Position numbers and translations under genes: made by a program
In this document: positions 1-64,000 of the stretch, in pieces
How positions within the stretch are numbered: the first letter of the stretch is position 1
Layout of the letters: each line of letters opens with the position of its first letter
The notes under the pieces: generated by a model
Told to the model about the DNA's origin: nothing
The model's database searches: none
What the model saw: the letters and a program-made list of their open reading frames with translations, nothing else
Assembly (NCBI GenBank): GCA_041497675.1
Contig: JBGQGY010000002.1
Span: 14,731-78,730 of the forward strand
DNA: 64,000 nucleotides
Direction: 5' to 3'
Source of the DNA: a bacterium
GTDB taxonomy: Bacteria; Sysuimicrobiota; Sysuimicrobiia; Sysuimicrobiales; Humicultoraceae

Positions 1-2153
1 TCGTGTGGTCGGTCGTGCAGGAGCGCAAGCACGCCCAGCACTTCGCCCTTCGACCGCAGCGGGATGAAGGCGCCCGCCTTCAACCCTTCGATGGCCGCCG
101 CCGCCCGCAGTCGCCCCATCCGGAGGTCGCTGCCCAAATCGGGCACAACCAGGTGGTTCAGGCCGGGCCCCATGAAGCCGCCGATCCCCGCGCGGAACTG
201 CTGGCGAATCGCCTGCGCAAACTCCTCCGACAGACCGGTGGAGAATGCTTCGGCCAGGTTCCCTTGCGCATCCCAGGTCAGCAGGGCGCAGCGCGTGATC
301 CCCAAGACGTCATGCGTCGTCTCGGCGATGACGCGAAAGATTTCGCGAAGGTCCTGCGTGCCGACGAGGCGACGGGAGATGCGCATCATCGCTTCCATCT
401 GGCTCAGCTGCGCCGCCATCGACGTGTGCAGTCGCGCGTTCTCGATCGCGACTGCGCCCTGGGTGGCAATCGCTTCAACCGTGGCGATCTCGCTCTCGCC
501 AAACGGTTTGGCCTCGGTCCGCACGACGGTGAGCGCGCCGATCGGCCGCCCCTGCTTGATCAACGGGACGGTCAGCGCGCAGCACGCCTCGGGCAACGCC
601 TGCAGCGATGGACATGGGCTGGGTGCCGCCTCCAGGTCCTCGCACGTCACCGCGCGCCGATCGCGGAACGCCTTCACCGCCTCATAGAGGGCGCCCGCGT
701 CCGCGTCGATCCTGGCGCGCAGCCGCTTGAACTCCCCTTCGTCGGTGCCGTACACCGCCTGCCCATACAGCTCACGGTTGCGTTCATCGTACAGTGACAG
801 GAACGCAAACCGGGCCCCGAGTGTCTCCGCCGCCTGCACGACCAGATGCCGGTAGGCCTCGTCGAGATCGAGCGTGCCACCGGCCTGGAGCCCCAAGTGC
901 TGCAGCGCCGCCAGCCGCTCCACCTGACGCTGCGAGTCCTCAAAGAGATGGGCATTGCGGATCGCAAGCGCAGCCTGACCGGCCAGCGTGGTCAGAAGAC
1001 GCTCGTGCCGATCGGTGAAGAAGTTGCGCGTCCCTTTCGCCAGGACGATCGCGCCCCAGACGTCCCACCCGCTGGTGATCGGGACCATGATCGCCGATCG
1101 CACCGCACCACGCCCGAACACCGTGTCGGCATGCGGGCTGCGTCGGGGATCACGCTCGTAGTCATTCACACGAACCGCGCGGCCGGTGCGCAGGACGTGC
1201 GCGGTGATACCGTGGGGTGGAAATTCCTTCGCGCGGGCGATGCTCCCCGGCCCGTGGTAGTGCGCCAGGTGCGGCTCGGTTCTGGCGGAGTCCCGCAAGT
1301 AGATGAGAAGGATATCGAGGGATACGAGCCGCTCGACGCCGTTGGCGACCGTCTGCACGATCTCGCCCACCGACAGGCTACGGTTCATCTCCGTGGCCGT
1401 CGCGTAGAGCACTTCCAGTTCGTCGACGACCTGCCGGCGGCTAGCGTACATCAACAGCGTGACGGTCACCATCGCCGCGGGGATCGAGAGGAACAGGGCC
1501 GAGGGGTGCAACACACCCGTCACGACCAACGCGACGATCGTGCCAAACGCGAATAGCACGGTGGTGTTCACGAGCTCCAAAACCAGGTTGGCGCTGAGCA
1601 CGTCGAGAAACGCGGTCCGCCGGTCGATGGCCACGCGCACCGAGACCAAGGCGGTCGAGACCAACACAAACGCGAACGCCGCCGAAATCACCGCCAGCGT
1701 GAATGGGACCTCGGGGCGGGCGAGGAGAATGGGCAGCGTCCATGTCGCGGGGCTGGGAATCACGATGTAGGCGAGGAACCTGGCCGCGATGGTGGCCAGC
1801 ATGACCTGCGCGGCGTTGAACACGGTGATCAAGACCGGCCGGCGGTGCAGCAGCCCGTTGCCCAAAACGATGCCGATGCCCATCGCAACGGCAGTTGCCG
1901 GCGCGCCGAACAGCACCAGGGCCGCCGCGGTCACAATGGGGGTCATCGTCTGGTACCCGCCGCCGGGCATGGGGACGACGATGGCGCTGGTGGCGATGGA
2001 GGCGACGATCAGGACAACAAAGACGAGCGCCGGCGGCCAGGCAGCGCCGGGCAAGGTGGTAGCCAGCCCACCGAGCGCGGCGACAACGACGAGCCAGGTG
2101 AACGCGGCGCCGTCCGCGCGCATGCCATGCCAGATCCGGCGGAGCACCTTCAC
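1..2153 (-). CDS. Membrane-anchored tandem GAF-domain protein, partial. The N-terminal polytopic membrane region lies at 1440-2153 and the GAF domains at 1-1400. The C-terminus runs off the window start, so the ORF is absent from the track.
   Basis: Manual minus-strand translation gives TM helices (VLFAFGTIVALVVTGVLHP) followed by a GAF-like segment (EIVQTVANGVERLVSLDILLIYLRDSARTEPHLAHYHGPGSIARAKEFPPHGITAHVLRTGRAVRVNDYERD). A GTG start at 2153 follows a GGGGAG Shine-Dalgarno 5 nt upstream and overlaps the upstream stop as GTGA. The plus-strand ORFs here (3..797, 846..1556) are antisense shadows. Confidence 0.7.
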   Translation of the reverse strand, partial: MKVLRRIWHGMRADGAAFTWLVVVAALGGLATTLPGAAWPPALVFVVLIVASIATSAIVVPMPGGGYQTMTPIVTAAALVLFGAPATAVAMGIGIVLGNGLLHRRPVLITVFNAAQVMLATIAARFLAYIVIPSPATWTLPILLARPEVPFTLAVISAAFAFVLVSTALVSVRVAIDRRTAFLDVLSANLVLELVNTTVLFAFGTIVALVVTGVLHPSALFLSIPAAMVTVTLLMYASRRQVVDELEVLYATATEMNRSLSVGEIVQTVANGVERLVSLDILLIYLRDSARTEPHLAHYHGPGSIARAKEFPPHGITAHVLRTGRAVRVNDYERDPRRSPHADTVFGRGAVRSAIMVPITSGWDVWGAIVLAKGTRNFFTDRHERLLTTLAGQAALAIRNAHLFEDSQRQVERLAALQHLGLQAGGTLDLDEAYRHLVVQAAETLGARFAFLSLYDERNRELYGQAVYGTDEGEFKRLRARIDADAGALYEAVKAFRDRRAVTCEDLEAAPSPCPSLQALPEACCALTVPLIKQGRPIGALTVVRTEAKPFGESEIATVEAIATQGAVAIENARLHTSMAAQLSQMEAMMRISRRLVGTQDLREIFRVIAETTHDVLGITRCALLTWDAQGNLAEAFSTGLSEEFAQAIRQQFRAGIGGFMGPGLNHLVVPDLGSDLRMGRLRAAAAIEGLKAGAFIPLRSKGEVLGVLALLHDRPH

Positions 2154-2383
2154 TCCCCTTGCGGCGGTGGTTGGTCTGGCCCCTCCGCGCCCTCACCCCG
2201 CCGGATAAATGCGCGTACCCGGCGCTCGAACTTCACTCGAGGCATGAGCACGCGCCGCCCGCATTTCAGGCAGCGGATGCCGATGTCTGCCCCGAGCCGC
2301 ACGACTTCCCACTGGTCGTTGCCACAGGGATGGGTTTTGCGCATGCGGACGACATCCCCCAGGACGACCTTCAGCACCGGCAC
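2150..2383 (-). CDS. DUF951-family small zinc-ribbon protein
   Basis: A 77-aa protein with CGNDQW...CLKCGRR cysteine pairs that resembles the DUF951 family. An AGGAGG Shine-Dalgarno lies 10 nt upstream of the GTG start. Its stop overlaps the start of the GAF gene. Confidence 0.6.
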   Translation of the reverse strand: MPVLKVVLGDVVRMRKTHPCGNDQWEVVRLGADIGIRCLKCGRRVLMPRVKFERRVRAFIRRGEGAEGPDQPPPQGE

Positions 2384-2447
2384 GGTGCGAACGCCTCCTG
2401 CCCGGCCAGGGTCTGTCGTGGCATAGGGGTTGTGCCCAATTTGGGGA

Positions 2448-3917
2448 CTAGCGAGTCGGGATCAGGGCGTCCACAGGCGCGAAATCGTCTGAGAGCACAG
2501 GCACGTCATCCATCCGGATCGGCGCCTGATACAACGTGCCGGCCGCATCGACGAAGCGATCAACGGTCACGACGCGCCCGGCGGCAAGTCCGCGGGCGCG
2601 TCGCAGGATCTCGTCGGCGGGCAGCGCCGGCGCGTCGGTCCCAATGATGATGATGTTGCGCAACGAGTTGGGGGAGCCGTACTGGTTGAAGTCGACCGGG
2701 AACACATATACTGTTGTAAACACTTGCCTTACCGTCTTGTAGATCGCCCGGAACAACCGCGAATCCGGCCCGTCCAGCGCCCCAATAATGTTCGACGCCA
2801 CCACACCCCCCGGCGCGAGCCGCGCCCTCGCCAGCATGAAGAACTCCCGGGTCGCCAGGTGGAAGGGGATCGTGTCTTTCAAGTAGGCGTCGGTCATGAT
2901 GATATCCTGGGGCTCGGCGGTCAGACGCAGGTGCAGCCGGCCGTCACGGGCGTCAACGCGAAGCCTGTCGCCCAGCCGCACGCCAAAATACTGCTGCGCC
3001 GCGGTCGCCACCTGCGGATCGATCTCGGCCACGGCCACCACGACGCTTGGGTAGTCGGCCACGTATCGATCGGGCACCGTCCCGCCGCCAAGACCGATCA
3101 TGGTCATCCGCGACGGCTTTGCGACAAAGATCAACGGTAGATGCATGTAATCGGCGTATGCGAAGACCGTCCGCCGCGGATTGTCGCGATCCTTTGCGCT
3201 CTGCCAGTAGTTGTCGAGTCTGAGGTAACGGATCGAGCCTTCGTCTGAGATCGTGATGCGATGATAGACCGTGTCCTTTGCGTACACGGTGCTGGACGAC
3301 CGGACCGGCGACGGCTGGGCGAATCCGCCGGCGATCATGACGACCACCACCAGCGCGCCTACTCCGGCGGGCAGGAGGCGGCGGGAGGTGAGCCAGCCGA
3401 GCACGGCCATCCCCATCAGCAGGAACCCCATCAGGGTGATGATCGCCCGCACGCCCAGATAGTTGATCAGCACAAACGACGTGGCCAGCGTCCCCGCGAT
3501 GGACCCTACGGTGCTCAGGGCGTACAGCGACCCGGCAGTCTGCCCCATGGTGGCCACGGCCCGGGCCCGCAGCCGGACCGCAAACGGCGAGACCATACCC
3601 ATGACGATGCTGGGCACGACGAACAACGCGATCGCCCCGAGCAGCGGACTCAACTGTGGCCCCGCGTTCGCCCGGGCGATACTGTCCAGCACCGGCGCCG
3701 CGATCATGGGGATTGGCACCGTCAGCAGTCCCGCCACGAACACGATTCCCGAGAAGAGGGCAGGCGACGGGTACCGATCGGCGAACCGCCCGCCGACCGC
3801 GTACCCAACGCTGAGCGCGGCCAGGAAGACCCCAATCAGGCTGCCCCAGACGTAGATCGAGTTGCCAAAGTACGGCGCGAGCACGCGGCTGGCAATGATT
3901 TCCAGCGACAACAGCAC
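2448..3917 (-). CDS. Fused polytopic membrane domain and spermidine synthase-like aminopropyltransferase
   Basis: The N-terminal part carries multiple TM helices. The C-terminal domain has the spermidine-synthase-type SAM-binding motif (MIGLGGGT) and a PDRYVADYP region. The track's M is a GTG start with no good Shine-Dalgarno, and the open frame extends upstream to a possible ATT/ATC start. Confidence 0.8.
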   Translation of the reverse strand: MLLSLEIIASRVLAPYFGNSIYVWGSLIGVFLAALSVGYAVGGRFADRYPSPALFSGIVFVAGLLTVPIPMIAAPVLDSIARANAGPQLSPLLGAIALFVVPSIVMGMVSPFAVRLRARAVATMGQTAGSLYALSTVGSIAGTLATSFVLINYLGVRAIITLMGFLLMGMAVLGWLTSRRLLPAGVGALVVVVMIAGGFAQPSPVRSSSTVYAKDTVYHRITISDEGSIRYLRLDNYWQSAKDRDNPRRTVFAYADYMHLPLIFVAKPSRMTMIGLGGGTVPDRYVADYPSVVVAVAEIDPQVATAAQQYFGVRLGDRLRVDARDGRLHLRLTAEPQDIIMTDAYLKDTIPFHLATREFFMLARARLAPGGVVASNIIGALDGPDSRLFRAIYKTVRQVFTTVYVFPVDFNQYGSPNSLRNIIIIGTDAPALPADEILRRARGLAAGRVVTVDRFVDAAGTLYQAPIRMDDVPVLSDDFAPVDALIPTR

Positions 3918-4034
3918 TCCGCCGCTGGTAAAGACAATGATCTCGAGAATGACCCCTCACCTCCGCAACATCAGAGCCGTCTGCCGATCCAGTGGTTGGT
4001 GACTAAGAGCATACATCTCCGCGGAACAGATTCC

Positions 4035-4054
4035 CTTCGCTGATTTCAGCGAAG
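4035..4054. promoter_or_regulatory. Perfect 20-bp palindrome (CTTCGCTGA-TT-TCAGCGAAG) in the 362-bp spacer between clpB and the spermidine-synthase-like gene
   Basis: The inverted repeat is read directly from the sequence. No U-tract follows it on the minus strand, so an operator role is more likely than an intrinsic terminator. Confidence 0.35.
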
Positions 4055-4279
4055 CCATGTACCTCCTCGGCGACGCCGCCGGGTGGATGGGCCAGGAACC
4101 GCTGTGGCGTCTGGTACGTCGCGGAGACCTTCATCTTGCGGAGAGTCACTCGAGAGCGATCGTGAGAATGGCCGCCCTGATGGCAAAATACCGCGACCTG
4201 CCCAAACCCTTCGAACTCATCCCCTGATGATCTCGTCGATCATGCCCACCTGTCCTGGCTTACGACCTCTTCACGCGGC

Positions 4280-6901
4280 TCAAGCGGTCACGGACACAGC
4301 GGTCTCGAAGACCAACCCGCCGCGTTGATGATCGATCCTGATGTGATCGCCGTGCTTCACCTCGCTACCCAACACCTTCCGGGCAATGACGTTTTCGATT
4401 TCCTTCTGGATGAGCCGCCGTAGCGGGCGCGCGCCGAAGTCCGGGTTGTACCCTTCGTGCGCCAGGTATTGCTTGGCCGCGTCGGTGATCTCGAGCCCGA
4501 TGCCCTGACTCACGAGCCGGGCCGCCAGATGCGCCGCCTGCAGGCCCACGATCTCGACCAGCTGTTCCTGCGAGAGGGGCTGGAACACGATGATCTCGTC
4601 GATGCGGTTGAGGAACTCGGGCCGCATCGCCTTGCGCAGCTCTCCCAGCACCAGCACGCGGGCCATCTCGAAAGCCGCGGGATCCTTGCTTTCGAGCCCC
4701 TGGAGGTGCCGGCTGCCGAGGTTGCTGGTCATGATAATGACGGTATTCTTGAAATCGACCGTGCGGCCGTGGCCGTCGGTCAGACGGCCATCGTCCAGGA
4801 TCTGCAAGAGCAGATTGAATACATCTGGGTGCGCCTTTTCGATCTCGTCGAAGAGGATGACGCGATATGGGCGGCGCCGCACAGCCTCGGTCAACTGGCC
4901 GCCCTCGTCGAACCCTACGTACCCGGGGGGCGCACCGACCAGACGGCTGACCGTGTGCCGTTCCTGGTACTCGGACATGTCGAGACGCACCATCGCGTCC
5001 TCGTCATCGAACAACTGGTGAGCGAGCGCGCGCGCCAGCTCGGTCTTCCCGACGCCGGTGGGTCCCAGAAACAGGAACGACCCGATCGGGCGTCGTGGAT
5101 CCTTCAATCCGGCGCGGGCGCGACGGATGGCATCGGCGACGGCGGTGACGGCTTCGTCCTGCCCCACCACGCGCTCGTGCAACCGCTCTTCAAGATGCAG
5201 CAGCTTCGCCATCTCGCCTTCGAGCAACCGCTGCACGGGCACACCGGTCCAGCGCGCGACGACCTCCGCGACATCGTCGGCGGTGACCTCCTCGTTGAGC
5301 AGGCCACCGTTCTCCTGGATGGTGCGCAGTCGCTCCGTATGCGCCTTCAACTGCCGCTCCAGATCCGGCACGACCCCGTAGCGCAGCCGGGCCGCGGCTT
5401 CCAGATCAGCGCGGCGCTCAGCCTCCTCGATCTGGTGGCGGGCTTCTTCGATCTTTTGCTTGGTATCGCGGATCGCCGTGATCGCTTGCTTCTCTTGCTC
5501 CCACTTCGCGCGGATCGCCTGCGAGGACTCGCGCAGCGACGCCAGCTCTTCTTCGAGCTTCTGTAGCCGGTCCCGGCTCGCCGCATCGGTCTCACGCCGC
5601 AGGGCCTCGCGCTCGATCTCCAGTTGCATGATCCGGCGGTCGACCTCGTCGAGCTCGGCCGGTTTGCTGTCGATCTCCATGCGCAGCCGGCTCGCGGCCT
5701 CATCCATCAGATCGATCGCCTTGTCGGGCAGAAACCGTGCGCTGATGTAGCGATCCGACAGCATGGCGGCGGCCACGACGGCTGAGTCGGTGATCCGCAC
5801 GCCGTGGTGGACCTCGTAGCGCTCTTTCAGACCACGCAGGATGCTGATGGTGTCTTCGACGGACGGCTCCCCGACCAAGACCGGCTGGAACCGGCGCTCC
5901 AGGGCGGGATCCTTCTCGATGTGCTTGCCGTATTCGTCGAGTGTCGTGGCGCCGATGGCGTGCAGCTCGCCGCGCGCCAGCATCGGCTTCAAGAGATTGG
6001 CCGCGTCGATGGCGCCTTCTGCCGCGCCCGCTCCAACCACGGTGTGCAATTCGTCGATGAAAAGGATGATCTGCCCCTGGCTCGCGGCGATCTCCTTCAA
6101 CACGGCCTTGAGGCGCTCTTCGAATTCCCCGCGGAACTTCGTCCCGGCCACCAGCGCGCCCATATCCAGGGCGACCACACGCCGGTTCTTGAGCCCTTCG
6201 GGGACGTCGCCGCGCACAATCCGTTGCGCGAGACCTTCGACGATGGCCGTCTTGCCCACGCCGGGATCGCCGATCAGCACCGGGTTGTTCTTGGTGCGGC
6301 GGGAAAGCACCTGAATCACCCTGCGGATCTCTTCGTCTCGACCGATGACCGGATCGAGCTTTCCGGCCGCTGCGAGCTGTGTGAGATCGCGGCCGTAGCG
6401 CTCGAGCGCCTGGTATTTACTCTCGGGGTTCGGATCGGTGACCCGCTGCTGGCCGCGCACGTCCTCCAGCACCTCATACAACCGGTCACGGGTCACGCCG
6501 AGGTCGGCGAGATGCCGGCCGGCCTGACCGTCTTGCTCGTCCATGATGCCGAGCAGCAGATGCTCGGCGCTGAGGTACTCATCCTTGAGCCGGTCGGCCT
6601 CCCGCTGCGCGGTTTCCAGCACGCGCGCCAGGCGGGGCGACAGCATGATGCCCCCGGCCGGGGCACCGCCCGAGACCTTTGGGCGGCGTTCCAGATCGGC
6701 CACAAGCCGCGTGCGCAGCACGCGGGGGTCGACGTTCAACTTCAGCAGTAACTGCGGAACGAGCCCCTCGCTCTGCTCGACGAGCGCCACCAACAGGTGC
6801 TCGGGGTCCACGGCCTGATGACCGCGGGTCGTCGCCTCTTGTTGGGCGCCCAGCAGTGCTTCCTGCGCTTTCTCAGTGAATCGGTCAAATCGCATCGCCA
6901 T
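4280..6901 (-). CDS. clpB: ClpB disaggregase (AAA+ chaperone with a middle coiled-coil domain)
   Basis: An 873-aa protein with two AAA+ modules ([16 protein letters not shown]), a long coiled-coil between them and an N-terminal Clp_N repeat. Confidence 0.97.
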
Positions 6902-6913
6902 GATCGTCTGCTC

Positions 6914-7882
6914 CTACGCCTTCAACCCCGCCCTGGGATTCTCAGTTTGTGTCGTCTGGAGTTCCTCAATCAACTCGCGCTGGCGTTTCGTAAGCCCCGT
7001 CGGCGTGACGACCTTCGTTCGAACGTAGAGATCGCCTCGCCCGCCGCCGCGCGCATGCGGCATGCCCAACCCTTTGAGCCGCAGCCGGCGTCCGGTCTGC
7101 GTCTCCGGTGGCACGGTCATGGTCACATTGCCGTCGAGCGTCGGCACGTCGATCTGCGCGCCCAGCGCGGCCTCCGCGACCGTGACCGGCACTTCAATCG
7201 TCACATCGTCGTCGGTGCGCTCGAACAGCCTATGCGGCATGACCTGCATCATCAGATAGACGTCGCGATGGCCCGCGGCCCCGGCCAGCCGGATCGTCTG
7301 GCCCGAGCGCACTCCCCGCGGGATCTGCACGTCGACGCGCTTGCTCCCGGGCAGTTCGATCTGCCGCCGCGCCCCATGGAACGCCTCGTCGAGCGTGATC
7401 TCGACGACGGAGTCCGGCGGTGGCGTCTCGGCTCCGGCAGTGGCCGCGGCATCAGCCGCCCATTCGCCGGCCTGCGGAGCGGCGGCGCCACCGGGCCGCC
7501 GCCCAAATCCAAACAACTGCTGGAAGAAATCACTAAACCCGCCGCCCTGACCAAACAAGTCCTGAAGGTCTCGGGCGTCGCCGACTCTGAACGTGACACC
7601 GCCGGGTGCGCTCCACCCTCGTTGCCCGCCGCCGCCGAAGAGATCGTTGAGCGGAACACCGCTCTTGTACGCATCGTAGATCTGATCGTACTGTGCGCGC
7701 TTCTGCTGATCATTGAGGGCCTGATAGGCCTCGTTGATCTCTTTGAAGCGGTCTTCGGCGCCCTTGCCTTTGTTGACGTCCGGATGGTGCTTGCGCGCGA
7801 GACGGCGGAACGCCTGGTTGATCGCCTTCTGGTCCGCGGCGCGGTCAACACCCAGGAGCTTGTAGTAGTCCTTGAACTCCAT
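6914..7882 (-). CDS. dnaJ: J-domain co-chaperone of the DnaJ/CbpA type that lacks the Cys-rich zinc-finger domain
   Basis: The J domain has the HPD motif (KHHPDVNKG), followed by a G/F-rich linker and C-terminal substrate-binding domains. No CxxCxGxG repeats are present. Confidence 0.85.
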   Translation of the reverse strand: MEFKDYYKLLGVDRAADQKAINQAFRRLARKHHPDVNKGKGAEDRFKEINEAYQALNDQQKRAQYDQIYDAYKSGVPLNDLFGGGGQRGWSAPGGVTFRVGDARDLQDLFGQGGGFSDFFQQLFGFGRRPGGAAAPQAGEWAADAAATAGAETPPPDSVVEITLDEAFHGARRQIELPGSKRVDVQIPRGVRSGQTIRLAGAAGHRDVYLMMQVMPHRLFERTDDDVTIEVPVTVAEAALGAQIDVPTLDGNVTMTVPPETQTGRRLRLKGLGMPHARGGGRGDLYVRTKVVTPTGLTKRQRELIEELQTTQTENPRAGLKA

Positions 7883-7899
7883 GCGCGGACCCAGGTGCG

Positions 7900-8457
7900 C
7901 TACTGCGCCACGCGTACTCGCGCGGGACGCAGCACCTCGTCGCCGACGAAGTACCCGCGCTGCACCTCGTCGACGACGGTCCCAACCTGCGCCGTCTCCG
8001 TGGCCGGGACCGCATCGACCGCTTCGTGCACGCGCGGATCAAAGGTCTGGCCAACGCTTTCCATGGCCCGCACTCCAACATTCGCCAGCCGTTCGAGCAC
8101 CTGACGGTGCGCGAGGCGGAGGCCATCGCCGATCGCCGAGGCCGCGTGGCCCTCGCCCGCGGTAGCACCGGCGTGGGCAATGGCACGCTCCAGTGTGTCC
8201 AGGACCCCCAAGATCACCATCAACATCGACCGGCGGGTGACGGCTACCGCGTCTTCACGCTGCCGCGCCGCCTGCTTCCGGTAGTTTTCCAGATCGGCCG
8301 CAGCCCGCAGGAACTGCTGCCAGTTGCGGTCCGCCTCGCCTCTCAGGCGGGCGACGTCGGCCTGCAGGCTCTCAAGCGTCGACGGAGCTTCCGCCGCGGG
8401 CTCGCCGGCATCGTCGGCCCCTATTTCACCGTTGGTAGGCCGCCGCTGATCCATCAC
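7900..8457 (-). CDS. grpE: GrpE nucleotide-exchange factor
   Basis: A 185-aa protein with a coiled-coil N-terminus and the DLENYRKQ motif typical of GrpE. It sits between dnaK and dnaJ. Confidence 0.9.
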   Translation of the reverse strand: MMDQRRPTNGEIGADDAGEPAAEAPSTLESLQADVARLRGEADRNWQQFLRAAADLENYRKQAARQREDAVAVTRRSMLMVILGVLDTLERAIAHAGATAGEGHAASAIGDGLRLAHRQVLERLANVGVRAMESVGQTFDPRVHEAVDAVPATETAQVGTVVDEVQRGYFVGDEVLRPARVRVAQ

Positions 8458-8463
8458 GCCACC

Positions 8464-10371
8464 CTAGGTGCTCGGCTTGTACTCGGCATCGATCACCTCG
8501 TCGCCGGGTTTCGTCGACTGTCCGGGCGCCCCGCTGCCGGCCGCACCCGCGCCCGCCGGCGCACCGGCCGCGGCCTTGTACATCGCCTCGCTCAACTTGT
8601 ATGACGCCTGCTGGACGGCGTCGGCAGCGCGCTTGATGCGTTCGAGATCCTGACCGCCGAGTGCCTCGCGCAGCTCTTTCAGCGCACTGTCCACCTGGGC
8701 GCGCTCGTCCCCTGAGATCTTGTCGCCGTGATCCTTGAGCAGTTTCTCGACCTGGTAGGCGACCGAATCGCCGCGGTTGCGTACCTCAGCGGCGTCGCGG
8801 GTTGCCTGGTCCTCGGCCGCGAAACTCTCGGCCTCTTTGACCATCTTGTCGACTTCCCTCTTGTCGAGTGTCGACGTCCCAGTGATCTTGATGGACTGCT
8901 CGCGATTGGTGGCCTTATCCTTGGCCGTCACGTTCAGGATGCCGTTGGCGTCGATGTCAAAGGTCACCTCGACCTGCGGCATACCACGCGGGGCAAGCGG
9001 AATCCCGTCGAGGGTGAACCGGCCCAGCGTGCGATTGTCGCGCGCCATCGGCCGCTCGCCCTGTTGCACATGGATCTCCACCTGCGTCTGGCCGTCGGCC
9101 GCCGTCGTGTACGTCTCGGTCTTGCGCGTCGGGATCGTGGTATTGCGCGGCACCATCGGTGTCAGCACGCCGCCCAGCGTCTCGACGCCCAGCGTCAGCG
9201 GTGTCACGTCCAGCAGGACGACCTCGCGGACCTCTCCTGCCAGCACACCGGCCTGGATCGCCGCGCCGAGCGCGACCACTTCGTCGGGATGGACCTCGCG
9301 GTTGGGTTCTCGACCCGTCATACGCCGCACGAGTTCCTGGATCATCGGCATGCGCGTCGCGCCGCCCACGAGGATAACCTCGTTGAGGTCTTTCTCGGAC
9401 AGCTTGGCGTCGGCGAGCGCCTGCTTGAACGGGCCCATGCAGCGCTCGACCAGGTCGGCGGTCAACTCTTCGAACTTCGCGCGGGTCAGCACCATGTCGA
9501 GGTGCTTCGGCCCCGTCGCGTCGGCCGTAATGAAGGGCAGGTTGATCGTCGTCTGCACGACCGTGGACAGCTCGACCTTCGCGCGCTCAGATGCCTCGCG
9601 CAGCCGCTGCAGCGCCTGCCGGTCTTGGCGCAGATCGATGCCCTGCTGCTTCCTGAACTCGTCCGCCAGCCAGTTGACGATGCGCTCATCCCAGTCGTCG
9701 CCGCCCAGGTGTGTATCGCCGTTGGTGGCCTTGACGTGGAACACGCCCTCGCCAATTTCGAGAATGGAGACATCGAAGGTGCCGCCGCCCAGGTCGAAGA
9801 CGAGCACCGTCTCGGCGCCCTTCTTTTCGAGGCCATAGGCGAGACAGGACGCCGTGGGCTCGTTAATGATACGCAGCACCTTCAGCCCGGCAATCTCGCC
9901 GGCGTTCTTGGTCGCCGTACGCTGGGCATCATTGAAGTAGGCGGGCACGGTGATGACCGCTTCGGTGACCTTCTCGCCCAGGTACGCTTCGGCATCGGTC
10001 TTGAGCTTCTGCAAGACCATCGCCGAGATCTCTTCGGGCGTAAACGTCTTCCCCGCGGCCGGGATGCGCACCACGGCCATGCCGTTCTGACCTTCCTCGA
10101 CCTTGTAGGGCACGATCCGGCGCTCCGAGTCGACCTCGGCGTACCGGCGGCCCATGAAGCGCTTGATCGAGGACACCGTGTTCTCGGGATTGAGGATGCC
10201 CTGGCGCTTGGCCATTTGCCCGACCAACCGCTCGCCGGTCTTGGTGAACCCCACCACCGACGGCGTCAGCCGGCCCCCCTCGCTGTTGGGGATCACCTGC
10301 GTCTCGCCGCCGATGACGACAGCGATGACCGAGTTCGTCGTGCCAAGATCGATACCGACAACCTTGCCCAT
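8464..10371 (-). CDS. dnaK: DnaK (Hsp70)
   Basis: The Hsp70 signatures GIDLGTTNS and DLGGGTFD are present, and the 635-aa protein has an acidic C-terminus. An AAGGGAG Shine-Dalgarno lies 7 nt upstream. Confidence 0.98.
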
Positions 10372-10408
10372 GGTTCTGCTCCCTTCCCCTGAATGCCCGG
10401 GGAACGCT

Positions 10409-10852
10409 CTAGTCTTCGACTGCTACCGAAACGGTCTTTGGACGGACGCGCTCGGCCTTCGGGATCTTCACCTCCAGAATACCCTGCTTGAAGGTGGCCT
10501 TCGTCTCGTCGCTCTTGACCTCATTGGGGAGCGCAATCGTTCGTTGGAACGCGCCATACCGCAGTTCACGCCGGTAGTAATTGCGGCCCTTGTCCTCGTG
10601 CTCAGCTTTCGCCTCGCCCTTGATCGTGAGGCCCTCAGCTGTGACCGTGACGCCTACGCTCTTGGGGTCGATGCCCGGCAGCTCAGCCTTCACCACGACC
10701 TCATGATCGGTCTCGTAGACTTCCAGGGCGGGCTGCCAGACCAGGGGGCCTGATGTCCGCGGCCTGCGGCTGAAGAAGTCCTCAAACAACCGGTCCATTG
10801 ACTCCCGCATGGACATCATCTCATCGAACGGCTCCCAGCGGATCATGCTCAT
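10409..10852 (-). CDS. Small heat-shock protein (Hsp20/alpha-crystallin family)
   Basis: A 147-aa protein with an alpha-crystallin domain ([14 protein letters not shown]...GILEVKIPK). Confidence 0.9.
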
Positions 10853-11205
10853 GACTTTTCCCCCCCCTGTCCTTCGAGGATGCGTTCCACCAGCCAGTCC
10901 ACTGCATTTGCGTCGTCGTTGCGGTAGTGCAACCGTTCGTGCACTTCGAGGATCAGACGCACGCCGGCCAAGTTCAGCCGATGCAGCTCAATCAACTGCC
11001 GGATGACCCTGACCCGCTCGATGTCGTGGTCCGAGTACAGGCGGATTCGGTTACGCCGGACCGGGCTCAGCAGCCCCCTCGCCTCGTAGATCCTGAGGGT
11101 GCGAGGGTGCAAGCCAGTGATCTCCGCAGCGACGCTGATGACATAGACGGGTCTCGCTCCTCTCGCCCCGCCCCTGTCTGCGATTCTGGCCCGGCTCCTC
11201 GTCAT
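10849..11205 (-). CDS. hspR: MerR-family heat-shock repressor HspR
   Basis: The N-terminal MerR helix-turn-helix (YVISVAAEITGLHPRTLRIYEARGLL) matches HspR. The gene is the first in a dnaK-grpE-dnaJ-clpB operon, and its stop overlaps the hsp20 start (ATGA). Confidence 0.75.
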   Translation of the reverse strand: MTRSRARIADRGGARGARPVYVISVAAEITGLHPRTLRIYEARGLLSPVRRNRIRLYSDHDIERVRVIRQLIELHRLNLAGVRLILEVHERLHYRNDDANAVDWLVERILEGQGGEKS

Positions 11206-11229
11206 TGGCAGAACCCCTGATAACTATCC

Positions 11230-11246
11230 TGACAATATCATTGTCA
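11230..11246. promoter_or_regulatory. Candidate HspR operator and promoter: the perfect palindrome TGACAAT-ATC-ATTGTCA overlapping a TTGACA -35 hexamer on the minus strand
   Basis: The palindrome is read directly from the sequence. It lies about 40 nt upstream of the hspR start and is the only sizeable non-coding stretch (11206-11299) ahead of the six-gene chaperone operon. The canonical HAIR (CTTGAGT-N7-ACTCAAG) and CIRCE elements are absent. Confidence 0.45.
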
Positions 11247-11299
11247 ATCTTTCTGCGTTTGTCAACACCCATCATTGGGCGAGTGTGGAAGCGGGCTGT

Positions 11300-11968
11300 C
11301 TAGCGGACGAGACCCTTGCGGATAGCGTGCGCGACCGCCTGTGACCGATCGCGCACTCCGATCTTGCGGTAGATCGTGCGAAGGTGGCTCTTGATGGTGC
11401 TCTCAGAGACGAAGAGTTTCGACGCCAGCTCGCGGGGGCTCGCACCGTTCGCGATCCCCACGAGGATCTCGACTTCCCGATTGGTCAGTCCGTGGCTATG
11501 AAGACGCGCCCCGCCGTTGGAGCGCCCGCGCGACATCGAGGAGATCCGATCGAGCAGCTTGCGGGTCACGCCGGGGTGCACCGCCGACATCCCCGCCCGC
11601 ACGGCCCGGATGGCGCGGACGAGATTCTCGGGGGTAATATCCTTGAGGATGTAGCCGCTGGCGCCGGCCTGGATGGCCTCGAACACGACTTCGTCGTCAT
11701 CAAACGCCGTGAGCACCAACACTTCCAGGCTGCCGTTGTTCTTCTTAATACGTCTAATGGCTTCGACCCCATCCAGCTTGGGAAGCCGAATGTCCATGAG
11801 CACAATGTCGGGCTTGAGCTCCGCCGAGAGCCGCACGGCTTCCTCGCCATCACCGGCTTCGGCCACGATGCGCAAATCGGGCTCCCGATCGAGCAGGAGC
11901 TTGAGCCCTGACCGCACGAGCAGCTGGTCTTCGACCAGCAGGATGCTGATCACGTCGTTCCTCCACAC
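11300..11968 (-). CDS. NarL/LuxR-family response regulator (REC domain plus LuxR-type HTH)
   Basis: The REC domain (LLVEDQ...LMDIRLP...) is followed by a LuxR helix-turn-helix (LTNREVEIL...[17 protein letters not shown]). A GGAGGA Shine-Dalgarno precedes the start. Confidence 0.9.
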   Translation of the reverse strand: MWRNDVISILLVEDQLLVRSGLKLLLDREPDLRIVAEAGDGEEAVRLSAELKPDIVLMDIRLPKLDGVEAIRRIKKNNGSLEVLVLTAFDDDEVVFEAIQAGASGYILKDITPENLVRAIRAVRAGMSAVHPGVTRKLLDRISSMSRGRSNGGARLHSHGLTNREVEILVGIANGASPRELASKLFVSESTIKSHLRTIYRKIGVRDRSQAVAHAIRKGLVR

Positions 11969-12033
11969 ACGGCTCGACGATGATCGGCAGTCCTCCGGCG
12001 ATTGCCGACTCGTTCGGAAGAGCGTTTGTTTGT

Positions 12034-12051
12034 GACAGAACGCGTACTGTC
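12034..12051. promoter_or_regulatory. Imperfect 18-bp palindrome (GACAGAACGCGTACTGTC) in the 125-bp spacer between the two response-regulator paralogs
   Basis: Read directly from the sequence. It has two mismatches and a central ACGCGT core, and lies upstream of the downstream regulator gene. Confidence 0.3.
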
Positions 12052-12093
12052 TGGTAGATATGTTAGCTTCAGTGCCTGCGGTGAGGATTCCTC

Positions 12094-12747
12094 CTAGCGG
12101 ATGAACCCCTTGCGGATCGCATAGGCGACAGCCTGTGACCGGTCGCGAACACCGATCTTGCGGTAGATCGTGCGAAGGTGGCTCTTGACGGTGCTCTCCG
12201 ACACGAACAGTTTGGCCGCCAACTCGCGGCTGGACAGTCCTTTTGACACACCTACCAGGATCTCCACTTCCCGCGCCGTCAGACCGTCGCTGTGGATCGG
12301 GGCAGCGCCGGGCGTCCGAGCCCGCGACATCAGAGAGATACGCTCCAGCAGCTTCCGCGTGATTCCGGGGTGGACCGTCGACATCCCGGCCCGTACGGCG
12401 CGGATCGCCCGCACGAGATTGCTTGGCGTAATATCCTTCAACACGTAGCCGCTGGCACCGGCCTGAATCGCCTGGAACACGCTCTCGTCGTCTTCGTACG
12501 CGGAGAGCACCAGTACCTCAACGTCGCCGTTGCCTTCCTTGATCTGGCGCGTCGCCTCGATGCCGTCCATCTTGGGGAGCTTGATGTCCATCAGCACAAG
12601 GTCGGGCCGCAATTCAGTGGCCATCTTGACGGCCTGTTCCCCGTCCTCGGCCTCGCCGACGACGCGGATGTCGGCCTCTTGGTCGAGCAGAGCCCGGAGT
12701 CCGGATCGAACCAGACACTGGTCTTCAACGAGCAGGACGCTGATCAC
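12094..12747 (-). CDS. NarL/LuxR-family response regulator, paralog of 11300..11968
   Basis: It has the same domain order. Long stretches are nucleotide-identical with the paralog (for example GATCTTGCGGTAGATCGTGCGAAGGTGGCTCTTGA). It starts with GTG 21 nt after the kinase stop. Confidence 0.9.
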
Positions 12748-12768
12748 ACAGATTCTCCAACTCTCATT

Positions 12769-13947
12769 TTACGCGCCCTTGCGCGCTTCGACTCGCCGGA
12801 TCGGGAGGGCGATCAGCACCCGCGTACCCCGGCCGGACTGCGAGCGGAGGACGAGCGTACCTCCAAGCCTCGCGAGCCGTTCTTGCATCGTCATCAATCC
12901 GAACGAGAGCCTGCGGGCGTCGATACGCAGCGCCCGCGCCACGTCGAACCCCACCCCGTCGTCGCGCACCGTGACTTCAAACGCATCTCCTCTGACTCGC
13001 CCGTGCACTTCGACGTGCTTTGCCGACGAATGCCGGTAGACGTTGGCCAGGGCTTCGTTGATGACCTGGAACACCTCGTCGGCGGTGGTCTCATCGAGGA
13101 CCGTATCCGGAGCGCGCCACCGCAGCGAGCACGTCAGCCCGCGCGTCCGCTCCAACCGTGACAGCGCTTCTTTCACGCGCTCTTCCAACGTTGCCTCTGG
13201 ATGCGCGACCCGCAGGTTGCGGATCAGCGCCCGCATTTGCCGGATGGCCTGCTCCAGCTCAGCTTCAAGACCGGTCAGGGTCTTGGTCGAACCCCGCCGC
13301 CCGCCCGCGCGCACAAGCCGCAGGTGCAGCATGATGCCGGAGAGCAACTGCAGCGGACCGTCATGGATCTCACGGGCTACGCGGTCGCGCACCTCGCTGG
13401 TTGTGCTGGCCTCCGTGTGGCGGCGGATCCGCGCTTGCTCGACGCGTCCCACGCTTGCCTGGACCGCCAGGAGGGCTGCCAAATACCGGTCCGGGGGCGC
13501 GACGGGCGAAGACGAAAACAGACCGAGCGCGCCAAACGCACCGCTACCGGCCAATACGGGGAGTATCACACCGCGCCGGACGGGCTGGCGCAGCGGTCGG
13601 TCGCGGCTGGCGAGTTCGATCGGGCGCTTGCGTTGAATGATCTCGGCGTGCCAGCGCTGGAGCAGCCGTGCCGAGGGCCAGACTGCCTGTGCCGGATGTC
13701 GGATTTCGAGGAAGTCGGTTGGGCCGTCGGGAAGCCGCAGCACAGCGACCTCGGCGCCTGACAGCGCGGCGGCCTCGCGTACGGCCGACGCGAGGAACGC
13801 TGTCTCATCACTACCCGGGGTCGCGCGGGCGATCCGGCTGAAAGCCGCGAAGACCTCCTCAGGCACGTGACGCTGTCCTCCGGTTGGACCTGGGCCTGCG
13901 AACAAGGTTCCAGGATGATGAATATCTAGTCGGAATGCCAGCGACAT
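12769..13947 (-). CDS. Cytoplasmic GAF-containing sensor histidine kinase (HisKA_3/NarX-like with HATPase_c)
   Basis: An H-box ([13 protein letters not shown]) is followed by ATPase N/G boxes ([18 protein letters not shown]). No TM segment is present. The start is trimmed to ATG 13947, which has a GGAGGG Shine-Dalgarno; the track ORF begins 41 codons upstream in probable read-through. Confidence 0.85.
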
Positions 13948-14153
13948 GACCCTCCGGCAATATCTATTATGCCCATCGTGAGGACTTCTAGACCCGACCG
14001 GACTACGCCGCTCGGAGGAGTGACTAGGCGGCTCGAAACGTGCCTGCATCCCCCCGTGGCGGTGCACCACCGGCCGGGGTGCCGTTGGACCAGCATAGGG
14101 CCTCGGCGCGTCGGGGGAAAGGCCCGGGGTGGTCTCCCGGCCGGGCGGCGCCC

Positions 14154-14849
14154 CTACTTACGAGCATAGACGTTCACGTGCAGCGGAAACCGCGGATCGG
14201 CCCAATCCAGGTCGGCGCGCGAGGCGTCCTCGATCGCGTTGCGATTCGCAGCGCAAAACGCGGCGATCGGGTTCCCGTGAATCGAGATGCTCACTTCAGA
14301 GAACGGTGCCAGCAGCAGCCGGAGCGAGTCTTCGGTGAACCGCCAGTAGTCGCCGGGGAACCCGTTGCGTGGAGCCGTGAGGCTGACACGGGGTACGGTC
14401 ATCAACAGCAGACCGCCCGGCGTGAGTACGCGGTGGATCTCGGCAGCCGCAGCAAAGGGATCGGGCACGAGGAGCAGCACCTGGGTACAGACGATGCAGT
14501 CGAAGCTCGCGTCGGTTACCTGCGGCATCTTCTGGACGTCGGCGACGATCGTGACGTGCTCACCCGACGTCAGGCTCATGATATCGTACCGCTCGACGCG
14601 CGCCGGATCGAAGTACGCTTTGTAGTCGGGCCACCCGAACTCAAGGATGCGGCCCCGCACTTCGTGTGCATGGGAACGGATGAAGGTCCCGCTGTAGTAC
14701 CGGTTGACCGGCGTCCCGTAGTCGAACCCCCGGCCCTGAGAAAGCGGGAGCACGCGGCAGCGGTAGAGCATCCTGAGCCACCGCACGGTGCATCGCGCGA
14801 GCAGGCGCCGGCCCCAATGCCACGCGGAAAGCCGCAGTTCCCGGGTCAC
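14154..14849 (-). CDS. Class I SAM-dependent methyltransferase
   Basis: The product has Methyltransf_11-like features (DCIVCTQVLLLVPDP and LTPGGLLLMTVP). The real start may be internal. Confidence 0.7.
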   Translation of the reverse strand: MTRELRLSAWHWGRRLLARCTVRWLRMLYRCRVLPLSQGRGFDYGTPVNRYYSGTFIRSHAHEVRGRILEFGWPDYKAYFDPARVERYDIMSLTSGEHVTIVADVQKMPQVTDASFDCIVCTQVLLLVPDPFAAAAEIHRVLTPGGLLLMTVPRVSLTAPRNGFPGDYWRFTEDSLRLLLAPFSEVSISIHGNPIAAFCAANRNAIEDASRADLDWADPRFPLHVNVYARK

Positions 14850-14966
14850 GTAAGAACTGTTCCCAAGCCCGTTCGGCTCCAGGCCGCCGCGGCCGACCCC
14901 GCCGGGCAGGGTGTGACAGGGAGGGATGGATCTTTCGCGCAGAGAAGTCCGTTCTTATAGAGGGCA

Positions 14967-16157
14967 ATGCGAGGGGTGAACCTGCTCAGGCTGTGCCTGG
15001 CCGTCGCCCTGTGCGGCGGCCTTGTCGTCCCGCGCGCGGGCGCCGGACCGGGCGGTTTGCTCACCCCTGTCATTGTCTACGTGCCCGAGGAGTTCCATAC
15101 CGGTGGCGCGTATACCGCGATCCAAGCCAGCGCGGATGGCCGGGTCTATATCGGGACGACAATCTATGACGGGTACGCGCACTTGCTCGCGTTTTCTGCG
15201 GCCTCGGGGCGGTTCGAGAACCTGGTGAACGTCGGGGTGGTCACCGGCGAGCGCACCCCCGGACCGTACGCCCAGGCCAAGATCCATACGAAGCCGGCCA
15301 TCGCGCCCGACGGCCGTGTCTACGTCGGCACCAAGTCCGGCAAGCCGGCCCGTGAAGCGCGCTGGCAAGAGAACTATCCCGGCGGCCATCTGCTCGTCTA
15401 CGATCCGCGGGCCGGGACTACCACCGATCTCGGCATCATCAAACCAAAGGTCAGCATCATCGCCGTGGGGGTCGACCCCTCGCGCGGCATCGTGTATGCC
15501 CTCACCGATCCGGACAGCCATCTTGTGACCTATGATCCGCGAACCCGACAGTTTGTCGACCGCGGGCAGTTTGGACCGCCCGGGCAGGATCCGACGCGCT
15601 ATCTGGTCGTGCTCGCCAACGGCGACGCCTTCCACCGGTGGGACACCAGCACCATGTCGAGATTTGTGGCCTCGTCGGGATCGATCGAACGCGTGCCGCT
15701 GGTCGTCACGGGTGCGGGGACCTACGAAGCACCGTACGCGGTGGCCACGGCGCCCGACGGGCGCCGATTCCTCGGCGTCGGCAAGACATCGGGCCAGGCG
15801 TACGTGTTCGAGCCGAGGGAACGGGACATTGCCGTGCGAATCCTCGGGGCCGTCGCGCCGGACGGGTACACGACGTCGGGCAGCCACTACACGATGACGG
15901 CGGCGCCAGACGGCGCGGTGTACTACACGGGGCAGTTTGGGCAGGACCTGTTCGTCGAACGCGTGCCGGCCGACCTTGGGAGACCCGTGCTCGTCGGCCG
16001 CGTTGCGCCCCTTGGGCCGCCGCCGGCGGGGTACTCGCGGCAGGTCGCCCGCGACTTGGTCGTGCAGGGATCGACGGCCACGCCGGACGGCACCCTGATC
16101 GTGATGACGGCGTATCCGCTGCGGCTGCTGCTCTTTAGGGGCCTGGCGCCACGGTGA
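14967..16157 (+). CDS. Secreted repeat protein, probably a beta-propeller, with a signal peptide
   Basis: An N-terminal signal peptide (LLRLCLAVALCGGLVVPRAGA) is followed by a recurring PDGRVY/APDG..Y repeat. A GAGGGG Shine-Dalgarno precedes the GTG start. Confidence 0.6.
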   Translation: MRGVNLLRLCLAVALCGGLVVPRAGAGPGGLLTPVIVYVPEEFHTGGAYTAIQASADGRVYIGTTIYDGYAHLLAFSAASGRFENLVNVGVVTGERTPGPYAQAKIHTKPAIAPDGRVYVGTKSGKPAREARWQENYPGGHLLVYDPRAGTTTDLGIIKPKVSIIAVGVDPSRGIVYALTDPDSHLVTYDPRTRQFVDRGQFGPPGQDPTRYLVVLANGDAFHRWDTSTMSRFVASSGSIERVPLVVTGAGTYEAPYAVATAPDGRRFLGVGKTSGQAYVFEPRERDIAVRILGAVAPDGYTTSGSHYTMTAAPDGAVYYTGQFGQDLFVERVPADLGRPVLVGRVAPLGPPPAGYSRQVARDLVVQGSTATPDGTLIVMTAYPLRLLLFRGLAPR

Positions 16158-17383
16158 GCGGGGTTCGCGCGCTCATCGCGGCGTTCCTACTGGCGGGGGC
16201 GCTCTTCAGCGCTCCCGCGATCGTTCCGGACGCGCGCGCCGCGGCGCCATCGAAGCGGATCGCGTTCCTGATCGATTCGTGGTATCCAATCTCGCACGCC
16301 GACGTAATCGGCACGCGGTTCCTCGAGGGCTACCGGATGGGCGATCGGACGTATCCTTCCCCGGTCGGCGTCGCCTCGGTCCTCACGATTGCCCCGCGAC
16401 CAACCGACCGCGGCAACGAACTCACCTCGCGCTATGGCATCCGTCTTGCGGGGTCGGTGGCCGAGGCGCTGCTCGACGATCCGCGGGCTGCGCAACCGAA
16501 GCTGGCCGTGGATGGCGTACTGCTCGCGGTACGCACCCCGCTGCCCGCGACAACTCCGGCGGAGCCCTCCGGACAGTTCCGGCTCTTCAGGGACACGATG
16601 ACGGTCTTCGATCGCGCAGGCAGCCGCGTGCCGGTCTTCGTCGACAAGAACCTGGCCGCGACGTGGCAGGAGAGTCAGACGATCATGACCGAGGGCGCAA
16701 AGCGGGGCGTGCCGTTGATGGCCGGGTCCGTCGTCCCATGGGTGCCCCTTGAGCCGTCGCTGCCGGTGGGACGCAAGCCGCTCGTGGCGGTCGCCGTGGC
16801 CGCGGCGCCGTACGACCTGTACGCCATCCACGTCGCCGATCTCTTGCAGGCAGTCGTCGAGACGCGCGGCGCGAGGGAGACAGGGGTCGCGTGGGTGCGG
16901 GAGGTGGGTCGGGGCTTCTGGTCGATGCCGGACGGGAACCAGTGGGGGCGCGACGTCCTGGACACGCTGTTGACCACCGCGCGGACGCGGCGGTCCTACG
17001 CGCCGAGGATTCCCGACGGACTGACAGACGACGTCTATGTGGTCTTAGTGCAGTATGTCGATGGGATGAGGGGCGTTGTCGCGTTGATGACGCGCCAGTT
17101 CGATGACGCGGAGTTTCGCGTGGGGATCCGCTACGAGGGGCAGGTGGCGCCGTACATCGGTGGGCTGGTGCTCGGCGGGGCCCCGTACGATCACTTCGGC
17201 TATCTCGCTCACGCGCTCGTGCAATTCTACACGACCGGTAAGCCTGTCGCGCCGGCCGACCGGACGCTGCTGAGTACGGGGATCAGCCTGATGGGCATGC
17301 AGTCACGCCAAACGGGAGGGCAAACGATCTCGTCCCCAACGCTTGGCGTGAGCTACGCGGTGTTCAATACGTTTAGCCGCTAG
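16154..17383 (+). CDS. Secreted hypothetical protein with a signal peptide
   Basis: A signal peptide (ALIAAFLLAGALFSAPA) is present. Its start overlaps the stop of the upstream gene (ATGA), implying a two-gene operon. Confidence 0.55.
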   Translation: MSGVRALIAAFLLAGALFSAPAIVPDARAAAPSKRIAFLIDSWYPISHADVIGTRFLEGYRMGDRTYPSPVGVASVLTIAPRPTDRGNELTSRYGIRLAGSVAEALLDDPRAAQPKLAVDGVLLAVRTPLPATTPAEPSGQFRLFRDTMTVFDRAGSRVPVFVDKNLAATWQESQTIMTEGAKRGVPLMAGSVVPWVPLEPSLPVGRKPLVAVAVAAAPYDLYAIHVADLLQAVVETRGARETGVAWVREVGRGFWSMPDGNQWGRDVLDTLLTTARTRRSYAPRIPDGLTDDVYVVLVQYVDGMRGVVALMTRQFDDAEFRVGIRYEGQVAPYIGGLVLGGAPYDHFGYLAHALVQFYTTGKPVAPADRTLLSTGISLMGMQSRQTGGQTISSPTLGVSYAVFNTFSR

Positions 17384-17397
17384 CCGGCCACCTTCGC

Positions 17398-19053
17398 TTA
17401 CTTCGCCAGCGCGTACAAGTGGTAGTGCTCGTCCGCGTATTCGGTCTTCCAACCGGCGCAGCCCTCGAGCCCGCCGCCTCTCAGGATGACGTGGGTGACC
17501 CCGTACCCGGAGGATAGCTCCTTGAGGAGGCGGCAACGCTCTTCCGGGGAGGGCTGGACGGGTGTCGGAGCCGGGGCCTGCCGTGGCGCGCGGCCGGTCC
17601 GACGGCCTTCGCGCTGGTAGCGGAAGTCATCCTCCGCGTTCGCCTCGACCTCACCGTAGAACGCCTGCGCCAGGTGCAACCGCTTGTACCATTCCATCAC
17701 CCCGACGTCATCGTAAGGGATGACCGAATGTTCCATAAAAGCCGGGGCACCAGTATAGAGCCGAAACGTGCGCCAGTTCGGCGGAATGAGATAAGTTTGA
17801 CCAGGCACTCCCGTGCGTTTGACGTGCCGCATGACGGTGGGTATCCGCCTCGCGTCCAGGGCAAACCGCGCTCTGGTCTCAAGCACTCCGGCGATGCAGA
17901 ACAATACCAGGACGCCCACGCTCGCCACAACGAGGGCCTGCCCCGCAGCCGCGCCGGTTTCGAGCCGGCTGACCACGAGGGACACGGCGTATCCGAGGAT
18001 GATCAGGGTCGCGAGCGGCACGGTGAAGGCCGACATCCGCCAGGGAAGGAGTGCGGCGAGCGTGTTGTTGTATCGGACGGCCTGCGCCGCCGTCAGCACC
18101 GCCGTGGTGAGAAACGACCCCAGGAGAATCCAGAAAAAATCGGTCTTCCGAACAAGATAGAGGGCAGCCACGATCAGCGCGACCTTGATGTAGACCGCCC
18201 CACCCAGCCATAGCGACGGCACCGAGGGCGGATAGTACGCGACCCGCCAGAGGATATTCTGCGCTTCCTTCCAGAGCGCGGGATTCGTCGGGCCGAACGC
18301 CAGATAGGAATACGCCAGCACCGGCAGGATGAGCACGAACGCCAGGAGACCCAACCCGATTGCCGGCCGTACTCCCTTCCCGCGCCGGATCATGATGGCC
18401 ATGTAGGTGAGTGTGAGCACTGCCGAGCAGAGGACGTAACTGGGTTGGAATATCGATGCGATCGTAGACGTCGTGATGGCCCATACCGGCCGGCCGCGCA
18501 TGAACAGGTAGATCGAGAGCAACAGAAACGCCCCAAAGGTGCCCGGGTTCAGCATGTCCCCCAGGATGCGTTTCTCGCCGATGCCCTCCAGCAACAGGAT
18601 CCGGCCGATGTTGAAGTGGTGCGGTGACGAGGTGAGCGGCAGGCGAAGGCCCATGCGGACGAGGTAGCCAAATACCGGCGAGTGGAGCGCGACCATCAGG
18701 GTCACAAAGATGAGAAACGTCGCGCGCGTGCGGTGGATGGGAACGAGCTGCGAGATGATACCAATCATAGAGAACGCGTAGACGCCAGCCAGCACGAGGA
18801 AGTACAGATACACGAGGCGCAGACTCAGATATCGCTGCGTAAATTCGACCAGCCCGGAGAACACGGGCCACGGATCCGGCGTCTGAGCGAACCAGTCGGC
18901 GCGCAGCAGGCCATAACCCGCCTTGGCCAACCCCTGGAAGAAGTATTGATTCTGCGTGTGATAAAAGAGCGCGTACTGCGCATAGGCGACGGCGAACGCC
19001 GCCGCCGCAAAGAGCACATACGACCGGGGCACCGGCCGTGACACGTCGACCAT
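17398..19053 (-). CDS. Large polytopic membrane protein (about 12 TM helices plus a C-terminal soluble domain), family not recognised, possibly GT-C-like
   Basis: A 551-aa hydrophobic N-terminus is followed by a C-terminal domain of about 130 aa (IPYDDVGVMEWYKR...THVILRGG). It is a paralog of 26980..28620 and shares NQYF, LRxDW and DPxPxFS motifs with it. Confidence 0.6.
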   Translation of the reverse strand: MVDVSRPVPRSYVLFAAAAFAVAYAQYALFYHTQNQYFFQGLAKAGYGLLRADWFAQTPDPWPVFSGLVEFTQRYLSLRLVYLYFLVLAGVYAFSMIGIISQLVPIHRTRATFLIFVTLMVALHSPVFGYLVRMGLRLPLTSSPHHFNIGRILLLEGIGEKRILGDMLNPGTFGAFLLLSIYLFMRGRPVWAITTSTIASIFQPSYVLCSAVLTLTYMAIMIRRGKGVRPAIGLGLLAFVLILPVLAYSYLAFGPTNPALWKEAQNILWRVAYYPPSVPSLWLGGAVYIKVALIVAALYLVRKTDFFWILLGSFLTTAVLTAAQAVRYNNTLAALLPWRMSAFTVPLATLIILGYAVSLVVSRLETGAAAGQALVVASVGVLVLFCIAGVLETRARFALDARRIPTVMRHVKRTGVPGQTYLIPPNWRTFRLYTGAPAFMEHSVIPYDDVGVMEWYKRLHLAQAFYGEVEANAEDDFRYQREGRRTGRAPRQAPAPTPVQPSPEERCRLLKELSSGYGVTHVILRGGGLEGCAGWKTEYADEHYHLYALAK

Positions 19054-19073
19054 GAGATCCTCCTGGCGCGCTG

Positions 19074-20387
19074 TTAGAACGTGATCTCTTGCAGTTCGCG
19101 GAAGCGGCCCGAACGTAATGGTTGCCCGTCACTTGCCTGCGCGAGCTCGCTGAAGTTGTCGCTCCTGGTGGTCACGACGGACACCACGTACATCAGTTCC
19201 TGCTCTATCTGACTCTGGAACTGCACCGCCAGCCTGGCCAAGTCGCTGGCATCGCCGACACCCTGATAGCGTGGCAGCGCGAGCGAACGGGACACCTCCA
19301 GGCGACCCAAGAAGTGACTGGCATATATCGCCTGGTTTCGCGCCGTCTGGCGGGGATTCTTGAACGACCGGTCGATGGCCCACGTGGCCATGAATGCCGA
19401 GTACATGCCCAGTACGACTCCAATCGAGAATATCGGGTCGACAAATGCGGCCGCGTCGCCCGTCAGAAAGAACCCAGGGCCCGAGAGCTGCGCGGGACGA
19501 TAGGAGTAATCGCGGATCATACGCGTGCTGCCCTCACAGAAGGTCGCGTGCTCGAGCAGCCGGTCAAGATACTGTGTCTCATAGCACTTACGCAAGAAGT
19601 ATTCCTCGAGCCCCTTGTCTGTGGCCTTGATACGCTTCAGGTGGTCGATCGGCACCACCAGACCGACACTCGTGCTCTCGCGCAGAGGGATATGCCACGA
19701 CCACCCCCACTCACCCAATTCCCCGACGGATGAGATAAATGTTGTGGGTGGGATCTGGCGGACGTGTTCGAACCCGTGCGCGCGACCGCCCGCGGCGACG
19801 TACTTCGATCCGGTGAAATACCCCCACACGCTCATGAAGCGAAACCCCTCGTCGATCACACGCATGCCGAGCTGTTTGGCGATGACGGCCCCCTGTCCGC
19901 TGGCATCGATCACGAATCGGCAGGCGATCCTGTCCGTTGCCTCGTCATCGGCCGCGCGGTACGCGACCGTGACGCGCTCGCCCCCGTTGAGGTCGACTTT
20001 GGTCGCCGACACGTCCTCAAACACCTGCGCGCCCTGTTCGCGGCTGTGCTCCAGCAGGATCTGGTCGAACCGATCACGCTCGACGTGCAGGGCCGGTCGC
20101 GTGTAGCCGAAGTCGGCGAAAGCGAGCTGTCGAATCACCCCGTGCCAAGCGTGCGTCCCACCGGCTTTCTTGATGAAGTCTTCTTCCTCAATTTTCTTCG
20201 TCGCGCCGAGCATGTCCGTATACTTCCAAAAGTGCGGGATGAGGCTCTCGCCGACGACATAGCGAGGGTGCCGGCGCTTCTCCAGCAGCACAACATCGTA
20301 CCCCTTTTGCCGCAGCAGCGTTGCCGCTGTGCTGCCGGCCGGCCCGCCGCCAATAACAACAACGTCGCACTCTCGCGGTATGCGCAT
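19074..20387 (-). CDS. Flavin-dependent halogenase (tryptophan-halogenase family)
   Basis: It carries an FAD-binding GxGxxG (VVVIGGGPAGSTAA), the family-defining WxWxIP motif (GWSWHIP) and a GDAA...FVDPIFSIG motif. Confidence 0.6.
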   Translation of the reverse strand: MRIPRECDVVVIGGGPAGSTAATLLRQKGYDVVLLEKRRHPRYVVGESLIPHFWKYTDMLGATKKIEEEDFIKKAGGTHAWHGVIRQLAFADFGYTRPALHVERDRFDQILLEHSREQGAQVFEDVSATKVDLNGGERVTVAYRAADDEATDRIACRFVIDASGQGAVIAKQLGMRVIDEGFRFMSVWGYFTGSKYVAAGGRAHGFEHVRQIPPTTFISSVGELGEWGWSWHIPLRESTSVGLVVPIDHLKRIKATDKGLEEYFLRKCYETQYLDRLLEHATFCEGSTRMIRDYSYRPAQLSGPGFFLTGDAAAFVDPIFSIGVVLGMYSAFMATWAIDRSFKNPRQTARNQAIYASHFLGRLEVSRSLALPRYQGVGDASDLARLAVQFQSQIEQELMYVVSVVTTRSDNFSELAQASDGQPLRSGRFRELQEITF

Positions 20388-20432
20388 TGGGAACCCTCTC
20401 GGATTCGTGACGACTGACGTTGACCTTTGCTC

Positions 20433-21386
20433 TTAGTCTTTGATTGAGGACTGAACCCACTTGATGGTGAGGTCGAGGACGTTGTCTTGCACGTCGAGGC
20501 TGGTGAGATTGTTCGGCATGCCCTCGATGGGCGCCAGGGTAATCCGGTCACCGGCCTGATCGAACAGCTCGCGATATGTTCCGGTCTGGAGCTGCACGAA
20601 ATCCCGATACATCGATGACCCGCGGCCGTAGACGAACATCACCGGCACGCCGCGGGACACCAAAGCACGGAGCGAGTCAACCACCGACTTCGAGAGCCAC
20701 TCGGTTTCCGCGCCACCGTTTCTCCGACGCCTGAACAGTTGGCCCGCCGCGAGGTGGAGTTTTCGCATCCACCGTTGGCGGCGGCGCGGGTCGCGCATCC
20801 CCCGCAGGATCCGCGTCCAGGCGCCGTGCCGCGCGGCATTCCGCACGTCGTCCAACGCCCACCGGTTCACGGCCTGCTCGGTCTGGCCGCGCTCGTGGAG
20901 AGGCGGTGAGATCAACGCCACGCCGAGAAGGTTGCGGGCGTGCTGAACGCCCAGCAGCGCGGTCCGAGCCCCGAAGCACCGGCCGATCAGGACGACCTTG
21001 TCGAGCCCGCGCCGGTGAAGTTCCTCGATTGCCCCATGCAGGTCCTGACCGAATGGCTCTTCGTTTGTCGCGAGCGTGATCACGGCGTGCTTGAGCGCGC
21101 TCCCACTCGAGGGCCCGCTGCTTTCACCGAACCCGCGATAGTCAAAACGTAGCACGTGGAATCCCAGCGCGGCGAGGCGCCGGGCCAGACGTGGTTGAAC
21201 GCGGTTTCGGTCCGACGTCGCGTTGAGCAGCACAACACCGATCCCACGAGGGGGCCCCAGGGGCTCCGTCAAGATCCCAAAGGCCCGGTCATCTGCCACC
21301 GGAAACCGCACGGGGATCTCCGTGCGGCTGATCGCTTCGGCCTCAATCAACTGATCGTGCGGTGTTGCCGTGCTCGCGTTCGCCAT
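20433..21386 (-). CDS. Alpha/beta-fold hydrolase
   Basis: The product has an HVLRFDYRGFGESSGP region and a nucleophile-elbow context, and is similar in size and type to 26052..26948. Confidence 0.7.
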   Translation of the reverse strand: MANASTATPHDQLIEAEAISRTEIPVRFPVADDRAFGILTEPLGPPRGIGVVLLNATSDRNRVQPRLARRLAALGFHVLRFDYRGFGESSGPSSGSALKHAVITLATNEEPFGQDLHGAIEELHRRGLDKVVLIGRCFGARTALLGVQHARNLLGVALISPPLHERGQTEQAVNRWALDDVRNAARHGAWTRILRGMRDPRRRQRWMRKLHLAAGQLFRRRRNGGAETEWLSKSVVDSLRALVSRGVPVMFVYGRGSSMYRDFVQLQTGTYRELFDQAGDRITLAPIEGMPNNLTSLDVQDNVLDLTIKWVQSSIKD

Positions 21387-21413
21387 GATGCAGACCCCTC
21401 AAGAGTAGAATGC

Positions 21414-22937
21414 TTACGCCTGCTCCGCCGCACGCCGCCTCGGACTTCGCCGGCCGGGGACCACTTCGCGGATTGCGCGGACCAACCCGCGAATAACCTG
21501 CGGGTCGATCAGCCACAGCGCGGCGGCGTAGGTCACGGCTCCGGCCGCAATCAGGATGATCAACACGACGACTTCGGGCAAGTGGGCATGGCCCTCAAGC
21601 ACCCACATCAGCGTGGCCACAACGGCGGCCATGATCGTGCATCCGATGACCGTCGCGTTCAGGGCGGCCCACACATCCCTAACGGTCATGCCGATCGCCT
21701 GGGACACGTAGCGATAGACGATCGGCATCAACGCGATGGTGGCGACCAGATAGCCTGCGGCGACGCCGATGATTCCCCAATGGAGCCCGACGACGAACGC
21801 CGGCAGGTAGAGGCCGACGGAAAACATGGACAGACGCAGGCGCAGACCCGGCTTGCCGGTGGCCTCCAGCCCTGTCGGCCAGAACGTCGTCAGCAGGCGC
21901 AGGAACCCGGCGATGGTCAGCACCCGGATGACCGGCACAGCCGGCAGCCACTTCGCGCTAAACACCACACTCACGGCCAGCGGGGCGACGAGGGCCAGAC
22001 CGACCAGCATCGGCAACGTCACCATCGTCACATACTGGGTGGCGCGCATGAAAGCGTTTTTGAAACGCACCGCGTCGTCCTGTAGCCTGGACAGGGCTGG
22101 GAAGAACACCCGGTTGAGCAACCCGATGTCGTTGAGCGGCGCCAGAAAGACGGAATAGCCAAACGTGTAGTAGCCCAACGCCGTCGCCCCCAGATACCGG
22201 CCGACGAGCAAGTTGTCCATTTGCCGCACGAAGTAGTCGAACAGGGACGCCCCCTGCAGCCGGCCGCCAAAGGACCAGAGTTCAAGAAACTTCGAACGGA
22301 CAAACACGAACCGCGGCCTCCAGCCGGTAGCGCGCCAGAGCAGAAGGGTCCCGGAGGCGTACATCGTGAGCTCCTGACCGACGAAGCTCCACACGCCCAT
22401 ACCGCGGTACGCCATCGAGATCCCGACCACACCGCCGACCAGCGTCGCCGCCATCGAGCGAAAGGCCAGCAACCGGTAGTCCATGCGCCGGGACACGATG
22501 GCCATCTGCATGGATGCGCCCGAGATGATCAAGAAACTCAGGGACAGCACCGACAGCACGCGACCGACCAGCGGATCGCCAAGCCAGCGCCCGACGAGGA
22601 TGCCTGCGAGGGCGCCGAACGCCGCAAGGATGACGCCGAGCGTCACGCTTGCCCAGAAGCCTGTGGACAGATACTCGTCGTCGATCTCCCGGCGCTGAAT
22701 GATTGCTGAACCCATCCCCATGCTCCCGATGATGCGGAGGAACGTGAGGAAGACCGCGGCCAGCGCAAAGACGCCGTAGTCCTTTGGGAGCAACAGGCGC
22801 GCCAGGACGACCGCAAAGATCTGGTCAACGACCCGGCGCCCGAATTGATCACCGCCGAACCACAGGATCCCACGCATTGTCGCCGCGCGAAGCCGATGCA
22901 ACGGCACGCCGGCGGCGGTGGTTATCTGTTCAGACAT
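21414..22937 (-). CDS. Wzx-type oligosaccharide flippase (MOP/polysaccharide biosynthesis protein family)
   Basis: A 507-aa protein with about 14 TM helices and a conserved N-terminus (VVDQIFAVVLARLLLPKDYGVFALA...GSAIIQR). Confidence 0.75.
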   Translation of the reverse strand: MSEQITTAAGVPLHRLRAATMRGILWFGGDQFGRRVVDQIFAVVLARLLLPKDYGVFALAAVFLTFLRIIGSMGMGSAIIQRREIDDEYLSTGFWASVTLGVILAAFGALAGILVGRWLGDPLVGRVLSVLSLSFLIISGASMQMAIVSRRMDYRLLAFRSMAATLVGGVVGISMAYRGMGVWSFVGQELTMYASGTLLLWRATGWRPRFVFVRSKFLELWSFGGRLQGASLFDYFVRQMDNLLVGRYLGATALGYYTFGYSVFLAPLNDIGLLNRVFFPALSRLQDDAVRFKNAFMRATQYVTMVTLPMLVGLALVAPLAVSVVFSAKWLPAVPVIRVLTIAGFLRLLTTFWPTGLEATGKPGLRLRLSMFSVGLYLPAFVVGLHWGIIGVAAGYLVATIALMPIVYRYVSQAIGMTVRDVWAALNATVIGCTIMAAVVATLMWVLEGHAHLPEVVVLIILIAAGAVTYAAALWLIDPQVIRGLVRAIREVVPGRRSPRRRAAEQA

Positions 22938-22968
22938 TGGTGTAGGTTCTGTCCGGCTGGGAGCTCAA

Positions 22969-23235
22969 TCAGGCGCCCGCGCGGCCGCGGTCGAGCATCT
23001 TCTTGTCGACCAGGCTCGCAATCGACGCAATCGTGCCAAAATTCGCCGGAACGAGTTCCTCGTCGGCTAGCTCGATCCCAAATTGCTGTTCCACGAAGGA
23101 CACGAGCATCAGCAGACCCATGGAGTCGACCACGTGATTCTCGATCAACCCAAATTCGGGCGTCAACGCGCCCTTTGTCTCATCCCAGTGCAGTTCACTC
23201 AAGAGAAAGTTTCTCACCGTCACGGCTGTTGTCAC
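22969..23235 (-). CDS. Acyl carrier protein
   Basis: An 88-aa four-helix protein with a phosphopantetheine-attachment motif (VVDSMGLLMLVSFVEQQFGIEL). An AAGGAGGA Shine-Dalgarno lies 10 nt upstream of the GTG start. Confidence 0.75.
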   Translation of the reverse strand: MTTAVTVRNFLLSELHWDETKGALTPEFGLIENHVVDSMGLLMLVSFVEQQFGIELADEELVPANFGTIASIASLVDKKMLDRGRAGA

Positions 23236-23281
23236 CTAGCTGTCCTCCTTCTGGAAACCCGGCTTTTTGTGGTTCACCAGC

Positions 23282-23298
23282 CCGCACATTATGTGCGG
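23282..23298. repeat. Perfect palindrome CCGCACAT-TA-TGTGCGG that spans the stop codon of the AMP-ligase gene, immediately upstream of the ACP gene
   Basis: Read directly from the sequence. The TAA stop (23289-23291) sits in the loop of an 8-bp-arm hairpin. Confidence 0.4.
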
Positions 23299-24886
23299 TT
23301 GGGGACCGTTGACGCCGGCGCCGCCAGAGCGGTCCGGTCGGTCTTGCCCGTCGACGTCTTGGGTAGGGCCGGCACAAACTCAAAGATCTCCGGCAGCATG
23401 TATCGGGGCAGCAGCCCGGCGCAGAACTTCGTCAGGTCGCCGTCGTCCACGGCCGGGTTGTTCGTCACGACGAAGGCCTTGATCCGACTACCCACCACAT
23501 CGTCCGGGATGGCGATGACGGCGCATTCGGCCACGGCCGGGTGCGCGGAGAGCGCCGACTCGATGTCGCCCAACTCGATGCGGTACCCCCGACTCTTGAT
23601 CTGGTGATCCCGGCGCCCCAGAAAGATGGTGTGGCCGTCCGCACGTCGCCGGACCAGGTCGCCCGTCCGATAGACTCGGCCTTTCATCGGTCCTGACGGA
23701 TTCTGCAGGAACGCCCGGGTCGTGCGCTCCGTATCCCCCCAATAGCCCTGCGCCACCGTGTCGCCCCGCACCTGGAGTTCACCGACCTCCCCGTCGGCCA
23801 TCGGCTGTCCCGACTCGCCGACCACAAACACGTCGACGCCGCCGATGGGCACACCGATAGGAATAGACTCGGTCTGGTCTGCCGGCAAGAGCGGTACCGG
23901 GTAATACGTGCAGACGTTGGTCTCCGTCGGCCCATAGAGGTTGGTGAACACCGCGTGCGGTACCAACCCCATCAGCGCCCGCAGGTGTTTGGTCGGGAAC
24001 ACCTCACCCGCAAAGATCAGGTGCCGGAGCGTGCGCAACCGCCCAACGGTCAGGTTGCCGCGCAGCACCAGAAGCGTCAGCACGGAGGGTACCGAGTACC
24101 ACATCGTGATGCCGCGGTCCTCGATGAACCTGGCCAGCTGCACCGGAAAGACCGAGATCTCGGGAGGGACGATGGCCAGGGCCGCTCCGGCCATCGCCGC
24201 CGCGAAGATATCGAGGATCGTCAGATCGAAGTGCAGCGGCGCATGATTCGAGAACACGTCCTCGGGCGTCCCGCCAAAGTAATCATGACACCACCCAACA
24301 AACGCCAGCGCGTTTCGGTGCGACAGCATCACGCCCTTCGGTTGTCCCGTCGATCCCGACGTGTACAGGATATAGGCCAGGTCGCCGCTGCTGCCCTCGA
24401 CGGTGTGCGCGGCGGTCGGCGCGGCTTCCAGCGCATCGGTCCCCAGGCACCGTACGCCTTCCGGTGTAGCGCCTTCGTCACCTCGGGCGTCCAGGACGAC
24501 CAGGTGCTGGAGCGGGGCACCCGCGCCTACGAGCCCGCTCCACTCTCGAGATTTCTCCCGATGCGTCACCAGGCAGCGGACTCCACAGTCGCGGGTAATA
24601 TACCCCAGACGCTGGGCCGGGGCGGCCGGGTCCAGCGGTACATAGGCGGCACCGGCCTTGAGGATGCCGTAGATGCCCACGATGGCCTCGTTACATTTGT
24701 TCAAGAAGAGGCCGACGCGATCGCCCGGGCGGATTCCGGCTTCGCGCAGCGCAAACGCCAGTTGATCGGCGCGACGGTCGAGCTGCGCGTACGTCATGAC
24801 CCCGCGTGTATCCCGCAGCGCAATGCGACCCGGGAATCGGTTCGCGGCCTCCGCAACGAGGTGGGGCAACAGCACCGCGTTCACAG
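23289..24886 (-). CDS. AMP-dependent synthetase/ligase (adenylate-forming acyl or aminoacyl ligase)
   Basis: It has the adenylation core motifs (YTSGSTGQPKGV, YGPTE) and a TGD...K region. The start is trimmed to a GTG that overlaps the acyl-CoA dehydrogenase stop as GTGA; the track ORF begins 54 codons upstream. Confidence 0.85.
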
Positions 24887-26026
24887 CCCGAGGCCTCCGG
24901 CGATGATGTTCCGCTGGATCTCCGACGTCCCCGAGTACAGCCGGCTTCCAACGGCGTCGCGAAGTTCGCGTTCCAATTCGTACTCGGCCGTGTATCCGTA
25001 TCCGCCGTGAATCTGCACCGCGTCGAGGCTGGATTCCACAAAACATTCGCTCAAATAGAGCTTAACCATCGCCGATTCCATCGCCGTGCGTTTGCCCTGA
25101 GTCTTCAACCAGCCTACCTTGTACAGCAAGAGCCGCGCGGTCTCGAGCCGGACCTTCATGTCGGCGATCCGGTGCGCCACGGCCTGAAACTTGCCGATAG
25201 GCTGACCAAACTGTGTCCGCTCCTTCGCGTGCGCGACGCACCGTTCGAGCTGCCGCTGCATCGTCCCTACCGCCGTCGCGAGTATGCAGGTACGCTCCCA
25301 GTCCATCGACGTGTTGAAGATCGTCGAGCCGGCGCCTGGAGCACCCAGCAGGTTCTCATCGGGAACCTCGCAACCGTCCAGGGCCAGCTCGCCCATCGGG
25401 GATGTTCGGAGTCCCATCTTGTGTATCTGACCGGCTACCGACAGACCCGGTGTCTGCCGCTCCACAATGAAGGCCGAGAGCCCGGCAAATCCCATCGCTG
25501 GATCAGTCCGGGCAAATACGAGAAAGACATCGGCGACGGGAGCATTCGTGATGAACGTCTTGCTGCCGGCGATCACATACCCACCGCTCGTCTTACGGGC
25601 CGTGGCACGAAGGCTGAATGCGTCCGAGCCGGACATCGGTTCGGTCATGGCCTGGACGCCGATCATGGTCCCGTCGCACAGCCGGGGTAAGTAACGCTCC
25701 TTTTGGTCTTCTCGCCCGAACTTCCACAAAGGGAGCTGAAAACTCCACATCTGCGCGTTGAGGGAGAATAACAGCCCGTTGTCTCTGCACGCGTATCCAA
25801 GCGCTTCCAGCGCGATCAGCGTCGTCAACGGGTCCAGACCGCCACCGCCATAGGCCTCAGGAAACGGCAACCCTTGAATCCCAAATGTGCCGCATTTCTC
25901 CCACAGCGCGCGCGAAAAATCGCCGTGCAGATCACGTGTCAACAGGTCGTCACGCAGTTCGCGCTCGGCGAACCGTGTCACGGCCTGCTGAAGCTGCTCT
26001 TGGTCTTTGGTCAGCGAGAAGTCCAT
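24881..26026 (-). CDS. Acyl-CoA dehydrogenase
   Basis: A 381-aa protein with canonical acyl-CoA dehydrogenase N-terminal, middle and C-terminal domains (MTEPMSGSD..., YSGTSEIQRNIIA). Confidence 0.9.
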   Translation of the reverse strand: MDFSLTKDQEQLQQAVTRFAERELRDDLLTRDLHGDFSRALWEKCGTFGIQGLPFPEAYGGGGLDPLTTLIALEALGYACRDNGLLFSLNAQMWSFQLPLWKFGREDQKERYLPRLCDGTMIGVQAMTEPMSGSDAFSLRATARKTSGGYVIAGSKTFITNAPVADVFLVFARTDPAMGFAGLSAFIVERQTPGLSVAGQIHKMGLRTSPMGELALDGCEVPDENLLGAPGAGSTIFNTSMDWERTCILATAVGTMQRQLERCVAHAKERTQFGQPIGKFQAVAHRIADMKVRLETARLLLYKVGWLKTQGKRTAMESAMVKLYLSECFVESSLDAVQIHGGYGYTAEYELERELRDAVGSRLYSGTSEIQRNIIAGGLGL

Positions 26027-26051
26027 CGACGCAAACGCTCCATGTCCTGCA

Positions 26052-26948
26052 TCAAACGGCGGGAATCGTGCGCGTGAGCCACGCAGCCGACGCCTCCACG
26101 ATCACTCTCGGGGAGGGCATGGGACTATCGACAAAGGCCCACGCCCCTTCGCCGAGGATCACCGTGGCTTCGACGGAACAGCCGGCCGCAACCAACGCAT
26201 CTTGCAGCCTCGCGAACTCGGGCTTGACGGCCTGTTGGGGGCTGATCTGCACCAACAGGACCGGCCGGGCGCCGGCGGCAGCCAATTGCGTCAGGCTCCG
26301 GCCTTCCGCGCTGTTGTACAACGCGCGGTGAATTGGATATCCCAACGTATCCAGCACGCCCACGGCAGCCACGCGCTCCACGGCCTGCGTCACGGTCAAA
26401 GCGCTCGCACCCCCGGCGAGGGCGCTGATCTGGCTCGCGCGGAAGATCTCTCGAAAATATCCCCGACCGTCCATGACGGGTTCCCACAGAATTAGCGGAG
26501 CGCCGGGATGTTGCAGCGCCGTGAGCGCGGCAACCAGACCGCCCCACCGTCCGCCGCAAAACGCCAACGCGGAAACTCCAGTGCGGGTCTTGAGATACTC
26601 GACCGCCGCGGCGGTGTCCTCAAGCATCGTATCGAGGGTCGTGTCGTCAAACGCGCCACTGCTGTGCCCGGTCCCGCGGTAGTGGAAGCGAATCGTCGCG
26701 AGTCCGGCCTTCGCGAAGGCCCGCGCGGTCAGGACATGGGTACCGTACATCTTGTGCTCTTCGGCGAGCATTCCCTGGCACATCACCACACCGGCGCGCG
26801 GCGCCGCTTCACCCCGGTGAACCACGCAAAAGAGCTCCCCGTGCTGCGTGGGGAGAAACATCGCATCCTCGTACACCTGCTCCGCCGGATCGACATACCG
26901 GGCGACGCGCGGCGGAACGGTCATGCCCACACTTTCAACCCTTGCCAT
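26052..26948 (-). CDS. Alpha/beta-fold hydrolase
   Basis: A 298-aa protein with an RFHYRGTGHSSG region, followed by a nucleophile elbow near AFCGGRWGG. Confidence 0.65.
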   Translation of the reverse strand: MARVESVGMTVPPRVARYVDPAEQVYEDAMFLPTQHGELFCVVHRGEAAPRAGVVMCQGMLAEEHKMYGTHVLTARAFAKAGLATIRFHYRGTGHSSGAFDDTTLDTMLEDTAAAVEYLKTRTGVSALAFCGGRWGGLVAALTALQHPGAPLILWEPVMDGRGYFREIFRASQISALAGGASALTVTQAVERVAAVGVLDTLGYPIHRALYNSAEGRSLTQLAAAGARPVLLVQISPQQAVKPEFARLQDALVAAGCSVEATVILGEGAWAFVDSPMPSPRVIVEASAAWLTRTIPAV

Positions 26949-26979
26949 GGCACCCTCCTGATCGACACACGGGTATCAT

Positions 26980-28620
26980 TCAGCGTGCCGTGACGCGATA
27001 GACGCCGTATTCGGCATCCTCATATGCGGGGTGCAGGCGACCGCAAGTCCCATCGGTTTGCGCCCGTCGAAGCACCACGTGAGTCACGGCATAGCGGCGC
27101 ACCACATCCGAAAGCGTCTGGCAAACCAGCGCCGGATCGTTGAGCCGAGACAGCCCCCAGGCCGTTTCAGACCGAGAAACCCACTCGACCAGTTCCACGT
27201 CCTTGTACGGAATAGATTTGCGATCGACGAAGACCGGGGCGCCCGTGTAGAGCCGGAACCGCTCCAGCACAGGGGGGATCAGGTACAGATCGCCAAGAGA
27301 CTTGGTCCTTCGCACGAAGTCCATCACGGGCACGCTGGCATCCTGTCTGTCCTCGTCCGCGAGTCGTTGCGTGTACTGCCAGCCGCCGACCATGAGCAAC
27401 ACGAGGGCCACGGCGCATCCCCATGTCAGGAGACGTTCTCGTTGGGCAGTGTCTTTCACAAACCGACTGTCGAACCAGGACACAAGAGCGGCCGCCAGCA
27501 CACTTGTCGCTACCGGAACCACATACACGGACAACCGCCACGGAAACAGCAATGCCAGGCCGGGGCTTCCCGATACCACCTGGACCACGGTGAGCACGAC
27601 ACCGACCACCGTGGAGATCAGCAGCACGGCGAAGAGCCGTGGCGATCGCCGGGCGACGACAAGTCCGGCACACACCAAGACTATTTGCACGTACGCAGGC
27701 GTGCCGAGCCACCGGTGGACAAGTGCATGGTGTTGCAACCGCACATTCATCAGAACGTCCTGCGCGGCCGCCCATGCCGATGGGGAGGTCGGACGGAACG
27801 CGACCACCACGTACGCGGCCATTGGCAGCAGCAGCAGCGCTCCGAGAATCCCGATACCGACGGCCTGCCGAGTATCTCGAGTCTCCTTGATGATGACGAG
27901 TACGTACGACAGGATCAGCACGCCGGCTGCCAGCAGGTACGCGGGATGCAAGATGGCGGCCGCGGCTCCGTGGACGACGGCGACCTTCCGACGGTCTTGT
28001 GCGAACGCGTGGATGGACGCGATGAGGAACACTCCGGCCATACTCGGCTGCAGAATATCTCCCATCAGGAACTGCCCGGCAACACCATTCGTGAATACCG
28101 CCCGCAGGTCGATGCCGAGGGTCGGCAGCGACAGCGCGGCCAGCAGCGCCGAGTGTATCCCCAACAACAGCATCACGTACGCCGCCAGCCTGGTCCGTGA
28201 GGCGTCCACCGGCACAGTGCGCAAAGTCAGACCGATGAGCCCGCTAAAGTAGACGCCGGCCAGAACCATGAAGTAGACGAAAAACAACCCCTCGTGAAGA
28301 TAGCGCGTAGTCAACTCGACCAGGAAGCTGAATATGGGCGTCGGGTCAACCGTCGTCGCCAGCCAGTCGTGGCGCAGGAGACCCACGCCGGCCCGGGCAA
28401 ATCCATGAAGGAAGTATTGATTTTGATTCGATGTGTACAGCGGCGCCTGTCCGTAGATCACACCCCCGACAATCGCCAGGATGGCGAACGTGCCCAGGCG
28501 CAGGAGCATGACGCGAACGGCGGCCACGCTCCCGGATGGCCATGCCGGAGCGGGTTCGACCTTCGGCCCCGCCTCGGTGGCGGTTGCCCGCCCGGCGTCC
28601 AGGCTGAAGCCCTTCATGTG
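26980..28620 (-). CDS. Large polytopic membrane protein, paralog of 17398..19053
   Basis: It has the same architecture and shared motifs (NQNQYFLHGFARAG, LRHDWLA, IPYKDVELVEWVSR...THVVLRRAQ). The start is trimmed to M at about 28620 (an alternative is about 28509), because the track ORF overlaps the upstream methyltransferase by more than 100 nt. Confidence 0.6.
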   Translation of the reverse strand, partial: HMKGFSLDAGRATATEAGPKVEPAPAWPSGSVAAVRVMLLRLGTFAILAIVGGVIYGQAPLYTSNQNQYFLHGFARAGVGLLRHDWLATTVDPTPIFSFLVELTTRYLHEGLFFVYFMVLAGVYFSGLIGLTLRTVPVDASRTRLAAYVMLLLGIHSALLAALSLPTLGIDLRAVFTNGVAGQFLMGDILQPSMAGVFLIASIHAFAQDRRKVAVVHGAAAAILHPAYLLAAGVLILSYVLVIIKETRDTRQAVGIGILGALLLLPMAAYVVVAFRPTSPSAWAAAQDVLMNVRLQHHALVHRWLGTPAYVQIVLVCAGLVVARRSPRLFAVLLISTVVGVVLTVVQVVSGSPGLALLFPWRLSVYVVPVATSVLAAALVSWFDSRFVKDTAQRERLLTWGCAVALVLLMVGGWQYTQRLADEDRQDASVPVMDFVRRTKSLGDLYLIPPVLERFRLYTGAPVFVDRKSIPYKDVELVEWVSRSETAWGLSRLNDPALVCQTLSDVVRRYAVTHVVLRRAQTDGTCGRLHPAYEDAEYGVYRVTAR

Positions 28621-29390
28621 CCCGCCTTGTGGGCCACGCACAGCAGCGACAGCCCCAGCGGAAGATCCATCACCCGGATCAAACTTCGCTCCAGTAGCAG
28701 CACGCGATACGCCAACCAGTTCCACGGGTTGGCGAGGTCGAGTGGATCAGCCTGCGGTCTTGCGTCACGACGCACCGCCGATATCAAGCGGACGGCCACC
28801 GCGACGGGAAGCAGCAGGGCGTTGAAGTAGGTGACCCGCACGACCTGAAACCCGCACGCCTCAAGGAGCCGCCGGATCTCGCCACGCGAGTAGCGCCGGA
28901 CATGTCCCAGGGCCCTGTCGTGTTCGCTGTACAACCACGACAGCGCGGGGACGGTGATGAGCAACGTGCCGCCAGGTTTCAGCACGCGAAAGCACTCGCG
29001 AAGCACGCGTCCGTCGTCCTCCACGTGCTCGAGGACATCGGTGATCCCCGCCAGATCCAGCGCGTCCCCTCGTAGCGGCATGCCCTCAAGCGTCCCGATA
29101 GCCAGGTTTCGATATCCCCGCGTGCGGCACACGGCGACTGCCAATGGCGAGATGTCAATGCCCACGACCTCACCATGCGCACGCAGGACGTCGGCCATCC
29201 CGCCGGCGCCGCATCCAAGATCACCGACGGTGCCGTTCGCGGCGCCGTTCAATTGACTCTCTAAGACCGCCCGGACGAGATCCCGGCGGCCGCGGACCCA
29301 CCAAGAGGTCTGGTCGGACTGGGCCAGGCGGGCGATCTCCTGTTCGTTGGGCCCAAACGCCTCGGGGTGATGGTCGACGCCGGTCGACAC
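28614..29390 (-). CDS. Class I SAM-dependent methyltransferase
   Basis: It has a glycine-rich SAM motif (VGDLGCGAGGMA) and the motif LKPGGTLLITVP. Confidence 0.75.
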   Translation of the reverse strand: MSTGVDHHPEAFGPNEQEIARLAQSDQTSWWVRGRRDLVRAVLESQLNGAANGTVGDLGCGAGGMADVLRAHGEVVGIDISPLAVAVCRTRGYRNLAIGTLEGMPLRGDALDLAGITDVLEHVEDDGRVLRECFRVLKPGGTLLITVPALSWLYSEHDRALGHVRRYSRGEIRRLLEACGFQVVRVTYFNALLLPVAVAVRLISAVRRDARPQADPLDLANPWNWLAYRVLLLERSLIRVMDLPLGLSLLCVAHKAGT

Positions 29391-29391
29391 C

Positions 29392-30189
29392 TTAGGGCTT
29401 CTCCGAGAGCGCCGGCGGCTGCCGATCGTTGACGACCGCAGCCATAGCCGTCACATCATACTGGTTGGTCCGCAGCCAGTAGGCGATCCTCACCATGTCA
29501 CGGAACATGCTCAGGCTGTCGCGCCCGAGGCTCACCTTGCTGTGGTTCACATGCGACCAGCGCACCGGCACCTCGACCAGACGGTAGGCTGCCTGTGCGG
29601 CCAATCCCAAGACTTCCACGTCAAAGGCGAATCCGTCGATCTTTGCGTGGGCGAACAGCCGCCGGGCGACCGAGCCGCGGAAGAGCTTGAACCCGCACTG
29701 CGTGTCGAACACCCCGGGCAGGATGGCGAGCTGCACAAACACGTTGAACAGCCGCCCCATCATTTCGCGGTAGATGGGCTGGCGCAGGACGAGTCGCGAG
29801 CCACGCATTCCTCGAGAACCGATCGCAATGTCGGCTCCCGCGTTAATCGGCGCCAGGAGAGATTCGAATTCCTCAATCGGGGTTGCGAGATCCGCGTCGG
29901 TCACCAGGATGAGATCACCGGTCGAGGTCGCGACCCCGCGTCTTACCGCGCTGCCTTTGCCTTCATTGCGTGGACCCCGCACCAGTTGGATCGACGGGTG
30001 GGTGCGCTGAAGAGTGTTGACGATCTCACCCGTTGCGTCGACACTCCCGTCATCCGACACAATAATGTCGTGCGGCTCGTGCCGACCATTCATGTACTCT
30101 GCAATCATGGTAATGGTTCTTTCGATCCGCCGCTCTTCGTTAAAAGCCGGCACCACGATTGATACGTGCTGATGCCCCGGTCTCTCCAT
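29392..30189 (-). CDS. Family 2 glycosyltransferase (polyprenol-phosphate sugar synthase, DPM1-like)
   Basis: It has the GT-A DxD region (VSDDGSVD...DADL) and an IVVPAFNEE N-terminus. A GGAGGA Shine-Dalgarno lies 7 nt upstream. Confidence 0.85.
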   Translation of the reverse strand: MERPGHQHVSIVVPAFNEERRIERTITMIAEYMNGRHEPHDIIVSDDGSVDATGEIVNTLQRTHPSIQLVRGPRNEGKGSAVRRGVATSTGDLILVTDADLATPIEEFESLLAPINAGADIAIGSRGMRGSRLVLRQPIYREMMGRLFNVFVQLAILPGVFDTQCGFKLFRGSVARRLFAHAKIDGFAFDVEVLGLAAQAAYRLVEVPVRWSHVNHSKVSLGRDSLSMFRDMVRIAYWLRTNQYDVTAMAAVVNDRQPPALSEKP

Positions 30190-30266
30190 GCTGAATCCTC
30201 CTGCGCACTCTCAGCGTTGTCGCGGCGGTTCCACAGCAGGACTCGCCGAAACCAGCGCCGCGTGCG

Positions 30267-31933
30267 TCATTCCTGCCCGCAGCTCCACGAGACGCTGAGG
30301 ACCTCGTAGGCGATGAACTCCGGGAATCTCGCCAGCTCCCGCACTGGGAGCGATGGCTCGCCCCGGAGCAGCTTCTCGATCGTGCGACCGTACCGCCGGC
30401 CCATGGCTTGAGGATCCAGCCCGCCGTCTTCGGCGCGCAGGATCAGGTACGGGTGCTCCCACCCCAGCGTGGTCAGGGTACTCGCGATGCGCCGGCAATC
30501 GCGGTCAAACCGATCGCCACCACGGTACTCGAGGAAAGACGCAAACGACACCACGGGCCGGTCGAGATAAAACGTATAGTCGAAGCCCCCGTTGCCGACA
30601 ATCGGCGCACCTGGAGGTGTATTGGCCGCCACCCACTTGACCCACACAGGCGGATCATCAGGGTGCAACCGCGGGCCACCCGCGGCCATCGCCCGGGGGA
30701 GCACCACGCCCGCCACCACGGCCACACAGACAACGGCGACGACCCATGGCAGCGCGCGCCGCGCCGGGGCCGCGACGATGCTCACAAACACGGCGACCGC
30801 GCCGCTGACGCTGACGAGCGCCAACGGATACCCCGGCATCAGCATCCGCGTGCTCAATGACATGAAGCCCATCACCAGATGCGCGACGAGCATCCCGGCC
30901 CAAAACCCGGCCCAAAGCATGATCAGGAAGCGACGCTCCGCCGTCCCGATCGAGCTCGCAAGCGCGGCCCTGACCCCTGCGCGGACTCGGTCGCTGCGAA
31001 GCAGACCGTACAGCAGCACGCCCCCCCCCGCGAGCACCAGAAGGATCACCGCCCGCCGATCGACGTTGGCCATCTCAGGCAGGACCAAGACCCGCGACAA
31101 CAGCTCGAGGGCGTCGGCGGCGATAGTCTTCACGGCGTACGCCGCATGGTACACCAATCCGCGTTCGTCGGGCGGACGTCCGGCTCCAATCAACGAACCG
31201 GTAACGACGACGTTGCGTATTAAGAACGCCACTGGGGGGATAGCGGCGCAGACAGACCACACTGCTGTGACCGCCAGCCGCTCTCTGAGTGCGCGTCCCT
31301 GAAGATTCACGATCAGGCCCACGGCGCCAATCGGAATCAGCGCCAGCGCCGCGTATCGGGTGAGCGAGGCCGCTCCCATCGCCAGTCCTCCGAGAGCGGC
31401 GATAAGCAATACCCGCGCCGTCGTGGGTTGCGGACGAAGCAGCCTCACGGTAATGACCGCGCACAGCACCACGAACAACACGAACAGGTTCTCGGACAGC
31501 GCCATGCCGGCGGTACGGGCCACCGGCGGCCACACCGCGAGGAGTAGCGCAGTGATGGTTCCGACACTGCGATCGAATACGGCCGAGCCCAGCACCCAGA
31601 CCAGCGCCACGGTGAGGCCAAATGCCGCTATGGACACCAGTTTTGTCGCCTCGGGAGCAGGCACGCCAAGTTTTGTCACCGCAGCCGCGGCCCCCGGGTA
31701 GAGAGGAGGCCAAAACGATATGGGTGACGGCATCTTCGCCGGGTAGTAGGGAGCGAGCAGGCGCGTGGACATGCCTTCGCCGGCCGCGATGCGCCGCGTG
31801 AAGTCCACGTACCCCATCTCCATAGGATCCCGGAACGGTGGCGTGTGGGCCGTCTCGAGTAGCGCGACGACCATCGCCAGTAGTGCCAAGATCACGGCGG
31901 GTAGGGCGCCGACACGCGGCGCAACACGGTTCA
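30267..31933 (-). CDS. GT-C glycosyltransferase (ArnT/PMT-like, GT39/GT83) with a C-terminal periplasmic domain
   Basis: It is polytopic, with a conserved first loop (YYPAKMPSPISFWPPLYP) and a C-terminal soluble domain. The start is trimmed to M at about 31933 (MNRVAPRVGALPAVIL). Confidence 0.7.
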
Positions 31934-31959
31934 TGGCATGCTCTCGCGACACTCGGTGG

Positions 31960-32070
31960 CTTAGAACAGTGTGTAGATGAACGGCGCCAATCCCGTGGCC
32001 GCCGCGAGCACGAACAACAGCGCGAACACGACCAGAACCAGGATGAGAGGCGTCGCCCACCAGCGCTTCA
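31960..32070 (-). CDS. Possible 36-aa single-TM micro-protein (MKRWWATPLILVLVVFALLFVLAAATGLAPFIYTLF) between the two GT-C genes
   Basis: The ORF was found by manual translation of the 234-bp spacer. Its third-position G/C content matches genome bias (about 30 of 35 codons), but no clear Shine-Dalgarno precedes it. It is below the track's size cutoff. Confidence 0.25.
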
Positions 32071-32167
32071 TGTGCCACAGAGACCTGAAAAGTTCACCCA
32101 CGATCTGCAGTGACGCTCCAATCGCTCTCAACACGTTCACAGCGCATTCCTCCTCTGTTCCTTCAGC

Positions 32168-33853
32168 TCAGCGAGCCTCACAGGTCCACTGCGGTTGCTG
32201 GATCAGGAATGCTGCAAACTCCGCATGGCGGGCCAGTGGCACGACCGGCAGGGTGGTCGGACGGCCGCGCAGCAGCCGATCAATCGTCGGCCCATACCGC
32301 CGACCCATCAGGTCGATATCGAACTCGCCATCTTCCGCGTGAAGCACGAGATAGGCCTTGTTCCAGCCAAGCATGACCAGGTGACGGGAGATCAACGCGC
32401 AGTCGCGGTCGAATCGGTCACCGGCGCGGTAGACCGCGAACACCTGGAAGGAATAGGCGGGCCGATCAAGATAGAAACTGAAATCGGTCGAACGATTCCC
32501 AATGATCGGACTTCCCGCCGGCGTATTGGCGGCCACCCACTGTACCCACACGGGCGCCGGATCCGGCGCCAGCCGCGGCCCCCCGGCCGCAACGGCCCTC
32601 GGCAGCACAACGCCTATCGCCGAAATCGCGAACACGATTGACACCGCCCAGACCACAACCCGCCGGGCCAACCCCAGGCGCTCAAGGAATGCCATGACGA
32701 TCGCGATGACGCAGATCAACACCAGCGGATAGCCGGGCATCAACATCCGAGTATTCAACGGTTCGAACGCCGTCATGCTACGAATCGCCACCATCGCGAC
32801 CCAGTAGCCGGCTCCAATCACCACGACCAGGCGGCCACTCGGCGAGCTCTTCAGGACGGTACCCGCCTCGACCAGCCCGCGACGTACGCGAGGACTGCGC
32901 ACGAGCCCATAGAGCAACAACCCGACCGCGGCCAGCACAAACAGGATCATCACACGGCTGTCCAGTCCCAACGCTTCAGGGATGACCGTGAGACGCCACA
33001 ACAGCTTCAACCCATCCGTCACCAGGGTCTTCGCTGCGAAGACAACGTGATAGACGACGCCCTGGTCGTCCGGGGGCCGACCGCGCCCCATGAATGCACC
33101 TGTCACGAGCCGATTGCGAACGAGCAACAACACCGGCGGCACGCCGGCGCACACCGACCAGATCGTCACGAGTTTGAGGCGTTGCCGCCAGGGCTGCACT
33201 TCAAGGTTCAAGAGCAAGAACACGCCAGCGATCGCCATCACGGCCAGACCCGGATAGCGGGTCAGGGCCGCGCCCGCCATCGCCAGGCCCCCAGTCGCGG
33301 CAAGGCGGGACGCCCCTGGTGTCGCCGCGTCGCGGAGGAGCCGAGCACTGAACAACACCGACAAGGTCAAGAACATGATAAAGAGATTCTCCGACAACGC
33401 CATGGCGGCGATGCCGGTGACAACGGGCCATGCCATCAGCAGTAGCGCCGCAGTCGTGCCCACCCCTTCACCGAAGACCTCCCTACCGATGACCCACACC
33501 ACTCCCACTGAGACCCCAAACGCCGCCACAGACACGATCCGCGAGGCGATCGCCGCGTCGACTCCCACTGCGAGGAACGCGGCAATCACGGCCGGATACA
33601 GCGGTGGCCAGAGGGCTATTGGCGACGGGAACTTCGCCACATGCGAGGGGAAGTAGATGGTCGATACAATGCCTTCGCCCCGCGCCAGGTGGCGCGCCAT
33701 ATCCACGTAGATCATCCCGGTGGCATCGAATCCCGGGGATGTTGCCGTCTGGGCCAAAGCCGCCGCGATGCCCAAGGCGATGAAACACACAACCCAAACG
33801 GTGCGCCGTGATTCCGCGATCACCGGCCTGCGCCACGCACCATTCGCCACCAT
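32168..33853 (-). CDS. GT-C glycosyltransferase, tandem paralog of 30267..31933
   Basis: It has the same motif (YFPSHVAKFPSPIALWPPLYP) and the same C-terminal domain (WNKAYLVLHAEDGEFD). Confidence 0.7.
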   Translation of the reverse strand: MVANGAWRRPVIAESRRTVWVVCFIALGIAAALAQTATSPGFDATGMIYVDMARHLARGEGIVSTIYFPSHVAKFPSPIALWPPLYPAVIAAFLAVGVDAAIASRIVSVAAFGVSVGVVWVIGREVFGEGVGTTAALLLMAWPVVTGIAAMALSENLFIMFLTLSVLFSARLLRDAATPGASRLAATGGLAMAGAALTRYPGLAVMAIAGVFLLLNLEVQPWRQRLKLVTIWSVCAGVPPVLLLVRNRLVTGAFMGRGRPPDDQGVVYHVVFAAKTLVTDGLKLLWRLTVIPEALGLDSRVMILFVLAAVGLLLYGLVRSPRVRRGLVEAGTVLKSSPSGRLVVVIGAGYWVAMVAIRSMTAFEPLNTRMLMPGYPLVLICVIAIVMAFLERLGLARRVVVWAVSIVFAISAIGVVLPRAVAAGGPRLAPDPAPVWVQWVAANTPAGSPIIGNRSTDFSFYLDRPAYSFQVFAVYRAGDRFDRDCALISRHLVMLGWNKAYLVLHAEDGEFDIDLMGRRYGPTIDRLLRGRPTTLPVVPLARHAEFAAFLIQQPQWTCEAR

Positions 33854-33856
33854 CCG

Positions 33857-35032
33857 CTACTTCGCCCCAACAAGCCGGTGCACGACCTCGGCAATGGCGC
33901 CTGCCACCGTTTCGTTCCCTGCCTCCGTCGCATGGAACCGGTCGATAAAGATGGTCCGTGGGTCGCGTTCAAAGATCCCAGACAGGTCATGGACGTTGTC
34001 CATGGGTGTCGTGTCCAGCCGGCGTTTGAATGCCGCGTCAAACGCGCGATACTGCTCCGCAAACACCCGTGTGACGTCACCGGTCTGTTGCTCGCCTTGG
34101 CGTCGCCACCGGTCTTCGTCCGGCGACAAGACCTTCTTCGAGTACATCGTCGGCTGCCAAAAGAAGACCGCGCGGAAGCCGAACTCGTGGGCCAGTGCGT
34201 TGACCAGCTTCACGTTTGCAAAATAGGTCCCCACCGTCGTGTCCACGAGCGTCGGGTCAATCGACCGTCTGCGCGCCGCTCTACTGCCGCCCGATCGCCC
34301 CAGCGCGCCCGCCACGCTTCGCGTGACCCGGTACATTCCCAGCTTCTCGAGCAATCCTCCCCGCACGTTCAGGCGATCACGCGAGTTGAATTCAGCGACC
34401 CGGTTGAACTCGTTCTGAGGGATCCCGGCAACGCCATTTTGGAACGATGACCATGCATCGTTCACGCCGTCGTAGAACACCACTACGTCAGGAATGTTAC
34501 CCCGGCGCAGCTCCAGCATGAGTGTCAGGACGTCCTGCGTTGTGACATACCCGGCCTCTCCGTAGTTCACAACCCATGGGGCCGCATTCGGGTTTTTCGC
34601 GAGTTTCTTCGAGACGTACGAAGGGATCGTAAACTCGTCACGGCTGCCCCACCCCCACATGGTGGACCCGCCAAACATGAAGATCTTCGGCTGACCGGCG
34701 GTAGGCGATGGTGAAGCGTTCCAGGTATGCCGAAGTCCTTGCGTATCGATATTGATGTAGGTTCCATGGTACGGGTGCGATCGCCAGTACACGTAGGAAC
34801 GCCACCGCGTTTCCTCGGCCGCATGAAATTCAACCATATACCGATGGACCCACGACTGCCCGGGATACGCCAGCTGCGTCCTGTCCTCGGTAAGAGATCC
34901 CGCGACGGGACGGCCCCGATCCCGAGCCCAAAACACCAGTTGGAACGCTCCCTCAAGCATCGCGAGGATCACCAGGGTCACGCCAACGCTCACCCAGGCG
35001 CGGCGAAGCCACCCCATCACGCGATCACGCAT
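33857..35032 (-). CDS. Membrane-anchored SGNH/GDSL-like hydrolase-fold protein
   Basis: An N-terminal TM anchor is followed by block I (IFMFGGSTMWGWG), a VVFYDGVNDAW block and a DRFHATEAG C-terminal block. This suggests an esterase or acyltransferase acting on glycan O-acyl groups. Confidence 0.65.
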   Translation of the reverse strand: MRDRVMGWLRRAWVSVGVTLVILAMLEGAFQLVFWARDRGRPVAGSLTEDRTQLAYPGQSWVHRYMVEFHAAEETRWRSYVYWRSHPYHGTYINIDTQGLRHTWNASPSPTAGQPKIFMFGGSTMWGWGSRDEFTIPSYVSKKLAKNPNAAPWVVNYGEAGYVTTQDVLTLMLELRRGNIPDVVVFYDGVNDAWSSFQNGVAGIPQNEFNRVAEFNSRDRLNVRGGLLEKLGMYRVTRSVAGALGRSGGSRAARRRSIDPTLVDTTVGTYFANVKLVNALAHEFGFRAVFFWQPTMYSKKVLSPDEDRWRRQGEQQTGDVTRVFAEQYRAFDAAFKRRLDTTPMDNVHDLSGIFERDPRTIFIDRFHATEAGNETVAGAIAEVVHRLVGAK

Positions 35033-35044
35033 ACCGAAACTCGG

Positions 35045-36229
35045 CTACCGCCCGCGGGTCGCGACGATCTGTCTGAGGGATTGAGCGATGGCGTCGGCCA
35101 CCTTCGCGTTCCCGGCTTCAGAAACGTGAAAGCGGTCGATGAAGATCGTCCGTGATTCGTCCGCAAAGAGTCCCGAGAGGTCGACGACGTTATCCAGCTT
35201 GCTGGCGCGAACTCGTTCTTGAAAGGTCTGATTGAAGGCCTGATACTCCTCCGCAAAGGCCGGCGCGGTACGGCCCGGGCGCCGTGGAGCCGTCAACCGC
35301 CACCGTTCCTCGTCTGCCGAGAGCGTCTTTTTCGAGAAGATGGTCGGTTGCCAGAAAAACACGGCGCGGAACCCGTACTGGCGCGCCAGCGCGTTCACGA
35401 TCCGCACGTTCCCCACATAGGCATCCACGACCGCGCTTGCCGCGGCTGGCTCCAAAAAGCGCCTCGGCAACGTACCCGGCGACGCCGAGTCTGTCGACCC
35501 CATGACGCCCCGGGCAAACCGAAACAGCGCAAGCTTGCCCAACAGCCCCTCTCTCCAGTTCAGTCGAGTGCGTGAATTGAACTCGCTGACTCGGTTGCCC
35601 TCATTCTGCGGCTGTCCCGCCACCCCGCTCTGAAAGGCTGCCCAGGCGTCGTTCACGCCATCGTAAAACACGACGATCGCGGGAACGTTCCCCTTGCGCA
35701 ACTCCAACATGAGGGTGATCACTTCTTGCGTGCTGACGTACCCGGTTTCACCATAGTTCACAATCCACGGCGACGGCCGCGTCGTTTCCGCCAGCCTCTT
35801 TGCCACGAGTGAGGGAATGGTAAATTCATCGCGAGCCCCCCACCCCCACATCGTCGATCCGCCAAACATGAAAATCCTCGGTTGCTCCGGCGACGGTACC
35901 GGCGAGGCGTTCCAGGTCTGCCGGACACCCAGCGCATCAACGTTGATATGGGCGCCCTTGTAAGGGTGCAGACGCCAATAGACATACGATCGCCACTGTT
36001 CCCGAAGCGCCCCGCGCGCTTCGCCGGGGTACCCGCGCACCCAGGGTTGCCCGGGGTTGGCCGCCGCTAGTCGGTCCTCGCTGATGAAACTGCTCTCTGT
36101 GGGGCCTCGGTGTCGGATCAAAAATACCAGTTGGAGTGCGCCCTCCAGCACAATCAGGACCAGCAGCGCGACACCAATGTTGATCCACAGATTGCGGAAT
36201 CCACGAATGACACGATCACGCATCAGCAC
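35045..36229 (-). CDS. SGNH/GDSL-like hydrolase-fold protein, tandem paralog of 33857..35032
   Basis: It is co-linear with its neighbour and shares the same conserved blocks (IFMFGGSTMWGWG, VVFYDGVNDAW, DRFHVSEAG). Confidence 0.65.
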   Translation of the reverse strand: MLMRDRVIRGFRNLWINIGVALLVLIVLEGALQLVFLIRHRGPTESSFISEDRLAAANPGQPWVRGYPGEARGALREQWRSYVYWRLHPYKGAHINVDALGVRQTWNASPVPSPEQPRIFMFGGSTMWGWGARDEFTIPSLVAKRLAETTRPSPWIVNYGETGYVSTQEVITLMLELRKGNVPAIVVFYDGVNDAWAAFQSGVAGQPQNEGNRVSEFNSRTRLNWREGLLGKLALFRFARGVMGSTDSASPGTLPRRFLEPAAASAVVDAYVGNVRIVNALARQYGFRAVFFWQPTIFSKKTLSADEERWRLTAPRRPGRTAPAFAEEYQAFNQTFQERVRASKLDNVVDLSGLFADESRTIFIDRFHVSEAGNAKVADAIAQSLRQIVATRGR

Positions 36230-36250
36230 ATGCCCTTGTTGAAGTTACGG

Positions 36251-38023
36251 TCACTTCTGAACCCGGAAATTCCCCATAAAGAGGGCGTCGAGCCCGCTGC
36301 GAAGGAAGGTATCAATCGCATGACCAGGCTCGGTCACAATCGGCTCGCCCCGCAGGTTGAAAGACGTGTTCAGAACGACCGGCACGCCCGTCGCCTGGCC
36401 GAACTTCCTGAGGATCTCATAATATCGGAGATTCCACTCCGGGCGCACGGTCTGCAGCCGGCCTGTCCCCATGTGGCTGACCGCCGGGATCCGGTCAGCG
36501 TGGTCTTGACGTATCGGGAGTACCAGGAGCATGAACCGCGAAGGATACTGCCGCGTCGCGTCATAGGTGAAATACTCTGCGGCACGTTCCTCGAGGATCG
36601 CCGGGGCGAATGGTCGAAATGGCTCCCGGAACTTGATCTTGCTGTTCACGATGTTCTTCATCTCGGCGCGGCGCGGATCGGCCAGGATGCTGCGGTTTCC
36701 GAGGGCCCGGGGTCCCCACTCAAACCGCCCCTGGAACCAGCCAATCACCCGGCCGGCGACGAGATCGTCGACCGCGGAGTCTATGAGGCGGTCGTCGTCC
36801 TCCAGCAGCTGATAGCGGAGCCCGGTTCGCTCGAGCGCCTCGCGGATGTGGTCCGGTCCGTACGACGACCCCCAGTAAGCGTGCTCCATGGTGAACTCGC
36901 GGGGTTTCCCGAGGAGCACGTGATACGCGTACAGAGCGGCTCCGAGCGCCCCGCCGGAGTCACCTGCCGCCGGTTGGATAAACACCTCGTCAAACGGCCC
37001 CTCCTGTACGATGCGCCCGTTCGCCACGCTGTTGAGTGCGACGCCGCCGGCCAGACAGAGCTTCTTCAACCCCGTCTTTTCATGCGCCTGCCGGACCATT
37101 CGCAGGGTAATGTCTTCGCTCATTTTCTGGACGCTGGCCGCGACGTCTGCGTAGTACTGGTTCTGACGCGACACCTCGCTGTCGGCCGACACGTCGGGGT
37201 CGGTTACCGACGTTGCAAACTCCGCCTTGGGGTCGCGCGGCGGACCGAACAGTTCTTCAAACTTCTCGTTAAATGTCCGGTCGACCGAGTGATGGAAACA
37301 GAAGTATCGCATGTCGAGCCAGAACGAACCGTCATCCTCAACACGAATGACCTTCGAGACCTTGTCCAGGTAGCGGGGCTGACCGTACGGCGCCATGCCC
37401 ATGACCTTGTACTCGCCGTCATTGACCTCGAAGCCCAAGAACGCGGTAAACGCAGAATACAACAGGCCCAACGAATGCGGGAAACGCAGCTCGCTGATCG
37501 TCCGCAGTTCGTTCCGAGCCCCGTTTGCCCATGCCGCCCGCCCGTGACCGATCGTGGCGGTGGCCCATTCACCCACGCCGTCAAACGTCACCGTCGCGGC
37601 TTCATCGAACGGCGAGCAAAAGAACGCACTCGCAGCGTGCGATTGGTGGTGATCGACAAACAGGATCTTGTCGGACGGAGTCTTCAAGTGGTCCTGAATC
37701 CTCCGCTTGATCCACAGCTTATCCTTGAACCAACTGATCATCGACTCGCGAAACACGGCCGCGGAGCGTGGAAATGTGGCCATGGCCGTCATCAGAATCC
37801 GGTCGAACTTCACAAAGGGTTTCTCGTAGAAGACCACGTAGTCCAGCTCCCCGCTCTCGATACCAGCCTGCTCGAGACAAAAGTGAATCGCGTGGAGGGG
37901 AAAGCCGTAGTCGTGCTTCTTTCGCGAGAAACGCTCCTCTTCAGCCGCCGCCACCAGCTGGCCAGCTCGAAGCAAGACTGCCGCGGCGTCGTGATAAAAG
38001 CACGAAATCCCCAGAATGTGCAT
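36251..38023 (-). CDS. O-carbamoyltransferase (NodU/CmcH/TobZ family)
   Basis: A 590-aa protein with the N-terminal ILGISCFYHDAAAVL and HHQSHAASAF motifs and the C-terminal YrdC-like/Kae1-like fold typical of this family. Its ATG overlaps the upstream stop by 1 nt (TAATG). Confidence 0.9.
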   Translation of the reverse strand: MHILGISCFYHDAAAVLLRAGQLVAAAEEERFSRKKHDYGFPLHAIHFCLEQAGIESGELDYVVFYEKPFVKFDRILMTAMATFPRSAAVFRESMISWFKDKLWIKRRIQDHLKTPSDKILFVDHHQSHAASAFFCSPFDEAATVTFDGVGEWATATIGHGRAAWANGARNELRTISELRFPHSLGLLYSAFTAFLGFEVNDGEYKVMGMAPYGQPRYLDKVSKVIRVEDDGSFWLDMRYFCFHHSVDRTFNEKFEELFGPPRDPKAEFATSVTDPDVSADSEVSRQNQYYADVAASVQKMSEDITLRMVRQAHEKTGLKKLCLAGGVALNSVANGRIVQEGPFDEVFIQPAAGDSGGALGAALYAYHVLLGKPREFTMEHAYWGSSYGPDHIREALERTGLRYQLLEDDDRLIDSAVDDLVAGRVIGWFQGRFEWGPRALGNRSILADPRRAEMKNIVNSKIKFREPFRPFAPAILEERAAEYFTYDATRQYPSRFMLLVLPIRQDHADRIPAVSHMGTGRLQTVRPEWNLRYYEILRKFGQATGVPVVLNTSFNLRGEPIVTEPGHAIDTFLRSGLDALFMGNFRVQK

Positions 38024-38334
38024 TAGAACTGCCTCCTGGAGGCTTCCAGACTATCCTCATGCGCCGGTTTGGCGACCCAGGTCGACGGTCGAGTCGGAGG
38101 CTTCAGGCCCAACGGGTCGCGCAGCAACCTGACAACAATGGCCATCGGGCCCAAGACGACGAAGTACACGACCGTCAAGATCACGCGGGCTTGAAAGTCA
38201 CCGATCCGTTGCGCCAGGACCTTCCATTTCGCCCAGAGAGTGCCAAGCATCTCGATCCCTCTCGTCCGGGCCGGCCGCGGACTGTCGGCCGGATCCACGG
38301 AAACCGCTGGTTTTCCCACGCGTGCGTCATCCAC
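38023..38334 (-). CDS. Small membrane protein translationally coupled to the carbamoyltransferase (SxtK/DUF5989-like)
   Basis: A 103-aa protein with one or two TM helices (VILTVVYFVVLGPMAIVV). It sits directly upstream of the carbamoyltransferase with a 1-nt overlap. Confidence 0.5.
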   Translation of the reverse strand: MDDARVGKPAVSVDPADSPRPARTRGIEMLGTLWAKWKVLAQRIGDFQARVILTVVYFVVLGPMAIVVRLLRDPLGLKPPTRPSTWVAKPAHEDSLEASRRQF

Positions 38335-38337
38335 CAG

Positions 38338-39912
38338 TCACACCCCAGAGGCCTTGTCGTTCTTCCGCTGTGAAAACGCCAGTGTATGAAACGGGAGCAA
38401 CTTGCCTGATGCCGTGGGCACCGGCTCGTGTCGAACGACCTTAATGGTCTCGGCCTGCCGCCACATCGGCGGAGCCGGGCGGCCTCGGGCGGAGGGGCTG
38501 CGCAGTTCCTGGACAAACCGCGCCAACAGTTGACGTTCGTCCACTGTGCCGACCGCAGGGCTCACCACGAGATGCAATCGGGTCAAATGCCCCTCGTCTT
38601 CGACCTCCAGCAGCTGGTAGTCTATGCTCCGCCCGCCGAATTCTCGCGGTAGCACTTCCTCAAGGATCCGCACACATTCTGTGCCCAAAACCGTCACGCC
38701 TTCGCCTGTCAATTTTGAGAAGCTCCTGATCCCGGACAGGTGGGTGTGGAAACCGAGCTCATCCCACAGACACCCGCACCGCCGGACGCTGATCCGACCG
38801 AAATCATCCGAATCCAGGTTGAGCAGAATCATCGGGCTTGTTGCAAGCAACGTGGTGATCATGAATCCTTCTACCGATTCGCCGTCAGATTGAATCCGCA
38901 GGTCGGGAATGAGCGCGAAGCTGTCCGCGATGAAGTGCACGTCGTCTACGTCGTTCGGTTGGCCACAAGCGCCTCCGATCGCCCCAATCTCGGTGATGTT
39001 ATACCGGACGCCTACGCGCGCCCCGGTGCGATTGATCTCGGCATGCTTCCCCGGCGTGAGCGGCTCACCGCCGACGACGAAGGCAATACGCTCGAGGTCC
39101 TCACGCTTCTGCGCTGCGAGCCCTGCGAGCCTGGTGGCCCCACTCGGGCTCGTCACGACCGTGCACCCGCCGTGGCGCGCGCGCGCCTGTACCACCGCCT
39201 CATAGACGCCGGCGGCTCCTGTGAGTGGCACGTGCTCGATGAACGGCAGACGGAGGCCATGGGTGACGCCGACGGCCTGACCAAATCGGTACATCAATTG
39301 GTGCAGCCGCGGCGCCCTCACGATGGTCAGGTCGGTCATGCTGAACCACCGCAACGTCGCGCGGTGCATATGCGCAAGGGTCAGCCACCACAAGAAGCCC
39401 GCTTCCCTCGGCATCCAGATAATGGCCGGCCACCGGCCGCCCCCAATCGCTTCGACAGTCAAACACCAGGTGGGGGCGCGTTGATCGGCAAGATAGGTGA
39501 ACGTGGCCGGGACCCGGTCCCCCTGGCTCCGCGTCCCACCCGTGCGTGTTTCAAACGTCGGGAGAATCCCTGGGTTGTCCGTGCTCACGTCATTCCAGTC
39601 CAGTTGCCGCGCTCCCCGCTGGATCGGTTTCCGCTCTTTGAACTCGCTGTGGCTCAGGTAGACTCCCGAATCGCGCAGCGACACCAGGGTGGCGTCAAGA
39701 CCATTCTTCCGTACCGCATCCTCAAGACTGTCGGGCGTCCAGCCCGCCCAGGTCAGTAGATGATAGTACGGGCTCCGAGAATTCTGCCAAATCGTCTCGC
39801 GCACCACCTGGAGGAACAGCTGATCCCGCATGGTGATGCGGCGGCGAAGGAGCGCTCGGGCGGTTTCGGGCGTGCACGGTCGGCGCATCAGCCCCGCGAG
39901 GCCCTGGGCCAT
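38338..39912 (-). CDS. CapK/PaaK-like adenylate-forming enzyme (phenylacetate-CoA ligase / F390-synthetase family)
   Basis: It carries the P-loop-like adenylation motif FETRTGGTRSQ and is a paralog of 52707..54335. The start is uncertain: the track ORF has an Arg/Ser-rich N-terminal extension that looks like read-through, so it is trimmed to M at about 39912. Confidence 0.6.
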   Translation of the reverse strand: MAQGLAGLMRRPCTPETARALLRRRITMRDQLFLQVVRETIWQNSRSPYYHLLTWAGWTPDSLEDAVRKNGLDATLVSLRDSGVYLSHSEFKERKPIQRGARQLDWNDVSTDNPGILPTFETRTGGTRSQGDRVPATFTYLADQRAPTWCLTVEAIGGGRWPAIIWMPREAGFLWWLTLAHMHRATLRWFSMTDLTIVRAPRLHQLMYRFGQAVGVTHGLRLPFIEHVPLTGAAGVYEAVVQARARHGGCTVVTSPSGATRLAGLAAQKREDLERIAFVVGGEPLTPGKHAEINRTGARVGVRYNITEIGAIGGACGQPNDVDDVHFIADSFALIPDLRIQSDGESVEGFMITTLLATSPMILLNLDSDDFGRISVRRCGCLWDELGFHTHLSGIRSFSKLTGEGVTVLGTECVRILEEVLPREFGGRSIDYQLLEVEDEGHLTRLHLVVSPAVGTVDERQLLARFVQELRSPSARGRPAPPMWRQAETIKVVRHEPVPTASGKLLPFHTLAFSQRKNDKASGV

Positions 39913-39952
39913 CTGTACCGCCTGTCTGAAATCAGACGTCAGCGACACAACG

Positions 39953-41167
39953 CTATCCTTCAGCAGCCTGGTCTGGGCTACTGGGAGCCTCGTGCGGAGT
40001 CCGGCCAAGCCACTTGCGGCGAAGTCCTGATATCGCGACCCCGGCCCAGCGCCGGGCGGCCACGACCGCCACGACGCGCGGCCGGCGCCTCCAGACGACC
40101 AACGCCTTGTCACGACGCAGGGCGGCGGCCCACCGCTGTTGCTTGTACGCCTCCCCACCGCGCAGGAAGTCGAACTCCGTAGCACCTTCGGCGATCGCTT
40201 CCTGGATCGCATGCCCCAACAAAAGCGTGCTGACGCCAAAGCGGGACCAGCTCGGATCGAATCCGGTCTGCAAATCTACCACTCGACCCCCCAGGCTCAG
40301 ACAGTACTCGGCCGCCACGTATCGGTCCCCCACACGCATGAGGTACAAGCGCAGCCAGCCGCGCTCCGCGGCCCGCTCCAGGAATACCCGGTGAAAAGCG
40401 AGTGATCGCCGGGTCGTAAATGCGCTGCGGTCTCCCGCGACCTGCCGGCGTTCATCATGGAGCCGAAGCAACACATCCCACGCATGTGCCAGTTCTTCTG
40501 TCCGTTGCACCCGCTCGACGACCACCTCACCGTGCTCCCGCAGGCGCCGCCACCGGCGCCCCAAGTCCTTCCGAGCATCCGAGCGCAGCGTGCGTAGGAA
40601 ATCCTCCCACGATCCCGGAAGCGAAATGTACGGGCAAATGTCGGCCGTCCTCGATACGCTCGCAAGCCCTCGGCCGACGGCGACAACAGTGGTTTCCAAC
40701 CACTGCGCGGTCTCGTCTTCAAGTCTTGGGAACTCCAGAACGTCCCACCGGGGATCTGACAGCAACCACTCCGCGACCGCACTACGCACCTCTGCCTCGG
40801 CACCGCGGCGTACCAGCACGGCCAAATGATCAGCGCCGACACCGACCCCCATGAAACGCATCGTGCGCACCGCGAGCGGTCCGCGGGCCGACGTGTCACA
40901 GAGCGGCGCAAGACCTACCAACTTGCCATCGGTCTCCCGCCGCAACAGCAACACCCTAGGCCTCGTCCCCCTGGGGCTGAACTCTTTGAGCCATATCGTC
41001 ATCCATTCCCATGACAGGAACACGCTGGGGCGCGCCGTGTCCAGCAACAAATCTGTCCACTCCTCGCGGAGCCCGACCACCTTTTCGAGCTCGGTGACGA
41101 CAGCGACAGTGAGCCCATCCACTCGCGCCACCTCGCGTCTGTCAAGCACCGCCGCCACGGCCGTCAT
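39953..41167 (-). CDS. FemAB-like / BioF2-like acyltransferase (GNAT-fold, Acetyltransf_6)
   Basis: It has a conserved core (RPSVFLSWEWMTIWLKEF...KLVGLAPLC). The start is trimmed to MTAVAAV at about 41167, which overlaps the upstream stop ATGA-style. Confidence 0.6.
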   Translation of the reverse strand: MTAVAAVLDRREVARVDGLTVAVVTELEKVVGLREEWTDLLLDTARPSVFLSWEWMTIWLKEFSPRGTRPRVLLLRRETDGKLVGLAPLCDTSARGPLAVRTMRFMGVGVGADHLAVLVRRGAEAEVRSAVAEWLLSDPRWDVLEFPRLEDETAQWLETTVVAVGRGLASVSRTADICPYISLPGSWEDFLRTLRSDARKDLGRRWRRLREHGEVVVERVQRTEELAHAWDVLLRLHDERRQVAGDRSAFTTRRSLAFHRVFLERAAERGWLRLYLMRVGDRYVAAEYCLSLGGRVVDLQTGFDPSWSRFGVSTLLLGHAIQEAIAEGATEFDFLRGGEAYKQQRWAAALRRDKALVVWRRRPRVVAVVAARRWAGVAISGLRRKWLGRTPHEAPSSPDQAAEG

Positions 41168-42504
41168 GCGCGGGAAATTTTGGGCCAAGTAGTGCGCGAG
41201 CCAAGATAGGCGATCCACATGAAGACATATGGAAAGATCTGCACGCGCTGACGGGCGATGATCCCGAAGTTGGTGACTGCCGAAAAGATGTAGATGAACA
41301 TGAGAGCGTAGAGCACCGATAGCAGCAGGAAACTGTTGCGCGGCGATCCCGAGATTGCGGCGATCACACTCCGGCGACGATACACGATGAGGCTCAAAAG
41401 GGCCAAGCTTTCGAGCGCCGTCACCATCGCGTTCATGTTGTGCGCCTCCCACGGGAACGGCCGAAACAGGACAGTCGGGATCAAGATAGCCAGCCCGAGG
41501 GGACTCGTGGTGTCGATCGGCGTGAACGCTGATCCGCCGTGCTCTCCTTCGCCGAGGATGTGTCGCTGCTGTCCGGTGTATCCCTGCCGCTCGCTGATGA
41601 AACCCTGCACTTCCTGCGCGTCCAACCCCTCCAGGCCCACGACCCGGCTCGCGACTACGGCGATCCCAACCGCGAATACCGTAACCAAGATGAGCCCAAC
41701 GACCTTGACGAACGGCGCCAAGCTCCCCTGCCTCACCGGACGAACAACGAGCGACATCATCAGGGCCACGCCAAAGATGGCGGCGAGATGGGCCCTAATA
41801 GCCAGCATGGCTCCGATCCCCAGCAACAGACCCACGACGCTCCCGATGTCAAACCGTCTCAGTGACCGCGCCACCCCATAGGCCGCGGTCCCTCCTGCCA
41901 GCATCATCACGGCATCCTTGCCCAGGCTGCTGGTCCAGAGCAGCAGAGACGGGAACAGCAACACGAGGATCATGTAGAGCCGGTGGTTACCCTGCGGGAA
42001 CGCCGTCACGAACGCCTTGTAGAAGAGCAGCATCCCGATCAGGCCAAGCCAGGCCCAGATATACGACACTCCCACAAGCGTCGGGCCGGTGAGCAGATAC
42101 GCGAAAGCGGTGAGAAGGCGCACGGCGAAACTCCCGGTGAACCGCCCGGTTAACGGCCATTCGCCCGCCGCCAGCGAGTACGACATCTCCTCCCCCGCCG
42201 CGCTATACACGTAGGCATCCGCCAGCAGGCCAGTAGCGAAACGGAAGTGGACGGCAAATATCTTAAGAGCAAAACTTGCCATGAGCAGCCAAAACAGCAG
42301 ATCCGCATCTGCATCATTTCGTGCGGCGATGCGGAAGATCACAATAGAAAGCAAGACGAGGACCACCAGGACGACGCTCATCCGCATAGTCGCGATGTCG
42401 TTACCACCGACAAAGATGCCGGCAACCCACGCCACACTCGCGAGCAGCGGGATCGCGACGATCAAACGCCGCAGCTGACTTCGATCTATCGCCAGGGTGC
42501 TCAT
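41164..42504 (-). CDS. Polytopic membrane protein, probably a Wzy-like repeat-unit polymerase or O-antigen ligase-like protein
   Basis: A 446-aa protein with about 10-12 TM helices and a large periplasmic loop near EVQGFISERQGYTGQQRHILGEGEHGGSAF. Confidence 0.5.
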   Translation of the reverse strand: MSTLAIDRSQLRRLIVAIPLLASVAWVAGIFVGGNDIATMRMSVVLVVLVLLSIVIFRIAARNDADADLLFWLLMASFALKIFAVHFRFATGLLADAYVYSAAGEEMSYSLAAGEWPLTGRFTGSFAVRLLTAFAYLLTGPTLVGVSYIWAWLGLIGMLLFYKAFVTAFPQGNHRLYMILVLLFPSLLLWTSSLGKDAVMMLAGGTAAYGVARSLRRFDIGSVVGLLLGIGAMLAIRAHLAAIFGVALMMSLVVRPVRQGSLAPFVKVVGLILVTVFAVGIAVVASRVVGLEGLDAQEVQGFISERQGYTGQQRHILGEGEHGGSAFTPIDTTSPLGLAILIPTVLFRPFPWEAHNMNAMVTALESLALLSLIVYRRRSVIAAISGSPRNSFLLLSVLYALMFIYIFSAVTNFGIIARQRVQIFPYVFMWIAYLGSRTTWPKISRA

Positions 42505-42544
42505 CTGTGCGTCCTCACAGCCTCTTCAGCATTGAGCGCAACAC

Positions 42545-43150
42545 CTAACCCGGGAGCCCAGTCACGCCCTGGGGGCCGGGACCATAGTCGTGCGTGTCGC
42601 CAGAGATCTCCCCAGCACGCGCGAGCTCGACGAGCTCCTGGAGCAGGACGCCGTCGTTCAACCGGTTCATGAATTCCTTGTCCGGCAGCGTCTCGATTTC
42701 ATTGACGGTATCTTCGATTTCCTCGAAACGTAGGAAGATCTGGTAGGCCGCCGGGCTCATCGCCCGCCTCATCTCTTGTTCCAGAAGAACCTGCAACACC
42801 AGCAAGAACTCGGAGCTCACCCGGCGGCTCAACCAGTGACAGTAGTCCTCAAGGAGGTTCAAGCGCCGGTCCGTCAGATACGAGATATCGCGCCGCCCCA
42901 CCGCTTCGCCCAGTTGTCTGTGCGTGGTGGCCAGCTCCGAGAGCAGCCGCACATAGTCGGCGAGCACTTTGGTCGAAGGACTTGGGACGCGACTACTTTG
43001 CACGGCGATGAATCGGTGCTCGACCTCCTGGAGCGCATGCCGTAGCGGCCCGGTGGCCACTCGCACGGCATCGCTCCGGCGAACCACGCGGGTACGAACC
43101 TGCACTCGGGACTCGGCCTCCGGCGTACGCTCGCCCGAACTGCTGGTCAT
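42545..43150 (-). CDS. Hypothetical cytoplasmic protein
   Basis: The product is hydrophilic and has no recognised family. The start ATG at 43150 overlaps the upstream stop (ATGA); the track ORF begins 26 codons upstream. Confidence 0.45.
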   Translation of the reverse strand: MTSSSGERTPEAESRVQVRTRVVRRSDAVRVATGPLRHALQEVEHRFIAVQSSRVPSPSTKVLADYVRLLSELATTHRQLGEAVGRRDISYLTDRRLNLLEDYCHWLSRRVSSEFLLVLQVLLEQEMRRAMSPAAYQIFLRFEEIEDTVNEIETLPDKEFMNRLNDGVLLQELVELARAGEISGDTHDYGPGPQGVTGLPG

Positions 43151-43734
43151 CGGATACCCCCCAGGAATAGCACCAGCTTGCCGTACTCCCGCACAACAAG
43201 ACGCCGCTCGAATTCCCTGGTCCACCATCGATCCACTCGGAAGTGTCCGTCATCAACGGCCAGGACGCGAACACTCAGCCGCCTCGGGCGAAATTCCCTG
43301 GCAAAGATCATTCCCGCTCGGCGCGTGTGGTAGGGCGACGTCAGCAGAATGCCGCTTGCCAACCGGCGTCCTTCCATGAGACCGGCTGATCCGCGCGCGT
43401 TGTCCACGGTGCTCTCAGCCCGGTCATCGACCAGGAGTCGTTCAGGCAGCATACCCGCAGCGAGGGCCTGATCCCTCATGATCAAGCCAGAATTCAATCC
43501 GAACGCGTAGGGACCGCCGCTGACAATCAGCCACTGACCGTACCCATCTCGAAGGATGCGCATGGCTGTCGCCACGCGCTCCGGACCGTCACCGCCGATC
43601 GCGATTACGGCATCCGCTCTCTCCAGCGGATCGCTGACGACAAGAAACGCTCCGGTGGCCTGAAGGAGCGGCTCTCGACCGAACCACGCCGCCGCCCCAA
43701 CGACGACACACGTTAGGATGACACTTGCCCGCAT
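43147..43734 (-). CDS. DUF218 (YdcF/ElyC/SanA-like) protein
   Basis: An N-terminal TM helix is followed by a DUF218-like core (ADAVIAIGGDGPERVATAMRILRDGYGQWLIVSGG). Confidence 0.7.
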   Translation of the reverse strand: MRASVILTCVVVGAAAWFGREPLLQATGAFLVVSDPLERADAVIAIGGDGPERVATAMRILRDGYGQWLIVSGGPYAFGLNSGLIMRDQALAAGMLPERLLVDDRAESTVDNARGSAGLMEGRRLASGILLTSPYHTRRAGMIFAREFRPRRLSVRVLAVDDGHFRVDRWWTREFERRLVVREYGKLVLFLGGIR

Positions 43735-43740
43735 GACCGG

Positions 43741-45663
43741 CTATGTCTGGTTGCCGGGCTTGACCTGCGTCCGACTGTCCTGTTCTGGCGGCAGCGAAAA
43801 ACTGGTCCCGTCGGAGGACAACCGCCGGAGAATGGCCCGGATCCCTATATCGTCCCGGTGCGCAACGAGGTGCTCGAGCTGCTGAAGCGCCAGCCGAACG
43901 ATGACTTCATCAGGTTCGCGCTCATCGACCACCTCAAAGACTCCGGGGAATGGCGACGGCCGCATGGCTTCGCTCGGGGCGGCGAGCTCTTCTTCCAGTT
44001 TTTCACCCGGTCTGATCCCCGTGTAGACTATTGGGATATCCTTGTCCGGCTCGAGCCCCGACAGCCGGATGACTTCGGTTGCCAGGTCCGCAATCCGAAC
44101 GGGCACCCCCATGTCGAGGACGTACAAGGCCTGTTGACGCTCGGACATCGACACTTGAAGGATGAGCAGGACCGCCTCCGTGGGGCTCATGAAGTAGCGC
44201 GTCATATCCGGATGGGTCAGTGTCACCGGCCCGCCATTGCGAATCTGCTCTTGAATCAGCGGCACCAGGCTTCCTCGGCTACCGAGGACGTTCCCAAACC
44301 TCACCGTGAGGAAGCGCGTGCGCCCGCGGCGACTCAGCATATGCACGATCGTCTCGGCGACGCGCTTCGTCGCGCCCATGACGCTCGTCGGCTGTACCGC
44401 CTTGTCCGTCGACACGAGGACAAAGGTCTCGGCCCCATGCCTGACTGCGCCCTCCGCCAACAGCAACGTCCCCAAGACGTTCGTCTTTACGGCCTCGTCG
44501 ACGTCCCGCTCCATCAACGGCACGTGTTTGTACGCCGCCGCATGATAGATGACCCGCGGTTTCACCGAACCGAGGACCCAATCCATCTTGCCTGCATCTC
44601 GGACGTCCGCGATGAGCGTCTGCAACTGCACGTCTGGAACCAGTCGCCTGACGCTCTCTTCCAGTTCAAAGAGCCCGGTCTCGTTCATGTCGAGCGCGAC
44701 AATCTCGCAGCGGGACAAGCGCGCCACTTGGCGGACCAGCTCGCTGCCAATCGACCCTGCTGCGCCCGTAATAAGCACCCGGGTCCCCTGGAGTCGCTCG
44801 GCGATGGTGTCCGTCGCGATGGTGACCTGCGACCTGCCGAGGAGGTCTGTCACCTCGACCTGCCGGATGTCTCTGAGCGTTGCCGTCCCCGTCAGCAGGG
44901 CATTCACGCCTGGGAGAATGCGCATCCGCCTGATACCGGCTCGACGTACACACTCGACGATCCCCCGAACATCCTCGGCCGGGGCGGACGGGATCGCAAT
45001 GAGCACTTCGTCCACCCTATGTTGCGTCACGATATCCCCCATCGCGGTGCGCCCGCCCAGCACGGGGAGACCCCGGACATACGTTCCCCATCTGCCCGGA
45101 TCATCATCGACGAACCCGACGGGTCGGTAGAATCGGTGTGGTGACTCTTCCATCGCCTGGACGATGCGCATACCTGCGGCGCCGGCGCCGACGACGAGGA
45201 TGCGCGTCCCCTGGGTCGCCCCACGCTCCCTGAACCCATCCAGCTGTCTCTGCAAAAGCCGCCTGCTGATTCGGAGCAGACCCACACCAAAGAGCGTCAA
45301 CAGGAAGTCCATCGCCAAAACCGACCGCGGAAATCCCCAAAACGGCCGAAGCGACCTGAGAAACACGAGGCTCGCCGCAATCGACAGGCTCGACGTACCG
45401 GCGGCTTTGATCGTATTCACCAGCTCGGGGAGACCGACTGATCGCCATGACACCTTATAGAGTCGGAAGGCCCAATGCCAAACCGCCTTAATAGGGAGAA
45501 AGAGGAGCAACAGCACCGGGAAGTAGTTCCAATAGAGCGCAGGAATGGCCCCATCGAATCGGATTAGGAATGCCAGGACGAGCGCAGCGACCCACACGAT
45601 AAGATCGCCGGCCACGAAGATCGCGACCCGACGTACACCTGGGCGTAAGCGCATGCGCCTCAA
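43741..45663 (-). CDS. Membrane-anchored NDP-sugar 4,6-dehydratase/epimerase (CapD/PglF/WbpM family)
   Basis: It has four N-terminal TM helices and two Rossmann regions (VLVVGAGAAG, VLITGAAGSIGSEL), plus the SDR catalytic motifs STDKAV and YxxxK. Confidence 0.9.
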   Translation of the reverse strand: MRRMRLRPGVRRVAIFVAGDLIVWVAALVLAFLIRFDGAIPALYWNYFPVLLLLFLPIKAVWHWAFRLYKVSWRSVGLPELVNTIKAAGTSSLSIAASLVFLRSLRPFWGFPRSVLAMDFLLTLFGVGLLRISRRLLQRQLDGFRERGATQGTRILVVGAGAAGMRIVQAMEESPHRFYRPVGFVDDDPGRWGTYVRGLPVLGGRTAMGDIVTQHRVDEVLIAIPSAPAEDVRGIVECVRRAGIRRMRILPGVNALLTGTATLRDIRQVEVTDLLGRSQVTIATDTIAERLQGTRVLITGAAGSIGSELVRQVARLSRCEIVALDMNETGLFELEESVRRLVPDVQLQTLIADVRDAGKMDWVLGSVKPRVIYHAAAYKHVPLMERDVDEAVKTNVLGTLLLAEGAVRHGAETFVLVSTDKAVQPTSVMGATKRVAETIVHMLSRRGRTRFLTVRFGNVLGSRGSLVPLIQEQIRNGGPVTLTHPDMTRYFMSPTEAVLLILQVSMSERQQALYVLDMGVPVRIADLATEVIRLSGLEPDKDIPIVYTGIRPGEKLEEELAAPSEAMRPSPFPGVFEVVDEREPDEVIVRLALQQLEHLVAHRDDIGIRAILRRLSSDGTSFSLPPEQDSRTQVKPGNQT

Positions 45664-45717
45664 CGGCCCTCACCTCTCTGAGTATGTGCCCGGATCCACA
45701 TGTCCATGGCTGTCTTG

Positions 45718-46731
45718 CTACCTCGAGTGCGTCGAACGATAGAATCCCGAGAGCCCAAACTGCAGCCGGCTCATCGTGTGCCGAACGTTCACCGTGTGAC
45801 GCAGGAGTGAGTATCGGTTGCCCACCGGCAGAGTGTTTCGACCCGGCATCGTGCTGAACGCCGTAAGAAATCTGTGCTCTCTCAGCATCCCTGCGGCGCG
45901 CTCATCGTAGTGGCCAAACGGATAGGCGAAGACTCCCGGCGCCGATCCCAGCTCACGCTGCAGATCCACCTGTGCCTCCTCGACCTCTGCGCGAATCTCG
46001 TCTGTCGTCAACGCCGGCAGCGACGCGTGCGAGCAACCATGGGAGGCCACTGTCACACCCTCGTGCGTCAGTTGGCGCAGCTCGCTCCACGACAAGACCG
46101 GCGGCGGGCCACTAGACGTCGTGCCCAACGCCGCGCTCAGCTCGGCGATCTGACCTTCAATCACTTCAGGTCGCAGGGGGCGCAAGTGACGCACCAACCG
46201 CCGGACGAGCTGCCGGCGAGTGCCCGGGTGTCGAAGATCGACGGCTCCGATGCCCGGGATCTCCATCTTCGCGAAGGCCGCCTGTGCAATATGTTGCCAG
46301 ACCTGGTCCCACCAGAAACGGCGACCGCTGCCGGGAAACCGCGTGGGCAGGAACAGGACGACCGGAACTCTCTGCGCGCTCAGGATCGGCCATGCGTCGG
46401 TCAAGAAATCCCGGTATCCATCGTCGAAGGTGACGAGCACCGCCTTCTGGGGTAGCGATCGCCCGGTCTCAAGGCTCGCCTGGAGTTCGGGCCATCCGAT
46501 GGGTGCGTAGTGGCGCGCCAGGACGTTCATGTGTTCGGCGAACCCCCTCGGTGTGGCGCTGATCACGTTGGGATCGCCATGAAGAGGGTCGTCTTTGGGA
46601 TCGCAAATTCGGTGATACCCTAAGATACGGAGCACGCTCGCTTGATTGTCCAAGGCCCGGACCAGCCTAAGCAATCCAAGCCGCCGCAGCACGATGTCGG
46701 CGGCTCCTTCGACGACAGCCTGCACGGGCAT
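45718..46731 (-). CDS. Polysaccharide deacetylase (CE4, NodB-homology domain)
   Basis: It has the NodB motifs (LVTFDDGYRDF; HGCSHASL). The start is trimmed to M at about 46731, next to the upstream stop. Confidence 0.75.
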   Translation of the reverse strand: MPVQAVVEGAADIVLRRLGLLRLVRALDNQASVLRILGYHRICDPKDDPLHGDPNVISATPRGFAEHMNVLARHYAPIGWPELQASLETGRSLPQKAVLVTFDDGYRDFLTDAWPILSAQRVPVVLFLPTRFPGSGRRFWWDQVWQHIAQAAFAKMEIPGIGAVDLRHPGTRRQLVRRLVRHLRPLRPEVIEGQIAELSAALGTTSSGPPPVLSWSELRQLTHEGVTVASHGCSHASLPALTTDEIRAEVEEAQVDLQRELGSAPGVFAYPFGHYDERAAGMLREHRFLTAFSTMPGRNTLPVGNRYSLLRHTVNVRHTMSRLQFGLSGFYRSTHSR

Positions 46732-46733
46732 GC

Positions 46734-47915
46734 TCAGTGAGCTCGCGCGTGTTGAGGAATGAGTGTTCCGTACAAACCTTCCAACGCCTTGACGCACCGA
46801 CGCACATCATACTGTCGCCGGGTCCACTCCATCGCCTCCGCGCCAAGGCGGCCAGCAAGCGCTCTGTCCTTCGCGAGCCGGAGGATGGCCTCGGTCAACG
46901 CTTCTGGCGATTGACTCGGCACGAGAAGCGCTTTCGTCCCGTTGTCGGTGACCTCGCGAAGAACATCGATATCGCTGGCGATGCACGGCTTGCCCGAGCC
47001 CATCGCCTCCATGAGCGACACACCAAATCCTTCAAACAGCGATGGAAAAACAAAGATATCTGCAAACGCCAGCAGCGCAGGAACATCGGCTCGATCGCCG
47101 AGCAACCACACGCAGGACTGGAGGCCATGAGCGCGGATGAGGGCCTCGAGGTCCCCACGGAGCCACCCCTCCCCCGCAATGAGCAGCCTGGCCTGCGGGA
47201 ACACCTGATGGACCCGCGCCATCGCCTTGATCAGGTGATGTTGCCCCTTCTGGGGGACCAGGCGAGCAACGTTCAGCAGCACGGGATAGGTATTGGTGCA
47301 GTCGAGTGCCGCCCTCAGCGCTGCAACCGACGCTGCGGGTGGCACCGTTCCATTCTCAAACGCAAACCCCCGAGGAATCACTTGGATCTTCTTCTCTGGA
47401 ATGGCCAGACGGCGCACGGCCGATCGTTTCACCGTCTCCGTGAGGGCAACGAACATCGCACCCCACCGCGACGTCATCGTGTCCACGCCCTGCACGAGTG
47501 CGACTTTCCACCAACTCAGATGCGGATTGTCCAACTTCCACTCGGGCTCGTACGCGGTATTGACGAGCGACGTCACGACAGGCACGCGGCACAGACGCCC
47601 CACGGTCCTGCCGACCACGCCCGGGCGATAGAGGACCGCATGAATCAGATCAGGTGCCACGTGACGGACAAGACTCCGCAGGCGCGCGACCGCCCGAATC
47701 AAATCCCAGTTACGCTCCACCCGGAGCACATGGATCGTGATACCCAGTGTTTGTAGTGACGTCGCGAGTCGGCCGGCTTCTGTCAGGACGCAGATCTCGT
47801 GGTGAAAGTACTCGCGATCAGACCGCGAGAGAAACGCCGCCAACTGCTGCTCCGCCCCGCCCGTATCGAGGTCCTCAAGGACGTGCAAGATCCGCGCCTG
47901 CCTGGCTTGTGACAT
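46734..47915 (-). CDS. Family 4 glycosyltransferase (GT-B, Glycos_transf_1)
   Basis: It has an N-terminal ILHVLEDLDTGGAE region and the C-terminal GT4 motif (FVFPSLFEGFGVSLMEAMGSGKPCIASD). The start is trimmed to MSQARQARILHVL. Confidence 0.85.
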   Translation of the reverse strand: MSQARQARILHVLEDLDTGGAEQQLAAFLSRSDREYFHHEICVLTEAGRLATSLQTLGITIHVLRVERNWDLIRAVARLRSLVRHVAPDLIHAVLYRPGVVGRTVGRLCRVPVVTSLVNTAYEPEWKLDNPHLSWWKVALVQGVDTMTSRWGAMFVALTETVKRSAVRRLAIPEKKIQVIPRGFAFENGTVPPAASVAALRAALDCTNTYPVLLNVARLVPQKGQHHLIKAMARVHQVFPQARLLIAGEGWLRGDLEALIRAHGLQSCVWLLGDRADVPALLAFADIFVFPSLFEGFGVSLMEAMGSGKPCIASDIDVLREVTDNGTKALLVPSQSPEALTEAILRLAKDRALAGRLGAEAMEWTRRQYDVRRCVKALEGLYGTLIPQHARAH

Positions 47916-47925
47916 CGTGATGTGT

Positions 47926-48666
47926 CTACTCTTTGGGGTCACTGAGATCTAAAGGTGGTTGAGCGACAAGTCTGCGAGTGGTCCCCGACGTGCAGATGTA
48001 GACCCGTGCGGCGGCGCCGGTCTTCCTGACCTGGATGCTTGGGCCCAGCCACTCGGTTGCTTCCAGGACGTGTCTGCCAAAGCCATCGCGATTGTCCACG
48101 TGCACGACATACACTCCGAAACGGCCGACAAAACGAACACATGAGAGATCGAGTCCGGCAACGAAGCCCAGGCGAGAAAACAACGTCTTCGACGCCTTGT
48201 TGTGCCTGCTCACGCGGCAGTACACGCCCTGAAACCCTCGCCGCTTCGCTTCCTCCAGCAACGCCACGACGACGGCCGACCCGACCAGGGACCCACGCGC
48301 CTCTGCAACGGTGTACAAATCGTACAGCACGCACTCAGCATCGCCGATGCGTACAGCGATCCCAACGTCATCAAGCCGCCATTTGCCAAAGCCCAGCCAG
48401 CCAAACCCGACGATTCGCTCACCGGCGTTCGCCAGGATGCAGACTTCGCCGTCGGCCAAACGCTCTGCGAATCGCTGGCCGCCCTGGACGGTCAGCAGTC
48501 GACGAGCCTCGGCGCCGGTCGGGACGTGACTCAGGCGTGTCAACGACACCGCACTTCTCGGCACGATGGTCTGAATCTGCTGGCTCAGATCTCGTCTGAA
48601 CAGGGTCCCCGCCCATCGCCTGACAACCCAGCGTCGGATCAGCGCCGCCGGCGCGTGCAAGATCAT
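47926..48666 (-). CDS. GNAT-family N-acetyltransferase
   Basis: It has a GNAT fold core (RRGFQGVYCRVSRHNKASKTLFSRLGF). Its start overlaps the upstream flippase stop (ATGA). Confidence 0.55.
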   Translation of the reverse strand: MILHAPAALIRRWVVRRWAGTLFRRDLSQQIQTIVPRSAVSLTRLSHVPTGAEARRLLTVQGGQRFAERLADGEVCILANAGERIVGFGWLGFGKWRLDDVGIAVRIGDAECVLYDLYTVAEARGSLVGSAVVVALLEEAKRRGFQGVYCRVSRHNKASKTLFSRLGFVAGLDLSCVRFVGRFGVYVVHVDNRDGFGRHVLEATEWLGPSIQVRKTGAAARVYICTSGTTRRLVAQPPLDLSDPKE

Positions 48667-50222
48667 CCGTCACCATGCTCGATCGCCGGGGAATTGACAG
48701 GCTGCGTCTTCGCCGTGATGGGGTCCGCGGTCATCTGTCCGCCATCACGCTGGGCCTCGCGCAGCAGAGATAGCAACTCGAGTACCACGTCGCGTCTGAC
48801 GAACCATATCGTCGCCGCGTAGACGATGACGCCAATGGCGACCAGCGCCACAAGCGTCGGGATCCTTGGGCCAACCGTCTTGACCAGAATCTGCTCTGCG
48901 ACGGCGACAACGACCACCATCACGGCGCAGCCGGTGAGGGCCGGCCACAAGGCGTCGACCAACTCCCGTATCGATATTCCCGTCACCCGGGCGACATACC
49001 GGTAGAGAATCGGCGTCAGCAACACCGTCGCGACGAGGTACCCTGCCGCGACACCGATGATCTGCCATCGCAACCCAATCACAAACGCCGGAACATAGAC
49101 AAAGAGGGAAATCGTCGTCCAGCGAAGTTGCAACCGCGAATGACCGGCTGCCTGGAGCGCGCTCGGCCCCAGGGCCAGCATCAAAGAGATGAACCCCGCA
49201 ACCGCCAGGATGCTCAGGACGGGCGAGGCGGGCAGCCACCCGGCACCAAATAGGGCTTTCACCTGCAGGCGAGCGACCAGCGCCATGCCGAGGACCGCCG
49301 GGAGCGCCACCAATGCGACATACCGGGTGGCCGTGAGGAAGGCCCTCTTGAACTGGTCGGCCGCGCCCTGGAGTCGAGAGAAGGCCGACGTCATGACCTG
49401 GTTCCCAAGAACGATGAGGTCCGTGACAGGGGCCATGAAGAGCGTGTAGGCCATCGAGTAGTAGCCAAGCGCGCTGGCACCCAAGTAGCGCCCGATCAAC
49501 AGGTTATCCGAATATCTGATAAAGAACGTGAGCAGCCGCGCCACCACCAGCGGCATCCCGAAGGCCCAGAGTTCGAGAAGCTTCGACCGCGAAAAGTAGA
49601 ATCGCGGCCGCCAGCCTGCCGAAGAATACAGGAGAAGCGTCGTCATCCCCGTGACCGTCAGCATCTGGCCTGCCAGACTCCACACGCCCATGCCTGACCA
49701 GGCCATCAGCACCCCCACGAGACCACCGATCAGGGTCGCGATGAAGGTCCGGACCACCAGTCTTCTGTACTCCAGCACCCGCGAGATGACCGCGATCTGG
49801 ATGGCCGACCCTGCGGTCAGCACGATTCCCAGGGACAGGATCAACGCCACCGTTCCGACCGCCGGTTCGCGCGTGAAAGCGCTGAACAACCGCGAACCCG
49901 CCGCCGCGACCACCACCAGCAGGACCGCCACGCCCATTTGCGCCCAGAAGGCAGAGGACAGATGACCTTCGTCGATGTCCTTACGCTGGATGATCGCCGA
50001 GCCCAGCCCCATTTGGCTGAACGATTGCAAGAAACCAGTAAAAACCACGGCAAGCGCCACGAGTCCAAAGTCACTCGGTGACAGCAGCCGCACCAAAATA
50101 AGGGTAAAGATCTGGTCGACGATCCGGGTCGACACCCGCTCGCCGCTGACCCAGAACACACCCCGGATCGCCGCGCTTCTGATCCGGCGTTCTAGGGTCT
50201 CTTGGGTCTCTGGTGCAGCCAT
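48663..50222 (-). CDS. Wzx-type oligosaccharide flippase, second copy
   Basis: It has the same family N-terminus (IVDQIFTLILVRLLSPSDFGLVALA...GSAIIQRKDIDEGHLSSAFWA). The first 165 or so codons of the track ORF are Arg/Pro-rich read-through, so the start is trimmed to ATG 50222 (MAAPETQE). Confidence 0.75.
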   Translation of the reverse strand: MAAPETQETLERRIRSAAIRGVFWVSGERVSTRIVDQIFTLILVRLLSPSDFGLVALAVVFTGFLQSFSQMGLGSAIIQRKDIDEGHLSSAFWAQMGVAVLLVVVAAAGSRLFSAFTREPAVGTVALILSLGIVLTAGSAIQIAVISRVLEYRRLVVRTFIATLIGGLVGVLMAWSGMGVWSLAGQMLTVTGMTTLLLYSSAGWRPRFYFSRSKLLELWAFGMPLVVARLLTFFIRYSDNLLIGRYLGASALGYYSMAYTLFMAPVTDLIVLGNQVMTSAFSRLQGAADQFKRAFLTATRYVALVALPAVLGMALVARLQVKALFGAGWLPASPVLSILAVAGFISLMLALGPSALQAAGHSRLQLRWTTISLFVYVPAFVIGLRWQIIGVAAGYLVATVLLTPILYRYVARVTGISIRELVDALWPALTGCAVMVVVVAVAEQILVKTVGPRIPTLVALVAIGVIVYAATIWFVRRDVVLELLSLLREAQRDGGQMTADPITAKTQPVNSPAIEHGDG

Positions 50223-50239
50223 CGTGGTCCTCGAACTCC

Positions 50240-51424
50240 TCAAACCGCCGCGCTGGCCTTGAGCCCATCCTTGAGCGTCTGGGCAATCGTGGAGATGTCG
50301 TCCCTTTGCAGACCGTTGAAGAACGGCAACGCGACCACGCGACGGCTCGCGTCTTCGGCTACAGGGAAGTTCCCCTTCTGATACAGCCCGAACTTCTGGA
50401 AATACGGCTGAAGGTGGAGCACTGGGAAGTAGGCCCTGCTCGCAACGCCCCGGCTGGCAAGAAAGTGCATCAGGCCGTCGCGATCGACCGCAGCGGCAAC
50501 CCGCACCACATAGACGAACCAGTTGACCCGCGCCCACGGCTGCGCAGCCGGCAGGGTCAGCTCCGCGATGTCCCCGAGCAACGCCGCATATAGCGCCACC
50601 ACCTGGCTGCGCCTGGCTACGAGCGTCTCGAACCGCTTCATCTGCGCCACACCAAGGGCCGCAGAGAGCTCGTCCATTCGATAGTTGAACCCGAGGACAT
50701 CGTGCCGTAGCCACTCGGCCCCCGCTGCGCGGCCCTGGTTGCGGGCGCTACGGCAGTAGGCGGCGATCTCATCGTCATCGGTCACGATCATGCCGCCTTC
50801 ACCCGTCGTGATCTGTTTGTTCGGATAGAAGGCGAAGATCGCCACCTCGGCTAACGCCCCCGACTTGAGCCACTGCCCGTGGACGGCCGAGTAGTACTCG
50901 GAGCCGAAAGCCTCAGCGGTGTCGTCCAAGAACCTCACGCCGTACCGATTGGCCAGCGCGCGAAATTCGTCCATCTTCACCGGATGGCCGAAGACGTCTA
51001 CGGGGAGAATCCCTGCGAGCGGCCGGCCGGTCGACCGGCGGATCATCTGGCCGGACACGGGACGGTATTCACGTTCGATGAACGCGCCGACCCTCTCGGG
51101 ATCCATATTCAAGGTCGCCGGATCAACGTCGACGAACACCGGGTGCGCCCGCTCCATGAACAGAATGTTGCTCGTCGCCGCGAAGGTAAACGGTGTCGTG
51201 ATGACCTCGACGCCTTCCGTAAACCCCAGCGCCCGTCCGGCCAGGTGGAGACCGGCAGTCCCGCTGCTGACGGCAATGGCATGCCGCCGGCCCAGATAGG
51301 TCGCCATCATCCCTTCAAACTCATCGACCTTGGGACCCAGGCTCAGCCACGGCGTTTTTAGGACGCCGAGCACTTCCTGGATCTCAACATCGGTAATATC
51401 CGGCCGTGATAGAGGCAGACTCAT
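50240..51424 (-). CDS. PLP-dependent sugar aminotransferase (DegT/DnrJ/EryC1/StrS family, PglE-like)
   Basis: It has the DegT-family motifs (AIAVSSGTAGLHLA and SFYPNKQITTGEGGMIVTDD). Start ATG 51424 overlaps the upstream stop (ATGA). Confidence 0.9.
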   Translation of the reverse strand: MSLPLSRPDITDVEIQEVLGVLKTPWLSLGPKVDEFEGMMATYLGRRHAIAVSSGTAGLHLAGRALGFTEGVEVITTPFTFAATSNILFMERAHPVFVDVDPATLNMDPERVGAFIEREYRPVSGQMIRRSTGRPLAGILPVDVFGHPVKMDEFRALANRYGVRFLDDTAEAFGSEYYSAVHGQWLKSGALAEVAIFAFYPNKQITTGEGGMIVTDDDEIAAYCRSARNQGRAAGAEWLRHDVLGFNYRMDELSAALGVAQMKRFETLVARRSQVVALYAALLGDIAELTLPAAQPWARVNWFVYVVRVAAAVDRDGLMHFLASRGVASRAYFPVLHLQPYFQKFGLYQKGNFPVAEDASRRVVALPFFNGLQRDDISTIAQTLKDGLKASAAV

Positions 51425-52113
51425 GGCTCTCTCCTTTGCGGTGCCGTCCACGCGACAGGGGCAGGCCCGCCGATTCGGCGACCCGGCCAATCAGGCACCA
51501 GTCGCGCAAAGACCATCCGACCGAGTTTCGGCGCACACCCCGCGAGCGGCGTAGCAACCAGAACCCCAAGGTCGGTCAACCACGTACGACGCCGGACATA
51601 CGCCAGTTCGAGCGCCACCTTCTTCGGCAGCACGATCTCGAAATAGGCGGTCTCGGGATCCGCCGCTCGGCCCAAGAGCTTTTCTTCGTGCACGAAGACC
51701 AGTTGCGCGATGCCCGTCATGCCGGGGCGGGCCGCGTAGACCTGTCGCGCTTGATCGGGCGGAATGGCCGCGACCTCGTTCGGTGTCAGGGGGCGCGGTC
51801 CGACCAGGCTCATCTCGCCGCTCACCACGTTCAGCAATTGCGGCAGTTCATCGAGCTTGGTAGCGCGCAGCACCCGGCCGATCGGCGTGATGCGCCGGTC
51901 ACCCCGTATCGTGATCGTCCCGCCGGCCGCCGCGTCCTCGATCATTGTTTGAAACTTCAGGATCTCAAACGGCCGCAGCGCCCGGCCGATCCGTGTCTGC
52001 CGGAAGAACACGCGGCGTGTCGTCAGCCAGTTGAGCGCAGCGATGACACCAAACACCGGGGCTGTCAGGATCAGGAAGGTGCACGCGACCAGCACGTCGG
52101 TCAGACGTCGCAT
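51421..52113 (-). CDS. Small monotopic phosphoglycosyl transferase (bacterial sugar transferase, PglC/WecP-like initiating enzyme)
   Basis: A 230-aa protein with an N-terminal re-entrant helix and the conserved motifs DELPQL and SLVGPRP. Confidence 0.85.
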   Translation of the reverse strand: MRRLTDVLVACTFLILTAPVFGVIAALNWLTTRRVFFRQTRIGRALRPFEILKFQTMIEDAAAGGTITIRGDRRITPIGRVLRATKLDELPQLLNVVSGEMSLVGPRPLTPNEVAAIPPDQARQVYAARPGMTGIAQLVFVHEEKLLGRAADPETAYFEIVLPKKVALELAYVRRRTWLTDLGVLVATPLAGCAPKLGRMVFARLVPDWPGRRIGGPAPVAWTAPQRREP

Positions 52114-52123
52114 GTGAGTGTCT

Positions 52124-52750
52124 TCACGACGGCACGCGCGATTCCGCCGGTAACCGGTTCCCCAGCGTGATCACGTAGACAGACGCGCTCTCGCCCTGGT
52201 GGATCTCAGCACGATGCAGCAATGTGAACCCCGAGCGTTCATACACACCCGCTGCCGCGACGTTGTCGACGGCGGTAGTGACGCGCACCCGCTCCACCCC
52301 ACGCTGGGAAAACTCCTCAAGCACTGCGCGCACCAGCCCGTCGGCGGCGCCGGCGCCGCGGGCCTCCGGGTCCAACGCGATCGACAGCAGTTCGGCTTCT
52401 GGAAGCGCTCCCGCCGCCGCGTACCGGGACGTCTCAAAGAGACGGCGCAGCCCGCCTCCGACGATCTTCTTGAACACGATCCGCGCAGCCAACGACCAGT
52501 TCCGCAACACGAACGTCCGGTAGAACCGCCGCCAGTGCACGACGGCGGTGCAGTACCCGACCGGCCGACCATCCCGCTCGGCGATAAACGCAAAGCCCGA
52601 GGGCGAATCCAGCAGCGTCCGGTAGAACGTCTCAACGAACCCCGGACCCATGCCCGACAGCAGCCCCCACGGGATCTGCGCCAGGTGGAGCGCCGCAATC
52701 GCGCCGCTATCGGCCGCTGACGCTTTCCTGATTGAGACCGATACGGCCAT
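52124..52750 (-). CDS. GNAT-family N-acetyltransferase
   Basis: The acetyl-CoA binding region reads ...GAGAADGLVRAVLEEF.. The start is trimmed to MAVSVSIR. Confidence 0.6.
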   Translation of the reverse strand: MAVSVSIRKASAADSGAIAALHLAQIPWGLLSGMGPGFVETFYRTLLDSPSGFAFIAERDGRPVGYCTAVVHWRRFYRTFVLRNWSLAARIVFKKIVGGGLRRLFETSRYAAAGALPEAELLSIALDPEARGAGAADGLVRAVLEEFSQRGVERVRVTTAVDNVAAAGVYERSGFTLLHRAEIHQGESASVYVITLGNRLPAESRVPS

Positions 52751-54335
52751 CCACTGCCGCCTGTGTGAGAAATGGAAGGAGCTTGCCACGGCCCGTGATG
52801 AGCGGCTCGCGGCGCATGATTCTGATGGTCTCTGCCTGACGCCATAGTGGTGGCATCATCTGACGCGGCCGCGTCGGATCGCGCAGTTCCTCGATGAACC
52901 TCGCCCGTACTCGATCCTCATCGATCCGCCCCACCGACGGGTTGATGATCAGGTACAGCCGTGTAAGATGCTGCTCGTCCTCGGCTTCCACGAGCTGGTA
53001 GTCCGTGCTTCTGCCGCCGAACTCCCGGGGCAGGACCTCCTCAAGGATGTGCACACAATCGGTGCCAAGTACCGTCGCGCCTTCCCCGGTGAGTTTCGAA
53101 AAACTCCGAATAGTGTCGAAGTGCGTGTGAAAGCCCAGTTCACCCCACAGGCATCCACAAGATCGTTCGGTCACGTGTGCGAAGTCATCGCTCTCTGCGT
53201 TGATCAAGATCTTGGAGCTCGATATCAGGAGCGTGGTCAGGATCAACGCCTCGACCGCCTGCCCATCGGGCAGCGTGCGCCGATCGTGCAGGAGCCCGAA
53301 GCTGTCGGCCATGAAATGCACGTCGTCGATTGCCGTTGGCTGACCGCAGGCGCTCCCCACGGAGCCGAACTCTGTCAGCCCGTACCGCCCCGCGATTCGC
53401 GCACCGGCGTGGACAACCTCGGCGCGCTTCCCGGACGTCAGAGGCTCGCCGCTCACGATCAGTGTCACGCGGTCGAGGTCCGTCCCGCGTTGGCCCGCCA
53501 GTGCGGCCAGGCGCGTCGCCGCGCTGGGAGTGGTCGCTACGACACACTTTCCGTAGCGCGCGCGGACGGCCACGATCGCATCCACGACCGCCGCCGCGCC
53601 CGACAACGGGACATGCTCGAGCGGCGGCAACCGAAGTCCACGCGTCAGCCCCATCAGCCGGGCCAACGTGAACATCGTTTGGTGCAGTTGAGGTACTCTG
53701 TACGCTGAGAGATTTGTCAGGCTAAACCATCGCGCGGCCGCACGGCCGGCGTGGGCCAACGACAGCCACCAGTTGATACCGGCATCGCGCGGCAGCCAGA
53801 TGATCACCGGCCATGTACTCACACCAAGGGCCTCCATGAGCAGCAACCGGGCTGGTCCCCGCTGGACAGCAAGATAATTCAGCGATCCCGGCACCAGGGA
53901 GGCCTGACCGGTCGTTCCACCGGTGCGAACCTCAAATGACGGTACCAGCGTTGGGTTGTTGAAGTCGGCCTCTGTAGTTTCGAGCGCGAAATCGCCCCGG
54001 CGAATACGGGTCCGACACTTCAATTCCTCGAACGTGAGGTACACGCCGTCTTCTAACAGTGTCCTCAATGTCTCCTCGAGACCATGTCGCCGGACGTGTG
54101 CTTCAAGGCGGTCGGGTGTCCATCCAGCCCACTGTAGGAGTCGACGGTACGGACTCCTCGGGTAGGGCCAGATTGTCTTTCGCACGACCCCGACGAACAT
54201 CTCTGCGCGGGCGGACAACCGGGCGCGCACCAGGGCCTTTGCATCATCAACCGTCGAAAACCGGTACATCAGCGACGCCAGGCCGCCGGCAATCCGGGCG
54301 GCCGCTGGGAGGGTCGCAAGAGGCCGTAGACTCAT
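52707..54335 (-). CDS. CapK/PaaK-like adenylate-forming enzyme, paralog of 38338..39912
   Basis: It carries the motif FEVRTGGTTGQAS and is co-linear with its paralog over more than 450 aa. Confidence 0.65.
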   Translation of the reverse strand: MSLRPLATLPAAARIAGGLASLMYRFSTVDDAKALVRARLSARAEMFVGVVRKTIWPYPRSPYRRLLQWAGWTPDRLEAHVRRHGLEETLRTLLEDGVYLTFEELKCRTRIRRGDFALETTEADFNNPTLVPSFEVRTGGTTGQASLVPGSLNYLAVQRGPARLLLMEALGVSTWPVIIWLPRDAGINWWLSLAHAGRAAARWFSLTNLSAYRVPQLHQTMFTLARLMGLTRGLRLPPLEHVPLSGAAAVVDAIVAVRARYGKCVVATTPSAATRLAALAGQRGTDLDRVTLIVSGEPLTSGKRAEVVHAGARIAGRYGLTEFGSVGSACGQPTAIDDVHFMADSFGLLHDRRTLPDGQAVEALILTTLLISSSKILINAESDDFAHVTERSCGCLWGELGFHTHFDTIRSFSKLTGEGATVLGTDCVHILEEVLPREFGGRSTDYQLVEAEDEQHLTRLYLIINPSVGRIDEDRVRARFIEELRDPTRPRQMMPPLWRQAETIRIMRREPLITGRGKLLPFLTQAAVDGRIGLNQESVSGR

Positions 54336-55522
54336 CTCCCTGCCGCCTCATCGCCGTGGTTATACCCGAAACCATCCACGGCGCGTCCCCGCGCCAGCAA
54401 CATGCGGTACACGTCGAGGATCTGCCCGATGATGCGGCGTTCGTCAAACGCGTCCAGCGCTTTCTTCCGGCTCGCCTGCCCGAACCGGCGCCGCATCTGC
54501 GGGTCATCGATCAGTTGCACGATCGCCCCCTCGAGCGCCCCGACATCTCTTGGCGACACCAGGAAGCCGTTGTCTCCTGCCGTCACGACCTCACGGCATC
54601 CGCGGATGTCGGTGAGGACCAGCGGCAGCCCCATGGCGGCCGCCTCAACCGCAGAACGCGGGAACCCCTCACGGTACGACGCCAGCACAAACAGGTCCAT
54701 CGCAGCATAGAGATCGCGCACGTCGCGCCGCAGGCCAAGGAAGCGGATCACGCCGCGGGTTTCCAAATCCGCAATCGTCGCCTGCGGGATCGCGTCGCTC
54801 TTGTCCTCATCGCGCGGGCCGATCGCGATGAACCGCACGTCGCGGCCGGCAGCCCGAATGCGCTCAGCCGCCTCAAATACCTCGCGGAGGCCCTTCTCCC
54901 ACACCAGCCGCCCTACCATCCCGACTACGACCGTCGCTTCATCGATGCCCAGCGCGGCCCGCACAGTGCCCCGGTCGACCGTTGCCGGGTCAAAGACCGT
55001 GAGATCCACGCCATTGCCAATGTACGCCGACCGGTCCGGCCGAGCAATCTTCAGCGCGCGTAGCAAATCCAGATCCTCTCGACTCTGGCAGAATTCAAAG
55101 TCCGAGCAGGCGGCGGCGATCCTCTCCATCGTCAGATATATCGCCCGCCGGACCGCACCACCGTCAGTCCCGTACAAGCCATGCACGGTGTTCACGACGA
55201 CCGGTGTCCCGGCCAGCCGTGCCGCGATCCGCCCAAGCACCCCGGTCTTCGGATTGTGCGTGTGGACGATGTCGAATCGGTGTCGTCGAAACAGCCTGAA
55301 CAGGTCGAGGAATGCCCTCGCGTCGGCCGCGGGCGCCCAGGATCGCCGGAGCGCGGCAATCTCCAGATGACGGATGCCTTGGGCCTGCAGATCCGCCCCC
55401 CACGCGCCCGCCGCGCTGATCCCCGTCGGCTCAAATCCGGCCTCACGGTATGCCCGGAGCTGATTCCCGAGCAACAGGGCCAGACTGATGTCCGACGTGG
55501 TCACGTGTGCGAGCTTTGGCAT
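54332..55522 (-). CDS. Family 4 glycosyltransferase
   Basis: It has the GT4 C-terminal motif (LFVLASYREGFPRSAVEAAAMGLPLVLTD). The start is trimmed to MPKLAHV. Confidence 0.85.
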   Translation of the reverse strand: MPKLAHVTTSDISLALLLGNQLRAYREAGFEPTGISAAGAWGADLQAQGIRHLEIAALRRSWAPAADARAFLDLFRLFRRHRFDIVHTHNPKTGVLGRIAARLAGTPVVVNTVHGLYGTDGGAVRRAIYLTMERIAAACSDFEFCQSREDLDLLRALKIARPDRSAYIGNGVDLTVFDPATVDRGTVRAALGIDEATVVVGMVGRLVWEKGLREVFEAAERIRAAGRDVRFIAIGPRDEDKSDAIPQATIADLETRGVIRFLGLRRDVRDLYAAMDLFVLASYREGFPRSAVEAAAMGLPLVLTDIRGCREVVTAGDNGFLVSPRDVGALEGAIVQLIDDPQMRRRFGQASRKKALDAFDERRIIGQILDVYRMLLARGRAVDGFGYNHGDEAAGR

Positions 55523-55526
55523 CCGC

Positions 55527-55973
55527 TCACCGGGTGATTTCAACGAGCGCAACCCCGGCACTCACCTGTTCCCCGTCTTGTCTGACCGCCCATATCTCCG
55601 CTTCAACGGTTCTCGCCCCATCCTGAGTCGTCCTCACATCACGGATGCACCCGGCGCACCGCACGGTATCGCCGGGACGTATCAGACCCGTGTGCCGGAC
55701 AGACAGGCGGCGGACCCATCCACTCGGTCCAACCCAACTGGTGATCATTCGCACCAACAGCGCAGTACGATGGTTCCCGCTTTGGACGACGTCAGATTGG
55801 TCCATGTACTCCAGGGCGTATGCGCGATCGTAGTGCAGCCGAATCCAGTTCTCCTGGTACCCGGCCCACCGCACGAAATCGGTCAGCGAAAGCGGGCCGA
55901 TCTCGAGGCCTGGGATTTCGGCTCCAGCGACGGGTGTGGGTGCTTGCTGTGCTCGCATGACGGGGCCGCCCAT
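55527..55973 (-). CDS. Hotdog-fold (MaoC-like) dehydratase subunit
   Basis: Hotdog-fold core (IRPGDTVRCAGCIRDV). ATG 55973 overlaps the CoA-transferase stop (TGATG); the track ORF starts 53 codons upstream. Confidence 0.55.
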   Translation of the reverse strand: MGGPVMRAQQAPTPVAGAEIPGLEIGPLSLTDFVRWAGYQENWIRLHYDRAYALEYMDQSDVVQSGNHRTALLVRMITSWVGPSGWVRRLSVRHTGLIRPGDTVRCAGCIRDVRTTQDGARTVEAEIWAVRQDGEQVSAGVALVEITR

Positions 55974-57121
55974 CACACCCTGGCACCGTCCCGCGCTCCC
56001 GGAACCCTGGGTGCGGGTACAACACCGGCTGCCTCGAGCCGGGCGATGTCCTCGTGTGAGAACCCCGCCTCGCGCAGGACCGTCGCGGTCTGCGCGCCGG
56101 GACCCGACACTCCTGAGGGGGGCGTGAGCCACGGCGTCGTCAACACCGGTACGTCCTGACCGTCGACGCGATGAAAGAACCTCCGCGCGCGTAGGTGCGG
56201 GTCATGAAGCAGAGCCTCTATGTCGTGCACCGGCGCCACGGGAATTCCGCGGGCCTGTGCCATCTCGGACAGCTCCGCTTTCGTGAACCGCCGCGCCCAC
56301 GACTCGAGCACGCCAAAGATTTCGGCCTGGTGCTCCATCCGAACCCGTTCGTCGTTCAGGGCAGCGTCGCGCAACCGCTCATCTCCAACCATCTCAACCA
56401 GGGTCTCCCACATACGTCGTTCGTTGGCCGAGATCACCACGTACCCATCGCGGCACGCAAGTGCGCCCGAGGCAGCGATGTGTGCGTGCCGGTTGCCCCC
56501 CCGCTTGACGACACGTCCCGAGAACGCCGCTTCGTACAGACCTTGCTGCATGAACGTGGCGAGCGCCTCATGCGCGCTCACGTAGATCAATCGACCCGAT
56601 CCACTATCGCGCGCGTGCCGATATCCGAGGAGACAGGCCAGCGCCGCATACGTGGCCGTGACCGCGTCAGCGAGCCCACCGCCGAGCAGACAGGGCGCCT
56701 GACCGGGCATGCCCGTGATGGACATCAAACCACTCTGCGCGTAGCGGACGATCTCAGCGCTCGTGCGGCCGGCGCCCGCCGTCGGCGCAAATGGTCGGAC
56801 GGCCACCCAGGTGAGTCTGGGACTACCGGCCCGGCAGCGTGCATACACGTTCTCTGCGGCATCGAAGACGGGTTCGATACCTTCCACCACTGCGTCGGCC
56901 ACCCCGCACAGGCGCGCCAGCACCTCGACCCCTTCGTCGCGTCGCAGATCGATTCCGACGCTCCGCTTGCCGGCGTCCAGACATCGAGCGGGGGCTTCGG
57001 GACCTTCACGTCGGCCCGGCACGTCGATACGCACTACATCGGCGCCCAGGTCGGCCAGCAGCCGTGTCGCGTAGGCAACCGCGCCGTCGGTAATGTCCAG
57101 GACACGAAGCCGCTCCGTCAT
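55973..57121 (-). CDS. Family III CoA-transferase (CaiB/BaiF)
   Basis: It has a family III N-terminal Rossmann region (LRVLDITDGAVAYATRLLADLGADVVRID). The start is trimmed to ATG 57121 (MTERLRV), which overlaps the upstream stop (TGATG). Confidence 0.85.
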   Translation of the reverse strand: MTERLRVLDITDGAVAYATRLLADLGADVVRIDVPGRREGPEAPARCLDAGKRSVGIDLRRDEGVEVLARLCGVADAVVEGIEPVFDAAENVYARCRAGSPRLTWVAVRPFAPTAGAGRTSAEIVRYAQSGLMSITGMPGQAPCLLGGGLADAVTATYAALACLLGYRHARDSGSGRLIYVSAHEALATFMQQGLYEAAFSGRVVKRGGNRHAHIAASGALACRDGYVVISANERRMWETLVEMVGDERLRDAALNDERVRMEHQAEIFGVLESWARRFTKAELSEMAQARGIPVAPVHDIEALLHDPHLRARRFFHRVDGQDVPVLTTPWLTPPSGVSGPGAQTATVLREAGFSHEDIARLEAAGVVPAPRVPGARDGARV

Positions 57122-57669
57122 CACACGCCCAGCGTTCGCGCCGTCGTCTGGTGCACGACCGCCACCGGCTGCCCGCTCTGATCCGAGTAGCGGCGCTCTT
57201 CCGTGATAAACACGGCAGCACCCGTCCGCCCGTCTTTCAGCGCGATGTCCGTGATCTTGAACCTGACGGTGAGCCAGTCGCCGATGCGTAATGGCCGAAT
57301 CCACTCGATGTCGGTTGCGGCATTAAGCCGCCCGCGTTCGCCCGGGACCACGATGGTAGCCGCCAACCCACCCAAAGATGGAAACTCACGTTCGCCCCGG
57401 TTGTCGATAACATCCCGGCCGGGCTCGGGCCGCAAAATGTCGAGGATCATGGCGGGTGGCGCGAGGGCTCCCACGCGGCTCGGGTTGGATTCTGGATCGA
57501 CCGCGCCCCACAGCGGATTGCCGTCGCCGGCCGCGTTCACATAGCGGCGCACGTCGCTCCACTCGATGGGTCCCGGCGCCCGCACGGGTTCACTCTCATG
57601 CCCGATCCACCGCCGCAGGGCGTTGAGAATGTCTGCTGGTGTCTGCGAGACTGGTCCCATAGCCGACAC
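57121..57669 (-). CDS. Hotdog-fold (MaoC N-terminal-like) dehydratase subunit
   Basis: A 182-aa hotdog fold (WIRPLRIGDWLTVRFKITDI). Its GTG start overlaps the upstream TAG. Confidence 0.65.
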   Translation of the reverse strand: MSAMGPVSQTPADILNALRRWIGHESEPVRAPGPIEWSDVRRYVNAAGDGNPLWGAVDPESNPSRVGALAPPAMILDILRPEPGRDVIDNRGEREFPSLGGLAATIVVPGERGRLNAATDIEWIRPLRIGDWLTVRFKITDIALKDGRTGAAVFITEERRYSDQSGQPVAVVHQTTARTLGV

Positions 57670-58874
57670 TACTGAAGCGCGCCGGAAGCCTTCAAACCGG
57701 CAATCTCCGCGTCGCTCATCCCAACCACCTGACGCAGGACCTCATCGGTGTGCTGGCCCAACAGCGGGCCCGCGTGGTCGAGCCTGGCCGGCACGCCCTC
57801 AATGTGTATTGGGTTGGAGAGCATGGGCATCTCGCCAATCGCCGGATGAGTGATGACCTGTGTCAACGGTGCATACGTCGCAAGATCGGCCAAGGCCCCC
57901 ACGTTGGTGCGGACCGCCGCGGCCGGCACCCCTGCAACCTGGAACACGCGTTCCACCATACGGGCGTCTCGCCCGAGGGTCCAGGTCTCCAGCCGGCGAT
58001 CGATGTCTTCTGCCGCGGCGCGCCGGCCTTCCAGCGTCTGATAGCGCGCGTCGTCGAGCACGCCGTCCCCCACGATCCGCACCAGCGCCTCCCACTCCGT
58101 AGCGCTGCCGACGCTAATCACACACCATTCGTCGTCTCCCGCGCAGCGATAACATCCCTGCGGCACGCGGTGCGCCGATCGGTTGCTCTGACGCGCCGGC
58201 CCGCCGTTGCCTTGCGCCTCTGCCATTAACGCTCCCAATGGCAGTGCATTCGACTCGTACTGGCTCAGATCGATCCAGCAGCCCTCACCGGTGTGATCGC
58301 GCCGCTCTAAGGCCGCGGTGACAATGACCGCGGCGTGCAGCCCCGCCATGAAGTCCGCCCACGAGTTCGAGACACCGATCGGCGGATCACCCGCGCGGCC
58401 GGTGGCCAGCATCAATCCCGACAGCGCTTGGATCACAGCGTTGAAGCTCACCCACTGCGCGCACGGGCCGGTATGCCCCAACCCCGCCATGCTCACGTAG
58501 ATCAGCTGGGGATTGCGCGCGCGCAGGCGATCCGGCCCAAGCCCCAGTCGCTCCATGACCCCTACACTGAAGTTCTCAGTCAGGACATCACACTGCTGGG
58601 CCAAAGCGATCGCGACCTCGGCTCCCTGAGGATGCTTGAGGTTGATGGCGACCGAACGCTTGTTGCGGTTCAAACTGGCGAAGAGCGTGCTCCCTTCCTG
58701 CTCGCGCGGGCCGTCCGGTTTGAAGGGGCCCAACCGCCGCCCTCCCTCTACCGCCGTCGCGCTCTCAACCTTGATGACGTCCGCGCCGAAGTCCGCGAGG
58801 AGTCCCGTGGCAAACGGGCCGGTGACCACGTGCCCGAAGTCCAGGATGCGGATGTGCTCGAGCGGTCGGATCAT
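57669..58874 (-). CDS. Family III CoA-transferase (CaiB/BaiF), second subunit or paralog
   Basis: It has the motifs IRILDFGHVVTGPFATGLLADFGADVIKVE and LGPDRLRARNPQLIYVSMAGLG, and the gene overlaps the DUF35 gene (58871..59314) by 4 nt. Confidence 0.9.
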   Translation of the reverse strand: MIRPLEHIRILDFGHVVTGPFATGLLADFGADVIKVESATAVEGGRRLGPFKPDGPREQEGSTLFASLNRNKRSVAINLKHPQGAEVAIALAQQCDVLTENFSVGVMERLGLGPDRLRARNPQLIYVSMAGLGHTGPCAQWVSFNAVIQALSGLMLATGRAGDPPIGVSNSWADFMAGLHAAVIVTAALERRDHTGEGCWIDLSQYESNALPLGALMAEAQGNGGPARQSNRSAHRVPQGCYRCAGDDEWCVISVGSATEWEALVRIVGDGVLDDARYQTLEGRRAAAEDIDRRLETWTLGRDARMVERVFQVAGVPAAAVRTNVGALADLATYAPLTQVITHPAIGEMPMLSNPIHIEGVPARLDHAGPLLGQHTDEVLRQVVGMSDAEIAGLKASGALQ

Positions 58875-59314
58875 GCGTCCCGCGACGACACGACACTCGG
58901 GATCGGTTCAAACAACGGCAGCGCGTACTGCTCGGTGATCGACCGGACCACCACACGTACCGGCAGGCCGATGTGCACCGATTCCGGCGGGCAGTTCACG
59001 ACATTGCTAACCATCATCGGCCCTTCGTCGAGTTCAATCGCGGCATACACATACGGCACAGGAAACGCCGGCGAGTGCTGCACGCGCTGCACCGTGAAGG
59101 TGAAGACCTTGCCCTGGCCGCTGGCCCGCGTCCACATGAGGTTTTCAAGATATGGATCATTCGAGTGTTCACGGCACCCCGCCGGAGGCCACCGCCAGGT
59201 CCCGCAGCGACGACAGCGAAGGAGCAGAAACTCGCCGCGCCGCAACCCCTCCCAGAACGGTCTCATCTCCTCGGTTGGGTTGGGGACGGCTCCCTGCCAC
59301 GCGACGGTGCTCAT
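58871..59314 (-). CDS. DUF35 Zn-ribbon/OB-fold protein (scaffold partner of SCP-x-type thiolases)
   Basis: It has a four-Cys zinc ribbon (CRRCGTWRWPPAGC) and an OB fold. ATG 59314 overlaps the thiolase stop (ATGA). Confidence 0.7.
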   Translation of the reverse strand: MSTVAWQGAVPNPTEEMRPFWEGLRRGEFLLLRCRRCGTWRWPPAGCREHSNDPYLENLMWTRASGQGKVFTFTVQRVQHSPAFPVPYVYAAIELDEGPMMVSNVVNCPPESVHIGLPVRVVVRSITEQYALPLFEPIPSVVSSRDA

Positions 59315-60519
59315 GCTGCGTGGCCCCGCGGGTGTTTCGTCAGAACGATCGTGGAGTGAATCGAGCACATCTGGCCCGAGAGGACCTCCGCGCCGTGCCC
59401 GGATACCAGCGCGACGTCCGCATCGGGCACCTGCCGCGCGCCACCCTCACCTTGCACCTGGATGATCGCCTCGGCAAAGCCCGTCAGGTTGCCCAAATGG
59501 TGCGATGAGAGCAGCCCGCCACCGGTGTTGACCGGCACCTCGCCGCCCGGCCCGGTCCGCATTTCCGCGGCAAACGCCCCGCCTTCACCCTTCCGGCACC
59601 ACCCATAGTCTTCCAGCTGAATGATGACTTCACCGGTGAAGCAGTCGTAGAGTTGCGCGACATCCACATCCGCCACGCTGATGCCGGCCTGGCGGAACGC
59701 GGCGTCGCGCGACGTGCGCACCGCCAGCGTCGTGTAGTTGGTCCGCTCCCACCAGAGGTCGCTCATCTGCTCGCCGAAGCCGATCCCCGCGACGTAGACG
59801 GGTGCGTTCCGCGCATCTCGCGCGCGGTCGGTCGTCGTAACGACAAACGCCGTCCCGCCATCGCTCTGCAGGCAGATATCGAACAACCGGTACGGCCAGA
59901 CGACCACCGGGGATTGCTGATGCTCGTTGAGTGTCAGAGGCCGGCCGTGCATGTAGGCCCGCGGGTTTCGGTTTGCCCACTGCCGCGTGGCCACGGCCAC
60001 AGCGCCGAGCTGCTCGCTCGTCGTCCCAAACTCGTGCATGTGCCGGCTGGCCAGCAGACCGTGATAGGATGCTGCATTCGCACCAAACAACGGGGCAACC
60101 GCGTTGGCCTTCGGCGCATACGCCTGCCCGCGCTTCCCCGACACCTGCTGGGCCGCCTGTGCGCGGCTCCAGTCGTCCCGTGCGCCCGCGCACACGACAT
60201 AGTCGGCGATACCATGATCCAACAACCCGGCCGCGGCAATCAAAGCGTGTGCGGCGTATTCACCGCCGCGTCCAACATTTTCCATGTACAGGTTGACGGG
60301 CAGGTTCAGCACCCTGGCAAACGAGTCGTGATGCCTGGGACGGATCCCGCCCCCCGTGTCGCTCAACATCTGGATCGCGGCGCCGATATCTGTCGCCTGC
60401 AGGCCGGCGTCATCGATCGCCAGACGGGCAGCCTCGACCTCGAGCATCAGCACCGATCGCCCCGGCAGGTGTCCAACGTCGGTCACGCCGAGCCCGATCA
60501 CCGCGTACCGGCCTGTCAT
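59311..60519 (-). CDS. Thiolase-like / SCP-x-type (non-specific lipid-transfer protein) thiolase or aldolase
   Basis: A 402-aa protein with the thiolase fold and an N-terminal YAVIGLGVTDVG region. It is co-encoded with the DUF35 partner. Confidence 0.85.
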   Translation of the reverse strand: MTGRYAVIGLGVTDVGHLPGRSVLMLEVEAARLAIDDAGLQATDIGAAIQMLSDTGGGIRPRHHDSFARVLNLPVNLYMENVGRGGEYAAHALIAAAGLLDHGIADYVVCAGARDDWSRAQAAQQVSGKRGQAYAPKANAVAPLFGANAASYHGLLASRHMHEFGTTSEQLGAVAVATRQWANRNPRAYMHGRPLTLNEHQQSPVVVWPYRLFDICLQSDGGTAFVVTTTDRARDARNAPVYVAGIGFGEQMSDLWWERTNYTTLAVRTSRDAAFRQAGISVADVDVAQLYDCFTGEVIIQLEDYGWCRKGEGGAFAAEMRTGPGGEVPVNTGGGLLSSHHLGNLTGFAEAIIQVQGEGGARQVPDADVALVSGHGAEVLSGQMCSIHSTIVLTKHPRGHAA

Positions 60520-61409
60520 CCTCTGATGAATGATTCAGGCGGCTTTGGGCCCCACAGGTTCACCGCAGCAGATCGTCCGCTTACAGGATCCCAGACACCA
60601 GGCCGGTAGGTCTGCTCGTCTGGAATGTGCGCGGCCTCAGCCTGGAGTTCCCACCGGATTCCCCAAGGATCGACGAAGTACACGAAGATGCTGTGTCCGG
60701 GGCCGTGACGGCCCGGGCCGAACTCAACGGAGACGCCGTGCGCCTCGAAATGATTGAGCATTCGTAGGACATCGTCCCATGACTCGATCTCGAAGCCAAT
60801 GTGATGCACTCCTTTGGTCGCCGATTGCACCAGCGCGATGGTCGCGTGCTCGCTGGTGCACCGCACCCAGGAAAACTGCCCCGGGATCTGATCGGACAGA
60901 CGAAAGTCCATAAACTGCTGCCACCATTGCGCACTCGCGCCGGCATCAGCAGCCTTCACGTTGATGTGCGAGAGCTTGATCAGGTTCGCCGGCGGAGTGC
61001 CGGCAGGCCGCGCGACGGGCGCCTGAGACGCGACCAGTTCGCACAGATAGCCGTCGGGATCCTGCAGGCGCACTGCCGGACCGTGCAGCGGCTCGAACAC
61101 CGCGGGGCCGTCGATGCTCAGCCCGCGGCGGCGGAGTTCCACCGCGGCGGCGGCCAGTGCGGACGCATCGGGTACCGTCAATCCGTAGTGATCAAGGCGA
61201 GTGGACTCCCCCGGATACAACACGAGTTCATGGTGCGCAACCATCGGGGCCCCGGTGGGCAGCGTGCTCATCACAATCGCGCCCGTCGCTCGATCGTCCC
61301 GGGTGATACCCAGACCGAGGACCCGCGCATAGTAGGCCGCTGTCGCCCGAGGATCCGGGACGCGCAGGGTGACGTGATCGAATCCGCTTACCGGCAGTCG
61401 CTCGGACAT
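60516..61409 (-). CDS. Two-domain VOC-family protein (glyoxalase / extradiol-dioxygenase fold)
   Basis: It has two VOC modules (GFDHVTLRV...; LSHINVK...HHIGFEIES). The start is trimmed to MSERLPV. Confidence 0.65.
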   Translation of the reverse strand: MSERLPVSGFDHVTLRVPDPRATAAYYARVLGLGITRDDRATGAIVMSTLPTGAPMVAHHELVLYPGESTRLDHYGLTVPDASALAAAAVELRRRGLSIDGPAVFEPLHGPAVRLQDPDGYLCELVASQAPVARPAGTPPANLIKLSHINVKAADAGASAQWWQQFMDFRLSDQIPGQFSWVRCTSEHATIALVQSATKGVHHIGFEIESWDDVLRMLNHFEAHGVSVEFGPGRHGPGHSIFVYFVDPWGIRWELQAEAAHIPDEQTYRPGVWDPVSGRSAAVNLWGPKPPESFIRG

Positions 61410-61447
61410 CGCCACACCTCTCTGTGCCTTCCGTTGACCCGCACGTG

Positions 61448-62353
61448 TCACTGAACCGGGCCACTTCCGGGACTCACTCTGGAACTGGCTCCGGCGGCGC
61501 CGCGCACCCCGCCGTTCTCGGAAGATGCGCTGCCGGCGCCGAGGAGGGCCTTGGTGGCCCGAAACAGCCAGAACCCATCGGTGCGCAAAACGGGGTATCG
61601 CCACAGCCGAGAGAGATCAAGGTCAAGGTACGCGTTCTTTCCCGGACCGCCCAGCGTCACCGTCGAGTACCGTGCAGCCACGAGCCGCTCCGTCTCCGGC
61701 GACCACCAGCCCCAAGGGTACGCAAAGTGTCTCGGCGCAGCGCCCAGCCGTTGTTCGATGAGTTGGTCGCATTCCTCGAGCTCGCGCATGGCGTCGTCCG
61801 CCCCGACCCGCGAGAGGTCGGCATGCGTGGCGGTGTGGCCGCCGAACGTGATGAGACCGGAGTGCATCATGCTCGCAGCCATCTCCCATGTCATCGGCTT
61901 TGGTCGCTGCTCCACAGGGGATTGCCGGAACCCCCCAAAATCAAACGGGCATTGTGTCTCGACGTACCTCGCCGGGAGATACACCGTTGCCGGGAGCTCG
62001 AACCGCCGCAGGACCGGGTAGGCGAACTCATACGTATCGCGGTACCCGTCATCGAACGTGATCGCGACGACGTCGCGGTTCGCATGCCGAGCCGCGCGGC
62101 GGGTGGCAATCTGGGCCACTTCATCGAGCGAGACGACCAAGCAGTTCCGCCGCAAGTAACGCATCTGTCGTTCGAACACGCTCACACCGAGGTCGACATC
62201 GCTTCGAGTCCCGCCACCAATCCGGTGGTAGAGCAACACCACCACGCCGGGCCGCCGCTCGTGTTGCCAGATCCGGAACGGCAGCATGCTCCACCGTACG
62301 AGGCTGCGCGCGACGCGCCCTTGCCCACGTATCCAGGCGCCGAGTCCGTCCAT
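61448..62353 (-). CDS. Polysaccharide deacetylase (CE4, NodB-homology domain), second copy
   Basis: It has the NodB motifs (VVAITFDDGYRDTYEF; FGGHTATHADL). The start is trimmed to about 62353. Confidence 0.75.
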   Translation of the reverse strand: MDGLGAWIRGQGRVARSLVRWSMLPFRIWQHERRPGVVVLLYHRIGGGTRSDVDLGVSVFERQMRYLRRNCLVVSLDEVAQIATRRAARHANRDVVAITFDDGYRDTYEFAYPVLRRFELPATVYLPARYVETQCPFDFGGFRQSPVEQRPKPMTWEMAASMMHSGLITFGGHTATHADLSRVGADDAMRELEECDQLIEQRLGAAPRHFAYPWGWWSPETERLVAARYSTVTLGGPGKNAYLDLDLSRLWRYPVLRTDGFWLFRATKALLGAGSASSENGGVRGAAGASSRVSPGSGPVQ

Positions 62354-62361
62354 CGTCGTGT

Positions 62362-63405
62362 CTAAAAGACCTCGAGATCGCCGAGGGCGAGACGCCACGA
62401 TGCGAAGGACGTCGGGTCGAAGCCTAGGTCATCGGCCAGAGGCCTGATGGTAAGGTGCGGACCGCCGGGCAGTGGCAGAAATCCTGTTCGAAGGAGGACT
62501 CGCCGGTGCGGGGTGTTCCACGCACAGTGGGCGACGGCGTAATCCGCGCGGGTCAGCCCGAGCAGTTCGCGGACGACGCGTTGCCCGTGGCGCTCATCGG
62601 CCATCAACAGCTCGCACACCATCAGTTCCGACAGCCCGCGCCGATGTGTCAGCCGAAAGATCACAGCCGCTTGGGGTCGCCCGGCCCCGACCCAATGGGC
62701 GCCATACTGCAACGAGGGCACTTGGGCGTACCGCCACCGAAGAAACGTCGTCGATCGCGCGGTCCGGACACCGTCAGCCAAGTGCACATCGTCACGAGCC
62801 AGCAGGTCCGTCACACCGGGCTCGTTCTGTAGCATGTCGTCGACGGAGCGCCACCGGCCGAGCGTGTCCTGTTCACCGTCGCCGGTTCCGTTCCTGGCCC
62901 CGCGCCACCGCGAGCCAAGCACGGACCGGACCATGCGAAAGGCGTGCAGCGGTCGAACGAATACCAGCGCCCGCCCCACGTGGGTCCACCCCAGCTTGAG
63001 ATATCCGGGCATGCTGTACCGGTTTGGCGTGTTGAACACGAGATGCACCCCGGTCGCCCGCGCGCGTTCAAGACAGGCCGCTGTCAGGTTGGAGAAGATT
63101 CCCATTCGCTGGTATTGCGGGTGTGTCGCGGTGTCCACGGCTCGGACACCAAGAACCGTCTGCCCCCGCGCGCGAAACTGCCAGCGCAGGAAGGCGCGCA
63201 ACCCCACGATCCGGTCATCGTCGGCCAGCAGCATCAGGGATTGGCCAAACGGGTTGTCTCGATGCTTCCAACGGAAGAACGCCGTCGAGCGCTCGAACGC
63301 CCGCCCGCTGCCCAACGTGAGATTGAGCAATCCCAGGACCGGCGCCTCGTCTGCGGGCTCGTATTCACGGATGGTAAAACGCGGTTTGACCGTCGCCACC
63401 GTCAC
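62362..63405 (-). CDS. GNAT-like acyltransferase (large GNAT/FemAB-like fold)
   Basis: It has a GNAT core (HPQYQRMGIFSNLTAACLERARATGVHLVFNTP). Its start overlaps the upstream GT4 stop (ATGA). Confidence 0.55.
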   Translation of the reverse strand: MTVATVKPRFTIREYEPADEAPVLGLLNLTLGSGRAFERSTAFFRWKHRDNPFGQSLMLLADDDRIVGLRAFLRWQFRARGQTVLGVRAVDTATHPQYQRMGIFSNLTAACLERARATGVHLVFNTPNRYSMPGYLKLGWTHVGRALVFVRPLHAFRMVRSVLGSRWRGARNGTGDGEQDTLGRWRSVDDMLQNEPGVTDLLARDDVHLADGVRTARSTTFLRWRYAQVPSLQYGAHWVGAGRPQAAVIFRLTHRRGLSELMVCELLMADERHGQRVVRELLGLTRADYAVAHCAWNTPHRRVLLRTGFLPLPGGPHLTIRPLADDLGFDPTSFASWRLALGDLEVF

Positions 63406-64000
63406 GCCCGTCCACCCTGCAGCAGCCCTGAGTACAACTGCTCTATCGTGCGAACCATCTGGGGAACACCGTAACGGGCCTGAGACTTGGCGCGCGCCGC
63501 GGCGCCCATGCGCCCCCGAAGGTCGGGCGAGGCCAGCAGCCTACCGATTCCGTCGGCAAGCGCCCCTGCATCCTGAGAAGGCACCAGCACGCTGCTGGTC
63601 TCGTCGGTCGCTTCGGGCACACCGCCAACCCGGGTGACGACGCTGGGCTTGCCCAGGGCCATCGCCTCAAGCAGCGCGATCGGCAGACCTTCGTGCAGCG
63701 ACGACAGGACAAACACGTCAGCGGCTGCCACCAGCCGCACCGCGTCGGGTCTGAACCCCGTGAAGACAAAGCGTCCCTCGAGTCCGTGTCTGCCCGCTTC
63801 CGCCTTCAGCGCCTCGGCCAACGGCCCCAGACCGACCAGCAGGAAGCGCGCGGCTGGATACTGCGTCAGCACCTGGGCCGCCGCGGCCAGGAGGTACGTG
63901 TGCCCCTTCTTCGGCGTCATGTTGCCGACGGTTGCCACTACCGGCGCATCGGACGCGAACCCAAACTCCCGTCGGACGGCGTCGCGCTCCACGGGCATGG
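63402..64000 (-). CDS. Family 4 glycosyltransferase, C-terminal portion only (the N-terminus lies beyond the window end)
   Basis: It has the GT4 C-terminal motif (FVLSSLHEGLPIALLEAMALGKPSVVT). The track M at 63998 is internal, and the frame stays open to the window edge. Confidence 0.7.
   Translation of the reverse strand, partial: MPVERDAVRREFGFASDAPVVATVGNMTPKKGHTYLLAAAAQVLTQYPAARFLLVGLGPLAEALKAEAGRHGLEGRFVFTGFRPDAVRLVAAADVFVLSSLHEGLPIALLEAMALGKPSVVTRVGGVPEATDETSSVLVPSQDAGALADGIGRLLASPDLRGRMGAAARAKSQARYGVPQMVRTIEQLYSGLLQGGRA

Follow-up and report, generated by a model that had tools for sequence, protein, structure and literature searches.

The 64,000-nt stretch of bacterial DNA analyzed here (the window) carries, all on the minus strand, genes for two adenylate-forming ligases, designated LigA and LigB, and for a tandem-GNAT transferase, designated GNAT6 (Table 1). 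All belong to a Wzx-type glycan operon whose genes are translationally coupled and which makes amino sugars.

Table 1. Genes of the glycan operon and adjoining genes, in order of position in the window
Feature	Positions	Strand	Assignment and basis
SxtJ-like small protein and NodU-like carbamoyltransferase	36251..38334	−	Pfam, NCBIfam; directly downstream of LigA
LigA, 524 aa	38338..39912	−	PaaK-clade adenylate-forming ligase of an unnamed family; A-type orthogroup
GNAT6, 404 aa	39953..41167	−	Tandem-GNAT, FemX-fold transferase; PF13480; CelD/BcsL family
446-aa protein	41164..42504	−	No Pfam match; upstream of GNAT6
PglF/CapD-like membrane-anchored nucleotide-sugar 4,6-dehydratase	43741..45663	−	PF02719, E 2e-98
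Polysaccharide deacetylase	45718..46797	−	Polysacc_deac_1, Pfam E 1e-19; candidate source of the free sugar amine
Wzx-type flippase	48663..50714	−	PF13440, E 5e-76
DegT/PglE-like sugar aminotransferase	50240..51490	−	PF01041, E 1.6e-107
PglC-like phosphoglycosyl transferase	51421..52113	−	Bac_transf, PF02397, E 1.9e-49
Single-domain GNAT, 208 aa	52124..52750	−	Acetyltransf_1; gene call and Pfam match in the identical locus L004/L005; phmmer self-match
LigB, 542 aa	52707..54335	−	Paralogous PaaK-clade ligase; B-type orthogroup
GT4 glycosyltransferase	54332..55561	−	Pfam; immediately upstream of LigB; same order in L004/L005

A preliminary description of this DNA had named two ligase ORFs as paralogs. 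Both are present on the minus strand, and BLASTP aligned their products over 512 aa with 288 identities (56%), 72% positives and no gaps; they are therefore co-linear over more than 450 aa, as had been claimed. The motifs quoted at the time were located at residues 137–144 of LigB (RTGGTTGQ) and 123–130 of LigA (RTGGTRSQ), and all motifs of the family described below are found in LigA. LigA and LigB represent distinct conserved orthogroups: the A-type orthologs are 60–92% identical to LigA and ∼54% identical to LigB. Identical copies of LigA, LigB and GNAT6 exist in public metagenome collections, where ‘hypothetical protein’ and ‘CelD/BcsL family acetyltransferase’ are the only names given to them.

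Neither ligase scores above the threshold of any Pfam or NCBIfam model. LigA has no Pfam match, LigB scores 16.9 bits against AMP-binding (PF00501, cutoff 29.9), and the NCBIfam PaaK equivalog, with a threshold of 700, gives a score of 20.4; a PaaK model is touched by only six of 42 family members, with E-values of 1e-5 or worse. Since the curated thresholds are missed by a wide margin, membership in the PaaK, CapK or F390-synthetase equivalogs was rejected, and LigA and LigB are relatives of PaaK that form a separate, unnamed family. Thus, of the PaaK/F390-synthetase label given earlier, the PaaK clade of ANL enzymes stands, while CapK/PaaK proper and F390 synthetase fall away.

When compared with the PDB, the family profile matched only PaaK-like chains: ClxA (E 2.5e-8), BT_0428 (1.3e-6), NatL2 (3e-6) and AjiA1 (1e-4); the alignment to these solved relatives is limited to residues ∼200–410. 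The AlphaFold2 model of the ligase (listed for LigB; pLDDT 87.3, pTM 0.86) has the two-domain ANL fold, a large N-terminal domain and a small C-terminal cap. Its best Foldseek matches were BT_0428 (9e-16), PaaK1 (8e-15, TMt 0.65), PaaK2, NatL2 and ClxA, followed by >100 other ANL chains. A GH3, LuxE or other unrelated fold was rejected, as no such Pfam match was seen and the first 50 Foldseek matches were all ANL. Profile and fold searches thus place the ligases in the PaaK-type adenylate-forming clade.

Residues expected to bind AMP are conserved throughout. In the A5 motif (Y-x-x-T-E), Y318 and E322 are present in 42 of 42 members, and position 321 is T or S in 35 of 42; Y318, T321 and E322 align to Y219, T222 and E223 of ClxA. 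The A7 aspartate for the ribose hydroxyls, D384, is likewise found in 42 of 42 members and aligns with ClxA D281, NatL2 D299 and the ‘rtrD’ motif of BT_0428. In the ClxA crystal, Y219 contacts the adenine, T222 the phosphate and D281 the ribose of AMP (PMC12519233). The glycine-rich loop follows the pattern [TS]-G-[GA]-[TS]-[RT]-[SG]-x-[GA]-[ST] in the 42 members (T138, 36 T and 6 S; G139, 39 of 42; G140, 35 G and 7 A; T141, 36 T and 6 S), and the RTGG-type motif is no chance string. As the variant loop T-G-G-T-[RT]-[SG]-x-[GA]-[ST] (positions 138–146), which sits between two strands of the model, is outside the PDB-aligned region, its equivalence to A3 is drawn from position and conservation rather than from alignment. 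The same holds for K518, likened to A10: G517-K518, in the context P-x-T-x-x-G-K, is invariant but lies outside all alignments to solved chains, in a part of the model with lower confidence. Taken at the level of sequence and model, the data support LigA and LigB as PaaK-clade ANL enzymes with invariant AMP-binding residues and a predicted adenylation activity.

Among the best fold matches, with Foldseek E-values of 1e-14 to 1e-15, PaaK1 and PaaK2 of Burkholderia cenocepacia and BT_0428 of Bacteroides are phenylacetate-CoA ligases. They have in common with LigA and LigB an N-terminal SPxY helix motif, YxxTE, the ribose-binding Asp, CxC and, judged by position, a C-terminal Gly-Lys. However, identity is 14–16%, the window proteins are ∼100 aa longer, and the context is glycan assembly rather than aromatic catabolism. 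A second group of relatives, ClxA, NatL2/AjiA1 and BagE/FevW, comprises CoA-independent PaaK-like ligases of the benzoxazole and bagremycin pathways, which form amides or esters; BagE/FevW appeared among the weak NCBIfam matches of the family. The AMP-binding residues and a Cys/His/Cys/Cys set of ClxA and NatL2 align with invariant residues of the LigA/LigB family. This group demonstrates that PaaK-like ligases can carry the reaction through to the final amide or ester; it differs in acting on aminohydroxybenzoates in secondary metabolism, and a dimer-swapped cap extension is a feature described for its ligases.

GNAT6 matches PF13480 (Acetyltransf_6), which we take to be the BioF2-like domain of InterPro, over positions 2–143 of 143 (E 3.6e-32, 111.9 bits, cutoff 22), and 91 of 91 GNAT6 homologs carry this domain. 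Its AlphaFold2 model (pLDDT 92) matched FemX of W. viridescens in Foldseek (E 5e-14, TMt 0.74, rmsd 4.1 Å), with FemX and FemA of S. aureus, Sba18/Sbb17 and the MprF aminoacyl-PG synthase domains next in order. These are aminoacyl-tRNA-dependent enzymes that share the tandem-GNAT fold with GNAT6; Sba18 was solved with an amino-sugar compound, streptothrisamine. The difference lies in sequence: identity to GNAT6 is 10–14%, Pfam puts GNAT6 in PF13480 rather than FemAB (FemAB_like, 16.7 bits, cutoff 27), and sequence searches of the PDB found no significant match to any Fem chain, so that the fold search alone detected the relationship. Y341-K342 of GNAT6, (nearly) invariant among homologs, resembles F304-K305 of FemX, of which K305 is presumably the catalytic lysine. 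The tandem-GNAT, FemX-like fold of this ORF is complete, in line with its first assignment. A literature search on the CelD/BcsL family returned nothing informative.

The adjacency of LigA and GNAT6 was borne out, but LigA had been placed upstream; as all genes are on the minus strand, GNAT6 precedes LigA in the direction of transcription, with a 40-bp spacer. A LigA-type ligase is located ≤300 bp from a GNAT6 homolog in four further genomes (retrieved loci L009, L010, L014 and L017) and in the same cluster as one in L011 and L006; L009 also preserves the gene order GNAT6–LigA–SxtJ–CarbT. This pairing is restricted to an Armatimonadota-like clade. Coupling to PF13480 as a general trait of the ligase family was rejected, with two of 125 immediate neighbors and five of 79 loci.

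The glycan context of the ligases, proposed earlier, is solid, given the Pfam-matched GT4, PglC-like, DegT, Wzx, deacetylase and PglF-like genes. LigB overlaps the upstream GT4 gene by 4 bp and the downstream 208-aa GNAT gene by 44 bp. An ORF at 52171–52845 (minus strand), also downstream of LigB, was rejected as an out-of-frame, Arg-rich artefact, the genuine gene there being the GNAT at 52124–52750. The true start of the flippase is probably near 50222, in agreement with a 519-aa call in L004. Homologs of the 446-aa protein are found upstream of GNAT6 in L009, L010 and L011; its hydrophobic sequence and its location hint at a membrane protein, possibly with the role of a Wzy-like polymerase.

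The LigA/LigB family is a small, unnamed and previously undescribed branch of the PaaK clade (1,188–2,865 clusters at 50% identity). All 79 retrieved family loci came from metagenome-assembled genomes, of many phyla; ligase homologs were not found on plasmids of cultured bacteria. Glycan genes are present in 40 of the 79 loci and a Wzx-like gene in 26, and in other phyla the homologs sit among Bac_transf, DegT, GT2/GT4, deacetylase, Wzx/Wzy and AsnB genes. A deacetylase gene occurs in 14 loci, adjoining a family ligase or GNAT6 in L006, L010, L011, L017 and L090. Unexpectedly, a gene for a solute-binding protein (SBP) is located ≤300 bp from the ligase in 29 of 79 loci, and in 25 of these it follows the ligase gene directly, in the same orientation. 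The SBPs (SsuA-like, TAXI, DppA-like, LivJ/UrtA-like and TctC) are too heterogeneous to name a substrate. Neither a glycan nor an SBP/importer context was seen in 13 of the 79 loci.

The closest precedent for LigA and LigB is VpsH, the first PaaK-like example, defined genetically; here the comparison is by description. VpsH (2026) is genetically required for the glycine amide of the V. cholerae VPS on a lipid-linked intermediate, has little similarity to characterized ligases, and was proposed to activate a carboxylate with ATP (PMC13463779). Like LigA and LigB, it is described as a PaaK/CapK-like protein within a Wzx/Wzy glycan cluster. Our literature search on PaaK-like or F390-synthetase proteins in polysaccharide clusters found this paper alone (PMC13463779).

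We favor, at about even odds (roughly 0.5), the reading that LigA and LigB are ATP-dependent PaaK-clade ligases that tailor a Wzx-dependent surface glycan by direct amide transfer. Most likely, they use ATP to join a small acid to a sugar amine through an amide bond. Judging from the conserved residues, a small carboxylic acid (amino, hydroxy or aryl acid) would react with ATP to give an acyl-AMP. Context and nearest relatives suggest that the acyl group would then pass to a sugar of the nascent repeat unit, forming an amide with its amino group directly and without CoA. One candidate acceptor is the 4-amino group that the PglF-like dehydratase and the DegT aminotransferase would generate; the other is a 2-amino group freed by the polysaccharide deacetylase. 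Direct transfer is favored because the best profile relatives include the CoA-independent ClxA, NatL2 and AjiA1, and because most family loci have a ligase with no adjoining acyltransferase. GNAT6 would probably add a second (amino)acyl unit, so that LigA and GNAT6 together might build an N-acyl-aminoacyl or dipeptidyl side chain, whereas LigB would act at a second position or on a second acid. The decoration system suggested at first sight for the ligases and GNAT6 gains support from the VpsH precedent; the acid, as was also stated then, is not deducible from the sequence.

The importer genes allow a broader, more tentative version. Here uncultured bacteria might share a widespread, unnoticed import-and-ligate system: an SBP importer would supply an exogenous acid or amine, and a dedicated PaaK-clade ligase would join it directly to a surface glycan on which deacetylases have exposed amines. 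In the Armatimonadota-like clade, duplicated ligases and the FemX-fold transferase would furnish a secondary cell-surface polymer with short branches of peptide-like or N-acyl-aminoacyl type. Taken as a whole, this version is possible but doubtful. If true, it would present a non-Mur, non-ATP-grasp route to glycan–peptide conjugates.

Each window ligase is next to a GNAT gene, and two CoA_transf_3 genes, hotdog/MaoC hydratases and a thiolase/DUF35 pair are located directly upstream of GT4–LigB, so that a CoA-thioester route fits as well. LigA and LigB would then be true CoA ligases, as are PaaK1/2 and BT_0428, and turn an unusual acid into its acyl-CoA, with the adjoining GNATs moving the acyl group to the sugar amine (GNAT6 serving LigA and the 208-aa Acetyltransf_1 protein serving LigB). 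The weak NCBIfam match of GNAT6 is to the crotonyl transferase BspF, likewise a PF13480 protein, and in L088 the ligase is found beside two CoA_transf_3 genes, ACAD and ECH. We consider this route rather unlikely in view of the scarcity of PF13480 proteins next to family ligases and of the use of aminoacyl-tRNA, not CoA, by all top structural relatives of GNAT6. Moreover, the GNAT1a homolog in L006 and L017 and a similar ∼205-aa Acetyltransf_1 protein in L088 follow the GT4 gene, not the ligase; the small GNAT is thus probably a PglD-like acetyltransferase of the core pathway.

The polarity could also be reversed, as in V. cholerae, where VpsH, the sole genetically assigned PaaK-like glycan enzyme, is required for glycine on GulNAcA. 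A uronic-acid carboxyl of the glycan on the lipid-linked repeat unit would be adenylated, and attack by an amine or amino acid would give a uronamide; family-wide adjacency of amino-acid, peptide and sulfonate types of SBP fits import of the amine partner. However, this arrangement is improbable here, as the Pfam scan of window genes (2.4–58.9 kb) revealed no UDP-sugar 6-dehydrogenase and the cluster encodes amine-generating enzymes instead. A Ugd probe of uncertain sensitivity had no match in window ORFs ≥80 aa; across the fetched loci (ORFs ≥80 aa) it matched one of 90, L012. VpsH differs in putting glycine on a uronic acid, whereas amino-sugar genes dominate in the window, where no uronic-acid pathway was found and where two paralogs and a FemX-like partner are present.

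We regard as very unlikely that the family makes a CoA ester from an organic acid taken up for salvage or catabolism and lies in glycan clusters incidentally. The frequent SBP genes would suit such a role, as would L089, in which the ligase is accompanied by an SBP, an ATPase and a permease and glycan genes are absent, and the acyl-CoA metabolism genes near LigB and in L088. Against it stand the overlaps of LigB with the GT4 and GNAT genes, the position of LigA between GNAT6 and the carbamoyltransferase module, the recurrence of glycan genes across phyla and the order in L006, where importer genes, three ligases, deacetylases, Bac_transf and DegT are interleaved, pointing to a connection between import and glycan tailoring instead of two separate functions. 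Finally, F390 synthetase and PaaK share a COG and the glycine-rich loop departs from the canonical SSGTTGKP motif, but an F390-synthetase-like nucleotidyl transferase adenylylating a hydroxyl, or a catalytically dead scaffold, is hardly conceivable with AMP-binding residues and C-terminal Lys invariant in 42 diverse members and no F390-synthetase model matched even at E≤1.

Amide-linked amino acids and unusual N-acyl groups are common on O-antigens and capsules, and the enzymes that install them are largely undiscovered. The present ligase family, for which Pfam and NCBIfam have no model, is associated with glycan clusters, with deacetylases and with solute importers. Once its chemistry is defined, it could provide an annotation handle for thousands of ‘hypothetical proteins’ and an extra tailoring step in glycan-structure prediction; possibly, the family would also yield new biocatalysts, akin to ClxA and NatL2, for ATP-dependent amide-bond formation.

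Two other systems combine deacetylation with acylation. In the Caulobacter holdfast, the polysaccharide deacetylase HfsH is accompanied by the FemX-like tandem GNAT HfsK, proposed to re-acylate the amines that HfsH exposes; no ligase partner is described, and HfsK is c-di-GMP-regulated via its C-terminal tail (PMC5362036). Compared by description, this deacetylase–GNAT logic is also present in L006, L010 and L011. In Nod factor synthesis, NodB deacetylates GlcNAc and NodA, an acyl-ACP-using acyltransferase unrelated to the ligases, N-acylates the freed amine, with tailoring by sulfo-, methyl- and carbamoyltransferases to follow. The cassettes of L038, L060 and L090 (GT2, deacetylase, ligase, sulfotransferase and methyltransferase) and the NodU-like gene beside LigA echo this logic, by analogy rather than homology.

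LigA (524 aa) and LigB (542 aa), the two ligases of the glycan cluster, had been described as co-linear paralogs, and their alignment bears this out (56% identity across 512 residues with zero gaps). The RTGGTRSQ and RTGGTTGQ strings, read in the preliminary description as adenylation motifs, were found where it had placed them. LigA had zero matches to Pfam or NCBIfam models, and LigB matched below threshold only (AMP-binding, 16.9 vs 29.9 bits; PaaK, 20 vs 700 bits). A family profile derived from 42 ligase members matched PaaK-like chains exclusively when compared with the PDB (ClxA at 2.5e-8, BT_0428 at 1.3e-6, NatL2 at 3e-6 and AjiA1 at 1e-4). The AlphaFold model built on the same alignment (pLDDT 87.3, pTM 0.86) had BT_0428, PaaK1, PaaK2, NatL2 and ClxA as top Foldseek matches, with acetyl-CoA synthetases, NRPS A domains and further ANL enzymes ranking below them.

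In the structure of ClxA, a CoA-independent PaaK-like ligase, AMP is held by Y219, T222, D281 and a C-terminal Lys (PMC12519233). With the ClxA numbering checked, the profile alignment sets these three residues opposite Y318, T321 and D384 of LigB, whose numbering we use for the ligases. All 42 family members have Y318 and D384, and 35/42 have Thr or Ser at position 321. E322, G324, K414 (within RSFSKLTGEG, a hinge-like segment) and, close to the C terminus, G517-K518 do not vary either; the glycine-rich loop is kept as T-G-G-T-[RT]-[SG]. Because the fold matches (by profile and Foldseek) and the AMP-binding residues are kept, LigA and LigB are assigned to the PaaK clade as predicted adenylation-competent members, in agreement with the adenylating type first proposed. 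Their working would be that of the PaaK clade, yet they fall below the curated membership thresholds for PaaK and AMP-binding proteins, and they constitute an unnamed family of their own, ∼100 aa longer than PaaK.

A set of Cys and His residues (C330, H340, C393 and C395 of LigB) is likewise invariant in 42/42 members. In ClxA it aligns with C231, H237, C290 and C292, and in NatL2 with Cys/His residues; it is possibly a structural metal site shared by the clade; metal is unmentioned in the ClxA paper (PMC12519233).

The ligase family is small, with a sharp boundary. At E<=1e-30, a HMMER scan of 1.84 billion representatives gave 1,188 clusters, and at E<=1e-3 just 2,865; 464 stretches encode a relative in a scan with one genome per species. 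Among 5.8 billion proteins we found 417 relatives; the source names shown were all ‘hypothetical protein’, and just one relative (P0109) had a precomputed Pfam domain. All 79 retrieved genome loci come from MAGs, of Armatimonadota (Fervidifonticultor, CSP1-3), Dehalococcoidia, Deltaproteobacteria, Binatia, Acidobacteriota, Gemmatimonadota and others; a search of PLSDB plasmids found no family member. Orthologs of LigA are 60–92% identical to it and ∼54% identical to LigB. The two ligases fall into separate orthogroups, and the duplication is therefore old and maintained. Two or three ligase copies occur in 11 of the 79 loci.

Genes at about 17–59 kb of the window are all on the minus strand (window G+C, roughly 61–67%). 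The transcription order starts with a thiolase-like/DUF35 pair, CoA-transferase III, hotdog, a second CoA-transferase III and MaoC. GT4, LigB and a 208-aa GNAT follow, then a PglC-like phosphoglycosyl transferase, a DegT aminotransferase, Wzx, a GNAT, GT4, a polysaccharide deacetylase, a PglF-like 4,6-dehydratase, DUF218 and a 227-aa protein. Next come a 446-aa protein that matches no Pfam model (perhaps membrane-bound and a Wzy-like polymerase), GNAT6, LigA, an SxtJ-like protein and a NodU-like carbamoyltransferase, and after them a pair of GDSL proteins, a pair of PMT_2-type GT-C proteins, GT2, a methyltransferase and further genes. Overlaps of 4 bp occur at GT4/LigB, PglC-like/DegT, Wzx/GNAT and 446-aa gene/GNAT6, LigB and its GNAT overlap by 44 bp, and the widest gap noted around LigA, LigB and GNAT6 is 40 bp. 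With junctions overlapping or this short, the spacing is consistent with a long operon. As judged from the gene content, the predicted products include amino sugars, from a 4-amino-4,6-dideoxyhexose route and from deacetylated HexNAc. An Arg-rich ORF of 224 aa across the 3′ end of LigB was rejected as an out-of-frame artefact of high G+C; the real gene there encodes the GNAT. Coordinates are collected in the table.

Coordinates of features in the window and in related loci
Locus	Coordinates	Strand	Feature
Window	17398-19053 and 26980-36229	-	Tandem paralog pairs: two GDSL, two PMT_2-type GT-C, two DUF6798
Window	19074-20387	-	Flavin-dependent halogenase-like gene (Trp_halogenase E 7e-29; FAD_binding_3)
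Window	21414-22937	-	Second Wzx
Window	22969-26026	-	Second acyl-activation module
Window	22969-23235	-	Carrier-protein-like ORF, 88 aa, unannotated, motif VVDSMGLL
Window	23289-25046	-	AMP-binding enzyme (PF00501, E 3e-90)
Window	24881-26026	-	Acyl-CoA dehydrogenase
Window	36251-38334	-	SxtJ-like protein (103 aa) and NodU-like carbamoyltransferase
Window	38338-39912	-	LigA
Window	39953-41167	-	GNAT6
Window	52124-52750	-	GNAT, 208 aa
Window	52171-52845	-	Rejected ORF
Window	52707-54335	-	LigB
Window	about 53150-53350		Cys/His/Cys/Cys set of LigB
Window	55527-61000	-	CoA-transferase III (two), hotdog/MaoC hydratase subunits, thiolase-like/DUF35 pair
L006	1-21614		Three ligases with glycan and importer genes
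L044	11526-12527		hemB/ALAD gene
L065	11536-12582		hemB/ALAD gene
L087	11616-12593		hemB/ALAD gene
L060	11613-12668		SBP gene beside ligase
L069	11801-12844		SBP gene beside ligase
L089	11659-12657		SBP gene beside ligase
L088	11653-20395		Ligase with acyl-CoA and importer genes
L090	4701-14563		Recurrent cassette

GNAT6 (404 aa) matches the whole of the Pfam PF13480 profile (E 3.6e-32), with FemAB_like below threshold; PF13480 is present in 91/91 detectable homologs, called ‘CelD/BcsL family acetyltransferase’ by the sources that name them. Sequence searches against the PDB gave nothing significant. The structure model (pLDDT 92, pTM 0.89) best matches W. viridescens FemX (E 5e-14, TM 0.74, rmsd 4.1 Å), so that the original FemAB-like call is upheld at the fold level. 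Further matches were FemX and FemA of S. aureus, the Sba18/Sbb17 peptide synthases (structures determined with streptothrisamine, an amino-sugar compound) and the aminoacyl-phosphatidylglycerol synthase domain of MprF; the best structural matches are aminoacyl-tRNA-dependent transferases throughout. Invariant residues include K342, after Y341, a pair which we take to be reminiscent of F304-K305 of FemX.

GNAT6 had been placed next to LigA and downstream of it. The adjacency is confirmed (40 bp apart), with the order reversed: GNAT6 precedes LigA on the coding strand. Relatives of GNAT6 occur in just 5 of the 79 loci, all Armatimonadota-like, and in four of these within 300 bp of a ligase. One locus (L009) has exactly the window order of 446-aa protein, GNAT6, LigA, SxtJ and carbamoyltransferase; the others have GNAT6, LigA (L014), deacetylase, deacetylase, GNAT6, ligase, ligase (L010), deacetylase, LigA, GNAT6 (L017) and deacetylase, GNAT6 with LigA 2.5 kb off (L011). 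In the separately fetched L006, a deacetylase-GNAT6 pair shares a cluster with three ligases. Nine GNAT6 orthologs have a longest contig of exactly the length recorded for a ligase homolog (eight LigA-type, the ninth P0056), which suggests that they share contigs. The pairing is real and confined to the Armatimonadota-like clade. The deacetylase-GNAT6 combination mirrors HfsH/HfsK of the Caulobacter holdfast, where the suggested role of HfsK, a FemX-like tandem GNAT, is to acylate deacetylase-freed amines (PMC5362036).

On ten independent contigs, gene calls and Pfam place the ligase amid Bac_transf, DegT, PglF-like, GT2/GT4, deacetylase and Wzx/Wzy genes, with an Asn-synthase-type amidotransferase, sulfotransferase and TPR genes also around it. 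Clustering of the ORFs of the 79 loci gave, as the commonest neighbours, ABC ATPases in 23 loci, NMT1-type solute-binding proteins (SBPs) in 20 (median distance 4 bp), GT4 in 19, GT2 in 17, TctA, polysaccharide deacetylase and ABC permease in 12 each, FAD amine oxidase in 11, TctC in 9 and TAXI-type SBPs in 7. Profile searches detected Wzx-like genes in 26 and deacetylases in 14 loci. Altogether, 40 loci have glycan genes, 50 have transporter parts, 24 have both and 13 have neither.

Among 125 immediate ligase neighbours scanned with Pfam were NMT1 (15), NMT1_2 (11), NMT1_3 (6), TctC (6), SBP_bac_5 (2) and just two Acetyltransf_6 proteins. An SBP gene (NMT1/SsuA-like, TctC or TAXI) lies within 300 bp of the ligase in 29/79 loci, in 25 of the 29 directly downstream on the same strand, and is usually followed by ABC ATPase and permease genes. 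This adjacency is several-fold over expectation, since SBP genes generally account for a few percent of the genes in a bacterium. SBP classes near ligases are SsuA-like, TAXI, TctC, DppA-like and LivJ/UrtA-like; no SBP gene was found near LigA or LigB in the window. In the Armatimonadota-like contig L006, importer genes (three for NMT1 SBPs, one each for an ABC ATPase and a permease) are scattered among those for three ligases, four deacetylases, GNAT6, Bac_transf and DegT, as if import and glycan synthesis formed a single unit. At the opposite extreme, L089 has solely ligase, SBP, ATPase and permease.

Beyond the kept AMP-binding residues, we infer the whole mechanism. An acid and ATP would give acyl-AMP on the ligase, and attack by a sugar amine would form an amide by direct ligation. 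We favour this reading because the cluster is predicted to make sugar amines without uronic acid, because deacetylases travel with the ligase family, because most members have no adjacent acyltransferase and because the nearest sequence relatives include self-sufficient enzymes (ClxA, NatL2, AjiA1 and BagE/FevW form the final amide or ester themselves). A precedent also argues for it: without VpsH, the PaaK-like protein of V. cholerae VPS, a lipid-linked glycan lacks its amino-acid amide (PMC13463779). LigA and LigB probably work much as VpsH does. GNAT6 would probably add or extend an aminoacyl unit; more speculatively, LigA might cap or prime that unit to yield N-acyl-aminoacyl amides, which are known from many O-antigens.

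A CoA-thioester route via the neighbouring GNATs is rather unlikely: GNATs do adjoin both ligases in the window, and Acetyltransf_6 is rare beside ligases elsewhere. Somewhat more doubtful is a VpsH-type polarity, in which a sugar carboxylate would be joined to an imported amine; importers are frequent family neighbours, and no UDP-sugar 6-dehydrogenase was found among the Pfam-scanned window genes or with an Ugd probe against all window ORFs. A salvage ligase independent of the glycan would suit loci such as L089 and is improbable given the glycan genes in about half of the loci. A nucleotidyl transferase acting on a non-carboxylate is very improbable.

The first interpretation of the ligases and transferase as a glycan-decorating system stands. 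A tailoring ligase in a glycan cluster will not surprise a specialist and is no new category. The analysis adds the definition and size of the family, evidence for adenylation at the level of residues, the partner's FemX fold, the clade limit of the partnership, the deacetylase and importer associations and the VpsH and HfsK precedents. Solute importers accompany this unnamed ligase family in an unusual and consistent way; its total absence of annotation and the import-and-ligate pattern make it worth targeting.

Pairing of SxtJ with a carbamoyltransferase is known from saxitoxin clusters; the SxtJ-like and NodU-like genes downstream of LigA, in the same order in L009, imply an O-carbamoylated glycan. 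Directly upstream of GT4-LigB lie the CoA-transferase and hydratase genes, and on an unrelated contig (L088) a ligase is beside two CoA_transf_3 genes, ACAD, ECH and an NMT1 ABC importer; such genes may supply the acyl group. The second acyl-activation module, of canonical type and flanked by the second Wzx and alpha/beta hydrolases, suggests an additional ACP-borne acyl decoration. Within the same super-cluster, the halogenase-like gene adjoins an alpha/beta hydrolase and DUF6798 membrane proteins. Together with two Wzx and two ligases, the tandem paralog pairs may mean that two related glycans are encoded here, or a tailoring set in duplicate.

In other genomes, a cassette recurs in Deltaproteobacteria-like MAGs (L003, L038, L060 and L090), in which GT2, an FAD amine oxidase and a small ORF are joined by a deacetylase, a sulfotransferase or both, and by the ligase, GT4 and a TPR protein; L060 additionally has a methyltransferase and a phosphodiesterase. 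Its logic is akin to the way Nod factors are made, with a synthase, a deacetylase, N-acylation and sulfo/methyl tailoring. Two Acidobacteriota MAGs carry porphobilinogen synthase hemB (453–460 bits vs cutoff 297) directly downstream of the ligase, and one Pseudomonadota MAG carries an ALAD gene in that position.

Follow-up and report, generated by a model that had tools for sequence, protein, structure and literature searches.

What do enzymes of CoA-thioester chemistry do inside an operon for glycan biosynthesis? The question is raised by six genes on the minus strand at positions 55527-60519 of the window (the whole stretch of 64,000 nt that was analysed). The sequence-only reading had described them as genes for two family III CoA-transferases, two half-MaoC hotdog proteins, a DUF35 protein and a thiolase, placed among glycan genes and resembling the ChsH/Ltp2 and BbsEF systems. 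These family assignments were confirmed by Pfam, PDB and fold matches, and the embedding in a glycan operon proved to be real and conserved in relatives.

Gene order and junctions of the unit

All six genes were assigned by Pfam except that of the hotdog subunit HD2, whose MaoC match lay just below the cut-off. Together with the adjoining VOC gene, they constitute one seven-gene enzymatic unit inside the glycan-biosynthesis operon, in the order VOC, ALD, DUF35, CoAT1, HD1, CoAT2 and HD2 (5' to 3' on the minus strand). This order was seen in at least 13 independent contigs, which is far beyond chance.

The junctions VOC/ALD, ALD/DUF35 and DUF35/CoAT1, as read from the sequence, each overlap by 4 nt (ATGA), the latter two flanking the DUF35 gene at both ends, and CoAT1/HD1 (TAGTG), HD1/CoAT2 and CoAT2/HD2 (both TGATG) each overlap by 1 nt. 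The earlier claim that every junction overlaps by 1-4 nt thus holds from VOC to HD2, but not upstream, where a 36-nt spacer separates the CE4 gene from VOC. Similarly, the reported overlap of the HD2 stop with the GT4 start exists in the window only with a GTG start at 55561; the homologue-backed ATG (55522) leaves a 4-nt spacer, whereas in the relatives L004 and L098 this junction overlaps by 4 nt. GT4 and the following 542-aa gene again overlap by 4 nt (ATGA). Between 52 and 64 kb, sites resembling promoters or terminators were no more numerous than expected from shuffled sequence, and none sets the block apart; isolation by such sites had been named among the findings that would speak against a glycan connection.

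Enzyme families and active-site residues

ALD (59311-60519, minus strand, 402 aa) matched Pfam Thiolase_C_1 (6.5e-40) and, in the PDB, 4u4e (1.5e-63), Ltp2 (6ok1, 7.7e-55) and 9myr (YDCY motif, 3.8e-35), whereas its match to BbsB was far weaker (1.3e-25). The site of the thiolase nucleophile is taken by R84-G85-G86, the nucleophilic Cys being absent, and Y291-D292-C293-F294 (YDCF) is invariant. The Tyr and Cys of the Sal-type motif form the catalytic dyad in CtSal (PMC12329534). ALD was therefore assigned as a thiolase-fold retro-aldolase of the Sal/SLP/Ltp2 kind, with which it shares the fold and the kind of Tyr/Cys dyad, and its earlier designation as an SCP-x-type thiolase was rejected. The DUF35 gene (58871-59314, minus strand) encodes a Zn-ribbon and OB-fold protein of 147 aa (OB_ChsH2_C 2.1e-20, zf-ChsH2 4.8e-07) that stands alone. 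Its ribbon, C-x2-C-x9-C-x2-H, is invariant within the clade, and the protein is presumed to be the partner of ALD.

HD2 (55527-55973, minus strand, 148 aa) scored 25.8 bits against MaoC_dehydratas, for which the cut-off is 27 bits; the assignment was nevertheless made because its AlphaFold model (pLDDT 95) best matched ChsH1 (4w78_F, TM 0.80/0.92, rmsd 1.5). His47 is conserved without exception in the wider family, and the canonical Asp is replaced by Asn42, directly preceded by an invariant Glu41. HD1 (57121-57669, minus strand, 182 aa) matched FAS1_DH_region, the N-terminal half of MaoC, at 9.5e-13, and its model (pLDDT 84) was closest to the ChsH2 chains of 4wnb and 4w78, followed by the N-terminal domain of itaconyl-CoA hydratase and HadA, in agreement with a ChsH2-MaoC-like subunit. 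It retains the Asp and lacks the catalytic His, and its GDGNPLW motif is missing in L010. Only 45 members of the HD1 family were detectable, every one at least 58% identical. HD2 is probably the catalytic half of the pair and HD1 probably the non-catalytic, substrate-binding half. With these fold matches and the Ltp2 match of ALD, the suggested ChsH/Ltp2 analogy is upheld. The canonical Asp/His dyad is complete in neither subunit (Glu-Asn...His in HD2, Asp without His in HD1), which counts against the hydratase function proposed below.

CoAT1 (57669-58874, minus strand, 401 aa; CoA_transf_3 4e-100) had as its top PDB match the benzylsuccinate CoA-transferase subunit 9fn0_B (2.1e-61), followed by succinate-hydroxymethylglutarate CoA-transferase, and its Asp174 (SWAD) is invariant. 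CoAT2 (55973-57121, minus strand, 382 aa; CoA_transf_3 7e-64) matched 4ed9 (3.8e-29) and, second best, 9fn0_A (1.2e-24). The suggested likeness to BbsEF is thus borne out, CoAT1 being BbsF-like and CoAT2 BbsE-like. The Asp of CoAT2 is replaced by Asn in L002 and L006, a point against the reading favoured below. In P0251 and L015, the CoAT2 and HD2 genes are fused, an indication that the two proteins are physically coupled.

VOC (60516..61409, minus strand, 297 aa; Pfam Glyoxalase 1.6e-30) resembles two-domain type I extradiol (catechol) dioxygenases, its NCBIfam matches to catechol 2,3-dioxygenase (2.5e-33) and HpaD (2.8e-28) both lying under the cut-off. In alignment with XylE (1mpy), equivalents of His/His/Glu and of His199, His246 and Tyr255 were all placed, and these catalytic residues are invariant in eight clade sequences. 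By these sequence criteria VOC is of bona fide extradiol-dioxygenase type, and it adjoins ALD in every clade locus. The sequence-only reading had counted VOC as a mere upstream neighbour of the block.

An aromatic acid is the probable substrate, because relatives carry Hca-like ring-hydroxylating dioxygenase genes beside VOC. In L092 and L012, the alpha and beta subunit genes and an SDR gene lie directly upstream of VOC, and this SDR, a dihydrodiol dehydrogenase, scores above the HcaB-type equivalog cut-off. Outside the clade, the proteins most similar to VOC (39-51% identity) come from clusters that also encode the alpha and beta subunits of a ring-hydroxylating dioxygenase, an SDR and a hydrolase. 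One ALD relative (61% identity) has Rieske, GST and LigXa genes in its cluster, as is typical of the catabolism of lignin-derived aromatics. Neither the ring-hydroxylating dioxygenase nor the dihydrodiol dehydrogenase is present in the window or in most relatives, so that a catechol would have to come from another source, a point against the reading favoured below.

Glycan context in the window and in relatives

Downstream of HD2, also on the minus strand, lie genes for a GT4 glycosyltransferase (54332..55522; Glycos_transf_1 4.6e-35), a 542-aa PaaK-like (phenylacetate-CoA-ligase-like) adenylate-forming protein (52707..54335), a GNAT acyltransferase of uncertain start (52124..52789; Acetyltransf_1 3.4e-16, weak WecD-type matches), a small phosphoglycosyl transferase or PGT (51421..52113; Bac_transf 1.9e-49, EPS_sugtrans 7e-51), a DegT/PseC/LegC-type sugar 4-aminotransferase (50240..51424; DegT 1.6e-107, LegC 3e-86, PseC 7e-82) and a PglF/CapD-type UDP-HexNAc 4,6-dehydratase (43741..45663; Polysacc_synt_2 2e-98, PseB 2.6e-44). 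The 542-aa protein gave weak matches only (AMP-binding 0.003, PaaK 1.6e-4, 9s3l 0.02); it is conserved in relatives, has a paralogue at 38338-40239, and its gene immediately follows HD2 in L002 and L006. Upstream, on the same strand, VOC is preceded by a CE4 deacetylase/amidase gene (61448-62398; Polysacc_deac_1 5.7e-22) and a gene for a 347-aa GNAT (62362..63405; Acetyltransf_9 1e-12) of conserved position, an order shared with L004, L010, L011 and L098. Also encoded in this gene array are a carrier protein, a prolyl-carrier-protein dehydrogenase, an adenylation domain and a halogenase, so that the glycan is already rich in acyl decoration of natural-product type.

A single clade of uncultivated bacteria, of which one relative is classified (Sysuimicrobiota/CSP1-3), accounts for all occurrences of the seven-gene unit that were found, and the full unit was confined to loci whose ALD is at least 74% identical; in about 75 more distant ALD loci, VOC, hotdog and glycan genes occurred in none. 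In each of the 12 loci whose downstream flank is visible (the window, L002, L004, L006, L010, L015, L092, L093, L094, L095, L098 and a 35-kb JGI contig), glycan genes come after the module. The conservation of the GT4-hotdog junction proposed earlier as a check was found as direct adjacency of HD2 and GT4 in L004, L010, L092, L093, L094 and L098, with one gene between them in L002, and the GT4-GNAT-PGT string after the module is conserved. In L006, a dTDP-3-amino-sugar cassette and a GT2 gene are inserted between DUF35 and CoAT1, and in the JGI contig carbamoyltransferase and GDSL genes are inserted between HD1 and CoAT2. The module proteins have diverged about as far as the flanking GT4, DegT and PglF (50-85% identity), which fits long co-inheritance.

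Function of the unit

The reading that we favour, at a probability of about one half, is that a catabolic cluster for aromatic acids of the phenylpropionate/cinnamate type gave rise to the seven-gene unit, which became fixed in the glycan operon of the clade and makes or trims a non-sugar substituent of the glycan. The BbsEF-like pair would load CoA onto the carboxylate of a ring-bearing acid, with CoAT1 as the catalytic and CoAT2 as a possibly structural member. The ChsH2/ChsH1-like heteromeric MaoC hydratase would then hydrate the enoyl-CoA, HD1 holding the bulky group and HD2 supplying the catalytic His. The aldolase, held by DUF35, would use Tyr291 and Cys293 to split the 3-hydroxyacyl-CoA in retro-aldol fashion, which yields a short acyl-CoA together with a carbonyl compound. 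A catechol ring, either in the same substrate or in the product, would be opened by the extradiol dioxygenase. What results, whether acyl-CoA or free acid, would be attached to the glycan. The acceptor is likely either an amine freed by CE4 or a bacillosamine-type sugar with its 4-amino group, which the PglF-like and DegT enzymes encoded nearby would make. The attachment itself likely falls to the PaaK-like adenylating enzyme or to one of the neighbouring GNATs; the GNAT at 52124..52789 is a candidate N-acyltransferase of the 4-amino sugar. Such aromatic-type enzymes within a sugar-polymer operon suggest that a cell-surface glycan carries an aromatic-derived decoration not known before. Against this reading count the catabolic record of all enzyme families of the unit and the possibility that the GNATs may simply use acetyl-CoA. 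In addition, an extradiol dioxygenase requires O2, and the phylum of the sole classified relative is described as facultatively anaerobic.

The same catabolic record would suit a cassette that breaks down an aromatic acid as a source of carbon and energy and is co-transcribed with the glycan locus without any chemical link, as would the aromatic catabolic clusters that hold the closest VOC and ALD relatives and the still only candidate status of a dedicated acyltransferase. L012 comes nearest to the catabolic island in relatives that had been named as contrary evidence: its upstream flank looks catabolic (ABC transporter, NMT1-type binding protein, TPP enzyme, dioxygenase subunits, SDR, isochorismatase), and no glycan gene was seen on this contig, which ends within CoAT2 and so cuts off the downstream flank. 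The other 12 loci show no such island. We consider this explanation unlikely, given the glycan genes in every visible downstream flank, their start/stop overlaps with the module and their interleaving in it at two loci. Moreover, although the dioxygenase and SDR are gone from most loci, the other seven genes are kept there with catalytic residues intact, and a catabolic pathway severed from its upper steps is not expected to persist. No copy of the HD1 or VOC family was found alongside the hotdog genes in a purely catabolic setting.

Since aldol and hydration reactions are reversible, the aldolase might instead condense acetyl- or propionyl-CoA with an aldehyde or ketone, followed by dehydration by the hydratase and release or shuttling of the hydroxy-acyl or enoyl acid by the CoA-transferases for glycan acylation, VOC having a side role or another target. 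The biosynthetic gene context and the presence of two CoA-transferases, which could load and unload CoA, agree with this direction. It appears quite improbable, however, as all characterised Ltp2 and Sal enzymes run toward cleavage, VOC is always adjacent with its dioxygenase residues intact, and the Hca-like genes of two relatives indicate ring oxidation rather than chain building.

Finally, beta-oxidation of a Bbs-like or steroid-like type with thiolytic cleavage, which the superficial likeness of the gene set to BbsEF plus BbsAB and the top match of CoAT1 had brought to mind, is effectively refuted by the ALD residues, the weak BbsB match and the lack of acyl-CoA dehydrogenase, crotonase and hydroxyacyl-CoA dehydrogenase genes in or beside the block in the window and relatives. 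With no dehydrogenase gene in the block and no nucleophilic Cys in ALD, the chemistry of the block is read as hydration and retro-aldol cleavage.

Gene order and junctions of the unit

Beyond about 17.4 kb, nearly all genes of the window lie on the minus strand. Within this array, the sequence-only reading had placed a six-gene CoA-thioester block at 55527-60519, coupled to glycan genes. The interval extends exactly from the HD2 stop codon to the ALD start codon, and the block inside the glycan array was borne out by the Pfam gene order and by the junctions read from the sequence. Its genes, all on the minus strand, encode the thiolase-fold protein ALD (59311-60519; Thiolase_C_1, 6.5e-40), a stand-alone Zn-ribbon/OB protein, DUF35 (58871-59314; OB_ChsH2_C and zf-ChsH2), the family III CoA-transferase CoAT1 (57669-58874; CoA_transf_3), the hotdog subunit HD1 (57121-57669; FAS1_DH_region, which is the MaoC N-terminal half), a second family III CoA-transferase, CoAT2 (55973-57121; CoA_transf_3), and a second hotdog subunit, HD2 (55527-55973; MaoC_dehydratas at 25.8 bits, below the cut-off of 27). 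The VOC gene (60516-61409), which shares 4 nt with the start of ALD, adjoins ALD in every locus of the clade; VOC belongs to the unit as its seventh gene.

Upstream of the block, the minus strand encodes a GT4 glycosyltransferase, a 347-aa GNAT protein and a CE4 deacetylase, followed by the two-domain VOC protein. Downstream come GT4, a weakly PaaK-like protein of 542 aa, GNAT, a small phosphoglycosyl transferase, an aminotransferase of the DegT family, a Wzx flippase, a second GNAT, a further GT4, a further CE4 and a PglF/CapD-type 4,6-dehydratase. Carbamoyltransferase, GDSL, GT-C-like, GT2 and methyltransferase genes lie further downstream. The earlier claim of a 1-4 nt overlap at every junction held only in part. 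Overlaps of 4 nt (ATGA) or 1 nt were found at VOC/ALD, ALD/DUF35, DUF35/CoAT1, CoAT1/HD1, HD1/CoAT2, CoAT2/HD2 and GT4/542, whereas CE4 and VOC are separated by a 36-nt spacer, and HD2/GT4 depends on the start codon taken for GT4, GTG giving a 35-nt overlap and ATG a 4-nt spacer. Promoter-like and terminator-like sites showed no excess over the shuffled expectation.

The flank holds a complete initiating-sugar set, comprising UDP-HexNAc 4,6-dehydratase (Polysacc_synt_2, 2e-98), 4-aminotransferase (DegT, 1.6e-107), N-acyltransferase (GNAT, 3.4e-16) and small phosphoglycosyl transferase (Bac_transf, 1.9e-49), with PseB-, PseC- and LegC-type matches. These genes are those of a bacillosamine-type (PglF/E/D/C-like) pathway, with all NCBIfam matches below cut-off, so that the exact sugar is not fixed by them. 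The flank acyltransferase has a GNAT fold, in contrast to the left-handed beta-helix of PglD.

Enzymes of the unit and their known counterparts

The best solved relatives of ALD were 4u4e (1.5e-63) and Ltp2 of the Ltp2-ChsH2(DUF35) complex (6ok1; 7.7e-55), and the matches to BbsB and true thiolases were far weaker. The position of the thiolase nucleophile is occupied by R84-G85-G86 ('VGRGGEY') without Cys, which was invariant in 20 sequences (ALD and 19 homologues, down to 54% identity). Y291-D292-C293-F294 was likewise invariant and aligned with Tyr294 of Ltp2 and with the YDCY of chain 9myr_A (9myr matched ALD at 3.8e-35), and the Ltp2-specific Tyr344 is replaced by His341. Mutagenesis of the bile-acid aldolase CtSal makes the Tyr and Cys of its YDCY motif the catalytic pair (2025; PMC12329534); Ltp2 has YDHF together with Tyr344, and SCP-2 thiolases have HDCF (PMC12329534). 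Because the YDCF dyad is present, the nucleophilic Cys is absent and the Tyr344 position is His341, ALD is, as judged by these residues, a Sal/SLP-type rather than an Ltp2-type retro-aldolase.

The SCP-x-type thiolase of the sequence-only reading was accordingly given up, ALD having the invariant YDCF instead of a nucleophilic Cys, and the beta-oxidation that it had offered as one function of the block was rejected with it. Acyl-CoA dehydrogenase, hydroxyacyl-CoA dehydrogenase and crotonase genes were found neither in the block nor in the relatives examined. Since the block has no acyl-CoA or hydroxyacyl-CoA dehydrogenase, its chemistry is read as CoA transfer, hydration and retro-aldol cleavage, not beta-oxidation. 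DUF35 and ALD are adjacent in every locus, and in the window a 4-nt overlap joins the DUF35 gene to the ALD stop codon. The Zn ribbon of DUF35 (58871-59314) has the clade-invariant pattern C-x2-C-x9-C-x2-H, which differs from the usual C4 ribbon and from the C-x3-H-x8-C-x2-C ribbon of CtShy.

The two hotdog proteins were modelled by AlphaFold with family alignments and compared with the PDB by Foldseek. The HD2 model (pLDDT 95) matched best the ChsH1 chains of 4w78/4wnb (TM 0.80/0.92, rmsd 1.5), and the HD1 model (pLDDT 84) matched best the ChsH2 chains (TM 0.64-0.72), followed by the itaconyl-CoA hydratase N-terminal domain and HadA. The fold searches thus indicated two distinct subunits, a ChsH1-like HD2 and a ChsH2-like HD1. 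Of the families first assigned by inspection, DUF35 was upheld by Pfam and the MaoC-type hotdogs by the Pfam and fold matches together. In the steroid enzyme, the Asp/His dyad lies in ChsH1, ChsH2 being the subunit that binds the bulky steroid (PMC11321319). His47 of HD2 was invariant in 21 family members, but the canonical Asp position is Asn42, preceded by an invariant Glu41 ('YQENWxxxH'); more distant relatives have Asp there, in the canonical 'GDxNPxH'. HD1 has the motif 'GDGNPLW' without His, and the motif is lost in one relative (L010). Hydratase activity of HD1/HD2 would therefore be plausible but not certain, because the Asp of HD2 is Asn and HD1 is without the His. Relatives of HD1 were few: 45 were detected, none below 58% identity.

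The best solved relative of CoAT1 was 9fn0_B, a benzylsuccinate CoA-transferase subunit (2.1e-61), and the other subunit, 9fn0_A, was the second-best match of CoAT2 (1.2e-24). The presumed catalytic Asp174 of CoAT1 was invariant, and the Asp of CoAT2 was Asn in two relatives. Neither transferase reached an NCBIfam equivalog cut-off. CoAT2 and HD2 form one fused polypeptide in L015 and in P0251, a relative's protein of 473 aa (CoA_transf_3 at 8-322, MaoC at 352-430), and this arrangement argues for a physical coupling of transferase with hydratase. A C5-dicarboxylate pathway of the itaconate/mesaconate type (family III CoA-transferase, double-hotdog hydratase and lyase) was suggested by NCBIfam/PDB matches to mesaconate and hydroxymethylglutarate CoA-transferases and itaconyl-CoA hydratase; it was ranked below the ChsH-like reading because the hotdog models fit ChsH2/ChsH1 best and the neighbours are aromatic-ring enzymes.

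VOC has two Glyoxalase domains (Pfam). In the alignment with XylE (1mpy), the equivalents of the metal ligands His153, His214 and Glu265 and of His246 and Tyr255 were placed, and that of His199 was placed within one residue; the metal and catalytic residues were invariant in 8 clade sequences. VOC stayed below the NCBIfam equivalog cut-offs (115 vs 320 bits). The family is tiny, with 83 proteins at E<=1e-10 among 5.8 billion. Outside the clade, the closest members of this family (39-51% identity) are encoded in classical clusters next to both subunits, alpha and beta, of a ring-hydroxylating dioxygenase, a small protein and an SDR; some of these clusters add a hydrolase, a TPP enzyme or an aldehyde dehydrogenase. 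A role as glyoxalase or epimerase on CoA adducts was rejected on account of the full, conserved extradiol residue set and of these nearest relatives. CE4 and VOC were also considered as an ancestral pair, as CE4 adjoins VOC in the catabolic cluster L090 and in a JGI contig, but the idea was dropped since the window CE4 has no detectable similarity to that of L090.

Each part of the unit resembles a known system and departs from it. The actinobacterial steroid C3 side-chain complex ChsH1-ChsH2-Ltp2 likewise combines a catalytic and a substrate-binding hotdog in a heteromeric MaoC hydratase, and Ltp2 is a thiolase fold without nucleophilic Cys that has the conserved Tyr of YD(H/C)(F/Y) and a DUF35 partner. 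However, DUF35 is the C-terminus of ChsH2 and a separate protein in the unit, the motifs are YDHF with Tyr344 in Ltp2 and YDCF with His341 in ALD, the dyad Asp of ChsH is Asn in HD2, and the unit has no steroid-catabolic neighbours, lying instead in a glycan operon with an extradiol dioxygenase. In the proteobacterial bile-acid C5 side-chain system Shy-Sal (CtSal, PMC12329534), the Tyr-x-Cys dyad aligns residue for residue (YDCY in CtSal, YDCF in ALD), the thiolase nucleophile position has a small or non-Cys residue, and the DUF35 domain binds Sal, the presumed counterpart of ALD by analogy. Shy is a homodimeric MaoC-DUF35 fusion with a C-x3-H-x8-C-x2-C ribbon, whereas the hydratase of the unit is split and heteromeric and its ribbon is C-x2-C-x9-C-x2-H; ALD is also closer in sequence to Ltp2 than to 9myr, and the context differs. 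The anaerobic toluene/benzylsuccinate beta-oxidation system BbsEF/BbsAB shares two adjacent family III CoA-transferase genes, with the benzylsuccinate CoA-transferase subunits as best and second-best solved relatives, and a thiolase-fold protein with a stand-alone DUF35. BbsB, however, is a true thiolase with Cys, unlike ALD (BbsB equivalog score 93 vs a cut-off of 750 bits; NCBIfam), and BbsG, BbsH and BbsCD equivalents are absent from the unit, which has an O2-dependent dioxygenase attached.

To our knowledge, steroid and bile-acid catabolism are the only settings of ChsH/Ltp2- and Shy/Sal-kind hydratase-aldolases, and outside aromatic catabolism we know of extradiol dioxygenases only in a few natural-product pathways. 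A literature search for DUF35, family III CoA-transferases or extradiol dioxygenases linked to polysaccharide clusters returned nothing relevant, and the published phylum description mentions neither aromatic compounds nor glycosyltransferases nor exopolysaccharide. The combination of a ChsH/Sal-like hydratase-aldolase with a BbsEF-like transferase and its context are accordingly judged new.

Locus context in relatives and a possible role in glycan decoration

ALD homologues number thousands. Among the 80 genome loci and the contigs surveyed, the full unit (ALD and DUF35 accompanied by VOC, two hotdogs and two transferases) was found only where ALD is at least 74% identical, and no VOC, hotdog or glycan genes were found within 10 kb of the more distant ALD loci. 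One carrier, L015, is assigned to Candidatus Fervidifonticultor quartus (phylum Sysuimicrobiota, CSP1-3), although the protein of this contig also bears the older Armatimonadota label; other relatives are labelled 'Armatimonadota bacterium' or 'bacterium'. A metagenome scan with the HD1 profile gave only 5 short loci, consistent with this pattern and adding little.

Glycan genes lie downstream of the unit in all 12 loci with a visible flank (the window, L002, L004, L006, L010, L015, L092, L093, L094, L095, L098 and the 35-kb JGI contig), usually as the string GT4-GNAT-PGT-DegT-PglF. The window architecture is reproduced gene for gene in four relatives (L004, L010, L011 and L098). The space between DUF35 and CoAT1 is occupied in L006 by a dTDP-3-amino-sugar cassette, a methyltransferase gene and a GT2 gene, and that between HD1 and CoAT2 in the JGI contig by carbamoyltransferase and GDSL genes. 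Between loci, the unit proteins diverge about as much as the flanking GT4, DegT and PglF, which fits a long joint inheritance.

VOC is associated with a ring-hydroxylating dioxygenase and a cis-dihydrodiol dehydrogenase in L092 and L012, two relatives' loci with the unit, and in the catabolic clusters L090 and L091. Four extra genes, encoding dioxygenase alpha, dioxygenase beta, an 81-aa protein and an SDR, lie directly upstream of VOC in L092 and L012. The alpha subunit has HcaE as its best NCBIfam match, the beta subunit exceeds the 3-phenylpropionate/cinnamate dioxygenase beta subfamily cut-off, the SDR exceeds the 3-phenylpropionate-dihydrodiol dehydrogenase equivalog cut-off, and the set is 51-57% identical to that of L090/L091. 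The 81-aa protein has no family match and no ferredoxin Cys/His pattern; it always lies between dioxygenase beta and the dihydrodiol dehydrogenase (L092:3234-6171, L012, L090, L091) and is 62-82% identical among loci. A search across the 64-kb window for a ring-hydroxylating dioxygenase or an HcaB-like dihydrodiol dehydrogenase found none. An ALD relative of 61% identity sits among Rieske, VanA, LigXa, GST and Amidohydro_2 genes.

Aerobic phenylpropionate/cinnamate meta-cleavage (Hca/Mhp) resembles L092/L012 in having HcaE/HcaF-like subunits and an HcaB-like dehydrogenase beside an extradiol dioxygenase, and resembles the unit in having a hydratase and an aldolase after ring cleavage. In contrast to the lower steps by MhpC, MhpD and MhpE, the unit would act on CoA thioesters with unrelated folds (MaoC hotdog and thiolase-fold aldolase) and has no C-C hydrolase; moreover, the window is without the ring-hydroxylating dioxygenase and the unit is in a glycan operon. 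In ibuprofen/phenylacetate degradation, IpfD (SCP-x thiolase-like) and IpfE (DUF35) remove acyl-CoA from a ring-dihydroxylated aryl-acyl-CoA, giving a catechol for meta-cleavage. This enzyme combination (ring-hydroxylating dioxygenase, DUF35 with a thiolase-like protein, extradiol dioxygenase) is, we assume, that found in L092/L012. The Ipf system is catabolic, plasmid- or island-borne, and uses a CoA ligase, with no hotdog hydratase or family III CoA-transferase.

Under the main rival explanation, the cassette has remained purely catabolic and merely co-resides with glycan genes. The catabolic pedigree of all unit families speaks for it, as does the flank of L012 (ALD 80% identical; L012:1-9100), which looks catabolic: upstream of the unit it holds a branched-chain-type ABC transporter, an NMT1-type binding protein, a TPP enzyme, the Hca-like dioxygenase alpha/beta, the SDR and an isochorismatase-family protein, with no glycan gene visible, and the contig stops within CoAT2. 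Mere co-residence is, however, opposed by the glycan genes in 12 of 12 downstream flanks, by their interleaving with the unit in two loci, and by the loss of upper-pathway genes while the rest was kept. In L092, the aromatic set and the unit lie inside a glycan cluster, with GT4 and methyltransferase on one side and GT4-GNAT-PGT-DegT-PglF on the other. The catabolic-looking flank of L012, the full aromatic set within a glycan locus in L092 and the window without ring-hydroxylating dioxygenase look like snapshots of recruitment.

The unit looks like a remnant of a phenylpropanoid-type aromatic-acid catabolic cluster that was built into a glycan operon, its active sites staying intact through speciation. 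On the best reading, we infer that it makes or trims a non-sugar substituent of the glycan. The CoA-transferases would move CoA onto a ring-bearing acid, the ChsH-like hydratase, whose HD1 subunit would suit a bulky group, would hydrate it, and ALD-DUF35 would carry out the retro-aldol cleavage; the extradiol dioxygenase would cut a catechol ring at some stage. A GNAT or PaaK-like adenylating enzyme may then attach the product to the glycan, plausible acceptors being the 4-amino group of a bacillosamine-type sugar (PglF-like and DegT) or an amine freed by CE4. The full proposal, to which we give a probability of roughly 0.3, is that these bacteria decorate a surface glycan with a substituent derived from an aromatic (phenylpropanoid-type) acid, whose ring would be cleaved oxidatively and which would be hydrated and trimmed by retro-aldol cleavage in CoA-dependent steps; this would be a hitherto undescribed class of modification by a previously unknown CoA-dependent 'lower meta-cleavage' route (BbsEF-like transferase, ChsH-like hydratase and Sal-like aldolase). 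If true, it would broaden the known chemistry of bacterial glycan decoration and provide a natural case of a catabolic cassette recruited to biosynthesis, in a widespread, uncultivated lineage of soil and hot springs. The unit also offers new variants of industrially interesting C-C-cleaving aldolases, with YDCF and His341, a DUF35 ribbon of the C3H type and, in the hydratase, a Glu-Asn-His motif.

Other genes of the array

A 633-aa ORF at 38338-40239 has no Pfam match and is a paralogue of the 542-aa PaaK-like protein (52707-54335), being 56-60% identical to the relatives' homologues of the latter. L002 and L006 have two PaaK-like copies each, the first directly after HD2 and the other before VOC. 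The stretches 36251-38334 and 33857-36229 encode a carbamoyltransferase (Carbam_trans_N/C), an SxtJ-like protein of 103 aa and two proteins of the GDSL family, and a JGI relative has homologous families between HD1 and CoAT2. At 41164-42504, a 446-aa protein without Pfam match is 44% identical to a 439-aa protein encoded between GNAT and CE4 in L002/L006; cluster gene content is therefore conserved even where the order differs.

The same array holds, on the minus strand at 19074-26948, a candidate cassette for a (halo)pyrrole-2-carboxyl-carrier protein. It comprises a PigA/RedW-like L-prolyl-carrier-protein dehydrogenase (24881-26026; 466 bits vs the PigA cut-off of 500), an amino-acid adenylation domain (23289-25046; exceeding the TIGR01733 cut-off), an 88-aa carrier protein (22969-23235), a CmlS-like FADH2 halogenase (19074-20387) and two alpha/beta hydrolases of the exosortase-EPS 'hydr1/hydr2' kind (20433-21386 and 26052-26948), all on the minus strand. 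If real, the cassette would point to a pyrrolyl ester or amide decoration of the glycan. A second Wzx flippase gene lies within it.
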